IMG/VR virus record: IMGVR_UViG_3300033388_007730
Location: 124,001 to 188,000 of that record
Strand: one strand, 5' to 3'
Length of the DNA stretch: 64,000 nucleotides
Part shown: positions 1-64,000 of the stretch, in pieces
Layout of the letters: every line of letters begins with the position of its first letter
Position numbering within the stretch: the stretch's first letter is position 1
The notes under the pieces: model-generated
The model's database searches: none
The model's input: only the letters and a program-made list of their open reading frames with translations
What the model was told of the DNA's origin: nothing
Translations under genes and position numbers: made by a program

Positions 1-498
1 AAAGTAGATTTAACAAAAGTCTATTACCAATATAGACCTGGTGTCGATTATGATAGAATTCTTACTAACTCTCCTCACTTTGAATTAGCTCAACATTACT
101 ATAATAAGGGATTGAAATGGTTGAATGCAAATTTTAAAAATACAAAATATTTTATATTTCAAAAAGATATACTAAAAATCACTCCCTACGTTCCTGTGAA
201 GAAAATGAGGTTGTTTGACTCTTTAAAAAAGGGTTATTTAGGGAAGGGATATGAGAATGACCGTATAGTTATTTTAAATGATCCATTTATTTGTACTAGA
301 TATGCATTAAATTTGTCACTGCCTTCTCCAGAGGTTTTTATGGGGCATCATAGAGCAGGAGCGATGTTGGCTTTAGGGCAAAAAAATGTAGAAGTTATTG
401 TGGCTGTTGACGATATGATAGGAACTAAGAATTGTTATGGTAGACTCCATGATATTTATAGTTTGGAGAAGGTTCAAAAAATGAGGTATAACTTATGA
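1..498 (+). CDS. Hypothetical protein, 5'-truncated by the window edge
   Basis: Frame 1 is open from base 1 (KVDLTKVYYQYRPG...) into the listed 112..498 ORF; contains MGHHRAGAM, loosely ParB/Srx-like. Confidence 0.6.
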   Translation, partial: KVDLTKVYYQYRPGVDYDRILTNSPHFELAQHYYNKGLKWLNANFKNTKYFIFQKDILKITPYVPVKKMRLFDSLKKGYLGKGYENDRIVILNDPFICTRYALNLSLPSPEVFMGHHRAGAMLALGQKNVEVIVAVDDMIGTKNCYGRLHDIYSLEKVQKMRYNL

Positions 499-2504
499 GT
501 ATTTTGATTACAGGTATAACTGGTTTTGTGGGAAGTCATTTAGCAGATTATCTTTTGGAAGAAACAGATGATATCATTCATGGGTTAACAAGGTGGAGAT
601 CTCCAAAAGAAAATGTTTTACATCTTATAGATGATAGCTCAATTCGTTTTGAATATGGTGATTTAACAGATTTTTCATCTTTGTATAATATTATTAATCT
701 TAATCGTCCAAGAGTTATATTTCATTTAGCTGCTCAATCTTATGTTCCATATAGTTTTGATGTACCTGCTGCTACTCTTGATTCTAATGTAATAGGAACT
801 TGTAATCTACTGGAGGCTGTTAAACTTTTGAAAGACGATAAAGGATATGATCCTATTGTTCATATTTGTTCTTCATCAGAAGTTTACGGACAGGTTTCAG
901 AAGACAATGTTCCAATCACAGAAGATTGTCCTTTTGCTCCAGCTTCTCCATATGCTGTTTCTAAAGTTGGTGAGGATATGCTGGGGTTTCAGTATTGGAC
1001 ATCTTGGGGTGTAAAAACTATTAGGACTAGAATGTTTACTCATAGTGTAAGTAAATGGACTCCTGTTATTTTAAAAGATACATTAAGTGAATTGATAGAT
1101 ATAAAATATATTTCAGAAATAAGAAAAAAAGGGAAAGAAGGGGGATATTTTTCGGGAAAAATGTTAGAAGATAATACTCAAATATGGGATATGAATAGAT
1201 CTAATTTAGAAGTGTGGAATGATGAAAAATGGACAAAAATAAAACATATATCTTGTCACTCTATTAATAATTGTAAAATGTTAGAAATAATTAGTAGAGG
1301 TGGGGTTATCTGTGCTACAGATAATCATTCTATAATTGATGAAAAATCAAAAGAAATTTTAGCTTCAGATTTAAAATGTGGAGATAAGATAAAGATAACT
1401 TCTTTGCCAAATATTGAGATTACTGATATTTCAGAAGATTTAGCTTGGTTATATGGATTTTTTGTAGCTGAAGGGACAGTAACTGGAGGAAGATTAAAAA
1501 TTTCTAACAAGAATATTGATTTGTTAGAAAAATCAAAAGTTATTTTTTTAAAATATTTGGCAATTGATGGAACTATAGACCAGTATAAAGACATTTATAC
1601 TTTAAGATTAAGAAAGCCATTTTGTATAGCAAAAAGATTTTATGAAGATTGTTATGCAACTGACAAAAATAAAAAAATACCAAAAATTATTTTAAACGCT
1701 AATAAAAAATCAAAAATTTCTTTTTTACGGGGGTATAATTGTGGAGATGGAAACTTAAAAAATAATGTAAAAAGTGATTTTTATAGATTTAAAACAAAAT
1801 CTCCTATTTTAGCTATGGGATTATGTTATTTTATAGAAAGTGTTTTAAATGTAAAGTATAAAATTAATGTTGAACATAGAGATGATAAAAGATATTTTGA
1901 AATAAGATGTTTGTCTCAAAAAAATACAAAAAATGGGGAGTGGTTAAAAAAAGATAACAATGTTATTTTAAAAATAATGAAAATGGAATATGAAGATGAA
2001 GTTTGGGATTTTGAAACAGAGAATCATTGGTTCCATGCAGGTATAGGTGGGAATATTGTACATAATACTGGTCCACGTAGAGGTGATGTTTTTGTAGTAT
2101 CTGCTTTTGCTAAACAAATAGCAAAGATTGAAGTTGGATTGCAGAAGAACATTATTCACGTTGGCAATCTTGATAGTGTAAGAACTTTCGCTGATGTTAG
2201 AGATACTGTAAAAGCTTATTGGAAATTAGTTAATGAATGTGAGCCAGGAGAAGTTTATAATATTGGTGGAAATGTTACTATGACTATTGGAGAGATGCTA
2301 GATAAACTTATTGAAAAATCTACTATGGATAATATAGAGGTATTTGTAGATCCTAATCTGTTAAGACCCTCAGATGTCACACTTCAAATACCATGTACAG
2401 ATAAGTTTAAAAAAGCGACAGGTTGGGAACCAGGGATAGATTTTGACACAACATTAGAAGATACTCTTAATTTTTGGAGAGAATATTGGAGAAAAAATGG
2501 ATAA
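495..2504 (+). CDS. gmd: GDP-mannose 4,6-dehydratase-family SDR containing an intein
   Basis: TGITGFVGSHL Rossmann motif, HLAAQSYV, SSSEVYG, SPYAVSK (YxxxK), GNLDSVRTFADVRD, LLRPSDV. Confidence 0.9.
   Translation: MSILITGITGFVGSHLADYLLEETDDIIHGLTRWRSPKENVLHLIDDSSIRFEYGDLTDFSSLYNIINLNRPRVIFHLAAQSYVPYSFDVPAATLDSNVIGTCNLLEAVKLLKDDKGYDPIVHICSSSEVYGQVSEDNVPITEDCPFAPASPYAVSKVGEDMLGFQYWTSWGVKTIRTRMFTHSVSKWTPVILKDTLSELIDIKYISEIRKKGKEGGYFSGKMLEDNTQIWDMNRSNLEVWNDEKWTKIKHISCHSINNCKMLEIISRGGVICATDNHSIIDEKSKEILASDLKCGDKIKITSLPNIEITDISEDLAWLYGFFVAEGTVTGGRLKISNKNIDLLEKSKVIFLKYLAIDGTIDQYKDIYTLRLRKPFCIAKRFYEDCYATDKNKKIPKIILNANKKSKISFLRGYNCGDGNLKNNVKSDFYRFKTKSPILAMGLCYFIESVLNVKYKINVEHRDDKRYFEIRCLSQKNTKNGEWLKKDNNVILKIMKMEYEDEVWDFETENHWFHAGIGGNIVHNTGPRRGDVFVVSAFAKQIAKIEVGLQKNIIHVGNLDSVRTFADVRDTVKAYWKLVNECEPGEVYNIGGNVTMTIGEMLDKLIEKSTMDNIEVFVDPNLLRPSDVTLQIPCTDKFKKATGWEPGIDFDTTLEDTLNFWREYWRKNG
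1044..2066 (+). mobile_element. Intein (341 aa) with LAGLIDADG endonuclease in gmd
   Basis: Junctions MFTH|SVSKWTPV and NIVHN|TGPRRG; block B ATDNHS; LAWLYGFFVAEG and FLRGYNCGDG; removal restores RMFTHTGPRRG. Confidence 0.92.
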
Positions 2505-3453
2505 TTTTATAGATTTATATAAAAGAATGTATCTTATTAGAAAATCTGAAGATGTTATAATAGAATATTATTCTGAAGATGAAATGAAAACCCCTATGCA
2601 TATGTCTAAGGGATCAGAAGCTATATCGGTAGGAGTATGTTCTGCTATTAATGATGAAGATCAGGTATTTGGGACTTACAGATCTCATGCTTCATACCTG
2701 GCTAAGACAGGAGATTTGAATGGATTTTTTTCAGAAATGTATGGCAAGAAAACAGGAGCATGTGAAGGTAAATCTGGTTCTATGCACCTTTGTAATATAG
2801 ATAAAGGTTATGTATCTTCCTCTGCTATAGTCGCTAGTAATATACCAGTTGCTGTTGGCGCTGCCTTTGCTAATAAGATGAAAGGAAATGGTAAGAAGGT
2901 GGTTGTATTTTTTGGCGATGGTGCAATGGATGAAGGCATTTTTTGGGAGAGTATAAATATGGCTAGTTTGTGGTCTCTTCCAATATTGTTTGTATGTGAG
3001 GATAATAGATTAGCAGTTCATACTCATTCTAAATTTAGACAGGGTTATGAAAATATAATTGGTATTGTAGAAAATTTTAATATAATTACTGGATACAGTT
3101 TAGCAGTAGATGTGGAAGATGTTTATGATACAACAAAAACCGTTATAAGATGTATGGGAATATTTAGCGAACCAGGATTTATACAATTAGAATATTATAG
3201 ATATTTGGAACATGTCGGTATTGATTGCGATGAATATGAGGAATATAGAGAAAATGAAACTTGGAATACTAATGATGAAATAAATGATCCCGTTGTAGTA
3301 TTGAGAAAAAAATTAAAACATATTGATGTTGATGTAGAGGGTATAGAAATGGAAATAGCAAAAGATGTTTATACTGCTTTAGAGTGTGCTAAAGTTAGTA
3401 AATTTGCTCCAAATTGTGATTTATATAAGGATGTTTATTATGAGCAAAATTAA
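2497..3453 (+). CDS. TPP-dependent dehydrogenase E1 alpha-like subunit
   Basis: TYRSHA, GKSGSMH, FFGDGAMDEG TPP motif, CEDN, YRYLEHVG. Confidence 0.9.
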   Translation: MDNFIDLYKRMYLIRKSEDVIIEYYSEDEMKTPMHMSKGSEAISVGVCSAINDEDQVFGTYRSHASYLAKTGDLNGFFSEMYGKKTGACEGKSGSMHLCNIDKGYVSSSAIVASNIPVAVGAAFANKMKGNGKKVVVFFGDGAMDEGIFWESINMASLWSLPILFVCEDNRLAVHTHSKFRQGYENIIGIVENFNIITGYSLAVDVEDVYDTTKTVIRCMGIFSEPGFIQLEYYRYLEHVGIDCDEYEEYRENETWNTNDEINDPVVVLRKKLKHIDVDVEGIEMEIAKDVYTALECAKVSKFAPNCDLYKDVYYEQN

Positions 3454-4486
3454 TATGACATATGAAAGAGCTATTAATGAAGCTTTGTATCAAGAGATGG
3501 AAAGAGATGAAAACGTTTTCATATATGGGATAGGAGTTCCTGATCATAAAAAGATTTTTGGTACAACAAATAGACTGCTAGAAAAGTTTGGAAAAGATAG
3601 ATGTATAGATACGCCGTTAGCAGAAGATGGATTAACTGGATTTGCTCTAGGTGCAGCTGTTAATGGTATGAGACCAATACTAACACATATACGTGTTGAT
3701 TTTGCTCTACTATCGATTAATCAATTGTTTAATAACATTGCGGCTTATAGATATATGTCAGGAGGTCAATTAGAAGCTCCTATAGTTATTAGAATGATAA
3801 TTGGGAGAGGATGGGGGCAGGGTGCTCAACATAGTAAATCACTTCAATCTATATTTGCGCATATTCCTGGATTAAAGGTTGTTATGCCTACTACTCCAAA
3901 TGATGCTAAGGGAATGATGGCAGCAGCTATACGAGACAATAATCCAGTTATTGTATTAGAACATAGATGGCTGTATTGGCAAGAGGGAGAAGTAGAAGAA
4001 GAACCATTTATTATTCCTTTAGATAAGGCTAATAAATTAAGAGATGGAAATGATATAACTATTGTATCTACTTCATGGATGAATGTTGAGGCTATCAAGG
4101 CAGCTGATATTCTTGAGAAGAATGGCATAAGTGTAGAAATAATAGATCCACGTTGTATATCATCTATTGATATAGATCTTATTGTAGAGTCTGTTTTAAA
4201 AACAAAAAAATGTATAGTAGCTGATAATGATTGGATTTATTGTGGTTTTAGTGCTGAGTTATCGACACAGATATATGAGTGGTGCTTAGGAGATATTAAA
4301 ATCCCTATAAGGAGAATTGGATTTGCTCATACACCGTGTCCAACAGTTAGACATTTAGAAAATGAATTTTATTCTAATACTATAAATATTATAAAAGAAG
4401 TAGAGGGATTAATGGGAATAGATGAAATTGATCTTTCTGGGGAGGAATTTTATAGTCATGAGAATAAATTTAAAGGTCCATTTTGA
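3440..4486 (+). CDS. TPP-dependent dehydrogenase E1 beta-like subunit
   Basis: DTPLAEDG, GAQHSKSL, HIPGLKVVMP, NPVIVLEHR; start moved to ATG 3440, overlapping the alpha stop. Confidence 0.9.
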   Translation: MSKINMTYERAINEALYQEMERDENVFIYGIGVPDHKKIFGTTNRLLEKFGKDRCIDTPLAEDGLTGFALGAAVNGMRPILTHIRVDFALLSINQLFNNIAAYRYMSGGQLEAPIVIRMIIGRGWGQGAQHSKSLQSIFAHIPGLKVVMPTTPNDAKGMMAAAIRDNNPVIVLEHRWLYWQEGEVEEEPFIIPLDKANKLRDGNDITIVSTSWMNVEAIKAADILEKNGISVEIIDPRCISSIDIDLIVESVLKTKKCIVADNDWIYCGFSAELSTQIYEWCLGDIKIPIRRIGFAHTPCPTVRHLENEFYSNTINIIKEVEGLMGIDEIDLSGEEFYSHENKFKGPF

Positions 4487-4495
4487 GGAGATCGT

Positions 4496-5197
4496 ATGTG
4501 TTGGTTAGACAAAAAATCATTAGAGCAGATGTTGAAATTAAAAGATGAATATAATATCTCTACATTTATAGAAACGGGGGTATTTAGAGGAGTTAATATT
4601 AGGTATCATTCTTTTCACTGGGAGAAGGTTATGTCGTGTGATATATTAGATGAGTACATATCTATAGCTAAAGATTATAATAAGGATAGGGATAATGTAT
4701 CCATAGAGAAAATGTCAAGTCCTAATTTTTTGAGAAAGTTCATTAAAAAATATAATGAGCAAGGAAGAGATGATTATGTATTTTTATTCTTGGATGCTCA
4801 TTTCTATGATCCTGCTCTTTCTCCAGAAGAGAAGTGGGTAGTAGTAAATGAGATTAAAGCTCTTGAGGGATTTAATAAGGCTATTATTTGTTTGCATGAT
4901 TTTGATTGCAGCGGTTTAGGTCATTGTTGTTATGACGATCAGCCTTTGGGATTCCCCCTTGTGCTGGCAGATCTTTCAAAAGTTAATCCAAATTTTTACT
5001 ATTATGTCAACAATAAAGAAAATTGCGAGATACACGATGAGAAAAGTATATATGATGTTCCAGAGCTAATCGTAAATGAAGAAGTTCTAGATAATATTAG
5101 ATATGCTAACAGCTGTGATAGACTAAGATATAGAGGTATGTTGTATTGTACTCCAACTCCTATTGATTTAGACAAGTTTGATATTAGGAGATCATAA
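4496..5197 (+). CDS. Putative class I SAM-methyltransferase-like protein
   Basis: FIETGVFRG, FLFLDAH, ICLHDF resemble motifs I, IV and VI; lies in the sugar cluster. Confidence 0.5.
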   Translation: MCWLDKKSLEQMLKLKDEYNISTFIETGVFRGVNIRYHSFHWEKVMSCDILDEYISIAKDYNKDRDNVSIEKMSSPNFLRKFIKKYNEQGRDDYVFLFLDAHFYDPALSPEEKWVVVNEIKALEGFNKAIICLHDFDCSGLGHCCYDDQPLGFPLVLADLSKVNPNFYYYVNNKENCEIHDEKSIYDVPELIVNEEVLDNIRYANSCDRLRYRGMLYCTPTPIDLDKFDIRRS

Positions 5198-5198
5198 T

Positions 5199-5822
5199 GT
5201 GGAATTAGAACTGAGTAACAAGAGAGTTCTTGTAACTGGTGGTAGCAAAGGTATCGGCAAAGCAATTGTATCAGGATTAAAAGATGAAGGTTGTGCTGTA
5301 GATATTTGCTCCAGGACGGAAGGAATTATATTAGATGTCCTTGACAGAGACTACAAAAAGATTGATGGCAAATATGATATTTTAATAAATAATGTTGGAG
5401 GTGGCGGTAGATGGGGGGGCGATAATTATGAAGAATTTGATGAATGGGATGATATCTATGAGAAAAATGCAGGAGCAGCTAGAAAATTAACAATGAAATG
5501 TCTCCCGTATATGAAAGAAAAGTGGTGGGGAAGAGTTGTCACAATCTCTTCAATTTTTGGCAAAGAAGCAGGAGGCAGACCGTGGTTTAATATGGCGAAA
5601 GCAGCAGAAATAAGTTTAATGAAAAATCTAGCTGGAAAATATGAAGGTATTACTTTTAATACAGTTGCTCCAGGATATATAGATATTGGAGCTAAAGGAT
5701 TTATAGGATCTGGCAAACCAGATGATGTTGCTAATATAGTGGTTTTTTTATGCTCTGACAAGGCTAAGCATATAAATGGTGCGTGTATTACGGTAGATGG
5801 TGGCGAAAGTAGAAGTTTTTAA
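5199..5822 (+). CDS. Short-chain dehydrogenase/reductase
   Basis: VTGGSKGIG, NNVGG, FNMAK (Phe in place of the catalytic Tyr), VAPG, ITVDGG; GTG start after AGGAG. Confidence 0.85.
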   Translation: MELELSNKRVLVTGGSKGIGKAIVSGLKDEGCAVDICSRTEGIILDVLDRDYKKIDGKYDILINNVGGGGRWGGDNYEEFDEWDDIYEKNAGAARKLTMKCLPYMKEKWWGRVVTISSIFGKEAGGRPWFNMAKAAEISLMKNLAGKYEGITFNTVAPGYIDIGAKGFIGSGKPDDVANIVVFLCSDKAKHINGACITVDGGESRSF

Positions 5823-5836
5823 TTAAGGAACAAAAT

Positions 5837-6826
5837 ATGTTATCAAAAGAGTTTTTGAAAAATTTTGAAGGAAAAAAGTGCTTGGTAACTGGTGGAACTG
5901 GTCTTATAGGAAGACAAGTTGTTGAAATGCTTTGTGATGCAGGAGCAAGAGTCACAATTATATCTTTGGATAAGGGTATAGAAGTAGATGAAAGAGCGAT
6001 ATATTTATATGCGGATCTAACTGATTTCGATTCTTGTAAAAAGATGACGATTGATAAGGAATATGTTTTCCATATTGCGGGAATAAAAGGATCAGTGAAA
6101 GTAACTAAAGAGAAACCAGCAAGTTTCTTTGTACCTCTTCTTATGATGAATACCAATATATTAGAAGCTTGTCGCCTGAATAACGTAGAGAAGGTTGTCT
6201 ATACAAGTTCTGTTGGGGCATACTCAAGTGCAGAAGTGTTTAAGGAAGACGAGAACTTAACAGGTGAACCTATGGATATGTTCCCTGGTTGGGCTAAGAG
6301 GATGGCTGAGAAGCAAATAGAAGCATATGCTATTCAATATGGCATGAAGAATATTGCAATCGTAAGACCTGCTAATATTTATGGACCTGGGGATAACTTC
6401 GATCCTGAAAATGCTATGGTTATTCCTACTTTGATGCATAGGATATATAATAATGAAGACCCTGTTGTGATATGGGGAGATGGTTCTGCTATTAGGGACT
6501 TTGCATATAGTAGAGATGTGGCTGAGGGCATCGTACAGGCTCTGTATTATGGCACAGATGGCAAGTTTGTTAATCTTGGTAGTGGAACAGGTGTTTCTAT
6601 TAAAGAGCTTGTAGAAGCTCTGAGCAGTTTTCTCAATTTTAATTATGAGTTTGACACTACGAAACCACCTGGTTTTCCAAGAAGAGTAATGGATATTTCT
6701 CTTGCTAAAGAGATGATATGTTATGAACCTTCTACGTCTTTGGAGGATGGATTGAGGAAAACCTGGGAATGGTTTGTTGAAAATGTCGAAGAATATAAGA
6801 GTAGAAAAAATTATTTTACGGAATAA
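5837..6826 (+). CDS. NAD-dependent epimerase/reductase (GDP-L-fucose synthase-like)
   Basis: TGGTGLIG, GWAKR, RPANIYGPGDNF, WGDGSAIRDF. Confidence 0.85.
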   Translation: MLSKEFLKNFEGKKCLVTGGTGLIGRQVVEMLCDAGARVTIISLDKGIEVDERAIYLYADLTDFDSCKKMTIDKEYVFHIAGIKGSVKVTKEKPASFFVPLLMMNTNILEACRLNNVEKVVYTSSVGAYSSAEVFKEDENLTGEPMDMFPGWAKRMAEKQIEAYAIQYGMKNIAIVRPANIYGPGDNFDPENAMVIPTLMHRIYNNEDPVVIWGDGSAIRDFAYSRDVAEGIVQALYYGTDGKFVNLGSGTGVSIKELVEALSSFLNFNYEFDTTKPPGFPRRVMDISLAKEMICYEPSTSLEDGLRKTWEWFVENVEEYKSRKNYFTE

Positions 6827-6828
6827 TT

Positions 6829-8199
6829 ATGGATGTATTGTTTGTAATTCATAAAATAGAGTATGGTGATCTAATAGCTTTAAGTTATTTGTCATCTATA
6901 GCTAAAGTGAGGGGATTTAAAACACATTTATGTATTTTAAATACAAATAACATATTCGAAATGATGGATACAATATCTCCTTGTGTTGTGGCTTATTCTG
7001 CTAATATAGAGAATTTTGCTATTTTAGTTGATGCTAACAAAAGCATTAAAGATAAGTATGATTTTACATCTATAATGGGTGGTCCTCAACCAACTTTTAA
7101 ACCAGATTTATTTCAAGAAAGCTCTGTTGATGTATTTTGTGTAGGTGAAGGAGAGTTGGTTTTTGGTGATTTTCTAGACGCTTTGAAAAATAATTTGCCA
7201 TTTGATAATATAGACAATTTAATTACTAAAAATGGAGCTAATCCCGTCAGGCATTTGATTAAAAATTTGGATGATTTGCCTTTTCCTGATAGAGATCTGA
7301 CTTTGAGTAACTCTTATTTGAAGGAAGTTTCAAAAAAGTCATTCTATACTACCAGAGGATGTCCATTTACATGCTCTTATTGTTGCAATAGTTATTATAA
7401 AAAATTATATAAGGGTAAGGGTAAAGCAATAAGAAGATTTTCTGTTGATAGAATTATAAGTGAAATGAAATTTGTTAAAGATAGATATAGAATGGATTTT
7501 ATAAAAATTGGCGATGATTTATTTACTTCAAAGGCAGACGATTGGCTTAAAGAATTTGCAGAAAGGTATTCTAGAGAGATAAACTTACCTTTTAATTGTT
7601 ATTTAAGATTAGATATGATAGATGATGATTTGCTAATTTTATTGAAGAAGGCAGGATGTTATTCTGTTCATCTTTCTGTAGACAGTGTTTCCAAAAAAGT
7701 AAGAGAAGAAGTTTTCAATAGGAAGTGGAGAGAAGTTAATATAGAAGAAAATTTGAAGATGATTCATAGTTATGGGATTAATACTTGGGTTAATTTTATG
7801 CTGTCTGCTCCGGAGTCTACTTTAAATGATGATTTAGAATCTATTAGATTGAGTAGGAGGACAGGAATAACATATACTGCTTATAGCACAACTATTCCAA
7901 TACAAAATACTAAATTATTTGATTACTGCGTTGATACAGGATGTATTGATGAAAAATATAATGGTGAGATAGGAGATAGTTGGGGGGTCTCGCCTTTAAA
8001 TTGTTTTTCAGAAAAAGAAAAAGATATAAGATACAATATTTTTTGTTTGGGTGCTATTGCTGCCAAGATGCCCATACCTATTTATAAATTTTTATTATTT
8101 ATTATAAAACACTTTCCGTCAAATCGTTTGTTCAAAAAAATTCATGATAGATATCTAAAATATTCGATAAAAAATAATATATTTAAAATAGAGAGATAG
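6829..8199 (+). CDS. B12-binding radical SAM protein
   Basis: GGPQPT and GEGE cobalamin-domain motifs, LPFPDR, RGCPFTCSYC (CxxxCxxC). Confidence 0.9.
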   Translation: MDVLFVIHKIEYGDLIALSYLSSIAKVRGFKTHLCILNTNNIFEMMDTISPCVVAYSANIENFAILVDANKSIKDKYDFTSIMGGPQPTFKPDLFQESSVDVFCVGEGELVFGDFLDALKNNLPFDNIDNLITKNGANPVRHLIKNLDDLPFPDRDLTLSNSYLKEVSKKSFYTTRGCPFTCSYCCNSYYKKLYKGKGKAIRRFSVDRIISEMKFVKDRYRMDFIKIGDDLFTSKADDWLKEFAERYSREINLPFNCYLRLDMIDDDLLILLKKAGCYSVHLSVDSVSKKVREEVFNRKWREVNIEENLKMIHSYGINTWVNFMLSAPESTLNDDLESIRLSRRTGITYTAYSTTIPIQNTKLFDYCVDTGCIDEKYNGEIGDSWGVSPLNCFSEKEKDIRYNIFCLGAIAAKMPIPIYKFLLFIIKHFPSNRLFKKIHDRYLKYSIKNNIFKIER

Positions 8200-8203
8200 A
8201 AAA

Positions 8204-8737
8204 ATGCAGGTAGAAACAACAAAGTTGAAAAATGTTCTTTTATTCATCCACGAATGTTATGAAGATCACAGGGGAACTTACGAAGAGATTTATAACCAAG
8301 AAAAATTTGACAAAATATGTGAAGAGTATATTGGTCATATAATTGAATTTAAAGAAGATAATATAGCAGTATCCTCTAAACATGTGCTTAGAGGGTTGCA
8401 TGGAGACAATAGGACTTGGAAATATGTTACTTGTTTGAAAGGTAAATATTTTATTAATGTGTTGTGTTATGATTATGACTCTGAATTTTTTGGACAATAC
8501 CAGAGTTTTGTTTTAAGTGAACAGAATAAAAGTCAACTTCTTATTCCTCCTTTTCATGGTCATGGATATGTTGTTATGAGTGATGAGGCAATTTTCCATT
8601 ACAAACAATCTTGTATATATAAAGGTATGAAAGAGCAATTCACAATAAAGTATAATGATGATAGGTTTAACATGTGGTGGCCTATAAAAAATCCTATTTT
8701 ATCAAAAAGAGACGAGACAGGGATGCTAATAGTATAA
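8204..8737 (+). CDS. rmlC: dTDP-4-dehydrorhamnose 3,5-epimerase-family cupin
   Basis: DHRG, VLRGLH, IPPFHGHG, WPIKNPILSKRD. Confidence 0.88.
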   Translation: MQVETTKLKNVLLFIHECYEDHRGTYEEIYNQEKFDKICEEYIGHIIEFKEDNIAVSSKHVLRGLHGDNRTWKYVTCLKGKYFINVLCYDYDSEFFGQYQSFVLSEQNKSQLLIPPFHGHGYVVMSDEAIFHYKQSCIYKGMKEQFTIKYNDDRFNMWWPIKNPILSKRDETGMLIV

Positions 8738-8765
8738 AAGATATTTTTTAATAAGGAGTTATTTT

Positions 8766-9689
8766 ATGAGTTTGTTAAATTTTACAGTTTTCCATGTTGG
8801 GGGCAGGGGGGGGATAGGTGAAGCTAATAGGGTTTTACAGCTTTCCAGAAATAAAAAAAATAAATTTAAGTTGTATGTTTTTGAAGCCGATCTTAATGAC
8901 GAATCATCAGATGAAGAAAATAAAAAATTTATAAGGAAGGTGAAAAAAAGGAATGATGTTGATGCGGAAGTTTTAGAGTATTGTATACATGATCATAATG
9001 GAGAGGAAGATTTCTATATTAATGTAGATCCAAGATCAAGTAGTCTATTTAAGATGTCTCCTGGTATAGTCAATTATAGTTTTCCTAAAATGGGAGAGCC
9101 TATGTGGAAAAATCATGGTGCGGTTGATGAGATTAAAAAAGTTAAAGTAAGTACTTTTGATTCTATTCGAGAGAATGGTCTAGATGTCGTTCCAGATCTT
9201 CTAAGTATGGACGCTCAAGGATCGGAACTATCTATTATGAAAGGTAGTAGTCATATATTTGATAATGATTGCTTGGCGGTTTGCACTGAGGTAGAGTTTA
9301 GGGAGATTTATAAAAAACAACCATTATTTTCTGATCAAGATTCTTTTTTAAGAAAAAATGGTTTTATATTTGCTAATTTCCATACTGTTCAGGAGTGGTT
9401 CCCTTCAAAGTTGATGATAGGAAAGCCCTTTTACACAGTCGGAGAGGTAACGTTTTTGAAAGATTATGTATATCTAATGGATAAATATAAAAATGATTTA
9501 GAAACGTTGATACCATTAATGTTTAAATTGGCAGTAATATCGAAAGCTTTATTTTACACTTCTTATACTTTTATTGTATTAGATTCTTTGTATGAGATGA
9601 ATACGAAGGCATATAAATTGTTTGTTAAAAATAGTTCTGATAAAATAGTAATTGATGTAGATAAATTTTATAAGGAGAATTTAAAATAA
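8766..9689 (+). CDS. FkbM-family methyltransferase
   Basis: HVGGRGG, FEAD, MDAQGSEL, EVEFREIYKKQPLFSDQD. Confidence 0.8.
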   Translation: MSLLNFTVFHVGGRGGIGEANRVLQLSRNKKNKFKLYVFEADLNDESSDEENKKFIRKVKKRNDVDAEVLEYCIHDHNGEEDFYINVDPRSSSLFKMSPGIVNYSFPKMGEPMWKNHGAVDEIKKVKVSTFDSIRENGLDVVPDLLSMDAQGSELSIMKGSSHIFDNDCLAVCTEVEFREIYKKQPLFSDQDSFLRKNGFIFANFHTVQEWFPSKLMIGKPFYTVGEVTFLKDYVYLMDKYKNDLETLIPLMFKLAVISKALFYTSYTFIVLDSLYEMNTKAYKLFVKNSSDKIVIDVDKFYKENLK

Positions 9690-10660
9690 TGAGTTTTTAT
9701 AAAGATAAAAATGTTTTAGTTACAGGAGCAGCAGGTTTTACTGGAACTAACTTAATTAAAAGATTATTAGAAGAAGGTGCAAATGTTAGAGGAGTATTAC
9801 ACAGAAAAAGTCCACGAGTTGATTTTGATTATGATAGGATAAATTATATATGGGCAGATCTAACACATAAAGATGCTTGTGCAGAAGTTGTAAAAGATAT
9901 TGATTATGTTTTTATGTGTGCTGCTAATACCTCCGGTGCTGCTGTGATGGAAAAAACACCTTTAACTCATGTAACTCCCAATGTAATAATGAATTCTCTT
10001 ATGCTTGAAGCTGCTAATAAGGCTGGAGTAAAGAAATTTTTATTCATGAGTAGCACAACAGTTTATCCAATTTCTGAAGAGTCTTTAAAAGAGGATGATG
10101 TTAATGATGAATTTTTTGAGAAGTATTATTGTGTTGGATGGATGAAAAGATTCTCTGAAGTCATGTGTGAGATGTATTCAACGAAGATTAAAGAACCTAT
10201 GACGACAATTGTTGTAAGACCAGGTAATCTTTATGGTGATTTTGATGATTATGAGTGGGACACTTCTCATTCTACAGCGGCGTTAATAAGAAGAGTAGTA
10301 GAGAGGCATGATCCATTAGTTGTATGGGGAGATGGAAGTGATTTAAAGGATATCACATATATATCTGATTTAATTGATGGTATGATGTCTGCCATGGAAA
10401 AAATTGATAACTTTGAAATTATTAATATAGCTAGCGGAAAGTCGTATAGTATTAAAGAAACTTTAAATATGATTTTAGAAATTGATGGATATATAGATGC
10501 AAAAGTTGAATATGATTTAACTAAACCAACTATGATCTCAAAAAGATTGATAGATATAAGTAAAGCACAAAAATTATTAAATTTTGAACCTAAGCACGAT
10601 CTTAGGTTAGGAATAGAAAAAACTATTAAATATTATAAGGAGAAAGATAATAATGGTTAA
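9689..10660 (+). CDS. NAD-dependent epimerase/reductase (GDP-L-fucose synthase-like), second copy
   Basis: TGAAGFTG, GWMKR, RPGNLYG, WGDGSD. Confidence 0.85.
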   Translation: MSFYKDKNVLVTGAAGFTGTNLIKRLLEEGANVRGVLHRKSPRVDFDYDRINYIWADLTHKDACAEVVKDIDYVFMCAANTSGAAVMEKTPLTHVTPNVIMNSLMLEAANKAGVKKFLFMSSTTVYPISEESLKEDDVNDEFFEKYYCVGWMKRFSEVMCEMYSTKIKEPMTTIVVRPGNLYGDFDDYEWDTSHSTAALIRRVVERHDPLVVWGDGSDLKDITYISDLIDGMMSAMEKIDNFEIINIASGKSYSIKETLNMILEIDGYIDAKVEYDLTKPTMISKRLIDISKAQKLLNFEPKHDLRLGIEKTIKYYKEKDNNG

Positions 10661-11354
10661 GTTTAGCATTATAGGACCAGCTATAAAATCTCATTTATAC
10701 TCTCGTTTCTACCAGGGGCTAAATAAAAATAACACCAATTTTGAAGTTGTGTTTGTGGGAAATAAACCACTTACAGAATCAATGCCAGATAATTTTATTT
10801 ACATATATTCAGAAAGTTCTCCTGCGTGTTGTCTTGAAATAGCAGCTAGAAAAGCTCAAGGAGAGTATTTGATGATATCTCCTGATGATTATACTTTTTC
10901 AAATAATTTTTTAGATAATTTTAAAAAATATTTAGATTCATGTAGTGATGAAAAGATGATGATTGCAGGAAAATATAAAAGAGGAGGAGATATGAAGGAC
11001 GAATGGCTGGTTTTTGATCAGAAGATTAAAGGATCATCTCCGATAGGTCAATGCACAACATTAAAAAGAGAAGAATGGTTAAAGTTGGGTGGAATAGACA
11101 GAAGGTTTGAACATGGGTGTTGTGATATGGATATGATTATGAGGATGTATGAAATTGGTTATAAACTTCATATAGAGAAGAATACGTGGGTAGAAGAGGA
11201 TGTTATTAAGGATAAAAAAATAAGGAGAAAACGTCTGTGGAAAAAAACGGGCAAAGCCAGAAGAGCATTATTGAATTCTTTGTGGGTTAAGAATGGCAAA
11301 ATGTCCAAAAAAAGACTGGGCAAATTATATCCTTTTTCAGAAGATATAGTATGA
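10653..11354 (+). CDS. Glycosyltransferase family 2-like
   Basis: AQGEYLMISPDD, LGGIDRRF, CDMD. Confidence 0.7.
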   Translation: MVKFSIIGPAIKSHLYSRFYQGLNKNNTNFEVVFVGNKPLTESMPDNFIYIYSESSPACCLEIAARKAQGEYLMISPDDYTFSNNFLDNFKKYLDSCSDEKMMIAGKYKRGGDMKDEWLVFDQKIKGSSPIGQCTTLKREEWLKLGGIDRRFEHGCCDMDMIMRMYEIGYKLHIEKNTWVEEDVIKDKKIRRKRLWKKTGKARRALLNSLWVKNGKMSKKRLGKLYPFSEDIV

Positions 11355-11421
11355 AAAAAATATACTGGGATATGCTTAATAAAAAAATTGAATAATTTTT
11401 AAGAAAATAAAAGGAGACAAG

Positions 11422-11865
11422 ATGAGTAGACAATGGCAATATAATTTTTCAGAATTAATAGATAGATTAAGCATTCATCAGTTAAAAGAAGTATTTATTC
11501 CGGAGCAAAAAGAAAAATATTCTAATGATATGGATCTGATTGCTAGTGATTTAACTGAAATTGTGAAAGAAAAAAATATAGAGTTATCAGGTGAGATGAT
11601 AAGAGCTATAATTGTCATAGCTCAAATGAATACTCATATTTGGTATAATGAATCTAAAGCTAGGAGTGGAGAAGATCAAGATGTCAATTTGTTGAAGCTT
11701 ACACATGGAATAAATGGAATTAGAAATAGAGTAGGAAATTGCATATTAGAGATGATTGGTGACATTGATAAATTTGATTGGAAGACAGACTGTTTAGCAG
11801 CTGAGTTTAAGGATTGGGAAATAAGTTTATTTAAGAAAAATAAGGAGAATAAAGATGAAGAATAA
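11422..11865 (+). CDS. Hypothetical helical protein
   Basis: Good RBS (AGGAG); ELIDRLSI motif of small proteins seen in sugar clusters. Confidence 0.6.
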   Translation: MSRQWQYNFSELIDRLSIHQLKEVFIPEQKEKYSNDMDLIASDLTEIVKEKNIELSGEMIRAIIVIAQMNTHIWYNESKARSGEDQDVNLLKLTHGINGIRNRVGNCILEMIGDIDKFDWKTDCLAAEFKDWEISLFKKNKENKDEE

Positions 11866-12823
11866 AAAATATAGTTGTTTTATTGGAAGATGGCAACCAT
11901 TTCACAAGGGACATGATTATATCATAAAACAGGCATTGAATAAAGGTAAATCAGTATGGATAGCCGTTAGAGACACTCCGGTAACAGACTGGGACCCTTA
12001 TACCACACAAGAGCGTTTTGAAATGATAAGTGCTCATTATAAGAATGAAGATGTGATTGTTAGTATTGTTCCTGATATTGAATCGGTTAATATAGGAAGA
12101 AAAGTTGGTTATGAAGTTAACCGTTATGATGCTCCAGAAGATATAGAGGGTGTTTCTGCTACTCAGATTAGAAAAATGATGTCAGAAGGAGATTCTTCGT
12201 GGAAAGAAAAAGTTCCTAAACTCATTGCTGATTATTTAATAAGTAAAGGTAATTTGTCTCTTGCAACAGAGCAAGGAATGGTTATATGGTTCACAGGTTT
12301 ATCAGGAGCAGGAAAGAGCACAGTAGCAAATGCTCTTCTACCTGTATTAGGAAATAAGGGTAGAGGAGTCAAAATACTTGATGGAGATGAGGTAAGAAGA
12401 AACATAACATCTGATTTAGGATTTTCAAAAGAAGATCGTTCAGAGAATATAAAGAGAATTAGTTTTGTAGCTAAATCAATTGCTGATGTAGGTGGGATAG
12501 CTATTGTAGCAGCTATATCTCCATATGAAGAAGACAGAGAAAAAGCTAGATATTTAATTGGAGAGGATAGATTTTTTGAAGTTCATGCTGATTGTCACAT
12601 GGATATTTTGGTAGAAAGAGATGTCAAAGGATTATACAAAAAAGCTATTGCTGGAGAGATTCTTAATTTTACTGGTATTTCAGATCCATATGAAGCTCCT
12701 AAAAATCCTAATTGTACAGTCCATAGCGACTATATGTCTGTTTCTGAATCTGTTAACAAAATATTAAAAAAGGTAGAAGAGTTTCTAAATAAACCAAAAG
12801 AAGGAATGATGTTTTATATATAA
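11855..12823 (+). CDS. cysC: HxGH nucleotidyltransferase fused to adenylylsulfate (APS) kinase
   Basis: N-terminal GRWQPFHKGH and SATQIR; C-terminal WFTGLSGAGKST, LDGDEVR, RDVKGLY, FTGISDPYEAP. Confidence 0.9.
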   Translation: MKNKKYSCFIGRWQPFHKGHDYIIKQALNKGKSVWIAVRDTPVTDWDPYTTQERFEMISAHYKNEDVIVSIVPDIESVNIGRKVGYEVNRYDAPEDIEGVSATQIRKMMSEGDSSWKEKVPKLIADYLISKGNLSLATEQGMVIWFTGLSGAGKSTVANALLPVLGNKGRGVKILDGDEVRRNITSDLGFSKEDRSENIKRISFVAKSIADVGGIAIVAAISPYEEDREKARYLIGEDRFFEVHADCHMDILVERDVKGLYKKAIAGEILNFTGISDPYEAPKNPNCTVHSDYMSVSESVNKILKKVEEFLNKPKEGMMFYI

Positions 12824-12833
12824 TAGAGATTAG

Positions 12834-13655
12834 ATGCATTTCAATAGAAAAAAAACACCGCAAAAGAAGAGACTTAAGATACGCCCTAATACTATTGATA
12901 AGAGAAGTCCTACTGATGATGTGAAGCATATACCAAGAGTCAGAAACTCTAGAGTAAAAAAGAAGAAGTCTATTTCACATGATGTAATAATATCAAAGAG
13001 TATTAATAATAGCAAATATAAGAATATGTCGGAGTGGAAGGGCATTGTTGAAAATCAACCAGCATTTATTCTTGGTAATGCTCCTAGCATATTATCCAGA
13101 AATTTACATTTGTTGAATGATTATTTTACTATAGGTGTGAATAGAATTTTTTATATTTATGATCCAACAATTTTAATTTGGCAAGATCAAGAAGTATGGA
13201 TTAAAGATAAGAAAAAAATAATGAAACAAAAATCTATAAAGGTTTGTAGAGATAGAAGTGATCCTAGACAAAAATTTATAAATTTTGAATTGAATATGGG
13301 AAAATTTAAGTTTAATAGTAATCCTGGCAAGTTGCATGGAAGAGGAAATACAGGAGTTTTAGCAATACAGTTGGCAGTTTCTATGGGGTGCTCTTGTGTA
13401 GTTTTATTGGGGATGGATTGCCGATATGAAGGAAGAAGTAGAACTGATTTTTATGGGAAGAATAAAGATCATAAACATTATACATTAAAAATGTGCAAAA
13501 ATGCGATGAATTGGGTAGAAGGAAAATGTCCTGTTCCAATATATAATTGTGGTAATTCTGATGCATGGCCTAGAAGAGAGTTGGAAGATGTCATTGAAGA
13601 ATTAAATCCTCTAAAATTAGGAAGAAATTATTATTTGAGTGTGTTGGGAAAATGA
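12834..13655 (+). CDS. DUF115/MptE/Maf-like protein
   Basis: AFILGNAPS, TIGVNR, AIQLAVSMG, LLGMDC. Confidence 0.65.
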   Translation: MHFNRKKTPQKKRLKIRPNTIDKRSPTDDVKHIPRVRNSRVKKKKSISHDVIISKSINNSKYKNMSEWKGIVENQPAFILGNAPSILSRNLHLLNDYFTIGVNRIFYIYDPTILIWQDQEVWIKDKKKIMKQKSIKVCRDRSDPRQKFINFELNMGKFKFNSNPGKLHGRGNTGVLAIQLAVSMGCSCVVLLGMDCRYEGRSRTDFYGKNKDHKHYTLKMCKNAMNWVEGKCPVPIYNCGNSDAWPRRELEDVIEELNPLKLGRNYYLSVLGK

Positions 13656-13903
13656 AATACGTTGACTTAAGAGAAGAACTTAACGACTACTTAACAGATG
13701 AAAAGAGGAAGATATCAAAAGATCATCTTGATTCTGTATGTAAAATATATCATAAACATAAAACTTGTAAATATATATTCCTTTCTCCTATCGGATATGT
13801 ATGTATGAGAAATAGTCCTATGAAGAAAGAATTAGATAGATTATCTAATAGTAAGCAAATGGTTAGTAGAGCTGATAACTGCAAAGGATACGAAAAAATA
13901 TGA
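13652..13903 (+). CDS. Hypothetical Cys-containing small protein
   Basis: Start and stop overlap both neighbours (ATGA coupling). Confidence 0.6.
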   Translation: MKYVDLREELNDYLTDEKRKISKDHLDSVCKIYHKHKTCKYIFLSPIGYVCMRNSPMKKELDRLSNSKQMVSRADNCKGYEKI

Positions 13904-14367
13904 AGAAAAAGAAAAAAAAGACTACCAAAGTGAAAAAGAATAGTGTACAATGCAGGAAGAAGAAAAAGAAGAGTAAAAAGAAAACAGTTAAAAAATCTAC
14001 CAAGAAAAAAGTAGTTAAGAAAAAAGTAGTTAAGAAAAAAGTAGTTAAGAAAAAAGTTGTCAGGAAGAAAAAGAGAAGAAAAAAGAGAGTAACAAGAGAG
14101 AAGCTACTTATGGTTGATATTTATCCTATATTAAACAGAGTTCAATTGAAAAGAAAAACAGAGACCTTTGTTGCTAAAGCAGAAGAAGCTGATATTATAG
14201 AAAATACCATTAAAGATCTTGATCTTAGATATTCAAGAAGAGAAATGAAGAGACAAGTTGAATTCACTGTAAAGCCAAATAAAAATAATGTATTTGATGA
14301 TGAAGATTTGCTTGATATAGAATATTTAGACGATGAAATCCCCGAACCAGGACAAATATTCCCATAA
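13900..14367 (+). CDS. Lys-rich histone H1-like protein with an acidic C-terminus
   Basis: (KKKVV)x4 and poly-Lys N-terminal half; acidic tail DDEDLLDIEYLDDE. Confidence 0.65.
   Translation: MKKKKKKTTKVKKNSVQCRKKKKKSKKKTVKKSTKKKVVKKKVVKKKVVKKKVVRKKKRRKKRVTREKLLMVDIYPILNRVQLKRKTETFVAKAEEADIIENTIKDLDLRYSRREMKRQVEFTVKPNKNNVFDDEDLLDIEYLDDEIPEPGQIFP
14002..14061 (+). repeat. 15-bp coding tandem repeat AAGAAAAAAGTAGTT (3 exact + 1 degenerate)
   Basis: Read directly; encodes KKKVV. Confidence 0.9.
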
Positions 14368-14418
14368 GTCATTATCCAGCCTATATTTACGTTCTTCCAG
14401 AAAAATTATATTTTTTTG

Positions 14419-14447
14419 TTGAAAGTGAATTGCATTTATGTTATAAT
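14419..14447 (+). promoter_or_regulatory. AAAGTGA-box promoter
   Basis: TTGAAAGTGAATTGCATTTATGTTATAAT: -35, 17 nt, TG-n-TATAAT. Confidence 0.75.
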
Positions 14448-14482
14448 CTCTGTAATGGTATTTATATTTGTGAGATAAGAAA

Positions 14483-15373
14483 ATGAAAGCAGAAGAACAA
14501 TTAAAACTTTTAGTTAATGAGCCTGATTTCCTTTCAAAGTCTGGAAGTAGATTGTACGGAACGAGTACGCCTACATCAGATTATGATTTAAGAGGGTTTG
14601 TGTTGCCTCCATATGAGTACCTCGTTGGGCTGAAAACATTCAATGATATGGAACTCGAAGGTGATCATAAGGTTTATAGCGTAAAGAGATATTTGGAATT
14701 GGTGCTTCGTGGAGATCCGCAATGCACAGAGCTTTTGTTCGCAGATTATGATAGTATTGAATACATAAGTTCTGTTGGTGAAATTATCATGTCATTAAAA
14801 GATGATCTTGTTAGCAACGTTATTTATAATCGTATCATGGGATATAGCATTGGCGAATGGAGAAAAGCTATGGCTATTCGTTTAGTTTCTGTTGAACGAA
14901 ATAAGACTAAGAAAGAAATCATAAATGATGTGCGTAATCATTGGAAGCTTGATAAAGAAAAAATGGATAGCATTATAAAGATTTTTGATTCTGTAGATGA
15001 AAAGAAATGCATTTCTTCTATGGCTGGTCTTGGAGTGAAGAGGAAGAAAGAAGTTGAAGAGCATGGCTATTGCAGAAAAAGTGCGACTCATTCTATTCGC
15101 CTGGTTACTCAACTTACTGAACTTCTGCTCACTGGTAATATTATTTTTCCTAGACCCAATGCTGATTTTCTTCTTGACATTAGACATGGAAAATATAGTA
15201 AAGATGAATTAGAAGAAATTCACAATGAAGTTGATGCTATAGCTAAAGAAGCAAAAGAAAAATCTGTTCTTCCAGAAAAGCCTAATTCTGGTAAGGTATG
15301 GAAAGTGTATGAAAAAATCGTTGTAGATTTTTTGAATAAAGATGAAAGATTTAATAATTTAATTGGAGAGTAA
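14483..15373 (+). CDS. Pol-beta superfamily nucleotidyltransferase (YcgL/RlaP-like)
   Basis: SGSRLYGTSTPTSDYDLRG, HSIRL, LLDIRHG. Confidence 0.8.
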   Translation: MKAEEQLKLLVNEPDFLSKSGSRLYGTSTPTSDYDLRGFVLPPYEYLVGLKTFNDMELEGDHKVYSVKRYLELVLRGDPQCTELLFADYDSIEYISSVGEIIMSLKDDLVSNVIYNRIMGYSIGEWRKAMAIRLVSVERNKTKKEIINDVRNHWKLDKEKMDSIIKIFDSVDEKKCISSMAGLGVKRKKEVEEHGYCRKSATHSIRLVTQLTELLLTGNIIFPRPNADFLLDIRHGKYSKDELEEIHNEVDAIAKEAKEKSVLPEKPNSGKVWKVYEKIVVDFLNKDERFNNLIGE

Positions 15374-15374
15374 G

Positions 15375-15818
15375 ATGGCAAAGAACGGTAACAAAGGCAT
15401 GAAGAAGTATGAAGAAATCTTGAAAAAGATTTGTAATGTAGAAGATTTGCACTATCTAAGAGGTCCAGAGTGGGAAGGATGTCTTGGAGTTGCGATAGTC
15501 CTTGCCTTTATGGAAGGAGTCCCTGCCAATATACAGGCGATAGCCAGGTATTTGGATGTGTCTTCTTATAACCAAAGTTTAGTTTCTGCTTTTAGCCGTT
15601 TGAAGGTTAATGACATCTTTAATAAAGAATATGGTGTTAGAGAAGATGCTTCTCTGAAAGGGAAAGCAATTATTTCTCCTCAGCCTAAATTCATAACTCC
15701 GCAACATATGTCAGATTTAGACTGGTGTCATCTTGCAGGAATTGCTGGTGGATTTTCTGGCATTAGAATAGAGGAGAGGAAGAAGACAGAGGAAGTAGAA
15801 ACTGCTGGAAAAGAATAA
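15375..15818 (+). CDS. Hypothetical protein
   Basis: GGAGAG RBS then ATG 15375. Confidence 0.6.
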   Translation: MAKNGNKGMKKYEEILKKICNVEDLHYLRGPEWEGCLGVAIVLAFMEGVPANIQAIARYLDVSSYNQSLVSAFSRLKVNDIFNKEYGVREDASLKGKAIISPQPKFITPQHMSDLDWCHLAGIAGGFSGIRIEERKKTEEVETAGKE

Positions 15819-15993
15819 AGTGTGTAGATACGATCCATAAATTGTTATGCCAGGTTGTTAGCGGCCCTATAAGGGCTTAAAATCCTATAACAGGTGGATA
15901 GAGAGAACCATCTGGCGAGGCGTATGAGGTGGAGAATCGGGAATCCTCAATTTTATTCTTTTCATTTTTATTAAAAATATGGAGGAGGAGATT

Positions 15994-16518
15994 ATGTCAA
16001 AAGATATCATAGGTTTTTATAAGGGTGCAGCAACAAGTCAAAAAGGACTTTATGTATCAGATGTCGATGATATGACAAATGAGCAATTAGAGTCAGATTG
16101 TTATTATATTCAGTGGATTTTTCCTTTGCCAGAAGCTAGTAAAGCTGTTCCTGATACTCCTATTTTGCGGCAAGCTGATATAAATGAATTTCGTGAATCC
16201 TATGAGTTAAGAGGGGCTATGCTCAAAATGGCTCTAAAAATGTTTGATTTTTATGGGTTTAAAGTGAGAGATGGAGAATCAACAGGGAAGATAGTAAAAG
16301 CAGATAATTTTGATGAAAGATCTAAAGAATGGTTGACATCTCGCAATCATAATTTTCTTCGTTTAACTCGTATAGTCAGGTCTACGAAGCTTTTAGGATT
16401 AGAGGGTTTAGCTAAAAATTTCTATAATTGTTTATGCGAAATCTATGAAGAGAATAAGGGAATAGTAGGTCCATATACTAAACAATTCTGGGATGAAGCT
16501 ATTGAAAAAGATGTGTAA
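15994..16518 (+). CDS. Opioid growth factor receptor (OGFr) N-domain-like protein
   Basis: YIQWIFPLPEAS, MFDFYG, NHNFLRLTRI. Confidence 0.8.
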   Translation: MSKDIIGFYKGAATSQKGLYVSDVDDMTNEQLESDCYYIQWIFPLPEASKAVPDTPILRQADINEFRESYELRGAMLKMALKMFDFYGFKVRDGESTGKIVKADNFDERSKEWLTSRNHNFLRLTRIVRSTKLLGLEGLAKNFYNCLCEIYEENKGIVGPYTKQFWDEAIEKDV

Positions 16519-16535
16519 AAGATTTTATTTTATCA

Positions 16536-16564
16536 TTGAAAAGTGAAAGACAATATGATAAAAT
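16536..16564 (+). promoter_or_regulatory. AAAGTGA-box promoter
   Basis: TTGAAAAGTGAAAGACAATATGATAAAAT. Confidence 0.75.
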
Positions 16565-16573
16565 TATTAACTA

Positions 16574-16607
16574 TATTAATTTTATTTCATTATTAATTTT
16601 ATTTCAT
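16574..16607 (+). repeat. 17-bp tandem duplication TATTAATTTTATTTCAT x2 in a 5' leader
   Basis: Read directly, between the promoter and the RBS. Confidence 0.8.
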
Positions 16608-16624
16608 TTTCTTAGGAGAAAATT

Positions 16625-16837
16625 ATGAAGGTGACAAAAAGAGGTACAAACGTAAAAAGACACACTACTCATTATCTTGTTGGTGGTAAATGGAGAACTC
16701 GTAAAGAGTCTGTAAAGCTTGCCAAAGAAGGTAGAATTAATGGAGTGACAGTTTGTCGAGGAGAATATGGAGAATACATTCAATCACTACCATCTGCTAC
16801 CATAAAGCTATATGATATGCCAGAGGTAGTGAGATAA
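16625..16837 (+). CDS. Small basic protein (DUF3892-like)
   Basis: Strong RBS; pattern THYLV...TRKESV...YIQSLP...LYDMPE. Confidence 0.55.
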   Translation: MKVTKRGTNVKRHTTHYLVGGKWRTRKESVKLAKEGRINGVTVCRGEYGEYIQSLPSATIKLYDMPEVVR

Positions 16838-16868
16838 TTATTCGTTCTTTGTAATACGTTTCTAAGTT

Positions 16869-16901
16869 GGCACAGATGCATTGGATTGTGTGTTTGTGCC
16901 A
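16869..16901 (+). other. Long intergenic hairpin (possible terminator or processing site)
   Basis: GGCACAGATGCA pairs with TGTGTTTGTGCC using G-U pairs; no clear U-tract; coordinates approximate. Confidence 0.45.
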
Positions 16902-16939
16902 TCTAATTTAAGAGGGGGCATAGATTTTTCAATAAAAAT

Positions 16940-16969
16940 AAAGGTATCTCTTATCATAAATGGAATATA
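16940..16969 (+). promoter_or_regulatory. Candidate sigmaH-like promoter
   Basis: AAAGGT-N17-GAATATA upstream of HNH-topA. Confidence 0.4.
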
Positions 16970-17012
16970 GTTAATAGAAAATAAATTTTGTTAACACATC
17001 GGAGATATTATT

Positions 17013-17840
17013 GTGATTAAAGAAGATATTGAAAAATTAACAGTTAGGACACAAGTCACCAGGATATGTGATGAGTGTGGGAAAAAAGATAAATTAACAA
17101 TCCATACAATTTTATGTTCTAAAATTAGAAGAAAAACGGGCAAGGATTACTGTAAGAAATGTAGTTATAAGTTTAGAGAACATAACCAAAAAATAGGAAG
17201 TGCATCTCCGTATTGGAAGGGTGGAGTAAGTATTAACCCGACTAGTGGTTATTTAAGAATAAATAAAACAAAAGAGTATTTACATAAATATATTTATGGA
17301 GAATTTGTTGGAAGAAAAATTTCTAAAACAGAAAAAATTCACCATATAGATTTAGATAAATTGAATAATAATGTAGATAATTTATATTTATGTGAGAATA
17401 AAAGTTGTCATTCTAAAGTTCATAGTCAAATGGAAGAACTTGGCTATATCTTATTAGGCGAGTATATTTGGTTTTCTAGAGAAAAACATAAATATGTATT
17501 AGATAAAATTATAGAAAATAATATAATTTTCGAGGTAAAAGGTAAACCAACTTGTATTTTAAAAGATCATAATGGAAAAAGATATGCTTCGATATATATA
17601 GGATACAGAAAACATCAGAGATATCACAGGTATCTTATGGAGAGATTTTTAAATAGAAAATTAATGAAAAATGAACATGTTCATCATATTGATGGAGAAA
17701 TATTAAATAATGATATTAATAATCTTATAGTTGTGAGCAAATCTAATCATAAATATGTTCACAATTCTTTACAAAAATGTATTTCTGAGTTATATAAAAC
17801 AAATATGGTTAAATTTGAGAAGGGAATTTATTATGTTTAA
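17013..17840 (+). CDS. Free-standing HNH homing endonuclease with two HNH domains
   Basis: CDECG/CKKC zinc motif, YWKGG, IHHIDLDKLNNNVDNL and VHHIDGEILNNDINNL. Confidence 0.85.
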   Translation: MIKEDIEKLTVRTQVTRICDECGKKDKLTIHTILCSKIRRKTGKDYCKKCSYKFREHNQKIGSASPYWKGGVSINPTSGYLRINKTKEYLHKYIYGEFVGRKISKTEKIHHIDLDKLNNNVDNLYLCENKSCHSKVHSQMEELGYILLGEYIWFSREKHKYVLDKIIENNIIFEVKGKPTCILKDHNGKRYASIYIGYRKHQRYHRYLMERFLNRKLMKNEHVHHIDGEILNNDINNLIVVSKSNHKYVHNSLQKCISELYKTNMVKFEKGIYYV

Positions 17841-19842
17841 ATATTTATTTATAATAGAATCTCCTGGAAAACAGAAAAAAATACAATCTTTTTTGGGGAA
17901 GGATTTTTTAGTAATCCCTACATACGGGCATATAATGGATCTTCATCCAAAAAAAATAAGTGTTGATATTAAGAATGATTTTAAGCCTGCTTATGAAATT
18001 AATTCTGATAAAAAAGAAGTAGTTAAAAATATAAAAGGAAAAGCTAAAAAAGCAGAAATAGTTTATATAGCTACTGATTTAGACAGAGAAGGCAGTTTAA
18101 TTGCTAATGGAGTGGCTTCTATCCTTCCTAAAGAAACTGCTTATAAAAGAGTTAAATATAATGCGATAACTAAAAAAGATATTTTAAATGGTATTGAAAA
18201 TGCAGGAGAAATAGACGCTAAATTGGTACATAGTGCAGAATGTAGGCGTATACTTGATAGACTTGTTGGATGGAAATGCAGTTTCTTAACTAAACAAGCT
18301 ACTGGAGGATCATCTGCTGGTAGAGTTCAAAGTGCTGCTCTGAGAATCTTAGCAGAGAGAGAAAAAGAAATAAGAGATTTTGTGCCACAAGAATATTGGC
18401 CAATTGAAGTAACTCTTGAAAGAGAAAATGGTGAAACAGTTATAGCTAATATCAAGAAACCAAAACCTCTTGATATCAAAACAGAAAAAGATTCAAAAAC
18501 TATTTGTGATATATTAAAGAAAAGTGACTGGATAGTTTCTAAATATGAAACAAAAGAAAAATTTACAAGAGCATATGCTCCATTTACAACTTCTACATTA
18601 TATCAATCAGCATCATCTATCTTAGGATGGAGTTCATCTAAAGCATCTTCGGTAGCACAACAATTATATGAGTCTGGTGCTATAACATATATAAGAAGCG
18701 ATTCAACATATATTGTTCCAGATTTTGTAAGTACGATGAGAGATACAGCAGGAGTAAAATATGGGCAAAATTATGTTTCTTCTAAAGTTAATTTTTTCGC
18801 AAATAAAAAAGGTGCTCAACAAGCTCATGAAGCTATTCGAGTTACTGATGTAAATGCGGAGAATTGTGGTACTGGTGATGGGAATAGACTGTATAAGATA
18901 ATATGGAAAAGAACAATAGCATCTCAAATGGAGAAGTTGAAACAACTGGCTGGTTTAGCAGAGTTCAAGTGTAATAAGTATTTGTTTGGGGCTACAGGTA
19001 GTAAGGTTCTTTTTGATGGGTTCAGAAAGTGTTGGGATTATGGATCTTTAACAGATTCTGAGTTGCCAGAGTTTGAAGTTGGAGAGGAATTAAAATGTAT
19101 TGATGTGAAGACAGAACAAAAATTTACTGCTCCTCCACCTCATTATACAGAGTCATCAATCGTAAAAGAACTTGAGAAGAGAGGAATTGGAAGACCTAGT
19201 ACATTCGCATCTATTCCTGCAACTTTGCTGAAACGTAATTATATAGAAAAGAAGAAGAATACAATTTATACTACTGATATAGGGATAGGAGTTTCTGACT
19301 TCTTAGTTGAATCTGATTTCTGTTTTGTTAATTTGGATTTTACAGCAACACTTGAAACGGATTTAGATTGTATTGCTACTGGTGACTGTTGCAAGTTAGA
19401 TATTCTTAATGAGTTCTGGTGTAGATTAAAACATGATATAAATAATGCTAAGAATATTAGAGAATCTAAGTCTAAGACAGATTATGTTTGTAAAAAATGC
19501 GGTGGTTTTTTGATGTTAAAACACAGTAAATATGGTCCGTTTTTGACATGCGAGAATAGAACTAATAAAGATGCTCCTTGTGATTATAAGTGTGATGTAG
19601 GCGAGGGTGGAGTTCCAGTAGAGAAGAAGAAAAAAGAAAAGAATTATTCAACTGAGTATAAGTGCCCCAATTGTGATTCTTATTTATTGATTAGGACTAA
19701 TAAAAAAGGTGGTTTGTATCTTGGTTGTGAGAATTGGCAGCAGCCATCCTGCAAAGGATTCTATAATGCAGAAACTGGAGATAAAATAGCATTCAAGAAG
19801 AAAAAATATAAAAAATGGGGAAAAAAGAAGAAAAATGACTAG
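17833..19842 (+). CDS. topA: DNA topoisomerase IA with C-terminal zinc ribbons
   Basis: IESPGK, ATDLDREG, SAGRVQS, ITYIRSDS (catalytic Tyr), AHEAIR, GIGRPST, CKKCG/CPNCD. Confidence 0.95.
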   Translation: MFKYLFIIESPGKQKKIQSFLGKDFLVIPTYGHIMDLHPKKISVDIKNDFKPAYEINSDKKEVVKNIKGKAKKAEIVYIATDLDREGSLIANGVASILPKETAYKRVKYNAITKKDILNGIENAGEIDAKLVHSAECRRILDRLVGWKCSFLTKQATGGSSAGRVQSAALRILAEREKEIRDFVPQEYWPIEVTLERENGETVIANIKKPKPLDIKTEKDSKTICDILKKSDWIVSKYETKEKFTRAYAPFTTSTLYQSASSILGWSSSKASSVAQQLYESGAITYIRSDSTYIVPDFVSTMRDTAGVKYGQNYVSSKVNFFANKKGAQQAHEAIRVTDVNAENCGTGDGNRLYKIIWKRTIASQMEKLKQLAGLAEFKCNKYLFGATGSKVLFDGFRKCWDYGSLTDSELPEFEVGEELKCIDVKTEQKFTAPPPHYTESSIVKELEKRGIGRPSTFASIPATLLKRNYIEKKKNTIYTTDIGIGVSDFLVESDFCFVNLDFTATLETDLDCIATGDCCKLDILNEFWCRLKHDINNAKNIRESKSKTDYVCKKCGGFLMLKHSKYGPFLTCENRTNKDAPCDYKCDVGEGGVPVEKKKKEKNYSTEYKCPNCDSYLLIRTNKKGGLYLGCENWQQPSCKGFYNAETGDKIAFKKKKYKKWGKKKKND

Positions 19843-20278
19843 GAAAAATGAAGTTGTAAAATGTGGTGGGCATTGTTATGATGGCTGTGGGTGGCAAAGT
19901 TGTTATTTTTGGGATAGGGGAAGTACAAAGGACCCAAAATGTAGATGTTTATTATTTGGAGGGATAGACGGAGTAAAAAAATGCATGTCAAGATCTATTC
20001 CACAATGCAATAAAGTTTTTGGGACAGATTGTGAAAAGGTAATAGAAACATACGAGAAAAAACCAGGAGTAATAGTATCAAGAGGAGAGAAGTATCATGG
20101 TGAGTGGGTAGTGATGATTGATTTTAATAATACCACTGTAATAGCTCATGATAAGGATAGAGAAAAAGCGGTAGAAAAGGCTGGAAAGGTGGGCGTTCCA
20201 ATTGTTGGTAAGGTTGGGGATAATAAGAATCAAGGAGTACTTTTATATATGCCAAAAAAAATGTTTCAAAGTGATTAA
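19835..20278 (+). CDS. Hypothetical Cys-rich protein
   Basis: Coupled to the topA stop; multi-Cys N-terminal half. Confidence 0.6.
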   Translation: MTRKNEVVKCGGHCYDGCGWQSCYFWDRGSTKDPKCRCLLFGGIDGVKKCMSRSIPQCNKVFGTDCEKVIETYEKKPGVIVSRGEKYHGEWVVMIDFNNTTVIAHDKDREKAVEKAGKVGVPIVGKVGDNKNQGVLLYMPKKMFQSD

Positions 20279-20292
20279 CAAAATGTTATAAT
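20264..20292 (+). promoter_or_regulatory. AAAGTGA-box promoter
   Basis: TTTCAAAGTGATTAACAAAATGTTATAAT. Confidence 0.7.
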
Positions 20293-20322
20293 GCTAATTG
20301 AAGAATATTTTATTGAAGAGGG

Positions 20323-20874
20323 GTGGATATGAGTGGTATGATGAAGAATCTCGATGGGGCACAAATTTATCTCAGCGGTGGAATCGACAGGGTAGAGGAT
20401 GACGGTCTGGGGTGGAGAAAAGAATTTAGGAATAGATGTAACAGGGCAAAACTTCCTGTTGGATTTTTGGATCCAACGAATAAGCCAGATCATCTTGGAT
20501 CGGAGGTCGGAGAAGAGAAGAACAGGGTGAGGGTGCTATTAGAAGCTCATAAATGGGAACAAGCACAAAATCAAGCAAAATATTTTAGACATATAGATTT
20601 AAGAATGGTAGATAGTTGCCATTTGTTTGTAGTTTATATTGATATAACTAGTCATCTTTGTGGTACATATCAGGAGCTGTTTCTTGCTGAATCGCAGAGT
20701 AAGCCTATGTTCGTTATTATGGCTCCTGGTCAGAGTAAATGGGATATTCCTTCTTGGCTAGTCACTGTATTTGACGAAGATGATGTCTTCAATGATGTTA
20801 AATCTTGTGTGGAACATTTGAAATTGCTTCATTCTGGTAAAATTATTTTTGACGATAAATGGATTATGATATAA
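20323..20874 (+). CDS. Nucleoside 2-deoxyribosyltransferase-like protein
   Basis: IYLSGGID, WRK, LDPT, DLRMVD, GTYQEL. Confidence 0.75.
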   Translation: MDMSGMMKNLDGAQIYLSGGIDRVEDDGLGWRKEFRNRCNRAKLPVGFLDPTNKPDHLGSEVGEEKNRVRVLLEAHKWEQAQNQAKYFRHIDLRMVDSCHLFVVYIDITSHLCGTYQELFLAESQSKPMFVIMAPGQSKWDIPSWLVTVFDEDDVFNDVKSCVEHLKLLHSGKIIFDDKWIMI

Positions 20875-21040
20875 AAATAAAAAAGAATTTATTACATATG
20901 TCAGGATAGTTATTAATTATAATCAGATATAGGAGTATTTGATAAATCTCATTATTCTTTTCAAAGTTGTGCTGCTGAATTATTTAGAATGAGATTGGTT
21001 GATTTTGATAAGAATAAGAATAAGAAGGAATATTATGTAG

Positions 21041-21069
21041 TTGTAAAGTGAAAGATATTTTAGTATAAT
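21041..21069 (+). promoter_or_regulatory. AAAGTGA-box promoter
   Basis: TTGTAAAGTGAAAGATATTTTAGTATAAT. Confidence 0.7.
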
Positions 21070-21098
21070 AGAAGAAATTAAATTTTAGGAGAAGTAAA

Positions 21099-21545
21099 AT
21101 GGCAAAAGTAAGACCTGAATATGAAGTAAATGATGAGTTCAACACTATGGCTACTCAAGTTGTTGAAAAATATACAAACCTGTTTGCAGGTGTTAAAGTA
21201 GATCAAATTTGTTGTATGAATATTGTTAATAAAGAAAGACCAGAGAGCAAGAAGAAAGTGTGGCAGTTAGAGGCAGTTAAAATGCCTATGGCTCTTCATT
21301 GTACTTATGGTTGGTATGTAACTCTTTATTCATCTGATTGGGAAGCTTATTCACAAACCCAGAAATTATTGTTAATTGCTACTATTCTTCATGGTATGCC
21401 AACAGATGATTCAGATGATGGCAAGATTGTCCCTATGGATACTAAAGGATATTCTACTATGTTTAGAACCTTTAAGGGAATAGATTATATGGATGATACT
21501 AATGCCCCTAATATACTCGATGAAGATATTAAATGGGTAAAGTAA
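21099..21545 (+). CDS. Phage metallopeptidase-like protein with a degenerate HExxH
   Basis: WEAYSQTQKLLLIATILH resembles W..LS..Q...L..HELxH but lacks the first His and the Glu. Confidence 0.45.
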   Translation: MAKVRPEYEVNDEFNTMATQVVEKYTNLFAGVKVDQICCMNIVNKERPESKKKVWQLEAVKMPMALHCTYGWYVTLYSSDWEAYSQTQKLLLIATILHGMPTDDSDDGKIVPMDTKGYSTMFRTFKGIDYMDDTNAPNILDEDIKWVK

Positions 21546-21546
21546 T

Positions 21547-21756
21547 ATGTATAGAATAGATAAATTTTTAGAATATTATAATAGTTTGTCTGGTACACAA
21601 ACTTGTCTTGATGGGCACATATGGGTGAATGCTCGACCTCTTCCTTTCTATTATGGGTTCCTTACAAAAGGATATTGACGTGAAAAGAAACAAAGGAAGA
21701 AAGATGCTAAAGCTGTTCTGAAAGGGACAGCAATAGCAGTAACTTGGAAAGAATAA
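21547..21756 (+). pseudogene. Small phage-type ORF interrupted by an in-frame TGA (21676-21678)
   Basis: MYRIDK...WVNARPLPFYYGFLTKGY*REKKQRKKDAKAVLKGTAIAVTWKE fills the gap exactly; not in the ORF track. Confidence 0.55.
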
Positions 21757-21779
21757 TTAATGTAAAATAAGGAGAAATA

Positions 21780-22235
21780 ATGAGTAAATATCAATTATGG
21801 TCAAGAGATGAGTATGGTCAAGGAAGCATACTTTTTACTTCAGAAAATGTAGATGAAGTAATCAAGAGAGGTAAAGAAGAAGTTACAAAACTTAATGTAT
21901 CTAATGCTTTAACAGCAGATGATCGTGAAAGAAATTGGGAAGCATATATGGTTAGTATAACTTCTGAGAGTAAGAAGAAAACTAAGTATGTATATGGTGG
22001 ACCTTACGCCCAAGCAACTGATACTGTTTATGCTTTTGGAGCAAAGAATGAAGATACAGTTAAATTAGGAGAAGTTCCAAAGGCTGTTGTTAGGATTTAT
22101 CTTGGTAATATTTCTGTTGACAGACATAAAGAAGAAGATTGGTTCGCTTCTGATGTTGGTAGAAAACAAATCATTGATAAGATTGATCATCAAGATCTTA
22201 GTGGCAAGGCTATATTCTTTGTAAAAAAGGTGTAG
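21780..22235 (+). CDS. Hypothetical protein
   Basis: AAGGAG RBS, 151-aa ORF. Confidence 0.65.
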   Translation: MSKYQLWSRDEYGQGSILFTSENVDEVIKRGKEEVTKLNVSNALTADDRERNWEAYMVSITSESKKKTKYVYGGPYAQATDTVYAFGAKNEDTVKLGEVPKAVVRIYLGNISVDRHKEEDWFASDVGRKQIIDKIDHQDLSGKAIFFVKKV

Positions 22236-22237
22236 TT

Positions 22238-22951
22238 ATGGAAGATACTATTATTATAGGAATGTCTGGTAAGAAACAATCTGGTAAAACTCTTTCTTGC
22301 GAAGATATTCAGAGAAAATATGGTCTATCACAATCTGCCAATTATCCTGTTACAACTATTTCTGCTACAGTAGCTCTATATAGTTTTGCTGATATGCTTA
22401 AACAAAAAGTATGTATGGATACTATGGGATTAACATATGAGCAATGTAATGGAACTAATGAACAAAAGAGCACTCCTACCAAATATAAATGGGAAAATTT
22501 ACCACGACAGATAAGATATGATAATAAATTGGGATCTAAATATGCATCTAATGGAGAAGTGTATCAACACATCTTACCAGAAGGATTTATGACTGCTAGA
22601 GAGATTTTACAGATAGTTGGGACAGACATATTTAGAAAGTATTTTGATGATGATATTTGGGTGAATGCTACTTTCAGAAAAATAGAGAAAGAGAAACCTA
22701 AAGTAGCAATTATTACAGATGCCAGGTTTCCAGGTGAGATCGACGCAATAATGAATAATGGTGGTTGTGTAATTCGTCTGTTAAGAGATGTCTGCGAAAG
22801 TGATTTTCATGAAAGTGAAACAGCATTAGATGATTATGATTTTACAAAGTGGGGAAATAGAGTTTGTATTATTGATAATCAACATATGAGTATAGAAGAA
22901 AAAAATGTTGTTGTATTTAAGTATCTAGAGGGAATAATCAAATGTCAATAA
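22238..22951 (+). CDS. Deoxynucleoside monophosphate kinase (phage type)
   Basis: SGKKQSGKT, SFADMLK, TAREILQIVGTD, IITDARF, HESE. Confidence 0.85.
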   Translation: MEDTIIIGMSGKKQSGKTLSCEDIQRKYGLSQSANYPVTTISATVALYSFADMLKQKVCMDTMGLTYEQCNGTNEQKSTPTKYKWENLPRQIRYDNKLGSKYASNGEVYQHILPEGFMTAREILQIVGTDIFRKYFDDDIWVNATFRKIEKEKPKVAIITDARFPGEIDAIMNNGGCVIRLLRDVCESDFHESETALDDYDFTKWGNRVCIIDNQHMSIEEKNVVVFKYLEGIIKCQ

Positions 22952-25647
22952 ATGATTCATTAGCTGTAAAATATAGACCAGGTAAGTTGGATGATGTTAT
23001 CGGTCAACCAGTCGTTGTTAAAGCATTTAAAAATGCATTCAAATCTGAGACACTTCATCATGCTTATATTTTAGCGGGAAAATATGGTTGTGGGAAATGT
23101 GTAACAGGAGATACTCTTGTTTTAACCGATAAGGGATTGAAGCGTATCGATGATATTGTGCCGAAACAAACGGGTATATCTTCAATTGATGTTAAAATTG
23201 TAGATGAACAGGGAATGGGAAGAACTTTTTTTGGATATTACGAAGAAAATGTAGATACAAAAAGAGTTACAAATAATTTAGGAATAGAGATACAAGGGAC
23301 ATTAGAGCATCCTTTAAGAGTTTTTAATACTAATACTTGTAATATTGAGTGGAGGAATATTGGGGAGATTAAAAATGGAGATATCTTACCTATTTACAGA
23401 AATGAGTATTGTATAAAAAATAAAAAGACAGAGTTATTATCTAAAAGTAATATTTTGTTAGAACTTTATATGATAGACAAAACTAGAAATTTAAAAGATA
23501 AAGTTGTCTGTCCAATTTGTGAAAAAGAGTTTTTGCAGCTAAACACACATTTAAAAACACATGATATATCTCTAAGTAAATTCCGCAAAAAGTATGGAGA
23601 AGATTATCCTATTCATGGAAAGCAGTTTGCCATAAATAATATTAAGAAATCTATAAAATCTGTTACATTGCCAACTCACGTTAATGATGATTTCGCAAGA
23701 TTTATAGGATATTTATTATCAGAGGGTAACATTTATAATAATTCTATTATTTTTACCAATTCTGATAAAATAGTTTTAGACGATTACGAGAGAATTGTTT
23801 CGCGTTTATTCGGAGTTAAAATTGAAAAGAGCAAAGATAGTCGTAAAGAAAATTTGTATAACTATCGTATCCATTCGGCATTGTTAGTATTTTATCTGAA
23901 TAGAATAGGAGGCATTAATCTTGCATTAAAAGAGAAGTATATTCCTAAACAATTATTTAGCTGGGACCATAAATACATTGTTGAATTTTTAAAAGCTTTG
24001 TTTGAGGGGGATGGAGGGATCAACGGTAAAAGAGTATCTTATTATACAATAAGCAAAAGATTATCAAAAGAGATTCAGCAGCTATTGTTAAGTTTTGGGA
24101 TAGTGTCTTATTTAAGAAAAGAAACAAAAAAATATAATAACTGTGTGAGGAAGTTGGGGCATGTTGCTTATTCGGTTAATATTAGTGGTTTAGATTTAAA
24201 GAAATATTATGAAGTAATTAATTTTATTTCAAATATTAAAAAGAATAGTTTGTCATTAATAGCGAATAAAAATGAAACTAATAATGATACAATACCTGGA
24301 ATCGCAAAATTATCTCATAGTATTATTGATACTTTGGGCATTTCAAAAGCAGGTAAAATACAGGTGGGAGACAAATGGATAATCGCCCCGAAAAAGCCTA
24401 GTAATTTTTCTGTTATTGCTAAAAAAAATGGTAATATATCTTATAGTAAATTAAGAGAAATTATTTCATATTTAGAGAGTCTCAAAGATATTGTCTCTCA
24501 TAAGTATAGTGATAAAAAAACTTTTTATGAGTTTATAAGCATTATAGATATATGCAATGAATTGTATGATAAGAAATATTATTTTTCGAGAGTAACTTTT
24601 GTTGAAGGTGGGCTTAATACAAGTGTTTATGATATATGTAAAGATGGAGGAGACAAATCTTTTATAGCTAATGGATACATTAGCCACAATACAACAGTTG
24701 CCAGAATAATAGCTGCTATGGAAAATTGTGAGAAGAATGGAAAAGACCCTTGCGGTGAATGCAAAAATTGCAGAGATATATTGAGTGGTAATTCTATAGA
24801 GGTAATTGAACTTGATGCTGCTAGTCATGGTGGTGTTGATGATATAAGAGCAATACATAAAGATCTCTACCAAATGCCTATCTCTTGTAAAGTGAAATAT
24901 GTTATCATTGATGAGGCTCATTCATTAACTAAACAAAGTGCTGAAGCAGCATTAAAGATGATTGAAGAGCCTCCTGAGTTTGTGAGATTTGTACTATGTA
25001 CAACAGAACCACAATCATTTAAACCAACTATTCATAGCAGGTGTATAACTTGGAAATTCAATAGTGTCAGTTGGATGGAGATGATACCGCTATTAGAAAC
25101 TATTTGTTCAGAAGAGGGTATCTCTTTTGATCGTGAATCTTTATCTATAATTACGAAAGCTTCAAAGGGTTCTGTCAGGAATTCATTACAGAATTTACAG
25201 ACAGTTATGAATTACACTGGAACTAAGAAACTCTCTCCAGAAGAATGTAGGGAAGCATTAGGAGTAGTCAATTCTAAGCTGTATTCTGATTTGATTGATG
25301 GGATAATTGAAGTAAAGATAATGAATTGTTATAAAGTAATTGAAGAGATTTTGAAAGATGGAAAAGATATTGGTTTGATTATAGATGGTGTATATGAATA
25401 TTTGAATAATATTCTTGTGGTAAGAGCCTGCAAGAATGATTTATCACATTTCAATTTCAGTGATGCAGAGATTAAAAAATACATTAGTCAAGCAGCAGGG
25501 ATGGAAGGTGATATGGTTCTTAGAACAATGAATTTGATGAATAATTTAGCTTTTGGTGTTGAATATGGACTTAACCCTCAAGTGTTACTCAATAAATTTG
25601 TTACTGAAGCTATGCTTACTAATAAGAGGTTCATGAAAAAGAGATAA
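22942..25647 (+). CDS. dnaX: DNA polymerase III clamp-loader gamma/tau subunit containing an intein
   Basis: KYRP, IGQ, HAYILAG..GCGK|TT, CGECKNC, ELDAAS, IIDEAH, LKMIEEPP, TIHSRC. Confidence 0.93.
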   Translation: MSINDSLAVKYRPGKLDDVIGQPVVVKAFKNAFKSETLHHAYILAGKYGCGKCVTGDTLVLTDKGLKRIDDIVPKQTGISSIDVKIVDEQGMGRTFFGYYEENVDTKRVTNNLGIEIQGTLEHPLRVFNTNTCNIEWRNIGEIKNGDILPIYRNEYCIKNKKTELLSKSNILLELYMIDKTRNLKDKVVCPICEKEFLQLNTHLKTHDISLSKFRKKYGEDYPIHGKQFAINNIKKSIKSVTLPTHVNDDFARFIGYLLSEGNIYNNSIIFTNSDKIVLDDYERIVSRLFGVKIEKSKDSRKENLYNYRIHSALLVFYLNRIGGINLALKEKYIPKQLFSWDHKYIVEFLKALFEGDGGINGKRVSYYTISKRLSKEIQQLLLSFGIVSYLRKETKKYNNCVRKLGHVAYSVNISGLDLKKYYEVINFISNIKKNSLSLIANKNETNNDTIPGIAKLSHSIIDTLGISKAGKIQVGDKWIIAPKKPSNFSVIAKKNGNISYSKLREIISYLESLKDIVSHKYSDKKTFYEFISIIDICNELYDKKYYFSRVTFVEGGLNTSVYDICKDGGDKSFIANGYISHNTTVARIIAAMENCEKNGKDPCGECKNCRDILSGNSIEVIELDAASHGGVDDIRAIHKDLYQMPISCKVKYVIIDEAHSLTKQSAEAALKMIEEPPEFVRFVLCTTEPQSFKPTIHSRCITWKFNSVSWMEMIPLLETICSEEGISFDRESLSIITKASKGSVRNSLQNLQTVMNYTGTKKLSPEECREALGVVNSKLYSDLIDGIIEVKIMNCYKVIEEILKDGKDIGLIIDGVYEYLNNILVVRACKNDLSHFNFSDAEIKKYISQAAGMEGDMVLRTMNLMNNLAFGVEYGLNPQVLLNKFVTEAMLTNKRFMKKR
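23098..24690 (+). mobile_element. Intein (531 aa) in the DnaX Walker A motif, with LAGLIDADG and C2H2 zinc finger
   Basis: GCGK|CVTGDTLV ... FIANGYISHN|TTVAR; GTLEHP; FIGYLLSEG and FLKALFEGDG. Confidence 0.95.
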
Positions 25648-25654
25648 AGATTAT

Positions 25655-25682
25655 TAAACACTTTTTTGATATGTGTCGATAT
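25655..25682 (+). promoter_or_regulatory. Candidate sigma28/SigD-like promoter upstream of the sigH-like gene
   Basis: TAAA-N16-GTCGATAT versus consensus TAAA-N15/16-GCCGATAW. Confidence 0.45.
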
Positions 25683-25714
25683 AAATAACGCAATATGACA
25701 CATGCGAAAGGAGT

Positions 25715-26434
25715 GTGAATATGGATAAATCCAAGAATGATGGAAAAATCAGTAACTTGGATTATCAGGGTTTAGTAGATATAGTGAGAAGTGGCAGAAA
25801 TAAGAAGCAGAATCAAGCATATAATGAAATAGAAAATAGGATAAGACCAAAGATATATTTTATTATAAGGCAATTTTATATACCAGGATGTAATTATGAT
25901 GATATTTTACAAGAGGCATTATTCGCTTTAAGATATAAAGCTATTCCGGATTATGATGGTAGTCGTGGCAGAGGCGATACCATTTATCCATTTGATAATT
26001 TTGCAGTTCTTTGTATAAGAAGACATTTATCTACATTATTGAAATCTAGCTTCCAAAATAAAAGAAAAGCACTAAATACAAGTTTGTCCTTAGACCAAGA
26101 TAGAAATAATGTTTCAGATGATAGTTTATTTTTATCAGATATAATTCCGAGAACGGAAGGTAGTGTCGTAGGTGATTTGGGAGAAAAAGAATATTATCAA
26201 AAACTATTTAGCAGCTTATACGCAGAGTTGTCTATATTAGAGAAAAGAGTATTTAGTTTATATTCTAAAAGATATTCTTATGGTGAAATTTCTATAAAGA
26301 TAAATAAATATTACAGGAAAAATAAGATAAAGAAAAAGACGAATATTAAATCCATAGATAATGCTCTTTCGAGGATAAAACAAAAAGCAAAAGAAGTTTA
26401 TGAGAGATATGGATTAGAGGAAGAGAATGAGTAA
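25715..26434 (+). CDS. Sigma-70 family factor, SigH/Spo0H-like
   Basis: DDILQEA, FAVLCIRRHL, ALNTSLSLD, LSILEKRV, SYGEIS, KSIDNALSRIKQK. Confidence 0.85.
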   Translation: MNMDKSKNDGKISNLDYQGLVDIVRSGRNKKQNQAYNEIENRIRPKIYFIIRQFYIPGCNYDDILQEALFALRYKAIPDYDGSRGRGDTIYPFDNFAVLCIRRHLSTLLKSSFQNKRKALNTSLSLDQDRNNVSDDSLFLSDIIPRTEGSVVGDLGEKEYYQKLFSSLYAELSILEKRVFSLYSKRYSYGEISIKINKYYRKNKIKKKTNIKSIDNALSRIKQKAKEVYERYGLEEENE

Positions 26435-26501
26435 TAAAATTAGAGAAGATCTTCACTCATCCTGTAAAAAATAATATGTAGTTGTAATAATTAGGTGACG
26501 T

Positions 26502-27404
26502 ATGAACAAAGTAGCATTTTTATTTCCTGGACAGGGATCTCAATTCATTGGTATGGCAGAAGATAGTTATCTGTATGATACTGCAAATGATATATTGGGA
26601 TATGATATAAAAGACATATGTAATAATGGTCCTTTAGAAAAACTCAATTCTACTATAGTTTCACAACCTGCTATATTCATCGCTTCTGCTGTAATGTTAG
26701 AAATATTTGATACGATGATGCCAGAAATTTTCCCCTCTTTTGTGGCTGGATTAAGTTTAGGAGAATATACTGCTTTATATGCCGCAGGAGTGATAAATTT
26801 TGAGACTGGTCTTATGTTAGTTCAGGAAAGAGCAGAGTGGATGCAAGGAGCAGTTGATCGTTCAAAAGGTGGTATGGTTAGTATCATAGGATTAGATGAA
26901 GAAAAAGTTAGAGAATTGTGTAAAGTGGCAGCAGAAGATGAGTATTTAACATTAGCTATTTTCAATTGTCCATCTCAAATAGTTATTAGTGGAGATATTG
27001 TGGCTTGCTATCGTGTTGTATTATTAGCTAAAGAGTGTGGAGCTATCAAAGCTATTAAATTAGATGTTGCGGGAGCTTTTCATTCAAAAATGATGAGATA
27101 TGCTGTCAGTGGATTAAAAGATGTTTTGTGGCATCACATAGATCAAGATTATCAAATTCCTTCTGATGTAAAAATAATATCTAATGTAGATGCTGAGTAT
27201 TATGTTGATGATAATAACATCAGGAATAATCTTGCTGTTCAACTTATTCAACCTATTTTGTGGCAAAAGTGTATGGAGAGATTAATTAGAGATGGAGCAG
27301 ATGAATTTTATGAAATAGGACCAGGGAGAACTCTTACGGGATTAATGAAGAGAATAGACAGAAAACAAAAAATATTTCATGTTTTAGATGTATTAAAAAA
27401 ATAG
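26502..27404 (+). CDS. fabD: Malonyl-CoA:ACP transacylase
   Basis: FLFPGQGSQ, SQPAI, AGLSLGEY (catalytic Ser), GAFHS, EIGPG. Confidence 0.93.
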   Translation: MNKVAFLFPGQGSQFIGMAEDSYLYDTANDILGYDIKDICNNGPLEKLNSTIVSQPAIFIASAVMLEIFDTMMPEIFPSFVAGLSLGEYTALYAAGVINFETGLMLVQERAEWMQGAVDRSKGGMVSIIGLDEEKVRELCKVAAEDEYLTLAIFNCPSQIVISGDIVACYRVVLLAKECGAIKAIKLDVAGAFHSKMMRYAVSGLKDVLWHHIDQDYQIPSDVKIISNVDAEYYVDDNNIRNNLAVQLIQPILWQKCMERLIRDGADEFYEIGPGRTLTGLMKRIDRKQKIFHVLDVLKK

Positions 27405-27415
27405 GAGAATTAAAG

Positions 27416-27493
27416 ATGGTAACAATATTTAATTCAATAGCAATAATATTATTGTGTATTGCTCCTTATACTCATCTTAATAATAATCATTGA
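27416..27493 (+). CDS. Possible 25-aa hydrophobic peptide
   Basis: AGGAG then MVTIFNSIAIILLCIAPYTHLNNNH*. Confidence 0.3.
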   Translation: MVTIFNSIAIILLCIAPYTHLNNNH

Positions 27494-27518
27494 AAAGTGA
27501 AAAGCAATATGCTATAAT
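27490..27518 (+). promoter_or_regulatory. AAAGTGA-box promoter
   Basis: TTGAAAAGTGAAAAGCAATATGCTATAAT. Confidence 0.8.
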
Positions 27519-27557
27519 AAGTAATGTAAATAAAGTTGAAATATAGGAGATGAAGTA

Positions 27558-28823
27558 ATGAAGTTTAAAATTAATGCAGGAGAGTTCGTTAGGTCTTTAA
27601 ATGCCACTTTTGATGTAGCTACAAAATGCATTGCGCCAGGTGTTGATACAGAGAATATGATAACTATTAAATCAGATAAAGATAAGATAGTGGCAACATC
27701 TTATGGTGGAAGTGCCAGTGTTATTACTAAAATAAGTAATGATTTTTCTACGGAGATGTCTTATGAGAGTGAAGAATCTGGTGAGGCTACATTCAATGCA
27801 ATTATAATGATGAAATCATTACAGGTGTTCAAGGGATCTGATATCAACGTTGGACTAGACTCTAATCAAGTAATTCTTTCTCTTTGCGATGATGAGGATT
27901 TTATACAATGTGTTCCTACATACGATGGTTCTATATCTATTCCCCCAGTTGCTGATAAATTCACAAAAGAATTATCTGTTAATAGAGAAATTTTGATTGA
28001 AGGTATAAAAAAGGTTCAATTTGCTGTTGGATTTGCAGAAACACAAAGAAAATATTTATGTCTGATTCTAAGAACTACAAAAACAGGTATGAGATTTATA
28101 GCTGGTTCTGGTGGGGAATTTGCGATATCTGATATTACAGGAAAGGGTATATCTACTGGTAAAGGGGAGATTATTTTTCCTCATTTAAATTTATCTAATA
28201 TAACTGCTATACTATCCAATTCATCTGATAAAAATGTAGAAATTAAATGCGCTAAGAAAAATGATGCTAATAATATCCCAGCGCAAATAGTTTTAAAACT
28301 TAAACATTCTACTATATGTTTGTTTAAGATAGATGCAGCTATCAATTATCCAGATATTGATTCTGTGTTAGACTTTGATTATCCTAATAAGATTAGCAGT
28401 AACATTCTTGAGTGGAAAAGGTCAATAGCAGGAATTGATGCTGCTGATTTAGGGAATAAAGGATCAGACAAAGTTCCTAATACGGAAGTAAAGATTGATA
28501 AGAAGAATGAAATACTTCGTATTGAGACAAAGGGAGAATTAAAGTCTAAAAGTAAAGTATGTATTAAGAGTGGTGATAGCTCGATATCTGATAAGGAACC
28601 TTGGTTCAAGTGTAATTCTAAATATCTTAAAAACATAACTACCAAGTGTGGCATAGATAGTGGAGACATAGTAATCAACTTTGAGAACCAGCAGCCTCCT
28701 ACTGGCGTGAATGGCAAGTCTCATAGTATAAAACCTATTCTAATTAATTTTCCTGATAATGTTAATGCTGGTAAAAGTACTACTGAGAGTTTTAAGTTAT
28801 TTTTCATTGCTTCAACACTATAA
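27558..28823 (+). CDS. dnaN: Divergent DNA polymerase III beta sliding clamp
   Basis: MKFKIN start, LIEGIKKVQFAV, NYPDIDSVL, FKCNSKYL, C-terminal KPIL; lies near dnaX and holA. Confidence 0.7.
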   Translation: MKFKINAGEFVRSLNATFDVATKCIAPGVDTENMITIKSDKDKIVATSYGGSASVITKISNDFSTEMSYESEESGEATFNAIIMMKSLQVFKGSDINVGLDSNQVILSLCDDEDFIQCVPTYDGSISIPPVADKFTKELSVNREILIEGIKKVQFAVGFAETQRKYLCLILRTTKTGMRFIAGSGGEFAISDITGKGISTGKGEIIFPHLNLSNITAILSNSSDKNVEIKCAKKNDANNIPAQIVLKLKHSTICLFKIDAAINYPDIDSVLDFDYPNKISSNILEWKRSIAGIDAADLGNKGSDKVPNTEVKIDKKNEILRIETKGELKSKSKVCIKSGDSSISDKEPWFKCNSKYLKNITTKCGIDSGDIVINFENQQPPTGVNGKSHSIKPILINFPDNVNAGKSTTESFKLFFIASTL

Positions 28824-28833
28824 TCAGGATAAT

Positions 28834-30006
28834 ATGAAAAGAATATTTTTATTAGAAGGTTGTTGGTTCTATCGTAATGATGCTCTTTCTAAATTGAAAG
28901 AGGTTGTTGGGGATCATGACTTATATTCTTTTGATAACAAATGTAGTTATGAGTATGTTAAACAAATTATAATGGAGTTATCTTGTTTCGGCAATCGTAA
29001 GTTAATTATTATAAATGAATTGCCATTTGTTAAAGCTCCTAATAAATCTCAAGCTAAGACAAAAGTGACTAATTATTTTCAGAAATTGATTCCAAAAATG
29101 CCAGATGGTAGTATTGTTGTTTTTAATGGTTGTATATCTGAAAGAAATAAGAAGTTTAAAGCTGTTGTCAAGGAACACGGTAAAATATATTCTTCCGAAA
29201 AGAAGAAGAATAAGAATGAGGCTACTAAATTTGTAGTTGGTTTTTTTGAGGGAATTAATAAAGAAATATCATTTGATGATGCATTTATTATAGCTAATTC
29301 TTTGAATTTAGATGTTGATACAGTTGATATGGATAATTTAATTCTGCTGTGCTATAAGGTAAGAGATTATATTGGGGTTAAGAAGAAAGTATCTAATGCT
29401 GATATATTGTTAGTGTGTAATCAGTCCAGAGAGTTCGTGACCTGGAACTTGTTTAATAGTTTTGACGATAAGGATTTTTGTCATGCTATGGAGTTATTGA
29501 ATATACTGTTGAATTCTGCTAAGAGTGTAGAGGGTGAGATAATTAAGTTGATGGCTAGTATCAGGTGGAAGTATAATTTGTTGTTTATGGCTAAGGATGG
29601 TGTTTTTCATGAAATGTCAAAAAAGGAGATAGTTGATAAAATCTCGAAATTAAATAAAATGGAAAGAAGTGGTAGAGGGAAAAAGATTAAAATGAATCTT
29701 AAAGAAGAGAGTGGGAAGACGACTCCTGCCTATTCTAATGCTATGATTAATTCTGTTTTTAATGGTAGAAATGGAAGAAAACCATCATTGTCTTGTTATA
29801 CGCATGATCAATTGATTCTAATTAATTACGCTATAAATAAGTCACTTATAAAGGTTAGATCTGGATGTACAAAGCATGAAATACTTATACCGATAGAGTT
29901 TTTGTTTTTAACTATTTGCGGCAAAATTAAAAAAATAGAGTCTTTGAGAATTTTAGAGAGTAAGAATTTGATAACTTTAGAGGATTATTATGACATCTCT
30001 TGCTGA
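28834..30006 (+). CDS. holA: DNA polymerase III delta subunit-like
   Basis: ELSCFGNRKLIII (cf. SLF..RKLV), VTWNLFNSF...AMELL helical domain; follows dnaN. Confidence 0.65.
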   Translation: MKRIFLLEGCWFYRNDALSKLKEVVGDHDLYSFDNKCSYEYVKQIIMELSCFGNRKLIIINELPFVKAPNKSQAKTKVTNYFQKLIPKMPDGSIVVFNGCISERNKKFKAVVKEHGKIYSSEKKKNKNEATKFVVGFFEGINKEISFDDAFIIANSLNLDVDTVDMDNLILLCYKVRDYIGVKKKVSNADILLVCNQSREFVTWNLFNSFDDKDFCHAMELLNILLNSAKSVEGEIIKLMASIRWKYNLLFMAKDGVFHEMSKKEIVDKISKLNKMERSGRGKKIKMNLKEESGKTTPAYSNAMINSVFNGRNGRKPSLSCYTHDQLILINYAINKSLIKVRSGCTKHEILIPIEFLFLTICGKIKKIESLRILESKNLITLEDYYDISC

Positions 30007-30244
30007 AAATGTAGGTAATTTAATGATGGCTGTGGCAAAAATCCCCGATATTTGCTCAGAATTCCAGAAAACACCGTCTGACGAGAATGGTGAAAAAATT
30101 ATTGAAATAATTGAAGAATCTGAAAAAAAACTATTGACAATTAAGAAGAATATTGTTATAATAGTCAATGACATGAAGGAAGAAGAAAGCTTCAGTGTAG
30201 AAGCAACACTTTCAAATAATGGTTTTATTATTAAGAATGAATAG
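29990..30244 (+). CDS. Hypothetical protein
   Basis: GAGG RBS, 84-aa ORF. Confidence 0.5.
   Translation: MTSLAENVGNLMMAVAKIPDICSEFQKTPSDENGEKIIEIIEESEKKLLTIKKNIVIIVNDMKEEESFSVEATLSNNGFIIKNE
30134..30162 (+). promoter_or_regulatory. Consensus sigma70 promoter without the AAAGTGA box
   Basis: TTGACA-N17-TATAAT with extended TG. Confidence 0.7.
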
Positions 30245-30253
30245 GGAGTAGTA

Positions 30254-30451
30254 ATGGCAAAGAATCAAAAAGAAGTCGAATTTACAATCAAAAATGGTGG
30301 CATTGTAGAGGCAGATCAGCAAGGTTATGAGGGCAAGGGTTGTGCAGGTGACATTAAGGTTATCTTAGATGCTCTTGGCGGAAAAGCGAAAACAACAAAG
30401 AAGCAAGAATATCGCAAAGGCAAAGAGGTTCATATTACACAAAAGAGATAA
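30254..30451 (+). CDS. DUF2997-like small protein
   Basis: VEFTIKNGGIVEAD..GYEGKGC...LDALG...KQEY. Confidence 0.7.
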   Translation: MAKNQKEVEFTIKNGGIVEADQQGYEGKGCAGDIKVILDALGGKAKTTKKQEYRKGKEVHITQKR

Positions 30452-30464
30452 TGGGGGGAAAGTT

Positions 30465-30809
30465 ATGGGTTTTAAGAAACATATGCGTTCTGATGCTCCT
30501 CTTGTGATAGGGAACAGTACAGGTGATTCTGAATTATTTAGACCAGGATTTTCTTATCAAATAGAGGATGTGATTTACACTGTTATTTCAGATCCTACTC
30601 AAGACGTTACGGCTCCTATGAGAAAAGTGCTGTTAGCTGACGGGACATTTGAGATAATGACTGTTGAGAGTATTAGAAAAGATCTCAAGAGTTATGGAGC
30701 GAAAAGACTTCCAGATGTTCAGAGGTACGTTAAAGAGAAGCCTGTAGCGAAAGAGCTAGAAGCTCCTGTGAAAAAGAAAAAGAAAGCAACCAAAAAAAAG
30801 GGTAAATAA
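30465..30809 (+). CDS. Hypothetical protein with a Lys-rich tail
   Basis: GGGGGA RBS before ATG 30465. Confidence 0.6.
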   Translation: MGFKKHMRSDAPLVIGNSTGDSELFRPGFSYQIEDVIYTVISDPTQDVTAPMRKVLLADGTFEIMTVESIRKDLKSYGAKRLPDVQRYVKEKPVAKELEAPVKKKKKATKKKGK

Positions 30810-30810
30810 G

Positions 30811-31008
30811 ATGCAAGATAGTGAAGTATCATTACAAATTCTTCCATCAGGTGAAGTTCGTTTCAAAAGAGGCGATGTCGAGCATAATGCGGCCCTTATG
30901 TCAGTTTTGTCTGAAATGTATCCTGAGAGAATTTCTGAGTTTGAGGAATTCTTTAGGGGATCTGAGGATATTATTGTATTAGAGGGAGACACTATCTTCT
31001 GCGGTTAA
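30811..31008 (+). CDS. Hypothetical protein ending in -CG
   Basis: 65-aa ORF followed by a terminator. Confidence 0.55.
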   Translation: MQDSEVSLQILPSGEVRFKRGDVEHNAALMSVLSEMYPERISEFEEFFRGSEDIIVLEGDTIFCG

Positions 31009-31039
31009 GCGTTTTCGTGATAGCCTTTATCATATGACT

Positions 31040-31071
31040 AAGAGTCGCATCCTTTGATGCGGCTCTTTTTT
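31040..31071 (+). terminator. Rho-independent terminator
   Basis: AAGAGTCGCATC / GATGCGGCTCTT stem with a short loop, then a T-tract. Confidence 0.8.
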
Positions 31072-31134
31072 CATATCTAATGGCTCTTTAAGTCGATATA
31101 TAATATATATTAATATCGATTTAAGGAGAGTATT

Positions 31135-31746
31135 ATGGCTAAAGTAATTGTAGGAGTTGATGTAGGTCTAACAGGTGGAATTTCAATTTTAATTGGCAAA
31201 AAAACACCTTTAGTTTATAAGATTCCAGTAAAAAAAATTGTGGTAAACAAGAAAAATAAAAATACTTATGATATGCCAAGTATTGTAAATATCTTAAAAA
31301 AATATAAAGATGATAATGTGCTATTCTATATTGAGAGGCAATCTACAAGACCTGGTGAAGGAGCCGTTTCAGCAATGACTATTGGGAAGGGATATGGACA
31401 ACTTTTAGGAGTAGCGTATGCTTTTGCTTTTAATATTGTTATAGTTTCTCCTCGAACTTGGAAAAAATGTTTTCCAGAATTAACAACTGATGAGATGTTA
31501 GACATTAAAGCGGGAATGAAGAAGTCGCGGCTGTTTGGCAAAACTTTAGAGGATAAAGACCAGAAAAAAGAGAATAAGAGGTATATTGAAAAATTAGGTA
31601 GAAATTTTAAGTCTTTAGCCAAAAATGAGGCTAGAAAATTAGTTTCTACAAAATATCCTGGGCTTTCCGATTTATTCAAAAAAAAGAATTCAGATGGGTT
31701 AGCTGAATCTTTGTTGATTGCGATATATGGAAGATCACAGGATTAA
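31135..31746 (+). CDS. RuvC-like Holliday junction resolvase
   Basis: VGVDVGLTGG, YIERQ, GKGYG, VSPRTWKK, DGLAESLLIA. Confidence 0.85.
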   Translation: MAKVIVGVDVGLTGGISILIGKKTPLVYKIPVKKIVVNKKNKNTYDMPSIVNILKKYKDDNVLFYIERQSTRPGEGAVSAMTIGKGYGQLLGVAYAFAFNIVIVSPRTWKKCFPELTTDEMLDIKAGMKKSRLFGKTLEDKDQKKENKRYIEKLGRNFKSLAKNEARKLVSTKYPGLSDLFKKKNSDGLAESLLIAIYGRSQD

Positions 31747-31779
31747 CATTAATAGCCTTATACGGGAGAAAAAATCAAA

Positions 31780-32142
31780 ATGAGTTGGTATAAATATTCA
31801 AAAGATTTTGATAAGAGAAATATTATAAATCATAAAATAATGTATTTGGAAGAAGTCAAAGAAACATTGAAGAAACTAGCTAAATTAATCTTCCAAAGTG
31901 CTACTATGGCTAAGCAAAATAACGTGGATATTATGAGTTCTAAAAAGATGACATCGTATCCTATGTTGCATAATATTTTAATAGAGGCTGATACAATAGC
32001 TCTAGATAGCCCCTGGAAGTTTGCATCGCTTTGCGAAGAGGCTGTTATGAGTATAAATAATCAGATAGAAACATTAAAATCTGAGAGAAAAAAAATAACA
32101 AGTGTTGAAAATAAGAATGTTGTGGAGAAAGGCTGGGTTTAG
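31780..32142 (+). CDS. Hypothetical protein (MSWYK N-terminus)
   Basis: GGAG RBS, 120-aa ORF. Confidence 0.65.
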   Translation: MSWYKYSKDFDKRNIINHKIMYLEEVKETLKKLAKLIFQSATMAKQNNVDIMSSKKMTSYPMLHNILIEADTIALDSPWKFASLCEEAVMSINNQIETLKSERKKITSVENKNVVEKGWV

Positions 32143-32796
32143 ATGGCTAAAAAAGAGATAACAGTTACGCAGAAAATTGATTCTAGTTTAAAAGTTCCAT
32201 ATGAATTTAATTCAGATAGAACAACTAGGAAGAATTGTAAATTATGTCAGTGTGAGTTCCGAGATGAAGTAGAAGGATGGTATGAAGAACAAAGAAGAAA
32301 AAATTATAGCGCAATTAAAACTAAGTTAAATGAAGAAAAAGAATTGAAAATATCTGTTAATGCTATAAAGAATCATATGCTCTATCATTATAAAGCAACA
32401 GAAAGAAAATCGACGTTAACAGAGTATATGACCGATGTGCAGAGTTGGGTTTTGATGCAGACTAATAAAGTAGCAGCATTAAAAACTAGAATTGCTATAC
32501 TAGAAAGAGAAATGATGGTAATAGCTTCTGAGGGAGAAGATCTTGATCTTGCAGAAAGAAGAAAAAATGCTGAAACTATTAAAAAGATTGCTGATACTCT
32601 TTTAACTTACGATGCTAAACTCAAAGAGTATGAAAAAGATATGGAACCTGTAAGAATAGTATTTAATCAATTAAAAGTTATTGTTAAAGATGAGATGGAA
32701 GGTATTGAGGATGTGAAAGCTAGAAATATTATCTATAATGTGATGGGTAGATTAAAAGATAATGTTGGTGATATGATTATTGAAAGCGGGAATTAA
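32143..32796 (+). CDS. Hypothetical CxxC/His and coiled-coil protein (terminase small subunit-like?)
   Basis: CKLCQ, ISVNAIKNHMLYH, helical C-terminal half; function speculative. Confidence 0.45.
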   Translation: MAKKEITVTQKIDSSLKVPYEFNSDRTTRKNCKLCQCEFRDEVEGWYEEQRRKNYSAIKTKLNEEKELKISVNAIKNHMLYHYKATERKSTLTEYMTDVQSWVLMQTNKVAALKTRIAILEREMMVIASEGEDLDLAERRKNAETIKKIADTLLTYDAKLKEYEKDMEPVRIVFNQLKVIVKDEMEGIEDVKARNIIYNVMGRLKDNVGDMIIESGN

Positions 32797-32800
32797 TATT

Positions 32801-32950
32801 ATGAAAGAATATAAAAGCAAAAAATACATTAAGATGAATGCTAAAGTTGGCAGCTCTAAGAACAATAATATAAAGCCAATCAAAATAGAACCGAAAAAAA
32901 CAAAGCGAGTTAAATCCAGTTGTGGTGGATGCTCTAGAAGGACAAGATAA
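32801..32950 (+). CDS. Small basic protein ending CGGCSRRTR (49 aa)
   Basis: MKEYKSKKYIKMNAK...SSCGGCSRRTR* fills the gap; below the ORF-track cutoff. Confidence 0.5.
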   Translation: MKEYKSKKYIKMNAKVGSSKNNNIKPIKIEPKKTKRVKSSCGGCSRRTR

Positions 32951-35588
32951 ATTGGATAGACCTACTATAATCAAAATTTTATCTAAGTTTAGATATTTAT
33001 TCCAAGATTTATCTTATGGAGAAGATGCGGTTATGCAAAAGATAACTAACTATCTTCCTTCTAATCATATGGTATTTCCATGCGATGTAATAGATTTGAG
33101 AAAAATACTTATAGATGAAGAAATAAAATTTGATGATTATATACCATTGTTCTCTAAAAGATTTGCTGAGAGTTTTTTAAAAAGATATGCTCTGTTTCTG
33201 GTGATTGATATAAGAAAGATTGATAAGGATAGTTTTAAATATGGTGGTTTGTGTATTTTAAGAGACAATGAGTTAGATATTAGTGACTCTTTAATAAGGA
33301 TAGTAGTTAACAAACAGGCAGCTAATAATACTTTTAATGTGGTGCAAAATATGATGCAAGAATTGAACAAATATGTAGAATGTGTGGTAGAGAATAGTGT
33401 TCCTGGAATGAGTTCTCCTGCCCCTATATTATCATCTAGGAAGATAGTATTTAAAGCAGCTCAGAATGTTGAGTCTGAATTGTCTTTAGACCCGAAAGAA
33501 AAAAATATATTTGATTTTCTTAGAAGGGTTAAAAAAGATTATAATCTTCCTGTTCAGATGAGAGTAGCTGGTGGATGGGTTAGAGATAAATTGCTTGGCA
33601 AAGAAAGTGATGATATAGACATAGCTGTTAATATGCCAGGTTATGATTTTGCTAAGATAGTAGCAGATGCTGCTGTTAAATATAATGTAACGCATGACCC
33701 TAAAGCATACAAGGTTAGTTTAGAAAAATCAAAAGATCCTAGTGAAAAGACTCCTAATGATAGTCTTTTAGTAGGTGCAGTTTATCTTTTCGGGCAGAAA
33801 ATAGAATTTGTTCCTATGAGAACAGAACATTATCCTGATCCTGATAGCAGGCAACCAGAAATAACTAATACTAATGATCCTAGAGAAGATGTTAAAAGAA
33901 GAGATTTAACTATAAATTCTCTTTACTACAATGTTGATACTGGCAAAGTAGAAGATTATGTTGGTGGAAGAAAAGATTTGGGAGTAGACGGAAATGGAAC
34001 TATACTTCTAAGGACTCCTGATGATGCTTATAAAACATTTCATGAAGATCCTTTGAGATTATTGAGAGTTTTGAGATTCCACAGCCGTTATCCTAATAGC
34101 GTAATAGATCCTTCAGTCGTAGAAGCTATGAAAAATCCAGAAGTGCAAGCTTCTTATGCTAGAAAAGTTTCTACAGAGAGAGCTGGACCAGAATTGATAA
34201 AAATGTTATCAGGAGCAAATCCTGTAGATTCTTTAAGATTGTTATTTGAGAGTGGTTTATACAAACAGGTTTTTGATGTTCCTTCTATGAAGAATATAAA
34301 TGAAGAAGGAATAATGATGGATCAAAGAAGTCCTTATCATGAAAAAAGTTTGTCAGATCATACTCTAGACGTTGTGAAGTACTTGAATGAGAAAATGAGT
34401 AATGAGGGTGAAAGTGATTTAATGAGAGGATTGATGAATTTTGCTGCTATGTTCCATGATTTTGGGAAAATGAGTAACAAGGTTGCAAGACCACATAAAA
34501 ATCCAAGATTCGAAGGTCATACTACTTATGTAGGTCATGAAAATGAATCTGAAACTATGGCAGAAGAAATAATGAATTCTATAGGACTTAAGGATTATCA
34601 AAAAAAGATAGTTAAAGCAGTCGTTAAATCCCATATGTTCCCTCATAAGTTCACTGGTTGGGCTGATTCTTGGGCTAAGAAGAAAAAAATATGGAAAGGC
34701 AATGAGGGTCCAGGTAAATTTATGGAGAATCTAAAATTAAAAGGTTTAGATCAAAAGACTAGAGGATTAGAAGAAGATGATGAAGAAGTTATAGATAAGT
34801 CTGCTGACCTTTGGAAGTATGTTCATTATCATGCTGAGGCTGATTCTAAGGCTGGTAAAACTGGGAAGCATGATGAAGGGGAAACAGAGAGAGGTAGACA
34901 GTGGTTTGAAAATTATTACAATGATCCAGCTATAGAATTCACCAGAACGAGAGGTTCTGTCATAGATGGCAATACGATAAAAAATCTTGTTGAAGAAATT
35001 AGTGGATTAGAACAGCAAAAAAGGGATCCTACTCGAACTAAATTGAAAGTTGAAATAACACCTAATGTTATATCATTTGTGCAAAAAAGAATAGCTGATA
35101 TGCAATATAGGCGTTTGATACCTCTTGATTTCGCGGCTATGGAAGAGGGTCCAGAGAAAGAGTCGTCTTTAATAAATTCTCAAAATAGAGCTGCTAATCA
35201 AGCTAGGCAAATAATCAAAAGTAATTTAGATAAATATTTAAAAATAACTCCAATTGAAGGAGAGACTACAATGAGTACTAGTTGGTATGATAAAATAAAA
35301 ACATCTAATACGATATCTAAACCTTTGCCAGTTCCTCAGGAAGAAGATCCTGAAGTTCATAAGGGGCCACAACCCATGGAGGCAAAATATCAAAAAGGCA
35401 TGAGGGTTAGAGATAGAAGAAAGGGTTTGGTAGTCCCTCAGGATTTTGGAGTTGTTTATTCTATTAATAATAATACTAATATTATGATAATACTATGGAA
35501 TCCTGATAATAAAGAAAAGAAAAGAGAAGAGAAATTTGATATGGTTGAAGATACCGAAAAGTTGTCATTGATAGTGGCGGAGGTTTAA
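32922..35588 (+). CDS. cca: Class II CCA-adding / poly(A) polymerase-family nucleotidyltransferase with HD domain and long extensions
   Basis: RVAGGWVRDKLLG, DDIDIA, RRDLTINSL, EDPLRLLRVLRF, STER; HD domain HTLDVV...FHDFGK...GHE; real start may be TTG 32952. Confidence 0.85.
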   Translation: MVDALEGQDKLDRPTIIKILSKFRYLFQDLSYGEDAVMQKITNYLPSNHMVFPCDVIDLRKILIDEEIKFDDYIPLFSKRFAESFLKRYALFLVIDIRKIDKDSFKYGGLCILRDNELDISDSLIRIVVNKQAANNTFNVVQNMMQELNKYVECVVENSVPGMSSPAPILSSRKIVFKAAQNVESELSLDPKEKNIFDFLRRVKKDYNLPVQMRVAGGWVRDKLLGKESDDIDIAVNMPGYDFAKIVADAAVKYNVTHDPKAYKVSLEKSKDPSEKTPNDSLLVGAVYLFGQKIEFVPMRTEHYPDPDSRQPEITNTNDPREDVKRRDLTINSLYYNVDTGKVEDYVGGRKDLGVDGNGTILLRTPDDAYKTFHEDPLRLLRVLRFHSRYPNSVIDPSVVEAMKNPEVQASYARKVSTERAGPELIKMLSGANPVDSLRLLFESGLYKQVFDVPSMKNINEEGIMMDQRSPYHEKSLSDHTLDVVKYLNEKMSNEGESDLMRGLMNFAAMFHDFGKMSNKVARPHKNPRFEGHTTYVGHENESETMAEEIMNSIGLKDYQKKIVKAVVKSHMFPHKFTGWADSWAKKKKIWKGNEGPGKFMENLKLKGLDQKTRGLEEDDEEVIDKSADLWKYVHYHAEADSKAGKTGKHDEGETERGRQWFENYYNDPAIEFTRTRGSVIDGNTIKNLVEEISGLEQQKRDPTRTKLKVEITPNVISFVQKRIADMQYRRLIPLDFAAMEEGPEKESSLINSQNRAANQARQIIKSNLDKYLKITPIEGETTMSTSWYDKIKTSNTISKPLPVPQEEDPEVHKGPQPMEAKYQKGMRVRDRRKGLVVPQDFGVVYSINNNTNIMIILWNPDNKEKKREEKFDMVEDTEKLSLIVAEV

Positions 35589-35589
35589 G

Positions 35590-36459
35590 ATGTATCAAGC
35601 TGCGTTAGGTGGATATGATTTAGTATTTACTGATGCCCCTGTTTATTACGAACCAGGATTTACTATTATGTATCCTTTGGAGTTAGAAGTTCCTCAGTGT
35701 GACATATATTACATTCTTATAAGAAAAAGAAGTGATAGTGGTGGAGTAATATTTGACACTTTATCTATTTCCAATATGAGTATAAGTGTTAAAGATGCTA
35801 CTAACGGAGAAGATATACCTGCTTATTTGACAGCAACTTTGACTAATACTTTTTGGGATGATGATCCAGCTTTTACTCCAATAGTTTTGGTAGTGGAGAA
35901 TAATCTCAGTGTTGGTAATGCCACAACAAGAGTAGTATCTTTAGATATATCTATATCAGATAATAATGATAATACTTTTATAAATTTAAGAACATCTATT
36001 GTAGATACTGGGAGGTTCTTTTATTTTATCCCTCTATCTACTAATGAGCTGAGCGGTAGAAATAAAAATACTGCTGTTGGCACACAATATTATTTATCGG
36101 TTGGAGCTAGTGGCGATAGATATTTATTATTCTCCCCTTATTCTTTTTTTAGTGAAGTTGAGAAAGGAAGCGATGGTATATCTTTCTCTTATCCAGTGGG
36201 ATCTATTTTTTATAAAAGACAAAAATCTTACAATGATGAGGATTTTGATTTTAGTATATTATCTTCTAGTCATGCATTTGTGCCAGATAACATTTCTTTA
36301 ATTAATATTCCAGGTTATAGAAAGGTTGCAGCTTTGCACGTAGATGCTAATATGCACAGTGAGTTATCTCATATCACAACAAATGCTTTTGTTGATATAG
36401 AATCAGTTGGTACTTTAAGCGGTGTGACTGACACTTTTAGAGTTAATCTTACAAGGTAA
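35590..36459 (+). CDS. Hypothetical beta-rich protein, possibly structural
   Basis: 289-aa S/T/D/aromatic-rich ORF. Confidence 0.55.
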   Translation: MYQAALGGYDLVFTDAPVYYEPGFTIMYPLELEVPQCDIYYILIRKRSDSGGVIFDTLSISNMSISVKDATNGEDIPAYLTATLTNTFWDDDPAFTPIVLVVENNLSVGNATTRVVSLDISISDNNDNTFINLRTSIVDTGRFFYFIPLSTNELSGRNKNTAVGTQYYLSVGASGDRYLLFSPYSFFSEVEKGSDGISFSYPVGSIFYKRQKSYNDEDFDFSILSSSHAFVPDNISLINIPGYRKVAALHVDANMHSELSHITTNAFVDIESVGTLSGVTDTFRVNLTR

Positions 36460-36468
36460 TGGTGAAAA

Positions 36469-36987
36469 ATGAATTGGTTTAAAGAGTCAAGTAATAATGA
36501 TTTCATAGTTAAAATTAAAAAAATTCTCAAAGCACATCCGTTTACTAAGGCTTTAACAGAATATTACAATATTTCACCATCTGATATAGATAGTCATTTA
36601 GAGATAGAGATAGCAGATTTAGATGGAAAATATGCTGAGGGGAATGGTAGGATTATAAGGTTAAATAAAAAAATGATAAATGAAGATTTTTTCACTGGTA
36701 ATTTCCATTTTGTGATACATGAATTTTTTCATTGGCTAAAACGTAGATCTGAAGATAAGTTCTATTTTAATGATCCAGAAGAGATTCAAAGTTTCGTTCT
36801 TCAAATGGCGTGGGAAATTGTGTCTGGTAGAAGTGCTGAAGAAGTTAAGTGTAAGATGCATCCAGTTATAAAAAGTCATTTTAAGAATAATGAACAAAAA
36901 TTTAATATGGTTTTTAAGGAGATGTTAGAAAAAGCCATATATTTGGCTAACATTTATGAGAAAGAAAAGAATTTTTCAATGATATAA
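36469..36987 (+). CDS. Putative zinc metallopeptidase (HExxH), MNWFK N-terminus
   Basis: VIHEFFHWL with downstream PEEIQS. Confidence 0.6.
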   Translation: MNWFKESSNNDFIVKIKKILKAHPFTKALTEYYNISPSDIDSHLEIEIADLDGKYAEGNGRIIRLNKKMINEDFFTGNFHFVIHEFFHWLKRRSEDKFYFNDPEEIQSFVLQMAWEIVSGRSAEEVKCKMHPVIKSHFKNNEQKFNMVFKEMLEKAIYLANIYEKEKNFSMI

Positions 36988-37012
36988 TTGAATTATTAAT
37001 TTAGGAGATATT

Positions 37013-37714
37013 ATGAAGCGATTGAAGGTTACTCATTTCCGATCAGATCCTGCTTATTGTGTGGCAGGAGCTTGTTCGGTTGTTGCCAACTATTATAATC
37101 CCGAAATAGATTATAATTTTGTAAAAAAAGAAGCATATAAAGTATCAAAAGATATAGCAGAAATAGGATTAGATAGTGGTCAAATGGGGTTACTTCTTAA
37201 TAGATTAGGATTTTATAAGGTTACTTTAGTTTCTAGTGTTATGCATTGTTTCGATTATTCTTGGCGAAATTATGGGAAAAAAAGACTGTTAAGAGAACTA
37301 GAAACTGCGACAAAAAAGAAAAAAGACGCAGGAGCAAGAGCAGAAATAAGAAGTATTTATAAATGGTACAAACAAAGTGATTTTGATAACAATATTATAA
37401 TAAGTTATGATTTTGGCAAGTATATAAGGCAATATCTTAATAAAGGAAAACCACTTATTCTCACTTTTAATTGGACTATGTTTTTTAAATTTGAAAAACA
37501 GAACAGCAAAGAAGAAGAAGATCCTATTAATGGTAATTATGAAGAACATGCCGTGGTAGCTAATGGTTATGATGATAAAGGAGTCTGGATAGTAGATTCT
37601 CATCATCAATATTATAAGTACAAAAGAAAAAAGTATAGAAGAGGATTCTATAAAATTTCTTGGGAAAATTTAATGACAATAATGGGAGAAGGAGATCTCA
37701 TTTTGCCAGAATAA
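37013..37714 (+). CDS. Papain-fold (C39-like) cysteine peptidase
   Basis: AYCVAGAC, GKPLIL, HAVVANGYDDKGVWIVDS. Confidence 0.75.
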   Translation: MKRLKVTHFRSDPAYCVAGACSVVANYYNPEIDYNFVKKEAYKVSKDIAEIGLDSGQMGLLLNRLGFYKVTLVSSVMHCFDYSWRNYGKKRLLRELETATKKKKDAGARAEIRSIYKWYKQSDFDNNIIISYDFGKYIRQYLNKGKPLILTFNWTMFFKFEKQNSKEEEDPINGNYEEHAVVANGYDDKGVWIVDSHHQYYKYKRKKYRRGFYKISWENLMTIMGEGDLILPE

Positions 37715-37735
37715 TATATTTAATAGAGAAAAATA

Positions 37736-39403
37736 ATGGTAGATCAATTTACAAATATAGTAGGCGGATTTGAACAGTGTGAGCCACCTTTTTGTTCGCA
37801 AGATTTTCAAGTAGATGTTACGCAATTTGAGTGTAGTGGTGATATAGTTTATGTGAGCTGGATAATTACAGATCAATACAACAGAGGTATATCACCATCT
37901 TCAAATGTTGTTCAATATTCTTTGAATAGTAAAAATTTTAATAGTTCTCAACAAGTTGCTGTTAATAGTTTTAGTGGTAATTACTATAGTACTTATTTTG
38001 ATAAACCAGGAGAAGGATTGCTTTATATAAAAATAAAAGCACAAATAAATTTTATTTTTATAGAAGGTTATCCTGAAAACCATATTCCTCTAAATATGGA
38101 TACATGTGTAGATATAGCATCCGTAGCTGTGCCAGTTGGATTTTGTTCACAAACTCCATATGATGGTGTCCCTGTGTATATGGTAAAAAATATTTTGCCA
38201 ACGATAACTGACGACCCTGCTACTACATTTTATTTTGCAAGAGGAAATTATTGTTGGTTTGTAGATAAAAATCTTTATGATACTGAAATATCAATTGATG
38301 ATATTGATTATCCTAATTTGGCTGTTCTATGGGATGCTACAACTTCTATAGAAATTAAAAATAGTTGTGAAGCGTGTGATTTAACACTATCATGTCCATC
38401 ACCAGTTTGGACACCTGATCCTCTGTATCCCGGTGATTCTGGAAAAGATCAAGCAGAAATTTATTTGGAGTATAGCACTTGGACTGAGCGTGATGAAGTT
38501 ATAATTTATGGACCAGATCCACTTGGAGATTGTAGTAGAAATCAAATATGGAATTCTACTTGTGTAGGAACATGCAGAGGATATCAAGACTCTAGACAAG
38601 ATGATTGTGGTAATCCTGCTATTGATTGTGAAGATGGAGGAGAAGGACCAGGATTGTATTTAAGAAGACCGTCTCAATTTATAGTAACTGGATGTGATGG
38701 TTTTCACGACTATTATAATGGCACAGATTTTTGTGTAAAACAACTTTGTATTACTTTAAGAAAAGAGCAGATACCTATATCTGTACAAGTTATAGGAAAA
38801 TGCGATGACGCTAGTAGAACATATTGGTGTGCGTATGTAGAAGGACCTGATTTTACATATTGTAGATGTGGTAACGGAACTGATTGCGGAGCTATCATAG
38901 GTAGTTCTAGTAGTTCTAAGAGTTCAAGCTCAAGTTCTAAGAGTTCAAGCTCAAGTTCTTCTAAGAGTAGCTCAAGTTCTTCTAAGATTAGCTCATCAAG
39001 TAGTTCTAAAAGCAGCAGTTCTAGCTCGAAAAGTTCTAGCAGCTCTAGCTCGAAAAGTTCTAGCAGTTCTAGTTCAAATAGTTCTAGCTCAAGCTCTTCT
39101 AAGAGTAGTTCTTCAAGTAGTTCAAAGAGTTCTAGTAGCTCATCAAAGAGTAGTTCTTCTAGCAGTTCAGAGAGTTCAAGCAGCGATGAATCAGGTTCTG
39201 CCGCTGCTTTTCTGATCAATGATATGACCAATAAAGAGATAGAAGATATAATTAGTAAATTTTATAATGATAATCCTGGGATATTTGATGGTAAAACTCT
39301 TAGCGAAAAAGAAGATATTATTTTAGAATTTGTTGGGTCAGGTGAGATGATAGCGGAGGTGGCTCTTAGAATAGCGATTCGTGAGGGCATAGAAATAGCA
39401 TAG
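37736..39403 (+). CDS. Cys-rich protein with a long poly-Ser tract (probable virion or surface protein)
   Basis: Many Cys in an acidic domain, then about 94 aa of S/K repeat. Confidence 0.7.
   Translation: MVDQFTNIVGGFEQCEPPFCSQDFQVDVTQFECSGDIVYVSWIITDQYNRGISPSSNVVQYSLNSKNFNSSQQVAVNSFSGNYYSTYFDKPGEGLLYIKIKAQINFIFIEGYPENHIPLNMDTCVDIASVAVPVGFCSQTPYDGVPVYMVKNILPTITDDPATTFYFARGNYCWFVDKNLYDTEISIDDIDYPNLAVLWDATTSIEIKNSCEACDLTLSCPSPVWTPDPLYPGDSGKDQAEIYLEYSTWTERDEVIIYGPDPLGDCSRNQIWNSTCVGTCRGYQDSRQDDCGNPAIDCEDGGEGPGLYLRRPSQFIVTGCDGFHDYYNGTDFCVKQLCITLRKEQIPISVQVIGKCDDASRTYWCAYVEGPDFTYCRCGNGTDCGAIIGSSSSSKSSSSSSKSSSSSSSKSSSSSSKISSSSSSKSSSSSSKSSSSSSSKSSSSSSSNSSSSSSSKSSSSSSSKSSSSSSKSSSSSSSESSSSDESGSAAAFLINDMTNKEIEDIISKFYNDNPGIFDGKTLSEKEDIILEFVGSGEMIAEVALRIAIREGIEIA
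38903..39184 (+). repeat. Coding poly-Ser (SSSSSK)n low-complexity tract
   Basis: Mixed Ser codons AGT/TCT/TCA/AGC/TCG. Confidence 0.9.
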
Positions 39404-39407
39404 AAAT

Positions 39408-40220
39408 ATGAATTTTACAGATAAAGTGTATAAAAGATATAGTGATGCTAACGATATGGAAAGATATAGTGGGAAGATATATCTTAACTGTTGTGTTGGT
39501 GTTGAATATGATTTGGATTTATTAGAATACTCTATTAATTATTATAAAGAATTAGGAGTAGATGAATTTTTTATAATATTAAACACAGAAGATGAGAATA
39601 GTTTTAACCTCAAAAGAGCTATGAAAATATTAGACAAATATCCAGATATTCATAGGAGCATCTGGATAGGAGAGTATTATGGTTATATTAAAGGGGAAAA
39701 AGAGAAAAGTGTTGTTGAAAAAGTTATGGGAGAGGATGATTGGATAATTACTACTGATGTTGATGAATTTTTTGATTTTCCCATAGATTTAAGAAAATTA
39801 ATTGCCATTTGTGAAGATCAGGAGTGTCAAGTGGTTTATGGAAAAATAGTAGATAGGATTTCTTCAGATTATAAATTAAAAAAAGTAGATAAAACAAAAT
39901 CTCTGTGGGAACAATTCCCGATAAATGCTAAAATATATAACCAATTAAAAAGTAAAATATTATTACGCAGAAAAAAAATAGATATATATCATGGAGGTAA
40001 ATCTGGAGGACATCATTCATTTGTTGATCCAATGAGTGTTAAGATATATCCAGATATTTTAAAAGTGTATCATTTTCACTGGACAAATACTTTATTAGGG
40101 AAACTAGAAGAGAGAGTAGAAGTATGGAAAAAATATGGTAGGAATGATTGGAAGAGCCTTCAAGAAGTAATAGATGATTATAAAAAATATGGAATGTTAG
40201 TAGAGTCACAAAAATATTAA
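39408..40220 (+). CDS. Glycosyltransferase family 2-like (GT-A)
   Basis: YYKELGVDEF, WIITTDVDEF, VYHFHW. Confidence 0.75.
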   Translation: MNFTDKVYKRYSDANDMERYSGKIYLNCCVGVEYDLDLLEYSINYYKELGVDEFFIILNTEDENSFNLKRAMKILDKYPDIHRSIWIGEYYGYIKGEKEKSVVEKVMGEDDWIITTDVDEFFDFPIDLRKLIAICEDQECQVVYGKIVDRISSDYKLKKVDKTKSLWEQFPINAKIYNQLKSKILLRRKKIDIYHGGKSGGHHSFVDPMSVKIYPDILKVYHFHWTNTLLGKLEERVEVWKKYGRNDWKSLQEVIDDYKKYGMLVESQKY

Positions 40221-40277
40221 AGGTTATTAATTATTGATAATAGATATGATATTTTTTTTGTATTAAATTCAGGTTAT

Positions 40278-41009
40278 ATGGAGTTCGGCAAAATACTTTT
40301 AGGGTCTATTTTTGACAATTGCGATTTATCTAAAATAAATTGTATACATATTTCTGATACAGGATTAAAAGAATGCGATATAAGATATATTAAGAGTAAA
40401 TATAATAAAGTAAAGATTGTTAAAACTAATGTTATAACAGAATTTGAAACTGGAGGTAGATGGGGAGGAGATTGGCAGAAAAACATTAATAATAAAACAG
40501 AAGAATACTTAAAAGTTCTTGAATACAATATATACCCAGTAATTATGATTGATGCTGATTGTATGATTCTAAAGGATTTATATTGTTTAATAGATATTAA
40601 TTATGATATTCAATTATGTGTAAGGTATTCCGATAGCAGAAAAATTCCAAATTGTTTAGCATCATTTTTTATATGTAATAATGCTAAATCAGTAGAATTT
40701 ATAAAGAAATGGAGAAAAATTTATAAGCATTTAACATTAGCTTATAATAATAATCCTGTAGAAAGTAAATCTTTAGAAATTGCGAGAGATATATACTGTA
40801 AGAAGTATAAGTTTAAAAGTCATTGTGTCCAAGAAGTTGCTGGTGAACCGGATAATTATTTTGAAGATGAAGAATACCAAAAAAAAGTAAGTATTGTTCA
40901 TTTTAAGGCTAGAGGCGGATTTAATTCAGGACTAAAAAATAAGAGGATTATATTTGAGACGAGAACGAAACATTTTAGAGACGATATCCAAAAGTATTTA
41001 AAGGACTAA
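40278..41009 (+). CDS. Nucleotide-diphospho-sugar transferase (GT-A)
   Basis: SDTGL, VIMIDADC (DxD), ASFF, IVHFK. Confidence 0.7.
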   Translation: MEFGKILLGSIFDNCDLSKINCIHISDTGLKECDIRYIKSKYNKVKIVKTNVITEFETGGRWGGDWQKNINNKTEEYLKVLEYNIYPVIMIDADCMILKDLYCLIDINYDIQLCVRYSDSRKIPNCLASFFICNNAKSVEFIKKWRKIYKHLTLAYNNNPVESKSLEIARDIYCKKYKFKSHCVQEVAGEPDNYFEDEEYQKKVSIVHFKARGGFNSGLKNKRIIFETRTKHFRDDIQKYLKD

Positions 41010-41012
41010 TTA

Positions 41013-41405
41013 ATGAATTTTAAAGATATAATAAAAAAATATAGAGACAGGAATAAAAGCACAATATCTTCTGACAATGTGTCTCATGAGATGAATGCCA
41101 TTGTGCTTTATTCAACGTCTAATGCTCTATTTGATTTTAATGGTGTTATGATTGATGATGTTATGTCTTATGGCAAATCTAAGGGATACAACATAGATAA
41201 AATTGTTTTTCTTACCTCATATGATATAGAATTTACTGATGAGAATAAAGGTGTTAAAAAAGTAGACGATAATTCAATTAGGATTAGTCAGAATTATAGG
41301 ATGAAAAGTGATGCCAAAATAAGTATTATAGAAGAAGATGGAAAAGTAATTGCCAGGGTTTTTATGGGATCTTATATTATTGTAGGTAAAATACGTGAAA
41401 AATAA
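41013..41405 (+). CDS. Hypothetical protein
   Basis: 130-aa ORF overlapping the kinase start. Confidence 0.55.
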   Translation: MNFKDIIKKYRDRNKSTISSDNVSHEMNAIVLYSTSNALFDFNGVMIDDVMSYGKSKGYNIDKIVFLTSYDIEFTDENKGVKKVDDNSIRISQNYRMKSDAKISIIEEDGKVIARVFMGSYIIVGKIREK

Positions 41406-42861
41406 AATATCAAAAAAACGGTGGTTTTCTGAGGTAGTTCTGTATAATATGCGGGAGTCTATAATAATTACGAATGTCGATGGAGTAATAATTTATGTGA
41501 ACAAAGCAACAGAAAAATTATTTGGTTATACTGAAAAAGAAATGATAAATCAGAAACCAATAATGGTTAATGCTGAACCTGATGCAGAGAAAATCCAGGA
41601 ATCTATTTTAGAGGCTATGCTATGTGATGGGGAATGGAAAGGGCAGTTGCTTAATAGGAAAAAAAATGGTGATTTATTCACAGTTGAATTAACAATATGT
41701 CTTCTAAAAGATCTATATGATAACTTAGTTGGTTTTATAGGATATCAAAAAGATGTGACAAAAGCACTTAAGGCATCCAAGAAGATAAAAGAGAGTGAAG
41801 AGAAGTTTAGAAAAATTTTTCAAAATTCTCCTATGGGTATGCACTTGTATCAATTAAACATGGATGATGAGTTAGTTTTAATAGACTCTAATCCTGCTGC
41901 TGATGATTTTACAGGTATTAACACTGTTGATTTTATCGGAAAAACTCTCGAAGAAGCTTTTCCAGTTTTAATCGGTACAGAGATTCATGAAAGATACAAA
42001 ATGGCAGCTTCTAAAGGTATCTCTTGGAATACATCTTCTTTTACATACAAAGATGAAAGAATAAATGGTATTTATGATATATGGGCATATCAAATTTCAC
42101 GTAATCGTGTATTAGTACAGTTTGTTGAAGTAGTTAAGAGAGAACACGTTGAAGAGGAATTAAGAAATAGAAATCAAGAGTTAGAACAATTCGCATATGT
42201 AGCTTCTCATGACCTACAAGAACCATTGAGAGTAGTATCTAATTATTGTGAGATGTTGAGTGATAAATGCAAAACTTGTCCAAGAAGAGATAAAGATACT
42301 GAAAAGTGGTTGGAATATATAACGGAAGCTATTGATAGAATGAAAAATTTAATAAGGGAGTTATTGGATTTTTCTAGGGTAGGAAGAAAAGATAAATCAT
42401 TTGAGAGTTGTAATATAGGAGACATAATAGAAGATGTTAAAGATGATTTCAAGATATTGATAAAAGAGACTGATGCTGTTATAAAAGTAGAAGAGAACAT
42501 GCCATCAATAAATTGTATCGAATTCAGAATTAGACAATTATTTTATAATTTGATAAGTAATGCTATAAAATTTAGGGGAAAGAAAAAACCGCATATAGAT
42601 ATAAGCTTTTATAAAGAAGATGACGAATATGTATTTTGTGTTAAAGATAATGGGATAGGAATTTCACCAAAATATTTTGATAGAATCTTTGGAATATTTA
42701 AGAGATTGTATTCTAGAGAAGAATATCCTGGTACAGGAATAGGTCTTGCTTTATGTAAGAAAATAGTAGAAACTCATAATGGCAGAATATGGGTTGATTC
42801 TAAAGAGAATAAAGGGGCTTCTTTTTATTTTACCCTTTCTACAGTATTAGAAAGTGATTAA
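41395..42861 (+). CDS. Cytoplasmic PAS-PAS sensor histidine kinase
   Basis: Two PAS domains; H box FAYVASHDLQEPLR; N box NLISNAIKF; G1 DNGIGI; G2 GTGIGLALC. Confidence 0.93.
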   Translation: MKNKISKKRWFSEVVLYNMRESIIITNVDGVIIYVNKATEKLFGYTEKEMINQKPIMVNAEPDAEKIQESILEAMLCDGEWKGQLLNRKKNGDLFTVELTICLLKDLYDNLVGFIGYQKDVTKALKASKKIKESEEKFRKIFQNSPMGMHLYQLNMDDELVLIDSNPAADDFTGINTVDFIGKTLEEAFPVLIGTEIHERYKMAASKGISWNTSSFTYKDERINGIYDIWAYQISRNRVLVQFVEVVKREHVEEELRNRNQELEQFAYVASHDLQEPLRVVSNYCEMLSDKCKTCPRRDKDTEKWLEYITEAIDRMKNLIRELLDFSRVGRKDKSFESCNIGDIIEDVKDDFKILIKETDAVIKVEENMPSINCIEFRIRQLFYNLISNAIKFRGKKKPHIDISFYKEDDEYVFCVKDNGIGISPKYFDRIFGIFKRLYSREEYPGTGIGLALCKKIVETHNGRIWVDSKENKGASFYFTLSTVLESD

Positions 42862-42879
42862 AAAATATTATTTTTTTCT

Positions 42880-42907
42880 TTGAAAGTGATTATGAATATG
42901 GTATATT
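42880..42907 (+). promoter_or_regulatory. AAAGTGA-box promoter
   Basis: TTGAAAGTGATTATGAATATGGTATATT. Confidence 0.65.
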
Positions 42908-42935
42908 AAAGATTAATTGCTTATTTTATCGATAA

Positions 42936-42993
42936 GTTTAGTAGTGTAGAGTAGAGTTTAGTAAAGCAAAGTTTAGTAAAGTTTAGAGTTTAG
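42936..42993 (+). repeat. Five AGTTTAG heptamers in a 5' leader
   Basis: agtttag-tagtgtagagtag-agtttag-taaagcaa-agtttag-taa-agtttag-agtttag, running into the AGGAG RBS. Confidence 0.75.
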
Positions 42994-43003
42994 GAGATTC
43001 AAA

Positions 43004-43873
43004 ATGAGTTATGATCAAAAGATCAAGTCCGCGCGTCAAATCGTAGAAACCCACAATGAGAACGTAGATAATTTACATCAAGTGAATTTCGATCTGTTCA
43101 TCGCGACATTGAAAGAAATGGGTGGCACTTCCGAAGAAACCCTTAAAGCTTGTAGCTGGGAAGACTTGCAGGAATGTGGAGTTCCAAAACTTCTTGCAAG
43201 AAAATTCGCACATCTTTTCAGACAAGATAGCGACAAGGGTTTAACAAAGTCTGTTTATGTTTCTGATAAGAAAGCTAAGTCAATGACTATCAGTGAATTA
43301 TTGGAAAGATATAATCCAAGAGATATTAAAAATGCTGTTGGAAAAAGATTGGTAGATGTTTCTGATGGTAAGAGATGTATTGTTTTTGGTGACAATGGTA
43401 AAGTTAATGTAGCTGTTTCAGAAGGTCTTATCAATGATTCAATTGATGGTCACGATGAATTGACAAGTACATTCATCGATGGTATTCCAACTCCTGTTTA
43501 CAAAGTTGGAGAACGTCCTGATTGTTACACTGATGAAAATCCACTTTATCCTACAAGAGCATTAAGGTCTGGTGAGAACTGTGATCAGACTGGTCGCTCT
43601 TGGGATGGTATAGCTGTTGTTGTTCGTCAACTTCTTTATATAGCCAGGTCGCGAACAAATGAGTTGAAGATTAATTCTCTCGACGATGCTCATTCTGCTT
43701 TTGATAAAGCAGTGAGTGATAATGCTGAAAAGACAATCCGTCAGAGATATCCAAAAGCTTCATTGAAGTATGATGAATTATCATCAATTGGCAAACTTCC
43801 TGTCTTAAAGTTGAAGATTGGCAAAGAGTGTAGTCAAGCGAATGCACCTTTTGGTAAAAACAGAACTTTTTAA
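43004..43873 (+). CDS. Hypothetical protein with a SAM/HhH-like N-terminal segment
   Basis: SWEDLQECGVPKLLARK; has its own promoter and terminator. Confidence 0.65.
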   Translation: MSYDQKIKSARQIVETHNENVDNLHQVNFDLFIATLKEMGGTSEETLKACSWEDLQECGVPKLLARKFAHLFRQDSDKGLTKSVYVSDKKAKSMTISELLERYNPRDIKNAVGKRLVDVSDGKRCIVFGDNGKVNVAVSEGLINDSIDGHDELTSTFIDGIPTPVYKVGERPDCYTDENPLYPTRALRSGENCDQTGRSWDGIAVVVRQLLYIARSRTNELKINSLDDAHSAFDKAVSDNAEKTIRQRYPKASLKYDELSSIGKLPVLKLKIGKECSQANAPFGKNRTF

Positions 43874-43886
43874 TGATATTAACTGT

Positions 43887-43917
43887 AGAGTAGGCGGAGA
43901 AAATCCGTCTACTCTTT
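43887..43917 (+). terminator. Rho-independent terminator or attenuator hairpin
   Basis: AGAGTAGGCGGA-GAAAA-TCCGTCTACTCT then TT. Confidence 0.7.
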
Positions 43918-43935
43918 ATCTTTGGAGAAAACAAA

Positions 43936-45138
43936 ATGAGCACAATAATGTCAGTAAATAATTTAGAAATGGATTTGCGTATTGCCCCCAAGTTGAGTAA
44001 AGTTACAGATGCAGCTGGAGAAGAGGTTGCTCAAGGATTACCATTTGGAGTACAAACAAAGGTAAATGCTGTTGATGAGTATCCTGGTTGTCCTGATAAT
44101 TGGATGAATGGCTCAAATATAGTTAGTAGCTATTTCCTTGGAGTGGAAGAAGAAAAAGGTATGTGGTTAAATTTTAATACTTGTACTTCTCACACTCACG
44201 ATGTAGCAGTAATTGTCAGTGTTCAGGGTATCAATCCTGTAACTGGTCAAAAGATGGTTGGGGAAAATTCTTTGAGGCTAGAGAAGTATCAGAGTAAATG
44301 TCCTATTCATGATATTGATTTTAAGCAGGACAGGTTCTGTGAAGAGTGTGGATACAAATGGCCTGCCCAGAATTATATAGCTACTACTGGGACTCCGTGG
44401 GGATTATTCTGGTTAGATGGATTTAGAAACTCAGATGGAGTTGTGAGACAATATATCTTTACAGAAGAAGAGATAAAAGGAGTTGCTTCTCAGATGATAG
44501 GAGATGATAGGGTATTCGCTATTGGAATTGCTTTTTATCTTAGTAAGGAACCTAAGCCTGTACCAGAGAGAAGAAGCATGATGAGAAGCATAATGAGAAG
44601 CAGTGATCCTTGTGGGCAGAGTATCAGCAACTATGCAGGTTCTCCACCAGCATATATGGGGTATATAGATGAATCTAATTTAACCCAAAAATGTTCAAAA
44701 ATTGGTAGTCAAGTACCTGCAGTAAATTTTAGTTGTTCTGTCGGTGCTAGTGCTAATGATGATTTAGAACCCGTCGCTGGTAATCTTTGTTCTCTTCAAG
44801 GAGTTATTACTCCAGATGCTGCTGTTGAAGAACAAACAGCTGGAGATATCATAACTTCTAATCTTTATACTACTAATATAGATGTTGTTGAAGAAGTAGT
44901 AGCAGATGAATCAGTTGAACCTGTGATCCCTGTTAAGAAGTTAGAGGTTGGTGCTGGAGCAATGATTAATCAAAAGATTTATGTTGATACCAAAGAGATG
45001 GATCATTGGGAAGATAAACCTGCTGGAATGATTTATATGAATTACTGTGATAAAGAAATTTTGAAAAACATTTTGGCAAAAGGTAGAAGGAAAGAGAAAA
45101 AAGAAGGGTTCATGGAAGAGATTAAAGTTGGTAGTTAA
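43936..45138 (+). CDS. Conserved hypothetical protein (WLDG..DG.VRQ family) with an inserted Cys/His zinc ribbon
   Basis: GMWLNFN, GINPVTG, QNYI, WLDGFRNSDGVVRQY, GAGAMINQKIY; CPIH...CEECG insert. Confidence 0.65.
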   Translation: MSTIMSVNNLEMDLRIAPKLSKVTDAAGEEVAQGLPFGVQTKVNAVDEYPGCPDNWMNGSNIVSSYFLGVEEEKGMWLNFNTCTSHTHDVAVIVSVQGINPVTGQKMVGENSLRLEKYQSKCPIHDIDFKQDRFCEECGYKWPAQNYIATTGTPWGLFWLDGFRNSDGVVRQYIFTEEEIKGVASQMIGDDRVFAIGIAFYLSKEPKPVPERRSMMRSIMRSSDPCGQSISNYAGSPPAYMGYIDESNLTQKCSKIGSQVPAVNFSCSVGASANDDLEPVAGNLCSLQGVITPDAAVEEQTAGDIITSNLYTTNIDVVEEVVADESVEPVIPVKKLEVGAGAMINQKIYVDTKEMDHWEDKPAGMIYMNYCDKEILKNILAKGRRKEKKEGFMEEIKVGS

Positions 45139-45142
45139 TTAT

Positions 45143-45185
45143 AATATCCCCCAACATTCATTGTGATATTGGGGGATATTTTTTT
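45143..45185. terminator. Probable bidirectional terminator between convergent genes
   Basis: AATATCCCCCAA / TTGGGGGATATT stem followed by a T-tract. Confidence 0.75.
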
Positions 45186-45597
45186 ATATAGCTTTAAGTG
45201 TTTTTACTCTTTTTCTGCCATAAGTGGCACATCTTATGGCTCTTGTTAAGTCTTCATGTTTAACTTCATCTTTGATAAGGAAATCTTTTATTCCTAATGA
45301 GAATGCTTTTATTCCTAGACTATAATCTTCTAATCCGGTAAGAATTATTATAGGTATTTTTTTATTTTTTTGTTCTAAGAATTTATTAACTTCATTAATA
45401 GTATCTAATCCGTCTGTTTCAGGAAGGACTAAATCTAATATAATAACATCATATTCATTTTTTCCCAATTTTTCTAATGCTGCTTTTAAACAATCGCTTT
45501 CATCAGCAGTCATATCTGGAATTAGATTGGTTTGATTAATCCTTGTTATTGCTATATCTCTGTCTTCTTTACTATCATCTATAACTAGTACTTTCAT
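45184..45597 (-). CDS. Single-domain response regulator
   Basis: VLVIDDS, ILDLVLPETDG (phospho-Asp), IILTG, FLIK. Confidence 0.9.
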   Translation of the reverse strand: MKVLVIDDSKEDRDIAITRINQTNLIPDMTADESDCLKAALEKLGKNEYDVIILDLVLPETDGLDTINEVNKFLEQKNKKIPIIILTGLEDYSLGIKAFSLGIKDFLIKDEVKHEDLTRAIRCATYGRKRVKTLKAI

Positions 45598-45607
45598 TTT
45601 ACTCTCA

Positions 45608-46081
45608 CTATTTTATGTTGTCATTTTTTATGATATATAAATTTCCAGCGTTTGGGAGAACGGATGTTTTAAGCCAATACTCACCCATAGTTGCTATTTT
45701 TTCAAATAAGTTTTTAGTGCTAAAACTTTTTACTATGTATGAATTAGCATAAGCATCATATGATTTTTGGATATCTTCTTCTTCGCTAGAGTTACTGAAC
45801 ATTATAACTGGAATTACTTTATATTTTTTATCATTTTTTATTTTTTTTAATAGTTCATAACCGCCTATTTTTGGGAGATTTATATCTAGTATTATAAGAT
45901 CAGGGGTTTTTGCTTCTTTAAATTTATTTTTCTTAAATATGTATTCTAGGGCAGTTTGTCCATTTGAAATGTTAGTTATCTCTAATTTTATATCAGGGAT
46001 TCTGTGGAGAGCAGTATCTAATAAGGTGAAATCTGGCTCGTTATCTTCTATAGAAAGTATATTAAATGTAGTGTCTGTCAT
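45608..46081 (-). CDS. Single-domain response regulator, Rcp1-like
   Basis: IEDNEPD, PDLIILDINLP, IPVIMFSNS, ANSYIVK, EYWL. Confidence 0.9.
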   Translation of the reverse strand: MTDTTFNILSIEDNEPDFTLLDTALHRIPDIKLEITNISNGQTALEYIFKKNKFKEAKTPDLIILDINLPKIGGYELLKKIKNDKKYKVIPVIMFSNSSEEEDIQKSYDAYANSYIVKSFSTKNLFEKIATMGEYWLKTSVLPNAGNLYIIKNDNIK

Positions 46082-46123
46082 TGTTTATCCTTTATAGACG
46101 CAAAAAAAATAGCATTATATATA

Positions 46124-46153
46124 TATATTATGAATTTATTTTCTATTTCCTTT
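46124..46153 (-). promoter_or_regulatory. Candidate sigmaH-like promoter for the receiver pair
   Basis: Minus strand AAAGGA-N17-TAATATA. Confidence 0.35.
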
Positions 46154-46154
46154 G

Positions 46155-46183
46155 TGGAAAAGTGAAAAATAATATGGTAAAAT
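46155..46183 (+). promoter_or_regulatory. AAAGTGA-box promoter
   Basis: TGGAAAAGTGAAAAATAATATGGTAAAAT. Confidence 0.7.
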
Positions 46184-46226
46184 AGCGGTATGATTGTAAA
46201 AAGAGATTATTTTTGGAGAAAAGTAG

Positions 46227-47117
46227 ATGAAAGATGTTATTTTTGAGAAGTATGGGGCTTATGAGCCACAAATTGAATGTTTAGATATGGGATTTGTAAA
46301 ACTGTTAGATTGTATGCCAAGAGTATTGAGAGAAGAGGAAGATACTGCTGATTATGCGATAGGAGAAGCAGCCAGGCAAAGTTATAAAAGAGAGACAAAG
46401 ACAGTAGCAGATGATAAGACACTAATAAGATATTTAATGAGGCATACTCACACAAGCCCATTGGAGATGATAGAGTTTAAGTTCCATTGTAAATTACCTA
46501 TTTTTGTGGCGAGAGAAATGATACGTCATAGAACTGCTAATGTGAATGAGCTTAGTGGTAGATATTCTGAGATGCCAGAAGAATATTATATTCCAGGGGA
46601 GCTTAGAGTACAATCTTTAATAAATACACAAGGCTCTGAAGGATCTATTAGTGAAGGTTCAGTAGAGATGACAAAGGGTTTTATGAGATTACAATCTCAA
46701 GATGCTTTTAAATTCTATTATAGACTATTAGAGCAAGGTGTGGCAAGAGAACAGGCAAGAATAGTTTTGCCTCTTTCAACTTATACTGAGTGGTACTGGA
46801 AGATTGATTTACACAATTTACTTCATTTCCTTAATTTAAGATGTGATCACCATGCTCAACAGGAGATTAGAGTTTATGCTGATGCTATTCTGGATCTAAT
46901 TAAGCCTATAGTTCCTTGGACTGTATCAGCCTGGGAAGATTATAGTCCTTATCGCGGTGGAATGATATTAACCAGATTTGAGGTAGAGGCTATAAGGAAA
47001 AGGTGCTATAATACTAATACCATCGTTTCGGATATTGAGTCTTCAAATAAATTAGAACAGAGGGAATGGCAAGAAAAGGCTAAAAGACTGGGATTGGATG
47101 ATAATAGTCATCCATAG
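46227..47117 (+). CDS. thyX: Flavin-dependent thymidylate synthase
   Basis: HTSPLEM, RHRTANVNELSGRY signature, AREQARIVLP, HAQQEIR. Confidence 0.95.
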   Translation: MKDVIFEKYGAYEPQIECLDMGFVKLLDCMPRVLREEEDTADYAIGEAARQSYKRETKTVADDKTLIRYLMRHTHTSPLEMIEFKFHCKLPIFVAREMIRHRTANVNELSGRYSEMPEEYYIPGELRVQSLINTQGSEGSISEGSVEMTKGFMRLQSQDAFKFYYRLLEQGVAREQARIVLPLSTYTEWYWKIDLHNLLHFLNLRCDHHAQQEIRVYADAILDLIKPIVPWTVSAWEDYSPYRGGMILTRFEVEAIRKRCYNTNTIVSDIESSNKLEQREWQEKAKRLGLDDNSHP

Positions 47118-47132
47118 TAAAGGCATAGTTAT

Positions 47133-48221
47133 ATGAAAATATTAGATTTTTCTAATAGTCGTAGAAGTTTTTTAATGTCCAAAAGAATGCCTGCTAAAGA
47201 TTATTTTTTCTTTTTAAACGGAGAGAAAATGAATTTTTTTAGAGAAAGGGAATCTCATGTTGAAGATATTAAATATTTTTGTCCAGAAATCCTTAAGAAC
47301 AAAATAAATACAATGAATGAAATAGAGAGACATTCTGATGCTGATATTTTGTTATTAAACGATATGACAATTATAAATAAAAAACATAGTAATGATATAG
47401 TTAATTTTTTAAATAAATTTAAAGGCAAAATAGTTGCTATAGGTTATTCTTGGGATTTTGTTATTGATTGCCCTCAAAATAATAATCAACTAAAAAGAGA
47501 AATCGATGCTCTAGCCGTAGCTGGTCCATCTTCTTTATGTAAAGTGCAAGCATTTCCTTATAGCCAATCAGAATTAGATGTTCTGCATAGAGATGTCAAC
47601 AATGTTTTTGTAAATAAAAATGATGTTATAAAAAAATATAAATTGCCTAGTAATAAAAAATATGTATTAATAACAGTTGCATTTCAGAGAGAACATGAAA
47701 ATTATCTTAAAGATCTTAGACTATTTGAAAAAAAAATAGTGAAATTCATTAAATATATAAAAAATTATGATAACATTTATACTATATGGAAGATAAAAGA
47801 AAAACAAAAAGATTTTGTTAAAATTGTAAAAATTATTTTAAAAAGTCAAAAATTTGATAATTTTTTTGTATTCTCAAATGTTTACGATGACGGGTATGAA
47901 AGGTGGCATCGTCGTTTTATTTCTCCAATTAATGAATTATCTTCTGTGATATCTTGTCATATTAATTTATCTTCAATATCTTTTTCACATATAGAAATAG
48001 CAGTTGCTGGCATACCAACTTATTCTTTTAATGGAGATAATGTTGAAATGCCTTATAATCCAGAATGTATTAAAGACATGTTTAATACATTTTGGGATAA
48101 AAAGTCTATTAGCAATTGTTATGGAAATAAAGATATTTGTATAGATAGGTCTTTAATAATGCCTATTATTGATAGAAATTTTTTCACTGACAACCTAATA
48201 AAAAATCTATTGACATTATAG
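47133..48221 (+). CDS. Hypothetical protein, possibly GT-B fold
   Basis: 362-aa very AT-rich ORF; SHIEIAVAGIP resembles EA...G.P. Confidence 0.45.
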   Translation: MKILDFSNSRRSFLMSKRMPAKDYFFFLNGEKMNFFRERESHVEDIKYFCPEILKNKINTMNEIERHSDADILLLNDMTIINKKHSNDIVNFLNKFKGKIVAIGYSWDFVIDCPQNNNQLKREIDALAVAGPSSLCKVQAFPYSQSELDVLHRDVNNVFVNKNDVIKKYKLPSNKKYVLITVAFQREHENYLKDLRLFEKKIVKFIKYIKNYDNIYTIWKIKEKQKDFVKIVKIILKSQKFDNFFVFSNVYDDGYERWHRRFISPINELSSVISCHINLSSISFSHIEIAVAGIPTYSFNGDNVEMPYNPECIKDMFNTFWDKKSISNCYGNKDICIDRSLIMPIIDRNFFTDNLIKNLLTL

Positions 48222-48237
48222 AAATATGTGGTATAAT
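48210..48237 (+). promoter_or_regulatory. Sigma70 promoter, probably giving a leaderless transcript
   Basis: TTGACA-N16-TATAAT ending 7 nt before ATG 48245; no RBS. Confidence 0.65.
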
Positions 48238-48244
48238 ATCTGAT

Positions 48245-48571
48245 ATGAGTGATACGTATGGAATAAATGAAGGAATATCTCGTTTTGAGATAATGGATCT
48301 CTGGACTGATGAAGAAAGAGAAAAATTAGAGTCAGATAGAGAAGAAAAAAGAGAAAAGTTACAATCAGACAGAGAAGAAGCAGGTTGTTGCGAGTATTGT
48401 GGATCTAAAAATAACCCACATTGGGTTCCATCTATGACGAGATATCATTGGGATAAGTACAAAAAATTGGAAGATCCTAACAGAGACTTATTTTATTGTG
48501 ATGAGTGTGAAGAGTATCATATGGAGTATTGGAATAACATGTGGGAAGAGTATAGTGCTTCGAGGTGGTGA
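48245..48571 (+). CDS. Small zinc-finger protein with RFEIMDL motif
   Basis: CEYCG...CDEC. Confidence 0.65.
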   Translation: MSDTYGINEGISRFEIMDLWTDEEREKLESDREEKREKLQSDREEAGCCEYCGSKNNPHWVPSMTRYHWDKYKKLEDPNRDLFYCDECEEYHMEYWNNMWEEYSASRW

Positions 48572-48572
48572 A

Positions 48573-48791
48573 ATGGATAAAATAATAGTTGTACATGATA
48601 AAAATTCAGAATATGATGCATCACCGTTTCATGATGTTCCATATGAGAAATTAAATTTTTCTGTTAAAATTAATGCTCATTTGATAGTATATGTTTCTGA
48701 ACAGAATCAAGAAGTGACTATAATTAAAAATAGATGGGGATCGAATGATGATCCTAAGATAATTAGTTTTTTGAAAATTTTTACGAGATAG
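48573..48791 (+). CDS. Hypothetical protein; possible -1 frameshift extension to 48868
   Basis: GAGGTGG RBS; IIKNRWG; T6 run at 48767-48772. Confidence 0.55.
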   Translation: MDKIIVVHDKNSEYDASPFHDVPYEKLNFSVKINAHLIVYVSEQNQEVTIIKNRWGSNDDPKIISFLKIFTR

Positions 48792-48864
48792 AAAATTCTC
48801 CTCCGATTGAAGAAGAGATAGAACCAGAAATTCCAGTTAATAGATTTGAGATGATGGATTTTGA

Positions 48865-49227
48865 ATGAGTAAACATAATGAACAATTTAGATTTGATATA
48901 ATAGATTTTGGAGATGATATAGAAAATGCTTATCAGGCAAAATTAGAGAGAGAAGAGAAAAAGAGAGTAGAGAAAGTTGTTAGATTAGCAACGGATTGTA
49001 AACGCAAGGTAGAAGAAAAAGGAGTTTGTGAGGGTTGTGGCGGGAAAGAGAAATTGAGATGGGTTTGTAACGAAGAAGCCTACTTATGTTATGATTGTTA
49101 TTATAAAGGTATGCGACAGTGGGAAGATCTTTGTTGCTCTCATGGTCGTAGCGCCGAAGATATTCCTGGTTTTATATATGATGATGAATGGGAGTATCTT
49201 TGGGAAAAAGAGCAAAAAAAAACTTAA
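48865..49227 (+). CDS. Small zinc-finger protein with RFDIIDF motif
   Basis: CEGCG...CYDC; architecture similar to 48245. Confidence 0.65.
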   Translation: MSKHNEQFRFDIIDFGDDIENAYQAKLEREEKKRVEKVVRLATDCKRKVEEKGVCEGCGGKEKLRWVCNEEAYLCYDCYYKGMRQWEDLCCSHGRSAEDIPGFIYDDEWEYLWEKEQKKT

Positions 49228-49280
49228 AAAGAGTTAAGTATACTTGACGCATTTGAAGTATTTGAAAAGGATCTAGGAAT

Positions 49281-49511
49281 ATGAGTAAAATAGAAGAAAT
49301 AGAAAAAGAGAATGTAGCTTTAAGAGGATGTATAGATTCTGCTTTAATGACATTAGCAGATTATGATGGATACAGAGAAGCAGAAGGTTTGATGGGACTT
49401 ATAGATGATGTTGTTGAGACTTTACAATCTGGTTGTTCAAATAGAATAGTAGATTTTGAGAGCAGGAAAGTTTGTCCTTTGTGTTTTCAAAGATTAAAGA
49501 AAGAAGAGTAA
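49281..49511 (+). CDS. Hypothetical protein
   Basis: DYDGY...GLMGLID, C-terminal CPLC. Confidence 0.6.
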   Translation: MSKIEEIEKENVALRGCIDSALMTLADYDGYREAEGLMGLIDDVVETLQSGCSNRIVDFESRKVCPLCFQRLKKEE

Positions 49512-49512
49512 A

Positions 49513-50559
49513 ATGTTACTTACAAGAGAACAATTTAGAAATGGAGTACTTGAGAGAGATAACAATCAGTGTGTTATCTGCGGAAGCTCTACAGATCTTG
49601 TGGCACATCACATTATGGAGAGAAGATTATTTGAAGATGGTGGATACTACATTTCAAATGGTAGCACACTCTGCGAAGAACATCATATTCTTGCTGAGCA
49701 AACTGTTTTGTCTTGTGAAGAGATTAGAGAAGCAGCAGGAATTACAGATATTGTTTTACCTCCTCATCTGTATCAAGATACTAAGTATGAAAAATGGAGT
49801 AACATCATACTCTCTGATGGTCGTAGGTTAAAAGGTGAGTTGTTCTTTGATGAGTCTGTTCAGAAGATACTTAAAGCAGGCGATGTATTAAAGCATTTTT
49901 GCAAATATGTCAAATATCCAAGAACCTGGCATCTCTCACACAGTCATAAGGTTCATCGTAATGATATGCAGTTAGATTCTAATAAACAGTTTAATGGCAA
50001 GAAAGTAGTAGTCACTATTAAGATGGATGGTGAAAACACCACAATGTATAATAACTATCTTCATGCTCGTTCAGTTGATAGTGCTAATCACCCTACAAGA
50101 GGTTGGGTTAAAAGAATACATGCTGAGATGGGATGGAATATTCCTGAAGGTTGGAGAGTCTGTGCTGAGAATATGTATGCTAAACACACTGTTGAATATG
50201 AGAACCTTGAATCTTATCTTCTTGTTTTTTCTATATGGAATGAAAAGAATGAGTGTTTGTCATGGGATGATACTATTGAATGGGCAGAACTGTTAGAACT
50301 TTCTATGACTCCTGTTCTTTATGTGGGAGAATGGGATGAAAAAAAGATTCATTCTTTATGCCCAAAAGAATATAATGGAGATAAAGTTGAAGGATATGTG
50401 GTCCGTTTATTTGAATCTTTTACATATGGGGATTTCAGAAAATCAGTAGCCAAATATGTGAAGCCAGAATTTGCAGATCAACTCGGAACTGGGAGCAGCC
50501 ACTGGAAGTATAAAAAGATAATTCCCAACAAATTACAAAAGAAAGTTGTTGAAAAGTGA
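49513..50559 (+). CDS. HNH domain fused to an ATP-dependent RNA ligase
   Basis: RDNNQCVICG..AHHI..NGSTLCEEHH; KYPRTWHL, KMDGEN (motif I), CAEN, EGYVVR, AKYV. Confidence 0.85.
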   Translation: MLLTREQFRNGVLERDNNQCVICGSSTDLVAHHIMERRLFEDGGYYISNGSTLCEEHHILAEQTVLSCEEIREAAGITDIVLPPHLYQDTKYEKWSNIILSDGRRLKGELFFDESVQKILKAGDVLKHFCKYVKYPRTWHLSHSHKVHRNDMQLDSNKQFNGKKVVVTIKMDGENTTMYNNYLHARSVDSANHPTRGWVKRIHAEMGWNIPEGWRVCAENMYAKHTVEYENLESYLLVFSIWNEKNECLSWDDTIEWAELLELSMTPVLYVGEWDEKKIHSLCPKEYNGDKVEGYVVRLFESFTYGDFRKSVAKYVKPEFADQLGTGSSHWKYKKIIPNKLQKKVVEK

Positions 50560-50577
50560 TTAAAGCTATGTTAGAAT
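50549..50577 (+). promoter_or_regulatory. AAAGTGA-box promoter overlapping a gene junction
   Basis: TTGAAAAGTGATTAAAGCTATGTTAGAAT. Confidence 0.55.
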
Positions 50578-50813
50578 TAGAGCTAGTGTATCCTTATAAC
50601 AGGTCAATGGGTACTTTAGCTGACTTTTGTGGTTTATGGGATTGTGGCATACTTGGTGGCGGGACTAATAGTGTAAAAGCTTTAATATCCATGCCTTCTT
50701 TTCATTTTAAAAAGATATTTGGTACAAATCCAAGAGTTGGAAATTATGGTATCCCTAGTGGAATGGAAAAATTTATAGCAGGTGTGAAAGTTAAAGAAAT
50801 AATAACAATTTAA
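50556..50813 (+). CDS. Hypothetical protein
   Basis: 85-aa ORF; start uncertain because it overlaps a promoter match. Confidence 0.5.
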   Translation: MIKAMLELELVYPYNRSMGTLADFCGLWDCGILGGGTNSVKALISMPSFHFKKIFGTNPRVGNYGIPSGMEKFIAGVKVKEIITI

Positions 50814-50824
50814 GAGAGAAAGAA

Positions 50825-51430
50825 ATGATTAAGATTAAAGATCCAAAAAGAATTATTACAGCAAAGAGAAAAAAGAACATAATCTGTTGGCTCGATTTGG
50901 ATGGCGTAATTTGCTATTGGTTAAAATCAGCTGCAAACACTCTGGGAATAGATTTGAGAAGGTCTGATATTAGACAACAGCTTAAAGATGGAAAGAGAAT
51001 GGAAAGTTTTGTAGGTGGTGATTCTAAAATGTGGACTAAGATTGATGCTGAAGGCGAAGCCTGGTGGGAAAATATAGAAAAACTTCCTTGGGCTGATGAC
51101 TTAATTAATCTTCTTAAGAAAGAAACAAAAGATTTATCATTTCTAAGTTCTCCTTCTAATAGTCCTACTTGTTATTCCGGAAAAATAAAATGGGTACAAA
51201 AGAATTACCCAAAGATGGATAGAGATGTATTTATTGGATGTAAAAAATATAGATGTGCTAGTTCTGATTCTCTTCTTATTGATGATACCGCAAAAGAGTG
51301 TAAGAAGTTTAGAGAAAATGGTGGGCATGTTTTTGAGTGGCCTAATGTTCTATCTATTATTGATGGAGAAATTAAGATAGAAGATGTATTAAGTGATTTG
51401 GCTAATGAAATAAATAAAATAAGATTATAA
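50825..51430 (+). CDS. HAD-family 5'(3')-deoxyribonucleotidase-like
   Basis: LDLDGVI, LSSP, GKIKWV, LLIDD. Confidence 0.8.
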   Translation: MIKIKDPKRIITAKRKKNIICWLDLDGVICYWLKSAANTLGIDLRRSDIRQQLKDGKRMESFVGGDSKMWTKIDAEGEAWWENIEKLPWADDLINLLKKETKDLSFLSSPSNSPTCYSGKIKWVQKNYPKMDRDVFIGCKKYRCASSDSLLIDDTAKECKKFRENGGHVFEWPNVLSIIDGEIKIEDVLSDLANEINKIRL

Positions 51431-51441
51431 GGGATGGATTT

Positions 51442-51756
51442 ATGAAGTATGTATTAGCTGGAAAATCAGAAACTTTTAATTTGTATTGTCATATAAATAA
51501 ACAGCAACCTGATAAAGATGTAATATATGCGAAAACAGAGAAAATATTTAATGACACAACTGACATTGATACGATAGTATTATTGTCTGGATGGTGGGGA
51601 AAAAGTTGGGCTAAAAAGGCTCTTAAAGGTATTCTTGAAGTATATCCTTGTATAGATATAGAGTATTTGGATGGGCAATTTGGAGAGAAAGAGAGAGAGG
51701 GTATTTCTGCTCAGAAGAGTACACTTACCCGATTTGATTTAATAGATTTGGAGTAA
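51442..51756 (+). CDS. Hypothetical protein with C-terminal RFDLIDLE
   Basis: 104-aa ORF with RBS. Confidence 0.6.
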   Translation: MKYVLAGKSETFNLYCHINKQQPDKDVIYAKTEKIFNDTTDIDTIVLLSGWWGKSWAKKALKGILEVYPCIDIEYLDGQFGEKEREGISAQKSTLTRFDLIDLE

Positions 51757-51800
51757 AAGTAGTGAAGAAATAGTTATGATAGCTGCTGAGGAGAATAGTG

Positions 51801-52133
51801 ATGAAAAGTAAATTGATTGAGTTGACAGATGAGAATTTTGAGGAAGAAGTTATAAATAGTTCCATTCCTGTAATGGTAGATTTTTATGCCGATTGGTGTG
51901 GGCCTTGCAGATCTATGACTCCAGCATTAGAAGATTTATCTGGGGAGATGGAAGGTAGTTTAAAGATTGGTAAAGTTAATATAGAAACAACATCTTTAGC
52001 TACAAAATATTCTGTTTCTAGCATTCCCTCCCTTTTTATGTTTAAAAATGGAGAGATAACAGAGAGAAAAACAGGACTACAAAACAAAAAGGCATTGATT
52101 AAGTTGGCATCTGGGGAGAATAACGATGAGTAG
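51801..52133 (+). CDS. trxA: Thioredoxin
   Basis: VDFYADWCGPC, VSSIPSL, FKNG. Confidence 0.93.
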   Translation: MKSKLIELTDENFEEEVINSSIPVMVDFYADWCGPCRSMTPALEDLSGEMEGSLKIGKVNIETTSLATKYSVSSIPSLFMFKNGEITERKTGLQNKKALIKLASGENNDE

Positions 52134-52452
52134 TTCCGAAGATAAATTTATTGAAGTTTGCAGAGTGAAGATGGCAGCAGAACTTGAGATGCCACCTGAT
52201 AACATTGATATGGTATCTATAATATCTTGTTGTAAAAGAGCAATTATAGAGGAATGTGGTAGAGATGATCAAAAAGGAATTATCATTAATCCACTAACGG
52301 AAGAGGAGAAAAAAGCTGTTTTTAGTGAATATGGCCCTATTGCTATCAGCAAGATATTTGCTAAGGAAGAGCCTTTTTGTGAGTGGGCTGATAAATTTGA
52401 AGAAGATTATGTAAGAATATTCTTGGAAAAAATAAATAAAAGAGAAGATTAA
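52126..52452 (+). CDS. Hypothetical acidic protein
   Basis: Coupled to trxA. Confidence 0.55.
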   Translation: MSSSEDKFIEVCRVKMAAELEMPPDNIDMVSIISCCKRAIIEECGRDDQKGIIINPLTEEEKKAVFSEYGPIAISKIFAKEEPFCEWADKFEEDYVRIFLEKINKRED

Positions 52453-52721
52453 ATAAATTGTTCTTCTCCATTTTCATCTATATAGAGTAATAATTTTCCA
52501 GCAGATGAGTCGAACCATCCTTTTATAGATATTAATCCAGAATGATGGCTTCTGTGACACTTAGTACAGATACAGACACAATTAGAGTTATTATATTTTC
52601 CACCTGCAAAAATTCTATGAACATCGAGGAGTTCATATTTTTCTTCCCCGCAAATGCGACAAGATCTATGTCTTCTTTTGAAGGCTTTTTTGCTAACAAA
52701 TGGAGTTTTAAAATTTTTCAT
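52449..52721 (-). CDS. Small HNH endonuclease
   Basis: CRICG...DVHRI..GGKY..SNCVCICTKCHRSHH. Confidence 0.8.
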   Translation of the reverse strand: MKNFKTPFVSKKAFKRRHRSCRICGEEKYELLDVHRIFAGGKYNNSNCVCICTKCHRSHHSGLISIKGWFDSSAGKLLLYIDENGEEQFI

Positions 52722-52728
52722 TTTGTAC

Positions 52729-52757
52729 TTTCAAAGTGAAAGATAATTATGTATAAT
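52729..52757 (+). promoter_or_regulatory. AAAGTGA-box promoter
   Basis: TTTCAAAGTGAAAGATAATTATGTATAAT. Confidence 0.7.
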
Positions 52758-52797
52758 TATCGTAATAAATGTTATTTTTTAATTAGGAGAACTTAGT

Positions 52798-53271
52798 ATG
52801 ATGAATTACAATCGGGTTATGTTGATGGGCAGACTCACTGCCAATCCAATTCTCAGGGTTTTTGATGACGGTAATAAAGTTGTGAACTTTTCTATCGCTA
52901 CTAATAGAACTTGGAAGGGTGCTGATAACCAAAGAAGAGAAGAAACGTGTTTTGTGGCTTGCAAGGCTTTTGGAACAAGAGCACAGGCAATTAACGACTA
53001 TTTCTCAAAGGGAAGACCTTTATTTATTGAGGGTCATCTTTACCAGGAAAAGTGGGTAAATAAGGATACTCAAAAAAATATGACTAAGTTGCGTGTAGTA
53101 GTCGATAATTTTGAATTTCTTGATAAGAAGAGTTCAACAGAAGATGGAATTCCAGCATCTGCTGGTAATTCGTTTATGTCTGGTTCCGCAGATGATTTTG
53201 ATGCTGTTGTAGATGATGCTGTTACTACAGAAGTTACTTCTACTAACAAAGATGTTGCTGACAGGAGTTAA
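52798..53271 (+). CDS. ssb: Single-stranded DNA-binding protein
   Basis: NRVMLMGRLTANP, FSIATNR, KGRPLFIEG; acidic tail without the usual IPF end. Confidence 0.92.
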   Translation: MMNYNRVMLMGRLTANPILRVFDDGNKVVNFSIATNRTWKGADNQRREETCFVACKAFGTRAQAINDYFSKGRPLFIEGHLYQEKWVNKDTQKNMTKLRVVVDNFEFLDKKSSTEDGIPASAGNSFMSGSADDFDAVVDDAVTTEVTSTNKDVADRS

Positions 53272-53273
53272 TT

Positions 53274-54137
53274 GTGATAAAGCTCAAAAGTATTAAATTA
53301 CGCAACTATTGTGGTTATAGAGATTTTGAGCTTGATTTGTCTGAGGGAGATGGAGTGAAAAAGTGGCAGATGTTCTACGGTCCTAATGGTAGTTTTAAAT
53401 CTACTTTTTTAAGGGCTGTAGAACTGTTGTCATCTCCTAGGATGATTCTGGGTAGAGTTAGTGCTAAGTTGTTTTTACGCAGATTAACTTATCATTCTAA
53501 TTATCAGCCTAGTTATATCGGCTTTGATAAATTAAGAACAAATTTGTATATGGAAGCTACTTTTTTAACTGATGATGGTGATAAAAGAATAGTGTTGGAA
53601 AATAATTGGGATGATAAAGTTGGGTTGACCACAAATGAGTTGCCATTAGATATAATATCGGCTGCTTCTTTTATCGATGCAGATAATCCTAATAATATGT
53701 ATAGTTTTCAGATACGTGATACCAATGAAGAAAGTTTTTTGGATATGGCGGAATCTGTTTACAATCTAAAATGTTATTTACCTGAAGAGTCATTAGTGAA
53801 AGAAAAAGATATATCTAATGGAAAAGATATTTTGCTTTATACAGATTTTGTTATTATTAAATATGGAGATACATTGGTCCATTATAAGAGTTTTTCTGAT
53901 GGAGAGAAGAAAATAGCAACTCTTCTTTCTGCTCTTTTTAGAAGAAGTAGAGAAGCCGATATTTTGCTTATTGATAATATTGCGCAACATATATATTTTA
54001 AGAGGCATATGGATCTTATATCTAAAATAGATAGGTTTTTTCCATCGACTCAAATTTTAGCTACTACACATTCTTCGACGATAATAAGTGGGATGAATGA
54101 AAAATATCTGGTAGATATGGAAAAAAATATTTTATAA
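53274..54137 (+). CDS. ABC/SMC-type ATPase
   Basis: LRNYCGY, GPNGSFKST (Walker A), FSDGEKK signature, ILLIDN (Walker B variant), ATTHS. Confidence 0.8.
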   Translation: MIKLKSIKLRNYCGYRDFELDLSEGDGVKKWQMFYGPNGSFKSTFLRAVELLSSPRMILGRVSAKLFLRRLTYHSNYQPSYIGFDKLRTNLYMEATFLTDDGDKRIVLENNWDDKVGLTTNELPLDIISAASFIDADNPNNMYSFQIRDTNEESFLDMAESVYNLKCYLPEESLVKEKDISNGKDILLYTDFVIIKYGDTLVHYKSFSDGEKKIATLLSALFRRSREADILLIDNIAQHIYFKRHMDLISKIDRFFPSTQILATTHSSTIISGMNEKYLVDMEKNIL

Positions 54138-54143
54138 ATTTTT

Positions 54144-54206
54144 ATGGAGGAAATGGAGGAAATGGAGGAAATGGAGGAAATGGAGGAAATGGAGGAAATG
54201 GAGGAG
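54144..54206 (+). repeat. 9-bp tandem repeat (ATGGAGGAA)x7, last unit ATGGAGGAG
   Basis: Read directly; can be translated (MEE)7-HQNVLLILKL* to 54239. Confidence 0.95.
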
Positions 54207-54312
54207 CATCAGAATGTGCTGCTGATTTTGAAACTTTGATAAGATTCGTGGAAAGACAAAAAGATGAGTAAAATTAAGAATGTAAATTAAAAATTAATAT
54301 AGGAGAAAAAAA

Positions 54313-54561
54313 ATGACAGCTACAGAAACAAGATTAAAAAACACAAGAATGAAATTGGATATTGAAGAAGCAAAAATAAGAGGTAAAAGAGCTAAGCTTG
54401 AATTGGATAAAGTAAAAGCTGAAATTGAAAAGATTAAAGCAGATACAGAGAGAAGCAAATTAGATTCTTTAAAAATGGAAATGGCAAAAGAAAAAATGGA
54501 ATTGGAAACAGAATTTATGAGACTTCAGATTCAGAAACTGGAGGCAGAAGTTGATAAATAA
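54313..54561 (+). CDS. Small coiled-coil protein
   Basis: AGGAG RBS; heptad-like K/E/L/M pattern. Confidence 0.65.
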   Translation: MTATETRLKNTRMKLDIEEAKIRGKRAKLELDKVKAEIEKIKADTERSKLDSLKMEMAKEKMELETEFMRLQIQKLEAEVDK

Positions 54562-54628
54562 GAAGAGTTTGCCTTATGGGTGGTCCATGTTCAGGATTCA
54601 TGTTAAAGTATTTGATTTTTAGGGAGGT

Positions 54629-54850
54629 ATAGGATATAAGAAAATTAGTGATATAAGGATAGCACGATCAGTATTGACAGATACAATTTATGCTGGATTT
54701 ATTGATAAAGATGGAGAATCGTGGATTGATAAAGTAGATGTTACGAAAGATTTTTGGAAAGCTGTAATAGAGACATTTGTTGATGATTCCAGAATAATAA
54801 CTTCTTCGAATGAAGAAAAATTTGAAGTAATCGTTAGAAAAGTGAAATAA
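54629..54850 (+). CDS. Small phage-type ORF lacking a canonical start codon
   Basis: 73 open codons (RSVLTDTIYAG...WIDKVDVTKDF) after GGAGG; first codon ATA. Confidence 0.45.
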   Translation: MGYKKISDIRIARSVLTDTIYAGFIDKDGESWIDKVDVTKDFWKAVIETFVDDSRIITSSNEEKFEVIVRKVK

Positions 54851-54925
54851 ATTAATTTTTTAGTAGTTGTATGAAGGGAAGATATAGAATATAAGTTATA
54901 ATGATATTTTTAATAGGAGAATATT

Positions 54926-55759
54926 ATGATTTATAGTAGAATATGCCCTCAGTGTAAAAAAGAAATAAAATATAAACACAAGGGGACTTGGAAGAGATTA
55001 GAGAAAAAGGGGTCTTTTTGTTTTAATTGTACTCGTAAAAATTTATGTAAGACAGATGAACAAAAAAAACAGATGGCTTCTCATTTTGGAGAACCTCGTA
55101 GAGGAAGGGATAATCCTTTTTATGGGAAAAAGCATTCTGATAAAACTAAGGCTATTTTAGCGAAAAAGTGCAGGAGGGTCGGGAAAGAGTGCGGGATGTA
55201 TGGTAGATCTTTTTATGATATTTGGTTGGAAAAATATGGTAAAAAAGAAGCTAATAAAAAGATGGTTGAATTTAAAAAGAAACAGTCAATACTTCATTCT
55301 GGTAAAAATAATCCTATGTATGGCAAACCTTCTCCTCAAGGATCTGGGAACGGTTGGAGTGGATGGTATAAAGGATGGTACTTTAGGAGTTTGAGAGAAT
55401 TATCTTATGTCATAAATTATTTAGAAAAGAATAATTTAGAATGGATATCTGCTGAGAAGAAAAAGTTTTCAATACCATACAAAGATTATGATGGAACAGA
55501 GAGAACTTACCGTCCTGATTTTTTTGTTGAAAATAGCATATTAGTAGAAATTAAACCCAACAGATTAAAAAAAGCTGTAACAAATAATTTAAAAAAAGCG
55601 GCAGCAGAAAAATTTTGTAAAAAAAATAATTATAAATATGAAGTGGTAGAACCTAAGAGAATGAAAGATAAGCAAATAGCCGATTTGTATAAGAAAAAGA
55701 AGATAAAATTTTTAGATAGATATGAGAAAAAATTTAAAGAAAGATATTTAAATGAGTAA
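54926..55759 (+). CDS. NUMOD3-containing homing endonuclease with a TnsA-like PD-(D/E)xK domain
   Basis: CPQC/CFNC, NPFYGKKHS, NNPMYGK, FRSLRE, TYRPDF...LVEIKP. Confidence 0.8.
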   Translation: MIYSRICPQCKKEIKYKHKGTWKRLEKKGSFCFNCTRKNLCKTDEQKKQMASHFGEPRRGRDNPFYGKKHSDKTKAILAKKCRRVGKECGMYGRSFYDIWLEKYGKKEANKKMVEFKKKQSILHSGKNNPMYGKPSPQGSGNGWSGWYKGWYFRSLRELSYVINYLEKNNLEWISAEKKKFSIPYKDYDGTERTYRPDFFVENSILVEIKPNRLKKAVTNNLKKAAAEKFCKKNNYKYEVVEPKRMKDKQIADLYKKKKIKFLDRYEKKFKERYLNE

Positions 55760-56306
55760 GAGGATAAGACGCATAAATTTAATTTCTGGTCCTGGAAGTG
55801 GAAAAAGTATTACTGCTACTAACATAAGAGCACAACTTGGTTTTAGAGGTTATGACATTGAGCTTGTTAATGAGGTGATTAAGGATTGGACATATATTCC
55901 GAGAATACCTACTAGTTGTGATGGTTTTTTTCTTCAGGCTTCTCAAGTAGAAAAAGAAGATATAAGATTGAGGGCGGGAGTCGAACTCATTGTTAGCGAC
56001 TCCCCTTTGATGCTCCAATATTTCTATGCTAAATGGCATAATGCTCCGTTACAAAAGCCTATGCTTCAAGCAGCTTTAGAGTTTGAGAAAATGTATCCTT
56101 CTATCCATATTTCTATGCAGCGTAATGATGAATTTTATTCAGAAGTAGGAAGATATGAAAAATTAGAAGAAGCTAAAGAGATTGATAAAGCTATTGAACA
56201 GGTTTTATTTAATAATGGTATAGACTATATTCCTTTTTCGTGCCTAGATCAAGATGGACTTATCAATGCTATAGTTTCAATAATAGGAGATAAAAATGTT
56301 GTTTGA
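55752..56306 (+). CDS. P-loop NTPase/kinase (NadR/AAA_28-like)
   Basis: INLISGPGSGKS, IVSDSPL, EVGRYE. Confidence 0.75.
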   Translation: MSKRIRRINLISGPGSGKSITATNIRAQLGFRGYDIELVNEVIKDWTYIPRIPTSCDGFFLQASQVEKEDIRLRAGVELIVSDSPLMLQYFYAKWHNAPLQKPMLQAALEFEKMYPSIHISMQRNDEFYSEVGRYEKLEEAKEIDKAIEQVLFNNGIDYIPFSCLDQDGLINAIVSIIGDKNVV

Positions 56307-56871
56307 TGAATTTGGAATAGATGAGTTGGGAAGACTGAGAAAAGAGACAGCATTTATGGAGATTTGTTTTGTATTAAGTAAATTATCAATGGATAACTCT
56401 TCAAAGTGTGGTTGTCTCGCAGTGCATGATGATGGAGCATTATTATCAGGAGGATATAACAATCCTGTTAGAGGATCTGATGATAAGAATGTACCAATAG
56501 ATGTGAGACCTGACAAATATTATTTCATGGAACATTCTGAAAGAAATGCAGTGTATAATGCAAGTAGACATGGTATTAAATTATTTGGTTGTACATTTTA
56601 TGTTACTGGATTTCCATGTGTGGATTGTTTGAGAGCAATGTTGCAATCAGGAGCAAAAAAGATTATATATGGTCCGAATCAAACCAGGATGTCTTTACCT
56701 ATAGATGTATATGCTCAGATGCTTAAAAATCAACCTGTTGTTATAGAGAGATTCAAACATGATAAAGAGTTGTATAAACAACAACCAAAAATCGAAGAAG
56801 AAATGAATAAAAAACTTCGAAATGGTATTGAAGATATTAACTTTGAATGGAATGTTAGAGAAGATGGTTAG
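56296..56871 (+). CDS. dCMP deaminase
   Basis: GYN, EHSERNA, FPCVDC zinc motif. Confidence 0.85.
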   Translation: MLFDEFGIDELGRLRKETAFMEICFVLSKLSMDNSSKCGCLAVHDDGALLSGGYNNPVRGSDDKNVPIDVRPDKYYFMEHSERNAVYNASRHGIKLFGCTFYVTGFPCVDCLRAMLQSGAKKIIYGPNQTRMSLPIDVYAQMLKNQPVVIERFKHDKELYKQQPKIEEEMNKKLRNGIEDINFEWNVREDG

Positions 56872-56938
56872 GCATAGAAATAAATAAAGGATTTTATACC
56901 ATTTATTTTTAATATAAAAGTTAATAATTAACCTAAAA

Positions 56939-57148
56939 ATGAGATTTGCTCAGGAATGGCCTGGGCAAATTTTTTCTATTTACAATGTGCCATCATTGAA
57001 AGAAAAAAATATGAGTATTCTAAAAAAGTTTTTTGTGTTCCGTTGGTTATATAATTTGAAAGTAGCTCGTAATGAAAAAAAACAAAGAGAGAGAATACGA
57101 TATTCTGAAAAAAGGTGGGAAATGAAATTAAGAGGATTAAAAAGGTAA
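56939..57148 (+). CDS. Hypothetical basic protein
   Basis: Short ORF; start may be the downstream MSIL. Confidence 0.35.
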   Translation: MRFAQEWPGQIFSIYNVPSLKEKNMSILKKFFVFRWLYNLKVARNEKKQRERIRYSEKRWEMKLRGLKR

Positions 57149-57195
57149 TATATGGAACATAAAGTAAAGAGAATTATTAAATATAAAGAGCAACT

Positions 57196-59568
57196 ATGGA
57201 AGATATAAATATCAAATCATTATTACAAGGTGGAATTCGTAAAGATCCAGAAGATGATAGAGATTTTATTTTTACAACACCACATATTCCTGATCATACT
57301 GTCTTGGGAAGTGCTGATTCTATTCCATTAAAAATAGATCATTCTAATAAGATGGGTTCGGTTAAGTTTCAAGGTGCGTTAGGATGCCATGATATTAGAA
57401 CAGAAATACTTACAGAAAAAGGTTGGAAACTATTTAAAGATTTGGATAAAGAAGAAAAAGTAGCTACCGTTAATCCTAATACCCATGAAATTGAATATCA
57501 AGAGCCAATTAATTATTTAGAATATGATTATGAAGGAGATATGTATTATTTTCACCATAAAAGTGGATTAGATGCTATGGTTACTCCTAATCATAAGATG
57601 TATGTCAAGAAATGGGATAATAAAAATATGACATTAAAAGAAGAATTTGAATTCATTGAAGCACAAAATATGGGTTGGTATTCTGGATTGTTGACAAAAA
57701 TTGATTGGGATGGGATCTCTCCCAAAACAATGAAAATGCCAGATGTTGAGATAGGACAAAGAAATGGAAGCAAAAAACAATCTATAAGAATAGGTAAAGA
57801 AATTGATACTACTAATTTCATTACATTTTTGGGATTATATTTAGCAGAGGGCTGTTGTTATCGTCCTGAGGGTAGTGGATCTTACAGAATTGAGATCGCC
57901 GCTAGTGACAATAATGATAGGAAAAATGAAGTTATTGAAATTATTGATGATTTGCCGTATAAATATACTATTTATCATGATAGGATAACAATATGGAATA
58001 AATCTTTATATACATTTCTTAAGCCTTTTGGGAATGTTTATACTAAGTCAGTACCAAGATTTGTTATGGATTTGAATAAAAAGGATATCGCTGCATTTAT
58101 GTATGGTTATTATTTAGGAGATGGATCTTTTCATGATAATGGGGCAAGGACAGGGTATTCGGTATCTGAACATTTAATTGATGATCTTCAAGAACTATCT
58201 TTGAAAATAGGGGTATATAGTAGGAAAAAAAGTAGATCACCTAGAATTGCATATATTAAAGGTAGAAAAATTTTTGGTAAAGAAAGTTATGAACTTCATG
58301 AAAGACAAATAGATACGAAGTTGTCGATAGATAGAAATAAATATTCATCCAAAGTTCCATATAATAATAAAGTATATTGTGTAGAAGTCCCTAATCACAT
58401 ACTTATTACTAGAAGGGGTGGTTGTATTCTAATTTCTGGCAATTCGTGCGTAGCGTTTGCAGCTTGTGCTTTAAAAGAGTGGCAAGAAACAATAGAACAT
58501 GAAAAGGAAGTTTTGGCAGGGAAAAAAGATCATAGAGAAGGTAAAGAATATAATTTGTCTGAACAGTGGATTTATTGGAATTGTAAAAAAATAGATCCAT
58601 GGCCTAATTCTGAAGGAACAAATCTGAGATCAGCTATGAGAGTATTAAATAAGATTGGAGTTCCTACCGAACAAGCTTGGGGTTACACTGATGATAAGGT
58701 GAACATTGGTGAACCTGAAAGCTGGGCATATATGATAGCAAGGTGGAATTTAATAGGGTCTTATTGGAGAATATCAGGATTAGATCAAATTAAAAAAGCA
58801 TTGATCGAGAGTCCTATTATTATTGGGATGGCTTGTTTTAGAGAAATGTATGGTAATTTAGAACATGGTTTAATACCTTATCCTGCTAATCCTGGAGAAG
58901 TAATGTCTCATCATGCTGTTTGTGTTGTTGGTTATGATGAAGAGAAAAAACTCTTAAAATTTAAAAATAGTTGGTCTAAGTTCTGGGGAGATGTTGGTTA
59001 TGGATATATACCTTATGATTATGTAAGAGATTTTGTATGGGATGCGTGGATTGCTAGAGATATTAGTGTAACTCATGAAATGCTTGAAGGTACTAGATTA
59101 TTGGTAGGTGCAGATGTACCAACAGTAATAGAGATAGCTGAGACACCACTTATACAAAAAGATACAGAAGAGAATTTTTCTTTTGTAGGATTTAAGTATC
59201 CTTCTCTTTTAGATACTTTTTCTATTATTAAAGATATTTTTGGAGTTCCAGAAATAGAGATATTTAGAGCTTCTAAAAAGGTGGGAGTTAAATTAGAAGA
59301 TTCTTCATCTATTAACTTATTCTGTAAAAAATATTTTGCTGAGTTTAGAAAAGAATCTGTAAAGAAATATGGATTTGAAGTCGATGTTATTAAAGTGGAT
59401 GATGAATATCCAATTATTGGTATTTGTTTGTGTGAAAAAGAAATTAGTGATAAATTTGATGAAAATCAGATAAAGATAGAAGATGTAATGAAAAAAGTGG
59501 TTGGCATGAGAGATATATTGGCTCTTGGCAAAGATATAATAATTTACAATGGTGTGAGAAAATATTAA
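57196..59568 (+). CDS. Papain-family (C1A) cysteine protease containing an intein
   Basis: Spliced motif QGALGSCVAFA, LSEQWIY, HAVCVVGYD, KNSWSKFWGDVGYG. Confidence 0.9.
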   Translation: MEDINIKSLLQGGIRKDPEDDRDFIFTTPHIPDHTVLGSADSIPLKIDHSNKMGSVKFQGALGCHDIRTEILTEKGWKLFKDLDKEEKVATVNPNTHEIEYQEPINYLEYDYEGDMYYFHHKSGLDAMVTPNHKMYVKKWDNKNMTLKEEFEFIEAQNMGWYSGLLTKIDWDGISPKTMKMPDVEIGQRNGSKKQSIRIGKEIDTTNFITFLGLYLAEGCCYRPEGSGSYRIEIAASDNNDRKNEVIEIIDDLPYKYTIYHDRITIWNKSLYTFLKPFGNVYTKSVPRFVMDLNKKDIAAFMYGYYLGDGSFHDNGARTGYSVSEHLIDDLQELSLKIGVYSRKKSRSPRIAYIKGRKIFGKESYELHERQIDTKLSIDRNKYSSKVPYNNKVYCVEVPNHILITRRGGCILISGNSCVAFAACALKEWQETIEHEKEVLAGKKDHREGKEYNLSEQWIYWNCKKIDPWPNSEGTNLRSAMRVLNKIGVPTEQAWGYTDDKVNIGEPESWAYMIARWNLIGSYWRISGLDQIKKALIESPIIIGMACFREMYGNLEHGLIPYPANPGEVMSHHAVCVVGYDEEKKLLKFKNSWSKFWGDVGYGYIPYDYVRDFVWDAWIARDISVTHEMLEGTRLLVGADVPTVIEIAETPLIQKDTEENFSFVGFKYPSLLDTFSIIKDIFGVPEIEIFRASKKVGVKLEDSSSINLFCKKYFAEFRKESVKKYGFEVDVIKVDDEYPIIGICLCEKEISDKFDENQIKIEDVMKKVVGMRDILALGKDIIIYNGVRKY
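57385..58443 (+). mobile_element. Intein (353 aa) with LAGLIDADG endonuclease at the protease active site
   Basis: QGALG|CHDIRTEILT ... VYCVEVPNH...ISGN|SCVAF; VTPNHKM; FLGLYLAEG and YYLGDG. Confidence 0.93.
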
Positions 59569-59576
59569 AAAAAGTG

Positions 59577-59604
59577 TTGATATTTGTATTTTTTCTGCTA
59601 TAAT
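59577..59604 (+). promoter_or_regulatory. Sigma70-like promoter for the tmRNA
   Basis: TTGATA-N16-TATAAT with TG-n extension. Confidence 0.55.
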
Positions 59605-59629
59605 ACGATAGTTCTTATAAAATTAAATA

Positions 59630-60011
59630 GGGGACGACAGGATTGACTGGATAGGTAGAAAATTGAATTGCATGTCAGAGATGGTAGTTGGCTCTGTAAA
59701 AAATCTACTAAAAAGTTTAATTGCAAACAGTTACGCAATGGCTGCTTAAGCAGCAGGAGGGTGGCATAGCCTACCTTCCACCGATGTCTGTAAGGGAGTT
59801 TCCTGCTGGAACTTACAGGCTAATTTAGGCAGGATAGCCGAGAAACATTTTCTCATGGTGTGATTGGCGACAAGTCCCGATAAGGGGATGAGATAGCGAA
59901 AGTTAGGGTTAGTCCGTTGTTCCTAACATAGTGAAAAAAAAACAACGGACTATACATGTAGATGTTTGATTTGAAATATCACAGGACGAGGCTTCAATGC
60001 CTCCGTCTCCA
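59630..60011 (+). ncRNA. ssrA: tmRNA; tag (A)ANSYAMAA at 59723-59749
   Basis: 5' GGGGACG pairs with 3' CGTCTCC-A with G3:U; T-arm GAGGC-TTCAAT-GCCTC; GCATGT/ACATGT helix; resume codon GCA; tag ends AA*. Confidence 0.92.
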
Positions 60012-60041
60012 TTATGATGAAGTTTTTTTAAGGATGTAATA

Positions 60042-60392
60042 ATGAGTAGAGTAGGATTATTAGTAATATTGTTTTTGACTTCTTTTCTCTTTTGTGGTTG
60101 TGATAAACCAGAACCAAGACCAAGACCGAAATTCGGTAAAGGTCAAAAAGTTATTCATAGAGCTACAAGTAAAGAGTGTTATGTAATTAACTCTACTTAT
60201 GATTATACCGAATCAGTTGGATGGACTTGTGCTGTATATTCTTATATGACATAAGAAGAGATTGAGACATTGGAAAAGTCTGTTACTGGTATTACTAAAA
60301 AATGTAATGTTGAAGCTGGACAAATACAATTGTGTGAACATGTTTATAAAAGTATGTTAGAACCTACAGAAGATGATTATAGAAAGGATTAA
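60042..60392 (+). pseudogene. Lipoprotein-like ORF with an in-frame TAA at 60252-60254
   Basis: Hydrophobic signal with a lipobox-like FCGC; the frame stays open 45 codons past the TAA, up to the next gene. Confidence 0.5.
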
Positions 60393-60394
60393 AA

Positions 60395-60565
60395 ATGAAA
60401 GCATATGGACGTAAAAATCCTATAAGGGATGGAGCAAGGAAGAATAGAAAACATTCTCGTAGAGGGAATGTTTGTTCTGTATGTAATAACACTAAAATTA
60501 GTAAAGGAAGTGCTAGGCAGAAAATGAAAAATATATTAGCAAATGGAGATATCGATTTCCTGTGA
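60395..60565 (+). CDS. Small basic CxxC protein (56 aa)
   Basis: AAGGA RBS; MKAYGRK...CSVC...KGSARQ. Confidence 0.55.
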   Translation: MKAYGRKNPIRDGARKNRKHSRRGNVCSVCNNTKISKGSARQKMKNILANGDIDFL

Positions 60566-60594
60566 TTTACTAACTAATTTATAGGAGACTGATA

Positions 60595-60966
60595 ATGAGT
60601 AGAACGTATCGAAGAGATGCAGTTGTATTAGACTGTAATTGTGGCGCACCTGTAGGATCTCATTGGAGATTTTTTTGGAGACCAGGATCTATTACTCCTA
60701 ATAGGGAAATAGATATAGAACTTAGAAGATCTCGTAGTAGAGGATTACCACCAGATAGAATGTGTCATTGTTGGACTAATAAACAATATGATTTTTATTC
60801 TAAAAGAAATTACAAGAGAGATCATAAATCTTGGCGTAAATGTAACAGAACTTGGAAAAAGATTTATCAAAAGAAACGTAGAGCCAGGATTAGAGCAGCA
60901 ATGAGTCATAAGGATTATGAGAATATTCCTAAATTCAGAAAGGAAAATGACTGGAATTGGATTTAA
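60595..60966 (+). CDS. Arg/Lys/Trp-rich hypothetical protein
   Basis: AGGAG RBS; MSRTYRR...RRARIRAAM...WNWI. Confidence 0.6.
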   Translation: MSRTYRRDAVVLDCNCGAPVGSHWRFFWRPGSITPNREIDIELRRSRSRGLPPDRMCHCWTNKQYDFYSKRNYKRDHKSWRKCNRTWKKIYQKKRRARIRAAMSHKDYENIPKFRKENDWNWI

Positions 60967-60988
60967 TTTTCACCCTTCTCTAGTCCCC

Positions 60989-61023
60989 TGCCTCTCATCT
61001 CTTGTAGATGGGAGGCATTTTTT
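60989..61023 (+). terminator. Rho-independent terminator
   Basis: TGCCTCTCATCT-CTTGT-AGATGGGAGGCA followed by T6. Confidence 0.85.
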
Positions 61024-61047
61024 ATTTATAAATTTTATGTTTTTTAG

Positions 61048-61076
61048 TTGAAAGTGATTATTTTTTATGGTATAAT
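61048..61076 (+). promoter_or_regulatory. AAAGTGA-box promoter, probably leaderless
   Basis: TTGAAAGTGATTATTTTTTATGGTATAAT ending 6 nt before ATG 61083. Confidence 0.75.
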
Positions 61077-61082
61077 ATCGTT

Positions 61083-61700
61083 ATGAAAGATGGAATAAAA
61101 AATGAAGAAGTTCTTTCAGAAGAACAACAAAAACTCATATCTAAAAATATGGGACTTTTAGATGCTTTTTACAAGACTGAGATAGGAAAAGGGTATATCC
61201 CTGATCAAAAAAAAGATGATTTTTTCAGTAATCTTCAACAGAGATTTTGTAATGCTGCTCTTAAATATAATGAAGATGCTGGGTTTAAGTTTAGTACTTT
61301 TGCTTATGGTAGTTTTATTTTTTGTGCAGCAGAAATGAAAAAAAAGCTTTTCAGAGACAGAAAAGTTTTTACTGGTAATGATAAGAAATTTGTTTCATAT
61401 GGAAAAAAATCTGTTTGGAATTCTATAAATGGATGGGATGTTGATTCTGTTATCAATTATGAAAAGGTAGTTAATCTTGTAAATAAAGTTCCTTTATCTG
61501 AAAAAGAAAGAACAGTAATTAATTTTTATTATTTTGAGGGTCTTACTCTTTTAGAAACAGGAAAAAAATTGGGACTCTCCAGACAAAGAATAAAACAAAT
61601 AACATTAGAAGCTATTTATAAAATTAAGAGATTTGCTGATAGAAGAGATTATAGAATAGGAGATTTTGTTAAGTATGGTGAAGGGTTTGTAAATGGCTAG
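61083..61700 (+). CDS. Alternative sigma-70 factor (SigF/FliA-like, regions 2 and 4)
   Basis: YNEDAGFKFSTFAY, LSEKERTVI..YYFEGLTLLETGKKLGLSRQRIKQI. Confidence 0.85.
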   Translation: MKDGIKNEEVLSEEQQKLISKNMGLLDAFYKTEIGKGYIPDQKKDDFFSNLQQRFCNAALKYNEDAGFKFSTFAYGSFIFCAAEMKKKLFRDRKVFTGNDKKFVSYGKKSVWNSINGWDVDSVINYEKVVNLVNKVPLSEKERTVINFYYFEGLTLLETGKKLGLSRQRIKQITLEAIYKIKRFADRRDYRIGDFVKYGEGFVNG

Positions 61701-62298
61701 ACCTTATGGAGGACACTATTTAACAGAAGAGCAGAAGAAATTAGCAGGAGATAATCTCCCTCTTGTCTGGTGGTTCATAAGTAAGTATGCATTGACAAAA
61801 GGAGTTATTCAAGTTCATGAAATAGATGAATGTTCTGGTTATTTGATTTGGCATCTGTGTATGTCTGCTGAAGCTTATGATCCTGATAGAGGCGTTAAAT
61901 TTAGTAGCTATGCTGTGAAAGGAATGTGGAGCGGATTACATATTTATTTAAATCTTAGAAATAAGCGTATTAATAGATTTATATCAACTGACTGGACTAT
62001 GCAGGGCAATGACGGAGCCATGTCTAATGAACCAGAATATAAGTCTAAAGCAGAGAGGACCATTAAGTGGAAAGATATTAAATCTTTATTTGATATCATA
62101 ACCATGAGTCCATTAGAAGAGCAAATTGTTTTCTTCACTTATGAGAAAAAATATTCTGCTAAACGGGTAGGAGACATTGTAGGTTTAACAGGAGAACGTA
62201 TCAGACAGCTTAAAGTAATAATAATTGATAAAATAAAAATTGCTGTTAAGGAAAATAATGTTTCGATAGAAGATTTTATTATGGATGATAAGGAATAG
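61693..62298 (+). CDS. Alternative sigma-70 factor (SigF/FliA-like), paralog of 61083
   Basis: LTEEQKKLAGDNLPLV, YDPDRGVKFSSYA, VGDIVGLTGERIRQL. Confidence 0.85.
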   Translation: MARPYGGHYLTEEQKKLAGDNLPLVWWFISKYALTKGVIQVHEIDECSGYLIWHLCMSAEAYDPDRGVKFSSYAVKGMWSGLHIYLNLRNKRINRFISTDWTMQGNDGAMSNEPEYKSKAERTIKWKDIKSLFDIITMSPLEEQIVFFTYEKKYSAKRVGDIVGLTGERIRQLKVIIIDKIKIAVKENNVSIEDFIMDDKE

Positions 62299-62299
62299 T

Positions 62300-63031
62300 A
62301 TGGTTAAAGGAAGTCCATTAATACATAAAGGTGTTAAAACAAAAATTGATACTATAGGAGAATTGATATATTCTTATAGGATAGCAAAGGGATTAACTCA
62401 GGTAGATTTAGGAAAAGCTATAGGAACATATATAAGAGTATATAAATTTGAAGAGTTTAGTCCAATGATACTTAAATATGAAAAAGGGTATGCCTTGCCA
62501 GGTTGTCACAATATTTATATGTTATCAGAAGTTCTTGGCATAGAAAAAGAACCTTTTTTTAATATGGTTCTTAAAGAACATTATAATAGATTTATCGAAA
62601 AACATCATGAGAAATTTTTTCAAGTTATTAGGATGATGGAAAAGGGAAAAGAGCTATCATCTATTGATACACTATGTAGATATGTTTTCTGCCATGAAGG
62701 AAAATTGAAACATAATTTTTCTAAATCTTCTAAGATATTAAAAAATGCTTTTTGGAAAAAAAAGATTACTGATAAGATTACTTATAAGTCAATGGCTATT
62801 GAATTGAATAGTCGTGATGGGACGCGATATTATGATTACCGCGATCTTTGTAATATAATGCATGGCAGAAGATTACTTAGTTTAAGAGTCTTATTTGAAA
62901 TATGCGATTATTTAGAAATAGAATCATTTAAATTACATAAAACAATAGTAGAAGAAAGAGCATTTGCTCATGCGGTAAATATGATGGAACAATGGGAAAT
63001 TTGTAAACAAGAAAGAAAAAATAATGGATAA
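62300..63031 (+). CDS. Tandem XRE-type HTH protein
   Basis: YRIAKGLTQVDLGKAIG...YEKG..LP; second unit TYKSMAIEL...ICDYLEI. Confidence 0.65.
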   Translation: MVKGSPLIHKGVKTKIDTIGELIYSYRIAKGLTQVDLGKAIGTYIRVYKFEEFSPMILKYEKGYALPGCHNIYMLSEVLGIEKEPFFNMVLKEHYNRFIEKHHEKFFQVIRMMEKGKELSSIDTLCRYVFCHEGKLKHNFSKSSKILKNAFWKKKITDKITYKSMAIELNSRDGTRYYDYRDLCNIMHGRRLLSLRVLFEICDYLEIESFKLHKTIVEERAFAHAVNMMEQWEICKQERKNNG

Positions 63032-63602
63032 AAAAATTACAATAATAAAAAAATTAACAGATTTCAAGTGGATTAATTTATTTAATGTGAAGTATACCAA
63101 CGCTAAAGGTAATTTAGTAGATTGGGTCTTTGCTTCTCGAAAAAAAGATCCACTGGATTATGATGGTGTTGATGCTGTAGTTATTGTGCCATTAATAGAT
63201 ACTCCTGAAGGCAGAAAAGTAGTTATTATTAAGGAGTATAGAGTTGCGATAAGTGGTTATGAATATGGGTTTCCAGCAGGATTGGTGGAGGATGGATTCA
63301 GTGTTGAAGAAACAGCAAGAAAAGAGTTGAGAGAGGAAACTGGATTTGTGATAAGAGATCTTATTAGTAGAACTAATAAGATATATACTTCTCCTGGTCT
63401 TAGCGATGAATCTTGTGTTATAGTTTTTGCAGAAGTAGTAGGAAATTTTAGTACAGATTATCAGGAAGCTACTGAAGATATAGAATCTATGTTAATGGGA
63501 GTTGAAGAAGTAAGAGATCTCCTTGATGATCCTGATAAGAAGATAGGATCTAAAGCTTGGGGAGTTCTTTACTATTATTCTCAAATAGGAGAGATTAAAT
63601 AA
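63024..63602 (+). CDS. NUDIX hydrolase (ADP-ribose pyrophosphatase-like)
   Basis: FPAGLVEDG...ETARKELREETG, SPGLSDE. Confidence 0.9.
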   Translation: MDKKITIIKKLTDFKWINLFNVKYTNAKGNLVDWVFASRKKDPLDYDGVDAVVIVPLIDTPEGRKVVIIKEYRVAISGYEYGFPAGLVEDGFSVEETARKELREETGFVIRDLISRTNKIYTSPGLSDESCVIVFAEVVGNFSTDYQEATEDIESMLMGVEEVRDLLDDPDKKIGSKAWGVLYYYSQIGEIK

Positions 63603-63609
63603 TGCCTCA

Positions 63610-64000
63610 TTATAATAAGGTTATATTATATTTTCTATCCAGATGAATTGTGCTATTTTGATAGAGCCAATTCGTGAGTTTGTGGCATTGTTTATTGCCA
63701 CCAATAGTTAATCCTTTAGCTTTGCCTTTATTTTGAAGTTTTTTATATTTTATATTTAGTTCTTTGAAAAATAAATACTGTAGAGAATTAAGAAATTTTT
63801 CTGTTCCGACAATAGTGATTTGAAGGTTTCTGCGATTTCCATTTTTTCGGTAGCATATACAGCCATCTCCATCGATATAACCTCTGATAAAGTGATGTTG
63901 AAGATTATAATCTATATTGGGGAATTTTAGGGTGAGGCTTTTTCTTGGAGTGCAACCTAATTTTATGAGATCGTTGCATAGTTTATTAGAATAATATCTT
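63610..64000 (-). CDS. LAGLIDADG homing endonuclease, 5'-truncated by the window edge
   Basis: Minus-strand frame LGCTPRKSLTLKFP...HFIRGYIDGDGC...LDRKYNITLL*; not in the ORF track. Confidence 0.85.
   Translation of the reverse strand, partial: RYYSNKLCNDLIKLGCTPRKSLTLKFPNIDYNLQHHFIRGYIDGDGCICYRKNGNRRNLQITIVGTEKFLNSLQYLFFKELNIKYKKLQNKGKAKGLTIGGNKQCHKLTNWLYQNSTIHLDRKYNITLL

What the first reader, a model, noticed from the sequence alone, without database searches (positions are those of the whole stretch)
37736..41009. Poly-Ser Cys-rich protein directly followed by two glycosyltransferases: candidate virion O-glycosylation module
Seen: a ~94-aa Ser/Lys tract written with mixed Ser codons, which suggests selection on the protein rather than DNA slippage, in a Cys-rich protein with no evident signal peptide. 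Two GT-A genes follow and two peptidases precede it. Known: Ser-rich repeats are O-glycosylation substrates in bacterial SRR adhesins. Inference: a mucin-like phage protein glycosylated by neighbouring GTs, possibly with sugars from the 0.5-13.6 kb cluster.
Basis: inference. Interest (0 to 1): 0.6.

Follow-up and report, generated by a model that had tools for sequence, protein, structure and literature searches.

The report
Polyserine-linked modular protein beside swappable glycosyltransferases
A huge phage encodes a cysteine-rich, immunoglobulin-like protein whose head and tail domains are joined by a 94-residue polyserine spacer; related phages carry different sugar-adding enzymes beside this gene in about half of the cases, so sugar coating of the spacer is plausible but neither required nor shown.

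Summary
ORF 37736-39403 (555 aa) has 22 Cys in residues 1-389, a 94-residue tract (81 Ser, 10 Lys) written with five Ser codons, and no hydrophobic segment. It is followed by two GT-A-type glycosyltransferases. It is preceded by a C39-like peptidase and a small HExxH protein.

The window lies in a 219-kb fragment of a huge phage. The protein belongs to an unannotated family with 78 cluster representatives. Each member has an N-terminal Cys-rich beta-sandwich module (first part fn3/Ig-like), an optional polyserine tract of 0 to about 185 residues, and a swappable C-terminal domain. Paralogues with the same C-terminal domain exist with and without the tract, so the tract is a linker. It is closest to bacterial polyserine linkers.

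Glycosyltransferase linkage is real but facultative. Three unrelated GT sets flank the gene in six loci. They are absent in four of the eight loci where the whole interval is visible. The C39-like peptidase is the constant neighbour.

The phage also carries a roughly 40-kb island of soluble glycan enzymes, including NeuB and a Maf/sialyltransferase-like gene.

Verdict: this is a polyserine-linked modular, probably surface-exposed phage protein next to a variable glycan cassette. O-glycosylation of the tract is plausible (about 0.3) and untested.

The parts
37736..38902 (+). N-terminal Cys-rich module (residues 1-389) of the 555-aa protein. It has a short disordered N-terminus, a CxPPxC motif and three beta-rich subdomains.
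   Evidence: The profile of 6 homologues finds 78 cluster representatives at E<=1e-3 and 58 at E<=1e-10, with no Pfam or PHROG match. AF2 with a 58-sequence alignment gives mean pLDDT 83. Residues 18-126 match fn3/Ig-like sandwiches at VIA Z 8-9. The rest gives only generic tandem-Ig matches.
38903..39184 (+). Polyserine tract (residues 390-483): 12 units of S5-7 plus Lys, Ile, Asn or Glu. It acts as an interdomain linker.
   Evidence: In homologues the tract is 0 to about 185 residues long, with interrupters K, Q, I, V, L, E, D, H or N.
39185..39400 (+). C-terminal 'type A' domain, about 60 helical residues. It is shared by many family members and by a differently built protein (L027).
   Evidence: Alignment A8 of 9 sequences. 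No Pfam match. The Atlas gives only trivial helical matches.
39408..40220 (+). Glycosyltransferase, GT-A fold, PF13704 Glyco_tranf_2_4, with a DVDE motif.
   Evidence: E 1.4e-9. Homologues of 38-52% identity lie next to type-A-domain proteins in L026, L027 and L010.
40278..41009 (+). Second putative glycosyltransferase, PF03407 Nucleotid_trans (marginal), with a DAD motif.
   Evidence: E 1.5e-4, 22.3 bits against a cut-off of 22. A homologue lies in one open frame with two PF13704-like units in L028.
37013..37714 (+). C39-like cysteine peptidase. It is the constant upstream neighbour of the family.
   Evidence: PF13529 at E 6.5e-9. Cys16, His179 and Asp195 are invariant and mean column identity is 72% in 10 orthologues. 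It lies directly upstream, or with inserted genes between, in at least 10 loci.
36469..36987 (+). Conserved 172-aa protein with an invariant HEFFH motif; a possible small zincin.
   Evidence: No family match. Alignment of 9 orthologues gives 77% mean column identity.
35590..36459 (+). Conserved 289-aa protein of unknown function, part of the conserved upstream block.
   Evidence: Orthologues of 284-297 aa at the same position in L003, L004, L005, L008, L011, L013 and L022. No Pfam match.
41013..41405 (+). Conserved 130-aa protein that lies between the variable slot and the histidine kinase in all relatives.
   Evidence: Orthologues of 119-130 aa before the kinase in L003, L008, L011, L026 and L048. 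Only sub-threshold Pfam matches.
41395..42861 (+). PAS histidine kinase that marks the far edge of the variable slot.
   Evidence: Syntenic PAS/HisKA/HATPase_c genes in L003, L004, L006, L008, L011, L026 and L048.
495..13655 (+). Sugar-nucleotide cluster and possible sugar source: intein-bearing 4,6-dehydratase, TPP-dependent E1 pair, epimerases, B12/radical-SAM enzyme, FkbM methyltransferase, APS kinase-cytidylyltransferase, and a Maf/MptE-like transferase at 12834-13655.
   Evidence: PHROG 4603 'alpha-2,3-sialyltransferase' at E 3.8e-15 for 12834-13655. The cluster is continuous with the GT/NeuB island upstream of the window.

Best explanation
The 555-aa protein is a modular protein of a huge phage. 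It has no secretion signal and is probably surface-exposed, of the adhesin, decoration or fibre type.

A Cys-rich head made of beta-sandwich (fn3/Ig-like) subdomains is joined to a small helical C-terminal 'type A' domain by a polyserine linker. The linker acts as a long, flexible, hydrophilic spacer. Its length and unit sequence drift quickly through duplication of 7-8-codon units.

The gene occupies the first position of a hypervariable slot between a conserved C39-like peptidase and a conserved 130-aa protein plus histidine kinase. In different phages this slot also holds paralogues, a polyserine protein with beta-helix-like repeats, or cassettes of glycan enzymes.

The two GT-A genes here are one such accessory cassette. 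They plausibly add sugars to the Ser spacer of the adjacent protein, but the spacer exists and persists without them.

Shown: the architecture, the family, the optional nature of the tract, and the facultative, non-orthologous GT neighbourhood. Inferred: surface or virion location, spacer function, and glycosylation.
For: Family and modular build:
- 78 representatives.
- The N-module is conserved while the C-terminal domains swap between type A, type B and others.
- The type B domain of P0002 is 43% identical (E 4e-19) to the N-terminus of the neighbouring P0007. P0007 continues through its own polyserine tract into a region with beta-helix-like repeats.
- Tandem paralogues occur in L005, L011, L017 and L020.

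Linker role:
- The same N-module and type A domain occur with 0 (P0018, P0026) to about 185 Ser-rich residues.
- In L010 and L027, Ser or Ser/Thr tracts lie between other domain pairs.
- The second polyserine protein of this genome, with (S6Q)n, lies between ORFs of 1941, 1957 and 2006 aa. Between them these carry fn3, Laminin_G_3 and Kelch matches.

Fold: pLDDT 83, with an fn3/Ig-like first subdomain.

GT cassette:
- Present in the window, L004, L008, L010, L026 and L027, from three unrelated family sets. Sulfo-transferases, methyl-transferases and radical-SAM genes accompany them.
- Absent in L003/L012, L006, L011 and L048/49.

Published polyserine linkers average 39-44 residues and 80-83% Ser and join domains of extracellular enzymes (PMC2699552).
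Against: - There is no evidence of virion location. The locus sits among a CCA-adding-type enzyme, peptidases, a two-component system and ThyX, not among capsid or tail genes.
- The beta-helix reading of P0007 rests on reading its repeats. Pfam, PHROG and PDB sequence searches found nothing.
- Subdomains 2 and 3 of the head were not searched on their own.
- Most related contigs are short, so absence of a GT is shown only for the visible interval. Those phages may carry GTs elsewhere, as this one does.
- The related loci come from one phage lineage and are not independent samples.
Confidence: 0.6

Rival explanations
1. The polyserine tract is a dedicated mucin-like O-glycosylation substrate. 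The two adjacent GT-A enzymes initiate and extend glycans on it, using sugars from the phage's own nucleotide-sugar pathways. The result is a glycan-coated stalk on a virion protein.
For: - GTs of three unrelated family sets, with sulfo- or methyl-transferases, flank proteins that end in the type A domain in six loci. In five of them that protein shows a polySer tract; in L026 it is cut off. One is an 812-aa protein with a different N-terminal build. This kind of non-orthologous replacement is typical of glycan diversity islands.
- PF13704 homologues found from the GT side again lie beside such proteins.
- The genome has at least 10 GT2 genes, GT1/GT4 genes, NeuB and a Maf/sialyltransferase-like gene, and no multi-pass membrane protein in the island. 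This fits glycosylation of a soluble acceptor.
- Phage-encoded GTs are reported to glycosylate capsid proteins of mycobacteriophages Che8 and Rita (PMC11256854).
Against: - Four loci with polyserine members have no GT in the fully visible interval, and they include the closest relative.
- The tract is optional within the family.
- GTs are common in this genome, so adjacency is less telling.
- There is no biochemical evidence of any kind.
Confidence: 0.3
2. The GTs are unrelated to the neighbouring protein. They belong to the phage's general glycan machinery, acting on another protein, a host envelope polymer, a small molecule or DNA. They lie here only because this slot accepts accessory genes.
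For: - The slot between the peptidase and the 130-aa protein plus kinase holds very different contents in relatives.
- The GT-free arrangement peptidase, family gene, kinase occurs in L006 and, with the 120-aa gene before the kinase, in L048/49.
- There are more than 10 other GT genes in the genome.
- Phage GT clusters that decorate DNA bases with diverse glycans are known (bioRxiv 10.1101/2023.12.21.572611).
Against: - GT cassettes recur specifically beside type-A-domain proteins, even when the search starts from the GT and even with a different protein architecture.
- The locus holds no cytosine methyltransferase or TET/JBP-type oxygenase of the kind that accompanies DNA-glycosylating GTs. 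The Tet_JBP search of the genome was empty, but its control was silent as well, so this is weak.
Confidence: 0.3
3. The protein is a substrate of the adjacent C39-like peptidase. A short N-terminal leader is removed after Gly11, in the manner of double-glycine leaders, and this couples processing to assembly or release.
For: - The peptidase is the most constant neighbour and keeps its Cys/His/Asp triad.
- Residues 1-17 are disordered in the model.
- Gly11 with hydrophobic residues at -4 and -7 is kept in most members, and the close clade has Gly-Gly.
Against: - Gly-Gly is not conserved. Most members have Asp-Gly, Asn-Gly or His-Gly, and some have no Gly at all.
- The leader would be only 9-11 residues long.
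- There is no fused ABC transporter.
- The peptidase is part of a strongly conserved core block, so adjacency may be positional only.
- The complex prediction could not be run.
Confidence: 0.1

Closest known systems
Bacterial polyserine linkers (PSLs) of Saccharophagus degradans, Teredinibacter turnerae and Cellvibrio carbohydrate-active enzymes (Howard et al. 2004, as summarised in PMC2699552)
   Same: Runs of more than 80% Ser, tens of residues long, lying between independently folded domains of modular proteins. Length varies and function is unknown. Here the tract is 86% Ser, lies between two conserved domains and is optional in paralogues.
   Different: Here the tract is longer (94 residues, up to about 185 in relatives, against a mean of 39-44). 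It is periodic (S5-7 plus one residue). It sits in a phage protein with no signal peptide and no CAZy or CBM domain.
Serine-rich repeat (SRR) adhesins of Gram-positive bacteria with GtfA/GtfB and accessory Sec (own knowledge of the family)
   Same: A long Ser-rich region next to glycosyltransferase genes, with a variable set of extra GTs between strains.
   Different: No signal peptide, cell-wall anchor, SecA2/SecY2 genes or GtfA/B-type GT-B enzymes are seen. The repeat is S5-7K rather than alternating Ser-X dipeptides. GT linkage is facultative.
Virion glycosylation by phage-encoded GTs in mycobacteriophages Che8 and Rita (Freeman et al. 2023, as cited in PMC11256854 and PMC12582341), and glycosylated fibrils or capsids of giant viruses (PMC9614988, title and abstract only)
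   Same: A virus that carries its own GTs and sugar pathways and could glycosylate its own structural proteins in the cytoplasm.
   Different: In those systems the substrates are capsid or fibril proteins and the glycans were shown chemically. Here the candidate substrate is a non-capsid modular protein and nothing has been shown.
T4 Hoc-type decoration proteins (own knowledge): Ig-like domains displayed from the capsid through a C-terminal binding domain
   Same: Beta-sandwich (fn3/Ig-like) N-terminal module followed by a small C-terminal domain that could serve as the anchor.
   Different: No sequence relation. The Cys-rich head, the polyserine spacer and any capsid binding of the type A domain are not tested.

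Membership tests
Polyserine linker (PSL) proteins | Run of about 80% or more Ser, tens of residues long | tested here: met
   81 Ser of 94 residues (86%). Published PSLs are 80-83% Ser and 39-44 residues on average.
Polyserine linker (PSL) proteins | Lies between independently folding domains and is variable or dispensable | tested here: met
   The N-module and the type A domain are conserved on either side. P0018 and P0026 lack the tract. Lengths range from 0 to about 185 residues.
Polyserine linker (PSL) proteins | Secreted carbohydrate-active enzyme context (signal peptide, GH/CE/PL/CBM domains) | tested here: not met
   No hydrophobic N-terminus and no CAZy-type Pfam domain.
SRR adhesin / accessory Sec glycoprotein system | Long N-terminal signal peptide and C-terminal cell-wall anchor | tested here: not met
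   No hydrophobic segment anywhere in the protein. The C-terminus is a helical domain.
SRR adhesin / accessory Sec glycoprotein system | GtfA/GtfB-type initiating GTs and SecA2/SecY2 in the locus | tested here: not met
   The neighbouring GTs match GT-A families PF13704 and PF03407. No Sec genes were seen among the ORFs scanned around the locus.
SRR adhesin / accessory Sec glycoprotein system | Ser-rich region is O-glycosylated | not testable with these tools
   Needs mass spectrometry or lectin or periodate staining.
GT-A glycosyltransferases (the two downstream genes) | Match to a curated GT-A family above threshold, and a DxD-type motif | tested here: met
   PF13704 at 38.8 bits against 27.5; PF03407 at 22.3 bits against 22 (marginal). 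The DVDE and DAD motifs are kept in L028 homologues.
Double-glycine leader substrates of C39 peptidases | Gly-Gly (or GA/GS) at -2/-1 conserved across the family, and a leader of about 15 residues or more | tested here: not met
   Gly-Gly occurs only in the close clade. Elsewhere the pair is DG, NG or HG, or there is no Gly. The leader would be 9-11 residues.
Double-glycine leader substrates of C39 peptidases | Cognate C39 peptidase with a catalytic Cys/His/Asp triad | tested here: met
   PF13529 match; Cys16, His179 and Asp195 invariant. There is no ABC transporter fusion.
Phage virion glycoproteins (Che8/Rita type) | Substrate is a virion structural protein carrying covalent glycans added by phage GTs | not testable with these tools
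   Virion location and glycans need particle proteomics. The only indirect hints are domain sharing with a protein that has beta-helix-like repeats and a second polyserine protein among giant ORFs that carry adhesin-type domains.

The most novel reading that the evidence does not exclude
Huge phages of this lineage run a self-contained cytoplasmic protein O-glycosylation system. An Ig-like, Cys-rich surface protein carries a polyserine stalk that is coated with glycans. The composition of these glycans is diversified between phages by swapping cassettes of GTs, sulfo-, methyl- and radical-SAM enzymes at one genomic slot, fed by a roughly 40-kb glycan island with NeuB and a Maf-like transferase. 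This would be a phage counterpart of mucins and of the glycosylated fibrils of giant viruses.
Probability: 0.25. Interest if true: 0.8.

Novelty: new variant of a known kind. Interest (0 to 1): 0.5.

Why it matters
Polyserine linkers have so far been described mainly in secreted bacterial polysaccharide-degrading enzymes, and their function is still unknown. Finding them as a recurrent, fast-evolving joint in a modular protein family of huge phages extends that class. The same slot holds interchangeable glycan-enzyme cassettes, and the genome carries about 40 kb of soluble glycan enzymes.

This gives a concrete, testable candidate for protein glycosylation by a phage outside the mycobacteriophages. 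If the tract is glycosylated, these phages would display a variable glycan coat. That would bear on adsorption, on sticking to surfaces and on evasion of recognition. If it is not glycosylated, the family is still a clean natural system for asking what polyserine spacers do.

Tried and rejected
- Phage GenBank collection: tblastn of the protein found no match.
- IMG/VR scan with the N-module profile found no relative other than the window's own record.
Whether GT-free loci have these GTs elsewhere is therefore unknown.
- The first AF2 model with 6 sequences was poor (pLDDT 64). Its Foldseek searches gave only weak Ig/fn3 and phage tail matches. It was superseded by the 58-sequence model.
- The ESM Atlas look-up of the C-terminal domain and of residues 127-389 gave only trivial helical or Ig-like resemblances from a poor Atlas model.
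- PDB sequence searches of both GTs, the peptidase and P0007 found nothing usable.
- The Pfam SPX and SOG2 matches on the tract are low-complexity artefacts below threshold.
- Double-glycine leader idea: the Gly-Gly is not conserved.
- DNA-glycosylation idea: the Tet_JBP search of the genome was empty, but so was its control set, so it carries no weight.
- The antisense 172-aa Leu/Glu-rich ORF (38713-39231, minus strand) is a mirror image of the Ser codons and not a gene.
- The read-mapping and sequencing-run tools were not used.
Full report
**Setting.** The window is bases 124001-188000 of a 219,188-bp IMG/VR virus record that CheckV rates as 44% complete. It is therefore a fragment of a huge phage. 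GC content is about 31%, GC skew is strong, and almost all genes lie on the + strand. The region holds replication genes, several inteins, a CCA-adding-type enzyme, a two-component system and ThyX.

**The observation.** ORF 37736-39403 encodes 555 aa.
- Residues 390-483 are 81 Ser, 10 Lys and one each of Ile, Asn and Glu. They form 12 units of S5-7 plus one other residue.
- Five Ser codons are used: AGT 27, TCT 20, AGC 17, TCA 15 and TCG 2. AGC makes up 21% of them, against 8% in the genome's long ORFs.
- Given 7.2% Ser genome-wide, the tract is far beyond chance, at about 1e-77.
- Residues 1-389 hold 22 Cys where 6.5 are expected.
- No hydrophobic segment is present in this protein or its neighbours.
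- Downstream genes match PF13704 (clear) and PF03407 (at threshold). Upstream genes are a PF13529 C39-like peptidase and a 172-aa protein with an HEFFH motif but no family match.
The tract DNA does contain tandem units of 21, 24 and 45 nt at 84-100% identity. Unit duplication, although not trinucleotide slippage, has therefore shaped it.

**The protein family.** A word search found five relatives of 34-75% identity. A profile of the N-terminal 389 residues then found 78 cluster representatives at E<=1e-3 among 1.84 billion. None has a Pfam or PHROG assignment. The sources are marine-sediment and other environmental metagenomes, and include contigs of 386 kb and 548 kb.

The alignments show three parts:
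- A conserved N-module that starts with a CxPPxC motif and has many conserved Cys.
- A Ser-rich tract in about half of the full-length members. It is 0 to about 185 residues long. The interrupting residue differs from protein to protein: K, Q, I, V, L, E, D, H or N.
- A C-terminal domain that swaps.

The window's C-terminal 'type A' domain is about 60 residues and helical. It recurs in at least nine proteins, including P0018 and P0026, which join it to the N-module with no polyserine at all. A 'type B' domain of about 100 residues ends P0002, P0003 and P0017. It also begins the neighbouring P0007 (43% identity, E 4e-19). P0007 then runs through its own polyserine tract into a region whose repeats read like a parallel beta-helix. 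That reading is my inference only; the searches were empty.

Ser or Ser/Thr tracts also join other domain pairs in L010 and L027. One 548-kb phage has three tandem paralogues, one with the tract and two without. The tract therefore behaves as an optional, fast-changing interdomain linker.

**Fold.** With a 58-sequence alignment, AF2 gives a mean pLDDT of 83. Residues 1-17 are disordered. Residues 18-126 form an fn3/Ig-like sandwich (VIA Z 8-9 against many fn3 domains, a generic fold). The remainder is beta-rich and gives only generic tandem-Ig matches. Subdomains 2 and 3 were not searched alone, so I make no claim about them.

**A second polyserine protein.** The only other polyserine ORF in the 219-kb record is a 516-aa protein with (S6Q)n. 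It lies between ORFs of 1941, 1957 and 2006 aa. The second of these carries an fn3 match and the third Laminin_G_3 and Kelch matches; the first has only a marginal propeller-repeat match. This is an adhesin- or fibre-like neighbourhood. Together with the domain shared with P0007, this is the indirect basis for a surface or virion role. It is not proof.

**Neighbourhood.** The upstream block is conserved and much less divergent than the family gene. It runs CCA-type enzyme, 289-aa protein, HExxH protein, C39-like peptidase. The far side is a conserved 120-130-aa protein and a PAS histidine kinase. Between them lies a variable slot whose first occupant is always a family member.

| Locus | Content of the slot |
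|---|---|
| Window | GT PF13704 and GT PF03407 |
| L004 | PF04488 GT, sulfotransferase, weak GT2, methyltransferase |
| L008 | Two PF11316 GTs placed before the family gene |
| L026 | PF13704 GT directly after a type A C-terminus; methyltransferase, GT29-like and GT2 genes after the kinase |
| L003/L012 | No GT: truncated paralogue, 119-aa gene, P0007 |
| L006 | No GT: kinase follows directly |
| L011 | No GT: paralogues only |
| L048/49 | No GT: the minimal arrangement |

Two partly visible loci add cases. In L010 the family gene is followed by a radical-SAM/SPASM gene and then a PF13704 GT. In L027 an 812-aa protein is followed by radical-SAM-like, methyltransferase and PF13704 genes. That protein reads like two lectin-type domains, a polySer tract, a small Cys-rich domain, a second polySer tract and a type A domain; the two domain readings are mine and no family search confirmed them. 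In L028 two PF13704-like units and a PF03407-like unit lie in one open frame, which shows that the window's two GTs travel together.

GT linkage is thus recurrent and involves three unrelated GT sets, which argues for a functional tie. It is also facultative, being absent in half of the fully visible loci. All loci come from one phage lineage, so the count is not a statistical test. The pre-computed Pfam column missed the L010 GT, so '-' entries there are not reliable negatives.

**Glycan capacity of the phage.** Upstream of the window, at record positions of about 98-124 kb, lie at least 10 GT2 matches, several GT1/GT4 genes and a NeuB-type nonulosonic acid synthase. These run straight into the window's sugar-nucleotide cluster at 0.5-13.6 kb. 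That cluster ends with an MptE/Maf-like gene that matches PHROG 4603, 'alpha-2,3-sialyltransferase', at E 3.8e-15. By a simple hydropathy scan, none of these ORFs has more than one hydrophobic segment, and the 219-kb fragment has no ORF with more than three. This fits glycosylation of a soluble acceptor better than lipid-linked export. The test is crude and the genome is incomplete.

**Interpretation.** The best-supported reading is a polyserine-linked modular protein beside an accessory glycan cassette. The spacer role of the tract is well supported. Its glycosylation by the neighbouring GTs is plausible, at about 0.3, and is the most interesting open point.

Rivals:
- The GTs serve another target and merely share the variable slot.
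- The constant neighbour, the C39-like peptidase, processes the protein. The Gly-Gly that suggested a double-glycine leader is not conserved, and the complex prediction could not be run.

**Comparison with known systems.**
- The tract matches bacterial polyserine linkers in composition and position but not in context.
- It fails the defining features of SRR adhesins.
- Phage virion glycosylation has precedents in mycobacteriophages and in giant viruses. Membership in that kind cannot be tested without proteomics.

I rate this a new variant of a known kind, of moderate interest.

Noticed in passing
G000:C1 about 98,000-124,500 (loci L045, L046), continuous with window 495-13655: A roughly 40-kb island of glycan enzymes in a phage. 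It has at least 10 GT2 matches, GT1/GT4 genes, a fused GT4-GT2 protein of 645 aa, NeuB, NDP-sugar dehydratases and epimerases, a TPP-dependent E1 pair, a B12/radical-SAM enzyme, an FkbM methyltransferase and an APS kinase-cytidylyltransferase. A crude hydropathy scan finds no multi-pass membrane protein among them.
   Followed up: partly
window 12834-13655 (+): An MptE/Maf-like protein (PF01973, 34.1 bits, just under the cut-off of 34.6) that matches PHROG 4603 'alpha-2,3-sialyltransferase' at E 3.8e-15. Together with NeuB upstream, it suggests that the phage makes and transfers a nonulosonic acid.
   Followed up: partly
window 495-2504, 22942-25647 and 57196-59568 (+): Two genes are interrupted by inteins with LAGLIDADG domains: an NDP-sugar 4,6-dehydratase and the clamp-loader gamma/tau subunit. 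A third ORF, 790 aa with a papain-family peptidase domain, has a LAGLIDADG match but no intein-splicing match was found for it.
   Followed up: no
window 41395-42861 (+), 45184-45597 (-) and 45608-46081 (-): A phage-encoded two-component set: a PAS histidine kinase and two single-domain response regulators on the opposite strand. It is syntenic in all longer relatives (L003, L004, L048).
   Followed up: no
window 32922-35588 (+): An 888-aa protein. Its orthologues match PolyA_pol/CCA-adding and HD domains and carry a long C-terminal extension. It heads the conserved block upstream of the family gene. No tRNA gene lies in the window.
   Followed up: no
window 38713-39231 (-): A 172-aa Leu/Glu-rich antisense ORF that mirrors the Ser codons of the tract. 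It is an artefact of the repeat and not a gene.
   Followed up: yes
G000:C1:34007-35557 (L007:12008-13558) and flanking ORFs L007:278-6103, 6108-11981 and 13570-19590: A second polyserine protein (516 aa, (S6Q)n) lies between three ORFs of about 2000 aa. One carries fn3 and another Laminin_G_3, Kelch and VWA matches. This is probably the phage's fibre or adhesin module.
   Followed up: partly
L010:2862-3938 and L027:2788-3444: Radical-SAM genes lie between the polyserine, type-A-domain protein and a PF13704 GT in two relatives. One has a SPASM domain (E 8e-5). They could tailor a sugar or modify the protein.
   Followed up: no
L004:4949-6145 (-): An IS605 OrfB/Cas12f-like TnpB gene is inserted in the conserved upstream block of a related phage contig.
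   Followed up: no
window 41013-41405 (+) and L003:11827-12210: The conserved 127-130-aa protein before the kinase gives the same sub-threshold match to Peptidase_C47 (staphopain) in two orthologues (E about 0.01). This is too weak to use, but it is consistent between them.
   Followed up: no

What the first reader, a model, noticed from the sequence alone, without database searches (positions are those of the whole stretch)
41395..46081. Complete two-component signalling set in a phage-like genome, with no DNA-binding output
Seen: a soluble PAS-PAS histidine kinase with intact H, N and G boxes, and two single-domain receivers with intact phospho-Asp, on the opposite strand and separated from the kinase by two genes. 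Known: the SHDLQEPLR kinase class typically occurs with an Rcp1-like receiver plus a second receiver. Inference: a captured three-gene set kept intact after rearrangement, letting the phage sense intracellular state or drain phosphate from host pathways.
Basis: partly seen in the sequence, partly recalled or inferred. Interest (0 to 1): 0.62.

Follow-up and report, generated by a model that had tools for sequence, protein, structure and literature searches.

The report
Two-component signalling set in huge phages
A clade of very large (about 0.3-0.55 Mb) uncultivated phages carries its own complete bacterial-type sensor kinase plus two small phospho-receiver proteins, inherited vertically under purifying selection, which suggests these phages sense conditions during infection by a pathway whose output is still unknown.

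Summary
Window 41395-42861 (+) encodes a soluble 488-aa kinase: PAS-A, a degenerate second PAS, HisKA and HATPase_c, with intact H, N, G1, F and G2 boxes. 45608-46081 (-) and 45184-45597 (-) encode two receiver-only proteins with the full acidic pocket, Asp, Thr/Ser and Lys.

The contig is an IMG/VR virus record of 219 kb (CheckV 44% complete). The same layout, kinase, two core genes, an inverted RR2-RR1 pair, then ThyX or ThyA, recurs in 11 distinct huge-phage contigs of up to 548 kb. They form one clade on the backbone tree, and their kinases form one clade. dN/dS is about 0.15.

RR1 is of the Rcp1/RcpA type. The kinase core is of the bacteriophytochrome/HK853 type. Bacterial relatives sit in an operon of kinase, Rcp-like RR and REC-kinase. 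The phage set therefore looks like one captured operon, rearranged, with the third gene reduced to its receiver.

Sensor domains differ between phages: PAS, GAF, or TM-Cache-TM. No receiver in a complete relative carries an output domain.

Function is inferred: a working phosphotransfer pathway that acts through protein contacts. The two genes in between are older clade core genes, not demonstrably part of it. This is a new variant of a known kind, of moderate to good interest.

The parts
41395..42861 (+). Sensor histidine kinase, 488 aa, soluble. Domains: PAS-A (residues 14-123), degenerate PAS-like region (about 131-250), HisKA/DHp (263-329, His272 at nt 42208-42210), HATPase_c (377-482).
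   Evidence: Pfam. Motif positions. No TM segment. The core is invariant at the H, N, G1, F and G2 boxes in 8 aligned phage genomes. Core dN/dS is 0.13-0.21. The best solved relatives are 8F71 (3e-44) and bacteriophytochrome kinase modules (1.5e-35).
45608..46081 (-). RR1: single-domain receiver of the Rcp1/RcpA (phytochrome response regulator) type, 157 aa. Phospho-acceptor Asp66 lies at nt 45884-45886.
   Evidence: Pfam Response_reg 2e-20. PDB by sequence: RcpA 1K68 at 7e-28 and Rcp1 1I3C at 2e-22, against CheY at about 1e-9. E12, D13, D66 and K118 are invariant, and the T/S at 97-98 nearly so, in 11 genomes (that output numbers residues one lower). dN/dS is 0.14.
45184..45597 (-). RR2: second single-domain receiver, 137 aa. 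Phospho-acceptor Asp55 lies at nt 45433-45435. It lies directly downstream of RR1 on the minus strand.
   Evidence: Pfam Response_reg 5e-18. D8, D55, T87 and K109 are invariant in 11 genomes (numbering offset by one). dN/dS is 0.15. Its HMM best matches the N-terminal REC of the third gene (REC-HisKA-HATPase) in bacterial HK/Rcp-like operons.
41013..41405 (+). Small gene 'pre' (130 aa) whose end overlaps the kinase start by 11 nt. Function unknown.
   Evidence: It lies directly upstream of the kinase, overlapping or abutting it, in 10 of 11 kinase-bearing genomes. A weak homologue also occurs in a relative without the kinase (L027), so it is probably backbone.
43004..43873 (+). A289: conserved clade core gene of unknown function. 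The N-terminal 78 residues are HhH/SAM-like. It has its own promoter-like element and a long C-poor repeat leader.
   Evidence: No Pfam match. 116 metagenomic homologues, none with an informative name. AF2 model pLDDT 82. Weak fold matches to HhH glycosylase and Rad51 N-terminal domains (best Z 7.0, rmsd 2.6 over 69 residues). Present next to B400 in all 31 clade loci, with or without the signalling genes.
43936..45138 (+). B400: conserved clade core gene of unknown function. A beta-sandwich N-terminal domain with a Cys/His cluster, a low-complexity linker and a conserved C-terminal segment.
   Evidence: No Pfam or PHROG match. 402 homologues, on contigs of up to 584 kb. AF2 pTM 0.65, no fold match (Foldseek E > 0.09, VIA Z < 5). 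Atlas clusters are labelled 90-93% Viruses/Uroviricota.
45139..45183 (.). Convergent gap between B400 and RR2 holding a G+C-rich perfect hairpin flanked by T/A runs. It looks like a bidirectional terminator.
   Evidence: Read directly from the sequence. An analogous hairpin of different sequence sits at the same place in 10 of 11 genomes.
46082..46226 (.). Divergent intergenic region between RR1 and ThyX. It contains a + strand phage promoter-like motif for ThyX (AAAGTGAAA at 46159-46168, followed by TAAAAT) and, on the other strand, a TATAAT-like element and an AGGA ribosome site before RR1.
   Evidence: The AAAGTGAAA motif occurs 14 times on the + strand of the record, 8 of them in the 8.8% of the record that is intergenic. 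It therefore belongs to ThyX, not to the receivers.
46227..47117 (+). ThyX (flavin-dependent thymidylate synthase), the conserved right-hand neighbour of the block.
   Evidence: Pfam Thy1 4e-56. Replaced by ThyA in one relative that keeps the signalling block.

Best explanation
This is a working, phage-owned His-Asp phosphotransfer pathway. An ancestor of one subclade of huge phages captured a bacterial three-gene operon once. That operon was a sensor kinase with an SHDLQEPLR H box, an Rcp1-like single receiver, and a REC-kinase. Only the receiver of the third gene was kept, and the receiver pair came to lie inverted on the far side of two older core genes.

In this phage the kinase is cytoplasmic. 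Its PAS-A domain is of the flavin-type (MmoS/NifL/LOV-like) sequence class but lacks the LOV cysteine. The likeliest input is therefore a redox or small-ligand cue inside the infected cell. The kinase would autophosphorylate on His272 and pass the phosphoryl group to Asp66 of RR1, and probably to Asp55 of RR2.

Neither receiver has an output domain, so the output must be a phosphorylation-dependent protein contact with a phage or host protein, or competition with the host's own relay.

Shown: gene integrity, family assignments, conservation, single origin, purifying selection, sensor swapping.
Inferred: phosphotransfer, the nature of the signal, the output.
For: Integrity: all catalytic motifs of the kinase and both receivers are present and invariant in 8 to 11 genomes.

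Phage ownership:
- The record is an IMG/VR virus of 219 kb. A relative of 548 kb is rated 100% complete.
- 219 of 232 ORFs lie on one strand, and coding density is 91%.
- Phage-type replication genes are present: UvsX-like recombinase, DnaB-like helicase, split DNA polymerase, clamp loader, RNA ligase-HNH. There is also a tmRNA.
- GC, GC3 and codon use of the three genes match the record.

Conservation: the same layout occurs in 11 distinct contigs.

Single origin and vertical descent:
- The 11 form one clade on an A289+B400 tree (SH-aLRT 98, one change of state, 0 of 500 shuffles as low).
- Their kinase cores form one clade of 57 that contains no named cellular protein (SH-aLRT 95).

Selection, window against its nearest relative: RR1 0.14, RR2 0.15, kinase core 0.15, ThyX 0.165, with dS 0.35-0.93.

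Origin: 13 of 18 bacterial loci around RR1 homologues read HK, RR1-like, REC-kinase on one strand. The closest ones carry the HDLQEPL H box.

Family: RR1 is nearest RcpA/Rcp1, and the kinase core is nearest bacteriophytochrome kinase modules.

Input: PAS-A is nearest MmoS, 3LYX and short-LOV/NifL PAS domains.

Co-fold of the kinase core dimer with RR1: ipSAE 0.57 against a best control of 0.00, rated 'weak support'. At 0.60 or under, only 5 of 78 solved complexes and all 4 passing mismatches fell in this range. The runs agree in at least 86% of contacts, and the partner's pLDDT is at least 81. Kinase-receiver complexes are solved, so the pass may come from the model's memory.
Against: - No expression, phosphorylation or partner data exist. 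No public run holding the sequence was listed.
- The kinase and the receivers are in separate, oppositely oriented transcription units, so co-expression is not assured.
- The host is unknown.
- Which receiver is cognate is not resolved. The co-fold support is weak and cannot tell family members apart.
- I could not find capsid, terminase, sheath or baseplate genes with four Pfam models in this record or in the complete relative. 'Phage' therefore rests on IMG/VR and CheckV labels, replication genes and genome style.
- The flavin assignment of PAS-A rests on sequence class only.
Confidence: 0.6

Rival explanations
1. Interference rather than a private pathway. The phage receivers act mainly as phosphate sinks or decoys for host kinases of the same SHDLQEPLR class. 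Alternatively, the phage kinase acts as kinase or phosphatase on host receivers, rewiring a host HK / Rcp-like / REC-kinase relay during infection.
For: Bacteria of many phyla carry the homologous three-gene relay. RR2 corresponds in position to the receiver that controls the second kinase there, so a free copy could compete with it. Both phage receivers lack outputs. The receivers are transcribed separately from the kinase.
Against: The phage keeps its own kinase core under selection as strong as on the receivers, which a pure sink would not need. The closest cellular RR1 is only 42% identical, so no mimicry of a particular host protein is evident. The host, and whether it has such a relay, is unknown.
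Confidence: 0.2
2. The two genes lying between kinase and receivers (A289, with an HhH/SAM-like N-terminus, and B400) are the output of the pathway. The phosphorylated receivers would bind them and so regulate DNA-related or structural functions.
For: The signalling genes flank exactly this pair in all 11 genomes, while other genes come and go only between the kinase and A289. The N-terminal domain of A289 weakly resembles DNA-binding HhH modules.
Against: The A289-B400 pair is older and occurs without any kinase or receiver within 7-8 kb in 20 other distinct clade members. It has its own promoter-like element and a leader shared with those members. The fold matches are weak (Z 7 or less). No interaction was tested.
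Confidence: 0.08
3. The region is cellular DNA, either a mis-assembled chimera or a non-viral giant element, or else a decaying passenger with no function.
For: Four Pfam models of virion or packaging genes found nothing in the record or in its complete relative. The very large ORFs have no PHROG match. GenBank phages hold no close relative.
Against: A chimera is excluded by the identical junctions in 11 independent assemblies from different samples and by the uniform composition. Decay is excluded by intact motifs and a dN/dS of about 0.15. IMG/VR, CheckV and the Atlas taxon labels (Uroviricota) point to tailed phages.
Confidence: 0.05

Closest known systems
Cyanobacterial phytochrome two-component pairs Cph1-Rcp1 and CphA-RcpA (PDB 1I3C, 1K68), and bacteriophytochrome kinase / receiver pairs (PDB 8AVV, 9YS3, 8UPH)
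   Same: The transmitter core has the same H-box class. It is partnered by a stand-alone receiver with the Rcp-type C-terminal extension, and RR1's best solved relatives are exactly these proteins. Those receivers also have no output domain. From my own knowledge, their downstream targets are poorly known.
   Different: No bilin-binding PAS-GAF-PHY photosensory module is present. The input here is a flavin-type PAS without the LOV cysteine plus a degenerate PAS. The genes are phage-borne, split into opposite strands, and accompanied by a second free receiver.
Bacterial three-gene relays: sensor HK (HDLQEPL), then Rcp-like RR, then REC-(PAS)-HisKA-HATPase, as seen here in Elusimicrobia, Segetibacter, Roseibacillus and Holophagaceae loci (L053-L069)
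   Same: The same three homologous modules occur in the same functional order. This is the likely source of the phage set.
   Different: In bacteria all three genes lie on one strand and the third gene carries a second kinase. The phage keeps only its receiver, inverts the receiver pair and separates it from the kinase by two phage core genes. Identity to any cellular RR1 is at most 42%.
Phage phiCDHM1 agr cassette (a phage-borne AgrC histidine kinase; Hargreaves et al. 2014, cited in PMC6324907) and other phage sensing devices such as VP882 VqmA (PMC10426928)
   Same: A phage carries host-type sensory genes, presumably to read conditions during infection.
   Different: As I recall it, the phiCDHM1 cassette has a kinase but no response regulator. 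VqmA is a one-component receptor. Here a kinase and two receivers are present together and are conserved across a clade.
Phage-borne spo0A homologues (PMC10294663)
   Same: A fragment of a two-component protein retained by phages.
   Different: It is the mirror image. Those phages keep the DNA-binding effector without the receiver. These phages keep receivers without any effector.
Hybrid histidine kinases of the brown-alga virus EsV-1 (PMC6324907)
   Same: A large DNA virus that encodes several His-Asp signalling proteins.
   Different: A eukaryotic virus with hybrid kinases that have fused receivers, and of unrelated ancestry.
cREC receiver-like domains of jumbo phages (PF20274; PMC7824862)
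   Same: The same record also carries one, beside a NADAR gene.
   Different: cREC is described as never linked to histidine kinases. RR1 and RR2 are canonical Response_reg receivers and do not belong to it.

Membership tests
HisKA-type (class I) sensor histidine kinase | DHp domain with the phospho-accepting His in an H box | tested here: met
   HisKA E 9e-14. SHDLQEPLR at 271-279, invariant in 8 genomes.
HisKA-type (class I) sensor histidine kinase | GHKL ATP-binding domain with N, G1, F and G2 boxes | tested here: met
   HATPase_c E 6e-27. N box 385-393, DNGIGI 418-423, F box 432-439, GTGIGL 446-451.
HisKA-type (class I) sensor histidine kinase | ATP-dependent autophosphorylation | not testable with these tools
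   Needs purified protein.
CheY-like receiver domain (Response_reg, PF00072): RR1 and RR2 | Acidic pocket, phospho-acceptor Asp, conserved Thr/Ser and Lys | tested here: met
   RR1: E12 D13, D66, S/T 96-98, K118. RR2: D7 D8, D55, T87, K109. Invariant or nearly so in 11 genomes.
CheY-like receiver domain (Response_reg, PF00072): RR1 and RR2 | Phosphotransfer from the neighbouring kinase | tested here: inconclusive
   Co-fold of the kinase core dimer with RR1: ipSAE 0.57 against a best control of 0.00, rated weak support. RR2 was not tested. A biochemical assay is needed.
Rcp1/RcpA-type phytochrome response regulators (RR1) | Closest sequence kinship to Rcp proteins, stand-alone receiver with a C-terminal extension | tested here: met
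   RcpA 7e-28, Rcp1 2e-22, RcpB 1.5e-19, against CheY at about 1e-9. The alignment runs to residue 143-145, including the conserved YWL segment.
Rcp1/RcpA-type phytochrome response regulators (RR1) | Partner kinase is a (bacterio)phytochrome with a bilin-binding PAS-GAF-PHY module | tested here: not met
   The kinase has only PAS domains. Neither this kinase nor six relatives scanned has a PHY domain, and one relative has a weak GAF.
LOV blue-light sensor (PAS-A) | Flavin-binding PAS with the adduct-forming Cys in the NCRFL motif | tested here: not met
   PAS-A aligns with the MmoS, NifL and short-LOV class, but the equivalent stretch reads NQKPIMVNAE with no Cys. Flavin binding itself was not tested.
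Huge / jumbo tailed phage | Genome above 200 kb with virus classification | tested here: met
   The record is 219 kb at 44% estimated completeness. Relatives measure 298-548 kb and are classed as viruses by IMG/VR. Atlas clusters of B400 are 90-93% Uroviricota.
Huge / jumbo tailed phage | Capsid, portal, terminase and tail genes | tested here: inconclusive
   Terminase_6N, Terminase_6C, Phage_sheath_1 and GPW_gp25 found nothing in the record or in the complete relative. These profiles are probably too distant, and this was not an exhaustive scan.

The most novel reading that the evidence does not exclude
A whole lineage of huge phages runs its own phosphorelay as an infection-state decision circuit. 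The conserved transmitter and the two free receivers would be a fixed 'bus', and the sensor end would be swapped between phages: cytoplasmic flavin-type PAS, GAF, or membrane-bound periplasmic Cache. Different phages would then read different host or environmental cues, with the receivers acting on a phage or host protein partner of a kind not yet described. That would make it the first virus-encoded complete two-component pathway with an autonomous role in the viral programme.
Probability: 0.3. Interest if true: 0.8.

Novelty: new variant of a known kind. Interest (0 to 1): 0.6.

Why it matters
Phages are known to eavesdrop on hosts with one-component receptors, arbitrium peptides or single captured kinases. 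I found no description of a complete kinase-plus-receiver set that is vertically inherited across a clade of 0.3-0.55 Mb phages. The huge-phage survey I checked (PMC7162821) and a jumbo-phage review (PMC7824862) do not mention one.

If active, it shows that very large phages carry regulatory autonomy of a cellular kind. It would also give a compact natural system, one kinase and two output-less receivers, in which to find what Rcp-type single-domain receivers actually bind. As far as I know that question is still open for the cellular systems too.

The swapping of sensor modules on a constant transmitter is a natural experiment in the rewiring of inputs.

Tried and rejected
- GenBank phage collection: the kinase, RR1, a topoisomerase and an AAA-ATPase gave only distant matches of about 30% or matches to contaminated records. 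No cultivated relative was found.
- Direct IMG/VR search with the single kinase sequence found nothing. RR1 and a B400 alignment did work.
- Virion and packaging Pfam models (PF03237, PF17289, PF04984, PF04965) found no match in G000 or G001. Thirteen large ORFs, among them five of 1,059-1,957 aa, had no PHROG match.
- Public sequencing runs: none was listed for the 4.7-kb stretch. No read laying was done, so there is no expression evidence.
- The conserved TTTCACTTT element upstream of RR1 looked at first like a receiver-specific operator. It is the reverse strand of a general + strand phage promoter-like motif that serves ThyX, so that reading was rejected.
- The generic sigma-70 and terminator scan was not above chance (37 sites against 30.4 +/- 5.3).
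- The third receiver-like ORF in the record is a cREC domain beside NADAR, and is not part of this system.
- Fold searches for B400 returned only generic beta-sandwiches. For A289 they returned only a weak HhH/SAM-like N-terminus. No function was assigned.
- A profile search with RR2 against 1.84 billion proteins put long multi-receiver signalling proteins at the top. Their scores sum several receivers, so the ranking does not decide where RR2 came from.
- Records behind L026-L028 could not be searched whole.
- Paper searches by sample accession found nothing.
- No alternative genetic code was needed (91% coding under table 11).

Full report
**1. What is in the sequence**

The stretch 41395-46081 holds five open frames.

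The kinase (41395-42861, + strand, 488 aa, GTG start) has one strong PAS domain at residues 14-121, HisKA at 263-329 and HATPase_c at 377-482. It has no hydrophobic segment. Its catalytic motifs are complete: SHDLQEPLR with His272, the N box, DNGIGI, the F box and GTGIGL. It does align with a clear PAS-B in relatives.

On the minus strand lie RR1 (45608-46081, 157 aa) and RR2 (45184-45597, 137 aa). Each consists of a receiver domain only. Each has the acidic pair, the acceptor Asp (D66 and D55), Thr/Ser and Lys.

Between the kinase and the receivers lie two + strand genes with no Pfam family. I call them A289 (43004-43873) and B400 (43936-45138).

**2. Where the window comes from**

The window is bases 124001-188000 of an IMG/VR virus record of 219,188 bp that CheckV rates 44% complete. 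Several properties fit a huge phage:

- GC content is about 31% throughout.
- 219 of 232 crude ORFs are on one strand, and coding density is 91% under the standard code.
- PHROG matches are phage replication and nucleotide genes: split DNA polymerase, DnaB-like helicase, primase, clamp loader, UvsX-like recombinase, RNA ligase with HNH, a tRNA nucleotidyltransferase, and ThyX.
- A tmRNA gene lies at 59630-60014.

The weak point is that four Pfam models for terminase, sheath and baseplate found nothing, here or in a complete relative. The very large ORFs have no PHROG match either. GenBank phages hold no close relative. 'Phage' thus rests on the IMG/VR and CheckV labels, the Uroviricota labels of the B400 clusters in the ESM Atlas, and the genome style.

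**3. The block is conserved, not a local accident**

RR1 led to a 547,943-bp IMG/VR contig rated 100% complete. Kinase homologues led to further contigs of 276-394 kb, and B400 homologues to IMG/VR contigs of 298-461 kb.

In 11 distinct contigs the order is the same: small gene 'pre', kinase, zero to two variable genes, A289, B400, then RR2 and RR1 on the opposite strand, then ThyX. In one contig ThyA replaces ThyX.

All kinase and receiver motifs are invariant. GC, GC3 and codon use of the three genes match the rest of the record. A chimera or a recent pick-up is therefore excluded.

**4. One origin and vertical descent**

The A289-B400 pair is much more widespread than the signalling genes. 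Twenty further distinct clade members have the pair with no kinase or receiver within 7-8 kb.

On a tree of A289 plus the conserved parts of B400, the 11 kinase-bearing genomes are one side of a single branch (SH-aLRT 98). One change of state suffices, and 0 of 500 label shuffles reach a count as low.

On a tree of 120 kinase cores, the 11 phage-context kinases fall in one clade of 57 that holds no named cellular protein (SH-aLRT 95). Its neighbour group holds Bacteroidota kinases. The trees are unrooted, so gain against loss is not formally decided. A single gain in the ancestor of the subclade is the simplest reading.

**5. Selection**

Between the window and its nearest relative (dS 0.35-0.93), dN/dS values are as follows.

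| Gene | dN/dS |
|---|---|
| RR1 | 0.14 |
| RR2 | 0.15 |
| Kinase core | 0.15 |
| ThyX | 0.165 |
| A289 | 0.10 |

The sensor part of the kinase evolves much faster or is replaced. Across the phages the sensor part is one of the following:

- PAS-A alone
- PAS-B alone
- both PAS domains
- a predicted N-terminal membrane segment plus two PAS domains
- PAS plus a weak GAF
- TM-sCache_2-TM-PAS, the classical layout of a periplasm-sensing membrane kinase
- an unrecognised N-terminus

The transmitter and receivers are thus constant while the input varies.

**6. Family assignment and likely source**

By sequence against solved structures, RR1 is nearest the phytochrome response regulators RcpA (7e-28), Rcp1 (2e-22) and RcpB, far ahead of CheY. 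The kinase core is nearest 8F71 and bacteriophytochrome kinase modules, then HK853. RR2 is nearest the receiver of a dual-sensor kinase.

A scan of one genome per prokaryote species with the RR1 alignment found cellular relatives of at most 42% identity. I examined 18 of these loci. Thirteen read sensor kinase, RR1-like receiver, then a gene that starts with an RR2-like receiver followed by a second kinase module, all on one strand. The closest (Elusimicrobia, Segetibacter, Roseibacillus) carry the HDLQEPL or HDLKEPL H box. Pfam confirms REC-(PAS)-HisKA-HATPase for the third gene.

However, the phage copy of the third gene is cut down to its receiver. A library-wide profile search with RR2 did not settle this point, because multi-receiver proteins dominate the ranking.

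**7. Transcription context**

- The kinase start overlaps the end of 'pre' by 11 nt.
- A289 has its own promoter-like element and a long C-poor repeat leader, which is shared with clade members that lack the signalling genes.
- A strong hairpin follows A289.
- A G+C-rich hairpin fills the convergent gap between B400 and RR2 in 10 of 11 genomes.
- The conserved TTTCACTTT element upstream of RR1 is the reverse of AAAGTGAAA-N10-13-TAtAAT. This + strand motif is enriched in intergenic DNA (8 of 14 copies in 8.8% of the record), and here it serves ThyX.

The receivers therefore form their own small minus-strand unit, one of the few in the record. The kinase, the A289-B400 pair and the receivers are probably three separate transcripts.

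**8. How it most likely works**

The most economical reading is a functional phosphotransfer pathway owned by the phage.

PAS-A belongs to the sequence class of MmoS, NifL and short-LOV domains. It keeps the Asn and Gln positions typical of that class but has no LOV cysteine. A flavin- or ligand-based cytoplasmic cue is therefore my best guess for this phage. Its relatives with Cache or membrane anchors would read other cues.

Transfer to RR1 is expected from the operon ancestry. A co-fold of the kinase-core dimer with RR1 scored ipSAE 0.57 against 0.00 for the best control, which the tool rates as weak support and which may reflect memory of solved kinase-receiver complexes.

The complete relative has no receiver with an output domain and no second kinase. 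The output must therefore be a protein contact, or interference with a host relay.

A role for A289 or B400 as output is possible but unlikely, since the pair predates the signalling genes. Their folds gave no function. A289 has a weak HhH/SAM-like N-terminus, and B400 is a beta-sandwich with no match.

**9. Comparison with what is known, and novelty**

Phage-borne sensing is known. Examples are VP882 VqmA, the phiCDHM1 agr cassette with a kinase, and phage spo0A fragments without a receiver. Large eukaryotic viruses such as EsV-1 carry hybrid kinases.

The huge-phage survey PMC7162821 does not mention kinases or response regulators in its main text. The jumbo-phage review PMC7824862 discusses only the unrelated cREC domain, one of which is also present in this record.

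I therefore rate this a new variant of a known kind: a canonical two-component set, phage-inherited, with a truncated relay, split orientation and modular inputs.

The host is unknown and the hints conflict. The kinase's sister group and the best RR1 match are Bacteroidota, but Shine-Dalgarno use is frequent (45% of crude starts against a 12.6% background).

**10. Limits**

- There is no expression or biochemical evidence.
- No run was listed for the sequence, and no reads were laid.
- Virion genes were not identified.
- The bacterial operon survey was seeded by RR1 patterns and is small.
- Trees were made by the quick method and are unrooted.

Noticed in passing
window 59630-60014 (+): A full-length tmRNA gene (Rfam RF00023, 108 bits, E 3e-41) that ARAGORN missed. 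ARAGORN also found no tRNA gene in the whole 219-kb record.
   Followed up: partly
window 16540, 21045, 27494, 46159, 52733, 54839 (+); G000:C1:52146 and 64255; variant at window about 42880: A + strand promoter-like motif, AAAGTGAAA followed 10-13 nt later by TAtAAT. There are 14 copies in the record, none on the other strand, and 8 of them lie in the 8.8% of DNA that is intergenic. The geometry recalls T4 middle (MotA-box) promoters. It may mark one temporal class of phage genes, ThyX and A289 among them.
   Followed up: partly
window 42930-43003, and the same place in L005/L029, L008, L010, L011, L023-L027, L030-L050: The 5' leader of A289 is a C-poor tract of short tandem repeats (GTTTAG, TAGAG and AGTAG types) that ends at the ribosome site, often preceded by a hairpin. 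It is conserved in kind, though not in sequence, across nearly all 26 clade members looked at. It may be a translational enhancer of a highly expressed gene.
   Followed up: partly
G000:C1:92824-93190 (+) (L003:1495-1860), with a NADAR gene at L003:387-899; G001:C1:381297-381536: A cREC_REC domain protein (PF20274, E 1.5e-11) lies close to a NADAR-domain gene (PF08719, E 3e-51). This is the NAD/ADP-ribose-linked receiver-like family described for jumbo phages, and it is unrelated to the kinase system.
   Followed up: yes
L031:4147-6252 (+) (IMGVR_UViG_3300024259_002152): A phage kinase of the same clade with the layout TM, sCache_2, TM, PAS, HisKA, HATPase_c. This is a membrane sensor with a periplasmic ligand-binding domain encoded by a 351-kb phage contig.
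   Followed up: partly
window 37736-39403 (+): A 555-aa ORF with a long C-terminal run of (SSSSSSK)-type serine repeats. The complementary strand gives a spurious 172-aa Leu/Glu-rich ORF.
   Followed up: no
window 39408-41009 (+): Two glycosyltransferase-like genes (Glyco_tranf_2_4 and, weakly, Nucleotid_trans) are inserted upstream of 'pre' in this phage. The relatives examined lack them at that place.
   Followed up: no
window 22942-25647 and 57196-59568 (+); L025:12908-15007: Oversized replication and nucleotide-metabolism genes with intein- or homing-endonuclease-like inserts: a clamp loader of 901 aa, and a 790-aa ORF with ribonucleotide-reductase- and thymidylate-synthase-PHROG segments plus a peptidase. 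In one relative the ORF at the ThyX position (699 aa) shows only weak intein and LAGLIDADG hits.
   Followed up: no
P0232 (593 aa) and L008:9669-10271: One B400 homologue is fused to VWA domains, and a separate VWA gene sits between the kinase and A289 in one relative. This hints that B400 works with VWA-type proteins.
   Followed up: no

Follow-up and report, generated by a model that had tools for sequence, protein, structure and literature searches.

Several systems are known in which one short peptide brings unrelated proteins to a common partner. In phages of the T4 family, the DNA polymerase gp43 and the proteins gp33 and gp55 bind the sliding clamp gp45 through a short hydrophobic and acidic peptide at their extreme C-terminus, which is joined to the body of the protein by a divergent unstructured linker and can be swapped between these functionally unrelated proteins (PMC2988020). 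The polymerase of phage RB69 ends in LFDMFDF, a pattern of the form h-F-D-h-h-D-h (h, hydrophobic). In bacteria, five- or six-residue linear motifs (QL[S/D]LF, QxxLF or QLxLxL, with positions 1, 4 and 5 of the pentapeptide being the most important) direct many different clients to the hydrophobic cleft between domains II and III of the DnaN beta clamp, and they lie in flexible N-terminal (Hda, QLSLPL), internal or C-terminal (PolC, QLSLF; Pol IV) segments (PMC12309361). Tethering peptides of AAA+ adaptors and substrates, such as the XB peptide of SspB with ClpX, the VIM and SHP motifs with p97/Cdc48 and the MIM helices of ESCRT-III with the MIT domain of Vps4, are likewise short terminal peptides on flexible linkers that are shared by many proteins and dock on the N-domain of an ATPase. 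Finally, the cargo-loading peptides of encapsulins and bacterial microcompartments and the capsid-targeting sequence of T4 act as portable address labels, consisting of a terminal amphipathic helix plus a linker, on unrelated cargo.

We examined a 64,000-nucleotide stretch (referred to here as the window; positions 124,001 to 188,000 of IMG/VR record IMGVR_UViG_3300033388_007730) of a 219,188-bp contig of a huge phage. A sequence-only reading had pointed to a recurrent peptide, RF(D/E)hhD(L/F), at the ends of four small proteins and had inferred a shared docking motif or degron that targets probable early proteins to one partner, such as the sliding clamp, RNA polymerase or a protease adaptor. 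The relevant features, in window coordinates, were as follows.

22942 to 25647 (+): DnaX clamp-loader ATPase gene, interrupted by an intein with a LAGLIDADG domain (context).
25715 to 26434 (+): SigH-like sigma factor gene, lying between dnaX and dnaN-holA (context).
27558 to 28823 (+): divergent DnaN-type sliding clamp, 421 aa, the favored but unproven receptor.
28759 to 30006 (+): clamp-loader delta subunit (HolA), which reads ELSCF at the position of E. coli delta QAMSLF.
48210 to 48237 (+): perfect sigma70-type promoter (TTGACA, 16 nt, TGgTATAAT; 12/12 matches with an extended -10 TG), whose -10 box ends 7 nt before the ATG at 48245, so the mRNA is predicted to be leaderless or nearly so.
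48245 to 48571 (+): 108-aa zinc-ribbon protein (CxxC...CxxC) with the N-terminal tag RFEIMDL (48281 to 48301, residues 13 to 19), followed by an acidic stretch and a long charged helix.
48573 to 48791 (+): 72-aa ORF of no recognized family, ending in TAG and containing the run T6 (48767 to 48772) inside the heptamer T_TTT_TTG (48767 to 48773).
48767 to 48868 (+): -1-frame tail of 33 codons, without a start codon of its own, encoding the linker PPIEEEIEPEIPVN plus the tag RFEMMDF-E (tag at 48842 to 48862, one residue before a TGA).
48865 to 49227 (+): 120-aa zinc-ribbon paralogue with the N-terminal tag RFDIIDF (48889 to 48909, residues 9 to 15).
51442 to 51756 (+): 104-aa protein with a predicted small Rossmann-like alpha/beta domain (residues 1 to 77), a predicted disordered linker (residues 78 to 96) and the C-terminal tag RFDLIDL-E (51730 to 51750, residues 97 to 103).

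All four peptides were present where the sequence-only reading had placed them, and the observation is therefore confirmed, although its extent was underestimated: there are about 20 to 25 carriers in this contig, and 35 to 52 in each large relative. A six-frame scan of the whole contig with RF[DE][ILMV][ILMV]D[LFIM] returned 11 hits, all on the positive strand, 8 of which were 0 to 2 residues before a stop. A relaxed pattern applied to 286 crudely called genes returned 24 hits, 19 within 3 residues of a C-terminus and 4 N-terminal, whereas 300 residue shuffles gave a mean of 3.0 hits in total and 0.07 at the C-terminus. Thus, the terminal bias and the excess over chance, which had been named beforehand as a test of the motif, were both found.

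We next evaluated how common the tag is in related phages. A DNA-level pattern returned 48, 28 and 17 hits in the relatives designated G001 to G003, as opposed to 0 to 1 for a reversed-pattern control. Position-specific scoring identified 52 C-terminal tags in a 548-kb phage (G1) and 35 in a 351-kb phage (G2), with the consensus [ED]-P-I-x-[SND]-R-F-[ED]-I-L-D-L-COOH; STLTRFDLIDLE and PIxSRFEILDL are examples of tag peptides. The 106 carriers, 101 tagged at the C-terminus and 5 at the N-terminus, fell into 68 BLAST families, 48 of which were singletons and almost none of which contained a known domain. The exact tag pattern was found only in this phage clade within IMG/VR, but a looser form (h-D-h-h-[DEN]-h) survives in deeper relatives. 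None of the four motif strings searched for was found in the papers of the literature library.

The tag was invariant in orthologues that were only 45 to 49% identical. In eight homologues of the 104-aa protein, down to 45% identity, residues R97, F98, D99, D102 and L103 were invariant, and a putative gluzincin family keeps the tag in 8 to 9 phages. Orthologues of the 108-aa zinc-ribbon protein in L009 (a related locus), G1 and G2 keep an N-terminal R-F-E-h-h-h-F/L element with an invariant Arg; PHROG 12292 matches only the C-terminal half of this protein. The codons of the tag differ, as the sequence-only reading had stated: Arg was encoded by AGA 44 times, CGT 12, AGG 11, CGA 4, CGG 1 and CGC 1, close to genome-wide usage, so selection acts on the peptide. 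The 15 residues preceding the tag were enriched in Pro (1.75-fold) and Glu (1.66-fold). In two AlphaFold models, the tag was placed as a short helix on a disordered tail; for the 104-aa protein, AlphaFold2 gave pLDDT values of 82 to 87 for residues 1 to 77 and below 50 for residues 78 to 104, with a helix at 99 to 103.

The instance in a shifted frame is real, but it can be expressed only by a -1 shift or with one extra T in the run. Its positional homologue, L009:5220-5456, is one uninterrupted 78-aa ORF ending in EPEPITRFEMMDFE. Although a slippery heptamer is present, the downstream RNA was less structured than shuffled sequences (folding z-score of +1.74), and no stimulatory structure follows. 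The tail thus looks like a homopolymer frameshift rather than programmed recoding, with a miscount or mutation in the T6/T7 run being the more likely origin. The description of the carriers as probable early proteins was supported for one promoter only: among 29 near-consensus promoters in the contig, only that at 48210 to 48237 directly precedes a carrier.

Taken together, the interpretation offered by the sequence-only reading is partly supported. We are confident that the motif is a portable short linear docking tag, which we call the RF tag ([S/N/D]-R-F-[D/E]-h-h-D-h). It usually comprises the last 7 to 9 residues of the protein and, more rarely, lies within the first 30 or so, and it is predicted to form about two turns of an amphipathic, acidic helix at the end of a flexible linker rich in Pro, Glu, Asp and Lys. 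The analysis itself establishes that the tag is real, terminal, selected at the peptide level, predicted to sit on a disordered tail, conserved in orthologues and attached to at least 68 sequence families; the identity of its receptor, and binding to it, are inferred. In this view, the tag would tether dozens of unrelated, mostly small phage proteins to one common receptor, which we tentatively propose is the highly divergent beta clamp of the phage itself. R-F-[DE]-[IL]-[LM] would then stand for Q-L-[SD]-L-F, the tag would work like the interchangeable epitopes of gp43, gp33 and gp55, and a clamp loaded on phage DNA by the phage clamp loader would concentrate many accessory proteins there.

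The assignment of the clamp rests on sequence and synteny. The match to TIGR00663 (E of 6e-8, 31.9 bits) was below the curated cutoff of 137.65 bits, the Pfam DNA_pol3_beta hit was weak and the match to PDB DnaN had an E of 0.074; however, the gene lies next to holA and dnaX, and its orthologues carry PF00712 or PF02767. The clamp is thus DnaN-like and not the trimeric gp45/PCNA-like partner of the T4 epitopes.

Several circumstantial observations point to this clamp. Positions 1 to 5 of the tag match the bacterial consensus at positions 3 and 4, with conservative changes elsewhere and a matching hydrophobic pattern, and both N- and C-terminal placement are known for such motifs. Like the bacterial motifs, the tag lies in predicted flexible terminal segments of otherwise unrelated proteins, and, like the T4 epitopes, it is mostly a hydrophobic and acidic extreme C-terminus on a divergent, predicted unstructured linker that is shared by several proteins of one phage. 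The RB69 polymerase tail LFDMFDF has the same h-F-D-h-h-D-h pattern as RFDLMDL. The phage Pol III alpha subunits end in GADIFG, SVDMFEDLF or ETIDIFG, at roughly the position of E. coli alpha QADMF (in model coordinates), and this h-D-h-h(-x-D-L-h) tail resembles the tag in pattern, although these tails are not RF tags. Conserved tagged genes lie inside the replisome gene cluster, between dnaB-dnaG and dnaE, in all relatives. The divergent clamp family was found only in the tag-rich phages, whereas several of the more distant phages that share the AAA ATPase described below carry a more canonical DnaN (9 of the 19 searched) and show no tags in the approximately 20 kb around that gene; this co-occurrence is, however, confounded by shared ancestry.

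Other observations argue against the clamp. The strict bacterial consensus is not fulfilled, since Q1 and F5, among the most important residues, are replaced by R and by L or M, and neither the invariant D6-h7 nor the preference for the exact C-terminus is a feature of bacterial clamp-binding motifs. The alpha and delta subunits of the phage use more canonical motifs (ADIF, VDMF or IDIF in alpha; LSCF in delta, with EISCF in G1 and G2) rather than RF tags. No carrier has a recognizable DNA-related domain, and the carriers are not recognizable as replication or repair enzymes. The clamp evolves fast, with 31% identity between the genomes G0 and G1, while the tag is nearly invariant. Fifty or more clients for one clamp has no known precedent, and the 20 to 50 carriers per genome, the conserved Arg and the N-terminal copies also set the tag apart from the three T4 proteins. 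The single complex prediction, which combined the full phage AAA ATPase, clamp residues 136 to 421 and a carrier, scored ipSAE values of 0.00 and 0.17 relative to a mark of 0.32, which counts as no answer for either candidate receptor.

A less likely alternative is that the tag is a tether or degron for an AAA+ machine, docking carriers as substrates or adaptors onto the Cdc48/PAN-like AAA ATPase of the phage (55688 to 57346 in genome coordinates) or onto a host Clp, Lon or FtsH protease, so that carriers, or the targets they hold, would be unfolded or removed at a set time. Unfoldases read exposed terminal peptides on flexible linkers, and the tag has that form. The ATPase is well conserved (64 to 65% identity between G0, G1 and G2), its AAA domain matches Cdc48/p97 with an E of 2e-63, and its own C-terminus, [KR]-x-L-D-[LI], is conserved in more than 60 homologues and resembles the last residues of the tag (I-L-D-L). 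Tandem arrays of fast-evolving small proteins with variable heads and a constant tail also look like an adaptor family. On the other hand, this ATPase family is widespread in phages where no tags were found (about 70 IMG/VR loci and, by homology, cluster-O mycobacteriophages) and is therefore not sufficient. No ClpP, proteasome/HslV or Lon domain was found in G000 to G003, including the complete 548-kb relative, so a degron would need host proteases. The tag does not resemble known ClpX, ClpA or Lon degrons and has no sequence similarity to the XB, VIM/SHP or MIM motifs. The degron reading is neither supported nor excluded.

It is similarly unlikely, though possible, that the tag docks phage proteins onto a conserved host hub, such as the host beta clamp, RNA polymerase, the ribosome or SSB partners, as part of host takeover. 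The near-invariance of the tag, while phage proteins diverge to 30 to 50% identity, fits a slowly evolving host target, at least one carrier operon sits behind a perfect host-type sigma70 promoter, and the carriers are small proteins with no known relatives, as is typical of host-takeover proteins. However, the restriction of the exact pattern to this clade within IMG/VR and the conservation of tagged genes inside the phage replication module, rather than only in early regions, speak against it. SigH-like and SpoVS genes hint only loosely at a Firmicute host.

Still less likely is a cargo-targeting peptide that would load many small proteins into the huge capsid for co-injection, or into another phage-built compartment. 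A short terminal amphipathic helix on a poorly conserved linker, at either end of the protein, is the format of encapsulation peptides, huge capsids could hold many proteins, and large arrays of diverse small proteins would suit injected anti-defense cargo. However, the sequences are unrelated to those of the described peptides, no tag was found in the structural module (1 to 45 kb of the genome), conserved tagged genes lie among replication genes, and no shell or scaffold protein with a matching partner was identified. One degenerate carrier (SRASLIDID; 197218 to 197622 in genome coordinates) looks by eye like a membrane protein with hydrophobic N-terminal stretches, which does not fit capsid cargo. 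Lastly, although some carriers are paralogues (three families of six members each, and the MORN-like YDxxGN-repeat proteins), we consider chance, a DNA repeat or descent from one paralogous family to be refuted by the shuffling and reversed-pattern controls, the 68 unrelated families, the use of both AGR and CGN codons, and the conservation of a terminal tag while the linkers diverge.

A broader and doubtful possibility, which the data leave standing, is that huge phages of this clade use a genetically encoded address label, in which a single terminal peptide attached to more than 50 fast-evolving small proteins per genome, in at least 68 families and in tandem arrays, recruits them all to one phage-specific hub. 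The hub may be an orthogonal sliding clamp that marks replicating phage DNA as self and serves as a landing pad for transcription, anti-defense and takeover factors, or it may be an unfoldase or a compartment not yet recognized. Either would be a new organizing principle for the unannotated gene content of huge phages.

Most genes of huge phages have no known function, and a conserved terminal tag shared by 10% or so of the proteome gives an experimental handle on these proteins, since identification of the hub would at once place every tagged protein of unknown function in one pathway. The tag could also serve as a portable targeting peptide for engineering and as a search key for annotating related metagenomic phages. 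If the hub is the phage's own clamp, this would be by far the largest set of clamp clients known in a virus and would extend the T4 idea of the clamp as a mobile platform for transcription to a general recruitment system. If the hub is instead an unfoldase or a compartment, it would be a new phage protein-sorting system.

The window (bases 124001-188000) belongs to a single 219,188-bp contig with 31.6% G+C, a virus record rated about 44% complete and a fragment of a huge phage. The contig encodes DnaX with an intein, a divergent DnaN clamp, HolA, a split Pol III alpha with inteins, DnaB, DnaG, RecA, PcrA/UvrD, topoisomerase and SSB, together with a SigH-like sigma factor, IF3, a Cdc48-like AAA ATPase, Ro60, RNA ligases, ThyX, thioredoxin and many glycosyltransferases. 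No close relative was found among deposited phage genomes. An alternative genetic code was considered and rejected: TAA, TAG and TGA serve as stops 144, 48 and 39 times, respectively, no tRNA genes were found, and the standard code was used throughout.

Inteins or LAGLIDADG domains interrupt DnaX, Pol III alpha (encoded in pieces), PcrA/UvrD and a papain-like cysteine protease (window 22942-25647 and 57196-59568; L002:8674-11152 and L002:18969-, L002 being one of four carrier loci, L001-L004, outside the window). Many homologues of the AAA ATPase are also split by inteins. The phage further encodes a PAS histidine kinase and two receiver-domain proteins (window 41395-42861 and 45184-46081, minus strand), and elsewhere Ro60/TROVE, NADAR, GMP reductase, a CCA/poly(A) polymerase-HD protein and a C39-like peptidase (window 37013-37714).

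The sequence-only reading had placed a recurrent peptide at the ends of four small proteins, and all four instances were found where it had put them. The features concerned, in window coordinates, are as follows.

48210-48237, perfect promoter, TTGACA-16-TGgTATAAT
48245-48571, CxxC...CxxC zinc-ribbon protein with an N-terminal tag
48573-48791, ORF with a tag behind it in the -1 frame
48767-48868, the -1-frame tail carrying that tag
48865-49227, paralogous CxxC...CxxC zinc-ribbon protein with an N-terminal tag
51442-51756, ORF for a 104-aa protein with a C-terminal tag

The pattern extends across the genome. RF[DE][ILMV][ILMV]D[LFIM] occurs 11 times in the six-frame translation; all 11 are on the coding strand, and 8 lie 0-2 residues before a stop. 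A relaxed pattern found 24 matches in 286 crudely called genes, 19 of them within 3 residues of the C-terminus and 4 N-terminal, whereas shuffles gave a mean of 3.0 matches in total and 0.07 at the C-terminus. The carriers outside the window lie at genome positions 47.5-49.8 kb, 62.9-68.7 kb, 85-91.7 kb and 192.7-197.6 kb (loci L001-L004). One tagged repeat protein at genome 49236-49814 (L001:5236-5814) is split by a single in-frame TAG (49488-49490), while its orthologues in the 548- and 351-kb relatives introduced below are intact at 186-194 aa. This could be a nonsense mutation, an assembly error or read-through; TAG is otherwise a normal stop in 48 genes.

We asked whether carriers correlate with sigma70-type promoters, but only one of 29 near-consensus promoters directly precedes a carrier. 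At window 48210-48245, and also at genome 96723 and 185076 (window 61076), the -10 box of a perfect or near-perfect sigma70-type promoter ends only 7-8 nt before the ATG, so these mRNAs should be leaderless. The phage also encodes its own IF3 (genome 55136-55648), a factor that discriminates against leaderless starts. A recurrent promoter-like element, TTGAAAGTGA...N...TATAAT, lies directly upstream of genes including the clamp gene (genome 72771, 78948, 138447 [window 14447], 151518 [window 27518], 185076 [window 61076] and 210331) and may represent a phage-specific promoter class. The SigH-like sigma factor gene is embedded between dnaX and dnaN-holA (window 25715-26434), an arrangement that recalls the link between late transcription and the clamp in T4.

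We next examined relatives. The 104-aa protein has homologues down to 45-49% identity; in all eight, R97, F98, D99, D102 and L103 are invariant, while the preceding linker varies. A 386-kb ENA scaffold (L009) has 9 carriers in the syntenic 20 kb, one of which (L009:4879-5223) ends in a tandemly duplicated tag, RFELMDFELMDFE. Three IMG/VR contigs were scanned with the degenerate DNA pattern for the tag, which gave 48 hits in G001 (548 kb, rated 100% complete), 28 in G002 (351 kb) and 17 in G003 (298 kb). The reversed-pattern control gave 0-1 hits per strand in each contig.

Crude gene calling on the whole of G001 and G002 gave 52 and 35 C-terminal tags, respectively. The consensus is [ED]-P-I-x-[SND]-R-F-[ED]-I-L-D-L-COOH, and 34 of 42 and 24 of 25 strict tags end exactly at the stop codon. 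Many carriers sit in tandem arrays of 60-140-aa genes, for example at G001 136-153 kb. The 106 carriers in the three genomes fall into 68 BLAST families, 48 of them singletons, and their median length is about 100 aa, against 155-180 aa for all genes. Pfam, PHROGs and NCBIfam searches found nothing meaningful for about 40 carriers, the exceptions being DUF4116 repeats in one G002 carrier and PHROG 12292 for the zinc ribbon.

Codons within the tag follow genome-wide synonymous usage: Arg uses AGA, AGG and four CGN codons, and the codons for Leu, Ile, Asp and Glu all vary. Thus, the tag is not a DNA repeat, and selection acts on the peptide. The 15 residues before the tag are enriched in Pro, Glu, Asp and Lys and depleted in aromatic residues. 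AlphaFold2 models of two carriers agree with a disordered tail. The 51442-51756 protein is predicted to have a folded domain at residues 1-77 (pLDDT 82-87), a tail at 78-104 with pLDDT below 50 and a short helix at 99-103; the 268-aa HExxH protein is predicted to have a low-confidence linker at about residues 249-263, followed by a helix at 264-267. The [S/N/D]-x-x-[D/E] residues at the start of the tag fit a helix N-capping box, which we infer. Foldseek searches against the PDB found nothing significant for the 104-aa carrier, which has a generic small Rossmann-like predicted fold, and only weak hits for the HExxH carrier, all to gluzincin peptidases (collagenase, aureolysin and IrrE). The idea that the latter is a SprT/Spartan-like protease with a clamp motif is not supported.

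Two tagged families lie between dnaG and dnaE in every relative, and both keep a tag even in distant phages.

C-terminal tails seen in the two conserved tagged families
Putative gluzincin (HExxH...EEFAY): RFDLMDLD, RFDLLDL, RFDILDL, RFDYLDL, RFDLMDF, RYDFIEIEDEEE, RFNLLDL, SFDLMEF, DFDLMNLL, KFGMMDFGF
121-aa family: TRWDFLDIREE, TRWDILDL, NRFDILDL, TRLDYLDIESE, TRWDLIDVGEDMDA, TRADLLDIEIESE, DDFDYIDLSDDGK, SYDFLDLSE..

The ancestral core is therefore h-D-h-h-[D/E/N]-h near the C-terminus, and the Arg and the strict C-terminal position are features of the closer clade. An exact-pattern scan of IMG/VR found the canonical form only in this clade. A full-text literature search for four motif strings found no paper, and a search for huge phages with a C-terminal motif found nothing relevant. 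A second class of tails, acidic and aromatic, is present at genome 58021-59706, 71379-71663, 72820-73497 and 193714-194157: DnaB ends ..DEEDDWDF, a 94-aa protein next to dnaE ends ..EVDFDFS, a 225-aa protein ends ..EDFNPDW, and there is an SSB-tip-like ..EDVPF. These tails probably mediate other contacts within the replisome.

The instance in the shifted frame has no start codon of its own, and its tail (48767-48868) overlaps the end of ORF 48573-48791 only across TTTTTTGAAAATTTTTACGAGA. One extra T in the T6 run (48767-48772), or a -1 slip on T_TTT_TTG, would fuse the two into a tagged protein of about 100 aa. The positional homologue in L009 is a single 78-aa ORF with the same tail. No stimulatory structure was found, the downstream RNA being less structured than shuffled controls. 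A homopolymer miscount or a genuine frameshift mutation is therefore more likely than programmed recoding.

The anatomy of the tag is that of a short linear docking motif that sends many proteins to one receptor: it is terminal and modular, sits on a flexible linker and is conserved while the protein bodies are unrelated. We hold this view with high confidence, although docking is inferred from these observed sequence features and from the models rather than from binding data, and the identity of the receptor is a matter of inference alone. The earlier proposal of a shared docking motif is supported, but no partner is established.

We tentatively favor the phage's own beta clamp (window 27558-28823) as the receptor. 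Tag positions 1-5 (R-F-[DE]-[IL]-[LM]) parallel the bacterial clamp-binding consensus QL[S/D]LF, which is likewise found at N-termini (Hda), at C-termini (PolC) or internally (PMC12309361). The phage Pol III alpha is truncated just where E. coli alpha carries QADMF and ends ..GADIFG, ..SVDMFEDLF or ..ETIDIFG, while HolA has ELSCF or EISCF where E. coli delta has QAMSLF; the clamp therefore appears to accept h-[SD]-h-h ligands. T4 sets a phage precedent. Conserved tagged genes are embedded in the replisome gene cluster. Finally, the clamp of this clade is unusually divergent (421-437 aa, well below the TIGR00663 cutoff), and its family was found only in the tag-rich phages; 9 of the 19 more distant phages searched carry a more canonical DnaN, and none of them shows tags in the ~20 kb around the AAA gene. 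On the other hand, the strict consensus is not matched, and the D-h ending and the preference for the free C-terminus are not features of bacterial clamp-binding motifs. Fifty clients for one clamp has no precedent, the carriers show no DNA-related domains, the clamp evolves fast while the tag does not, and the co-occurrence is confounded by phylogeny. One complex prediction, with the full AAA ATPase, clamp residues 136-421 and the 51442-51756 carrier, scored ipSAE 0.00 and 0.17, below the mark, and speaks neither for nor against an interaction.

An AAA+ machine is a less likely receptor. The phage's Cdc48/PAN-like ATPase (L001:11688-13346, genome 55688-57346) is well conserved, has an uncharacterized 265-aa N-domain and always sits in the order helicase, 308-aa gene, IF3, AAA, 270-aa gene, dnaB, dnaG. 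Its own C-terminus, [KR]xLD[LI], is kept in more than 60 homologues and resembles the end of the tag. However, this family, which reaches cluster-O mycobacteriophages, is common in phages where we found no tags, weakening the case for it as the specific receptor. Domain searches for a phage-encoded protease partner found no ClpP, proteasome or Lon, and no chambered peptidase is encoded. A conserved host hub is a hypothetical and somewhat less likely receptor; a SpoVS homologue (genome 76524-76847) hints at a Firmicute-like host. A cargo-targeting peptide for the capsid or a compartment is doubtful: the format fits, but no tag lies in the structural module, and one apparent membrane protein, judged by eye from its hydrophobic N-terminal stretches, carries a degenerate tag. 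Chance, a DNA repeat and simple paralogy are excluded.

The observation of a recurrent terminal peptide is thus confirmed and greatly extended. Terminal hub-docking motifs are already known, and the tag is closest among them to clamp-binding epitopes; what is new is the unprecedented number and diversity of carriers, and none of the four motif strings searched was found in a paper.
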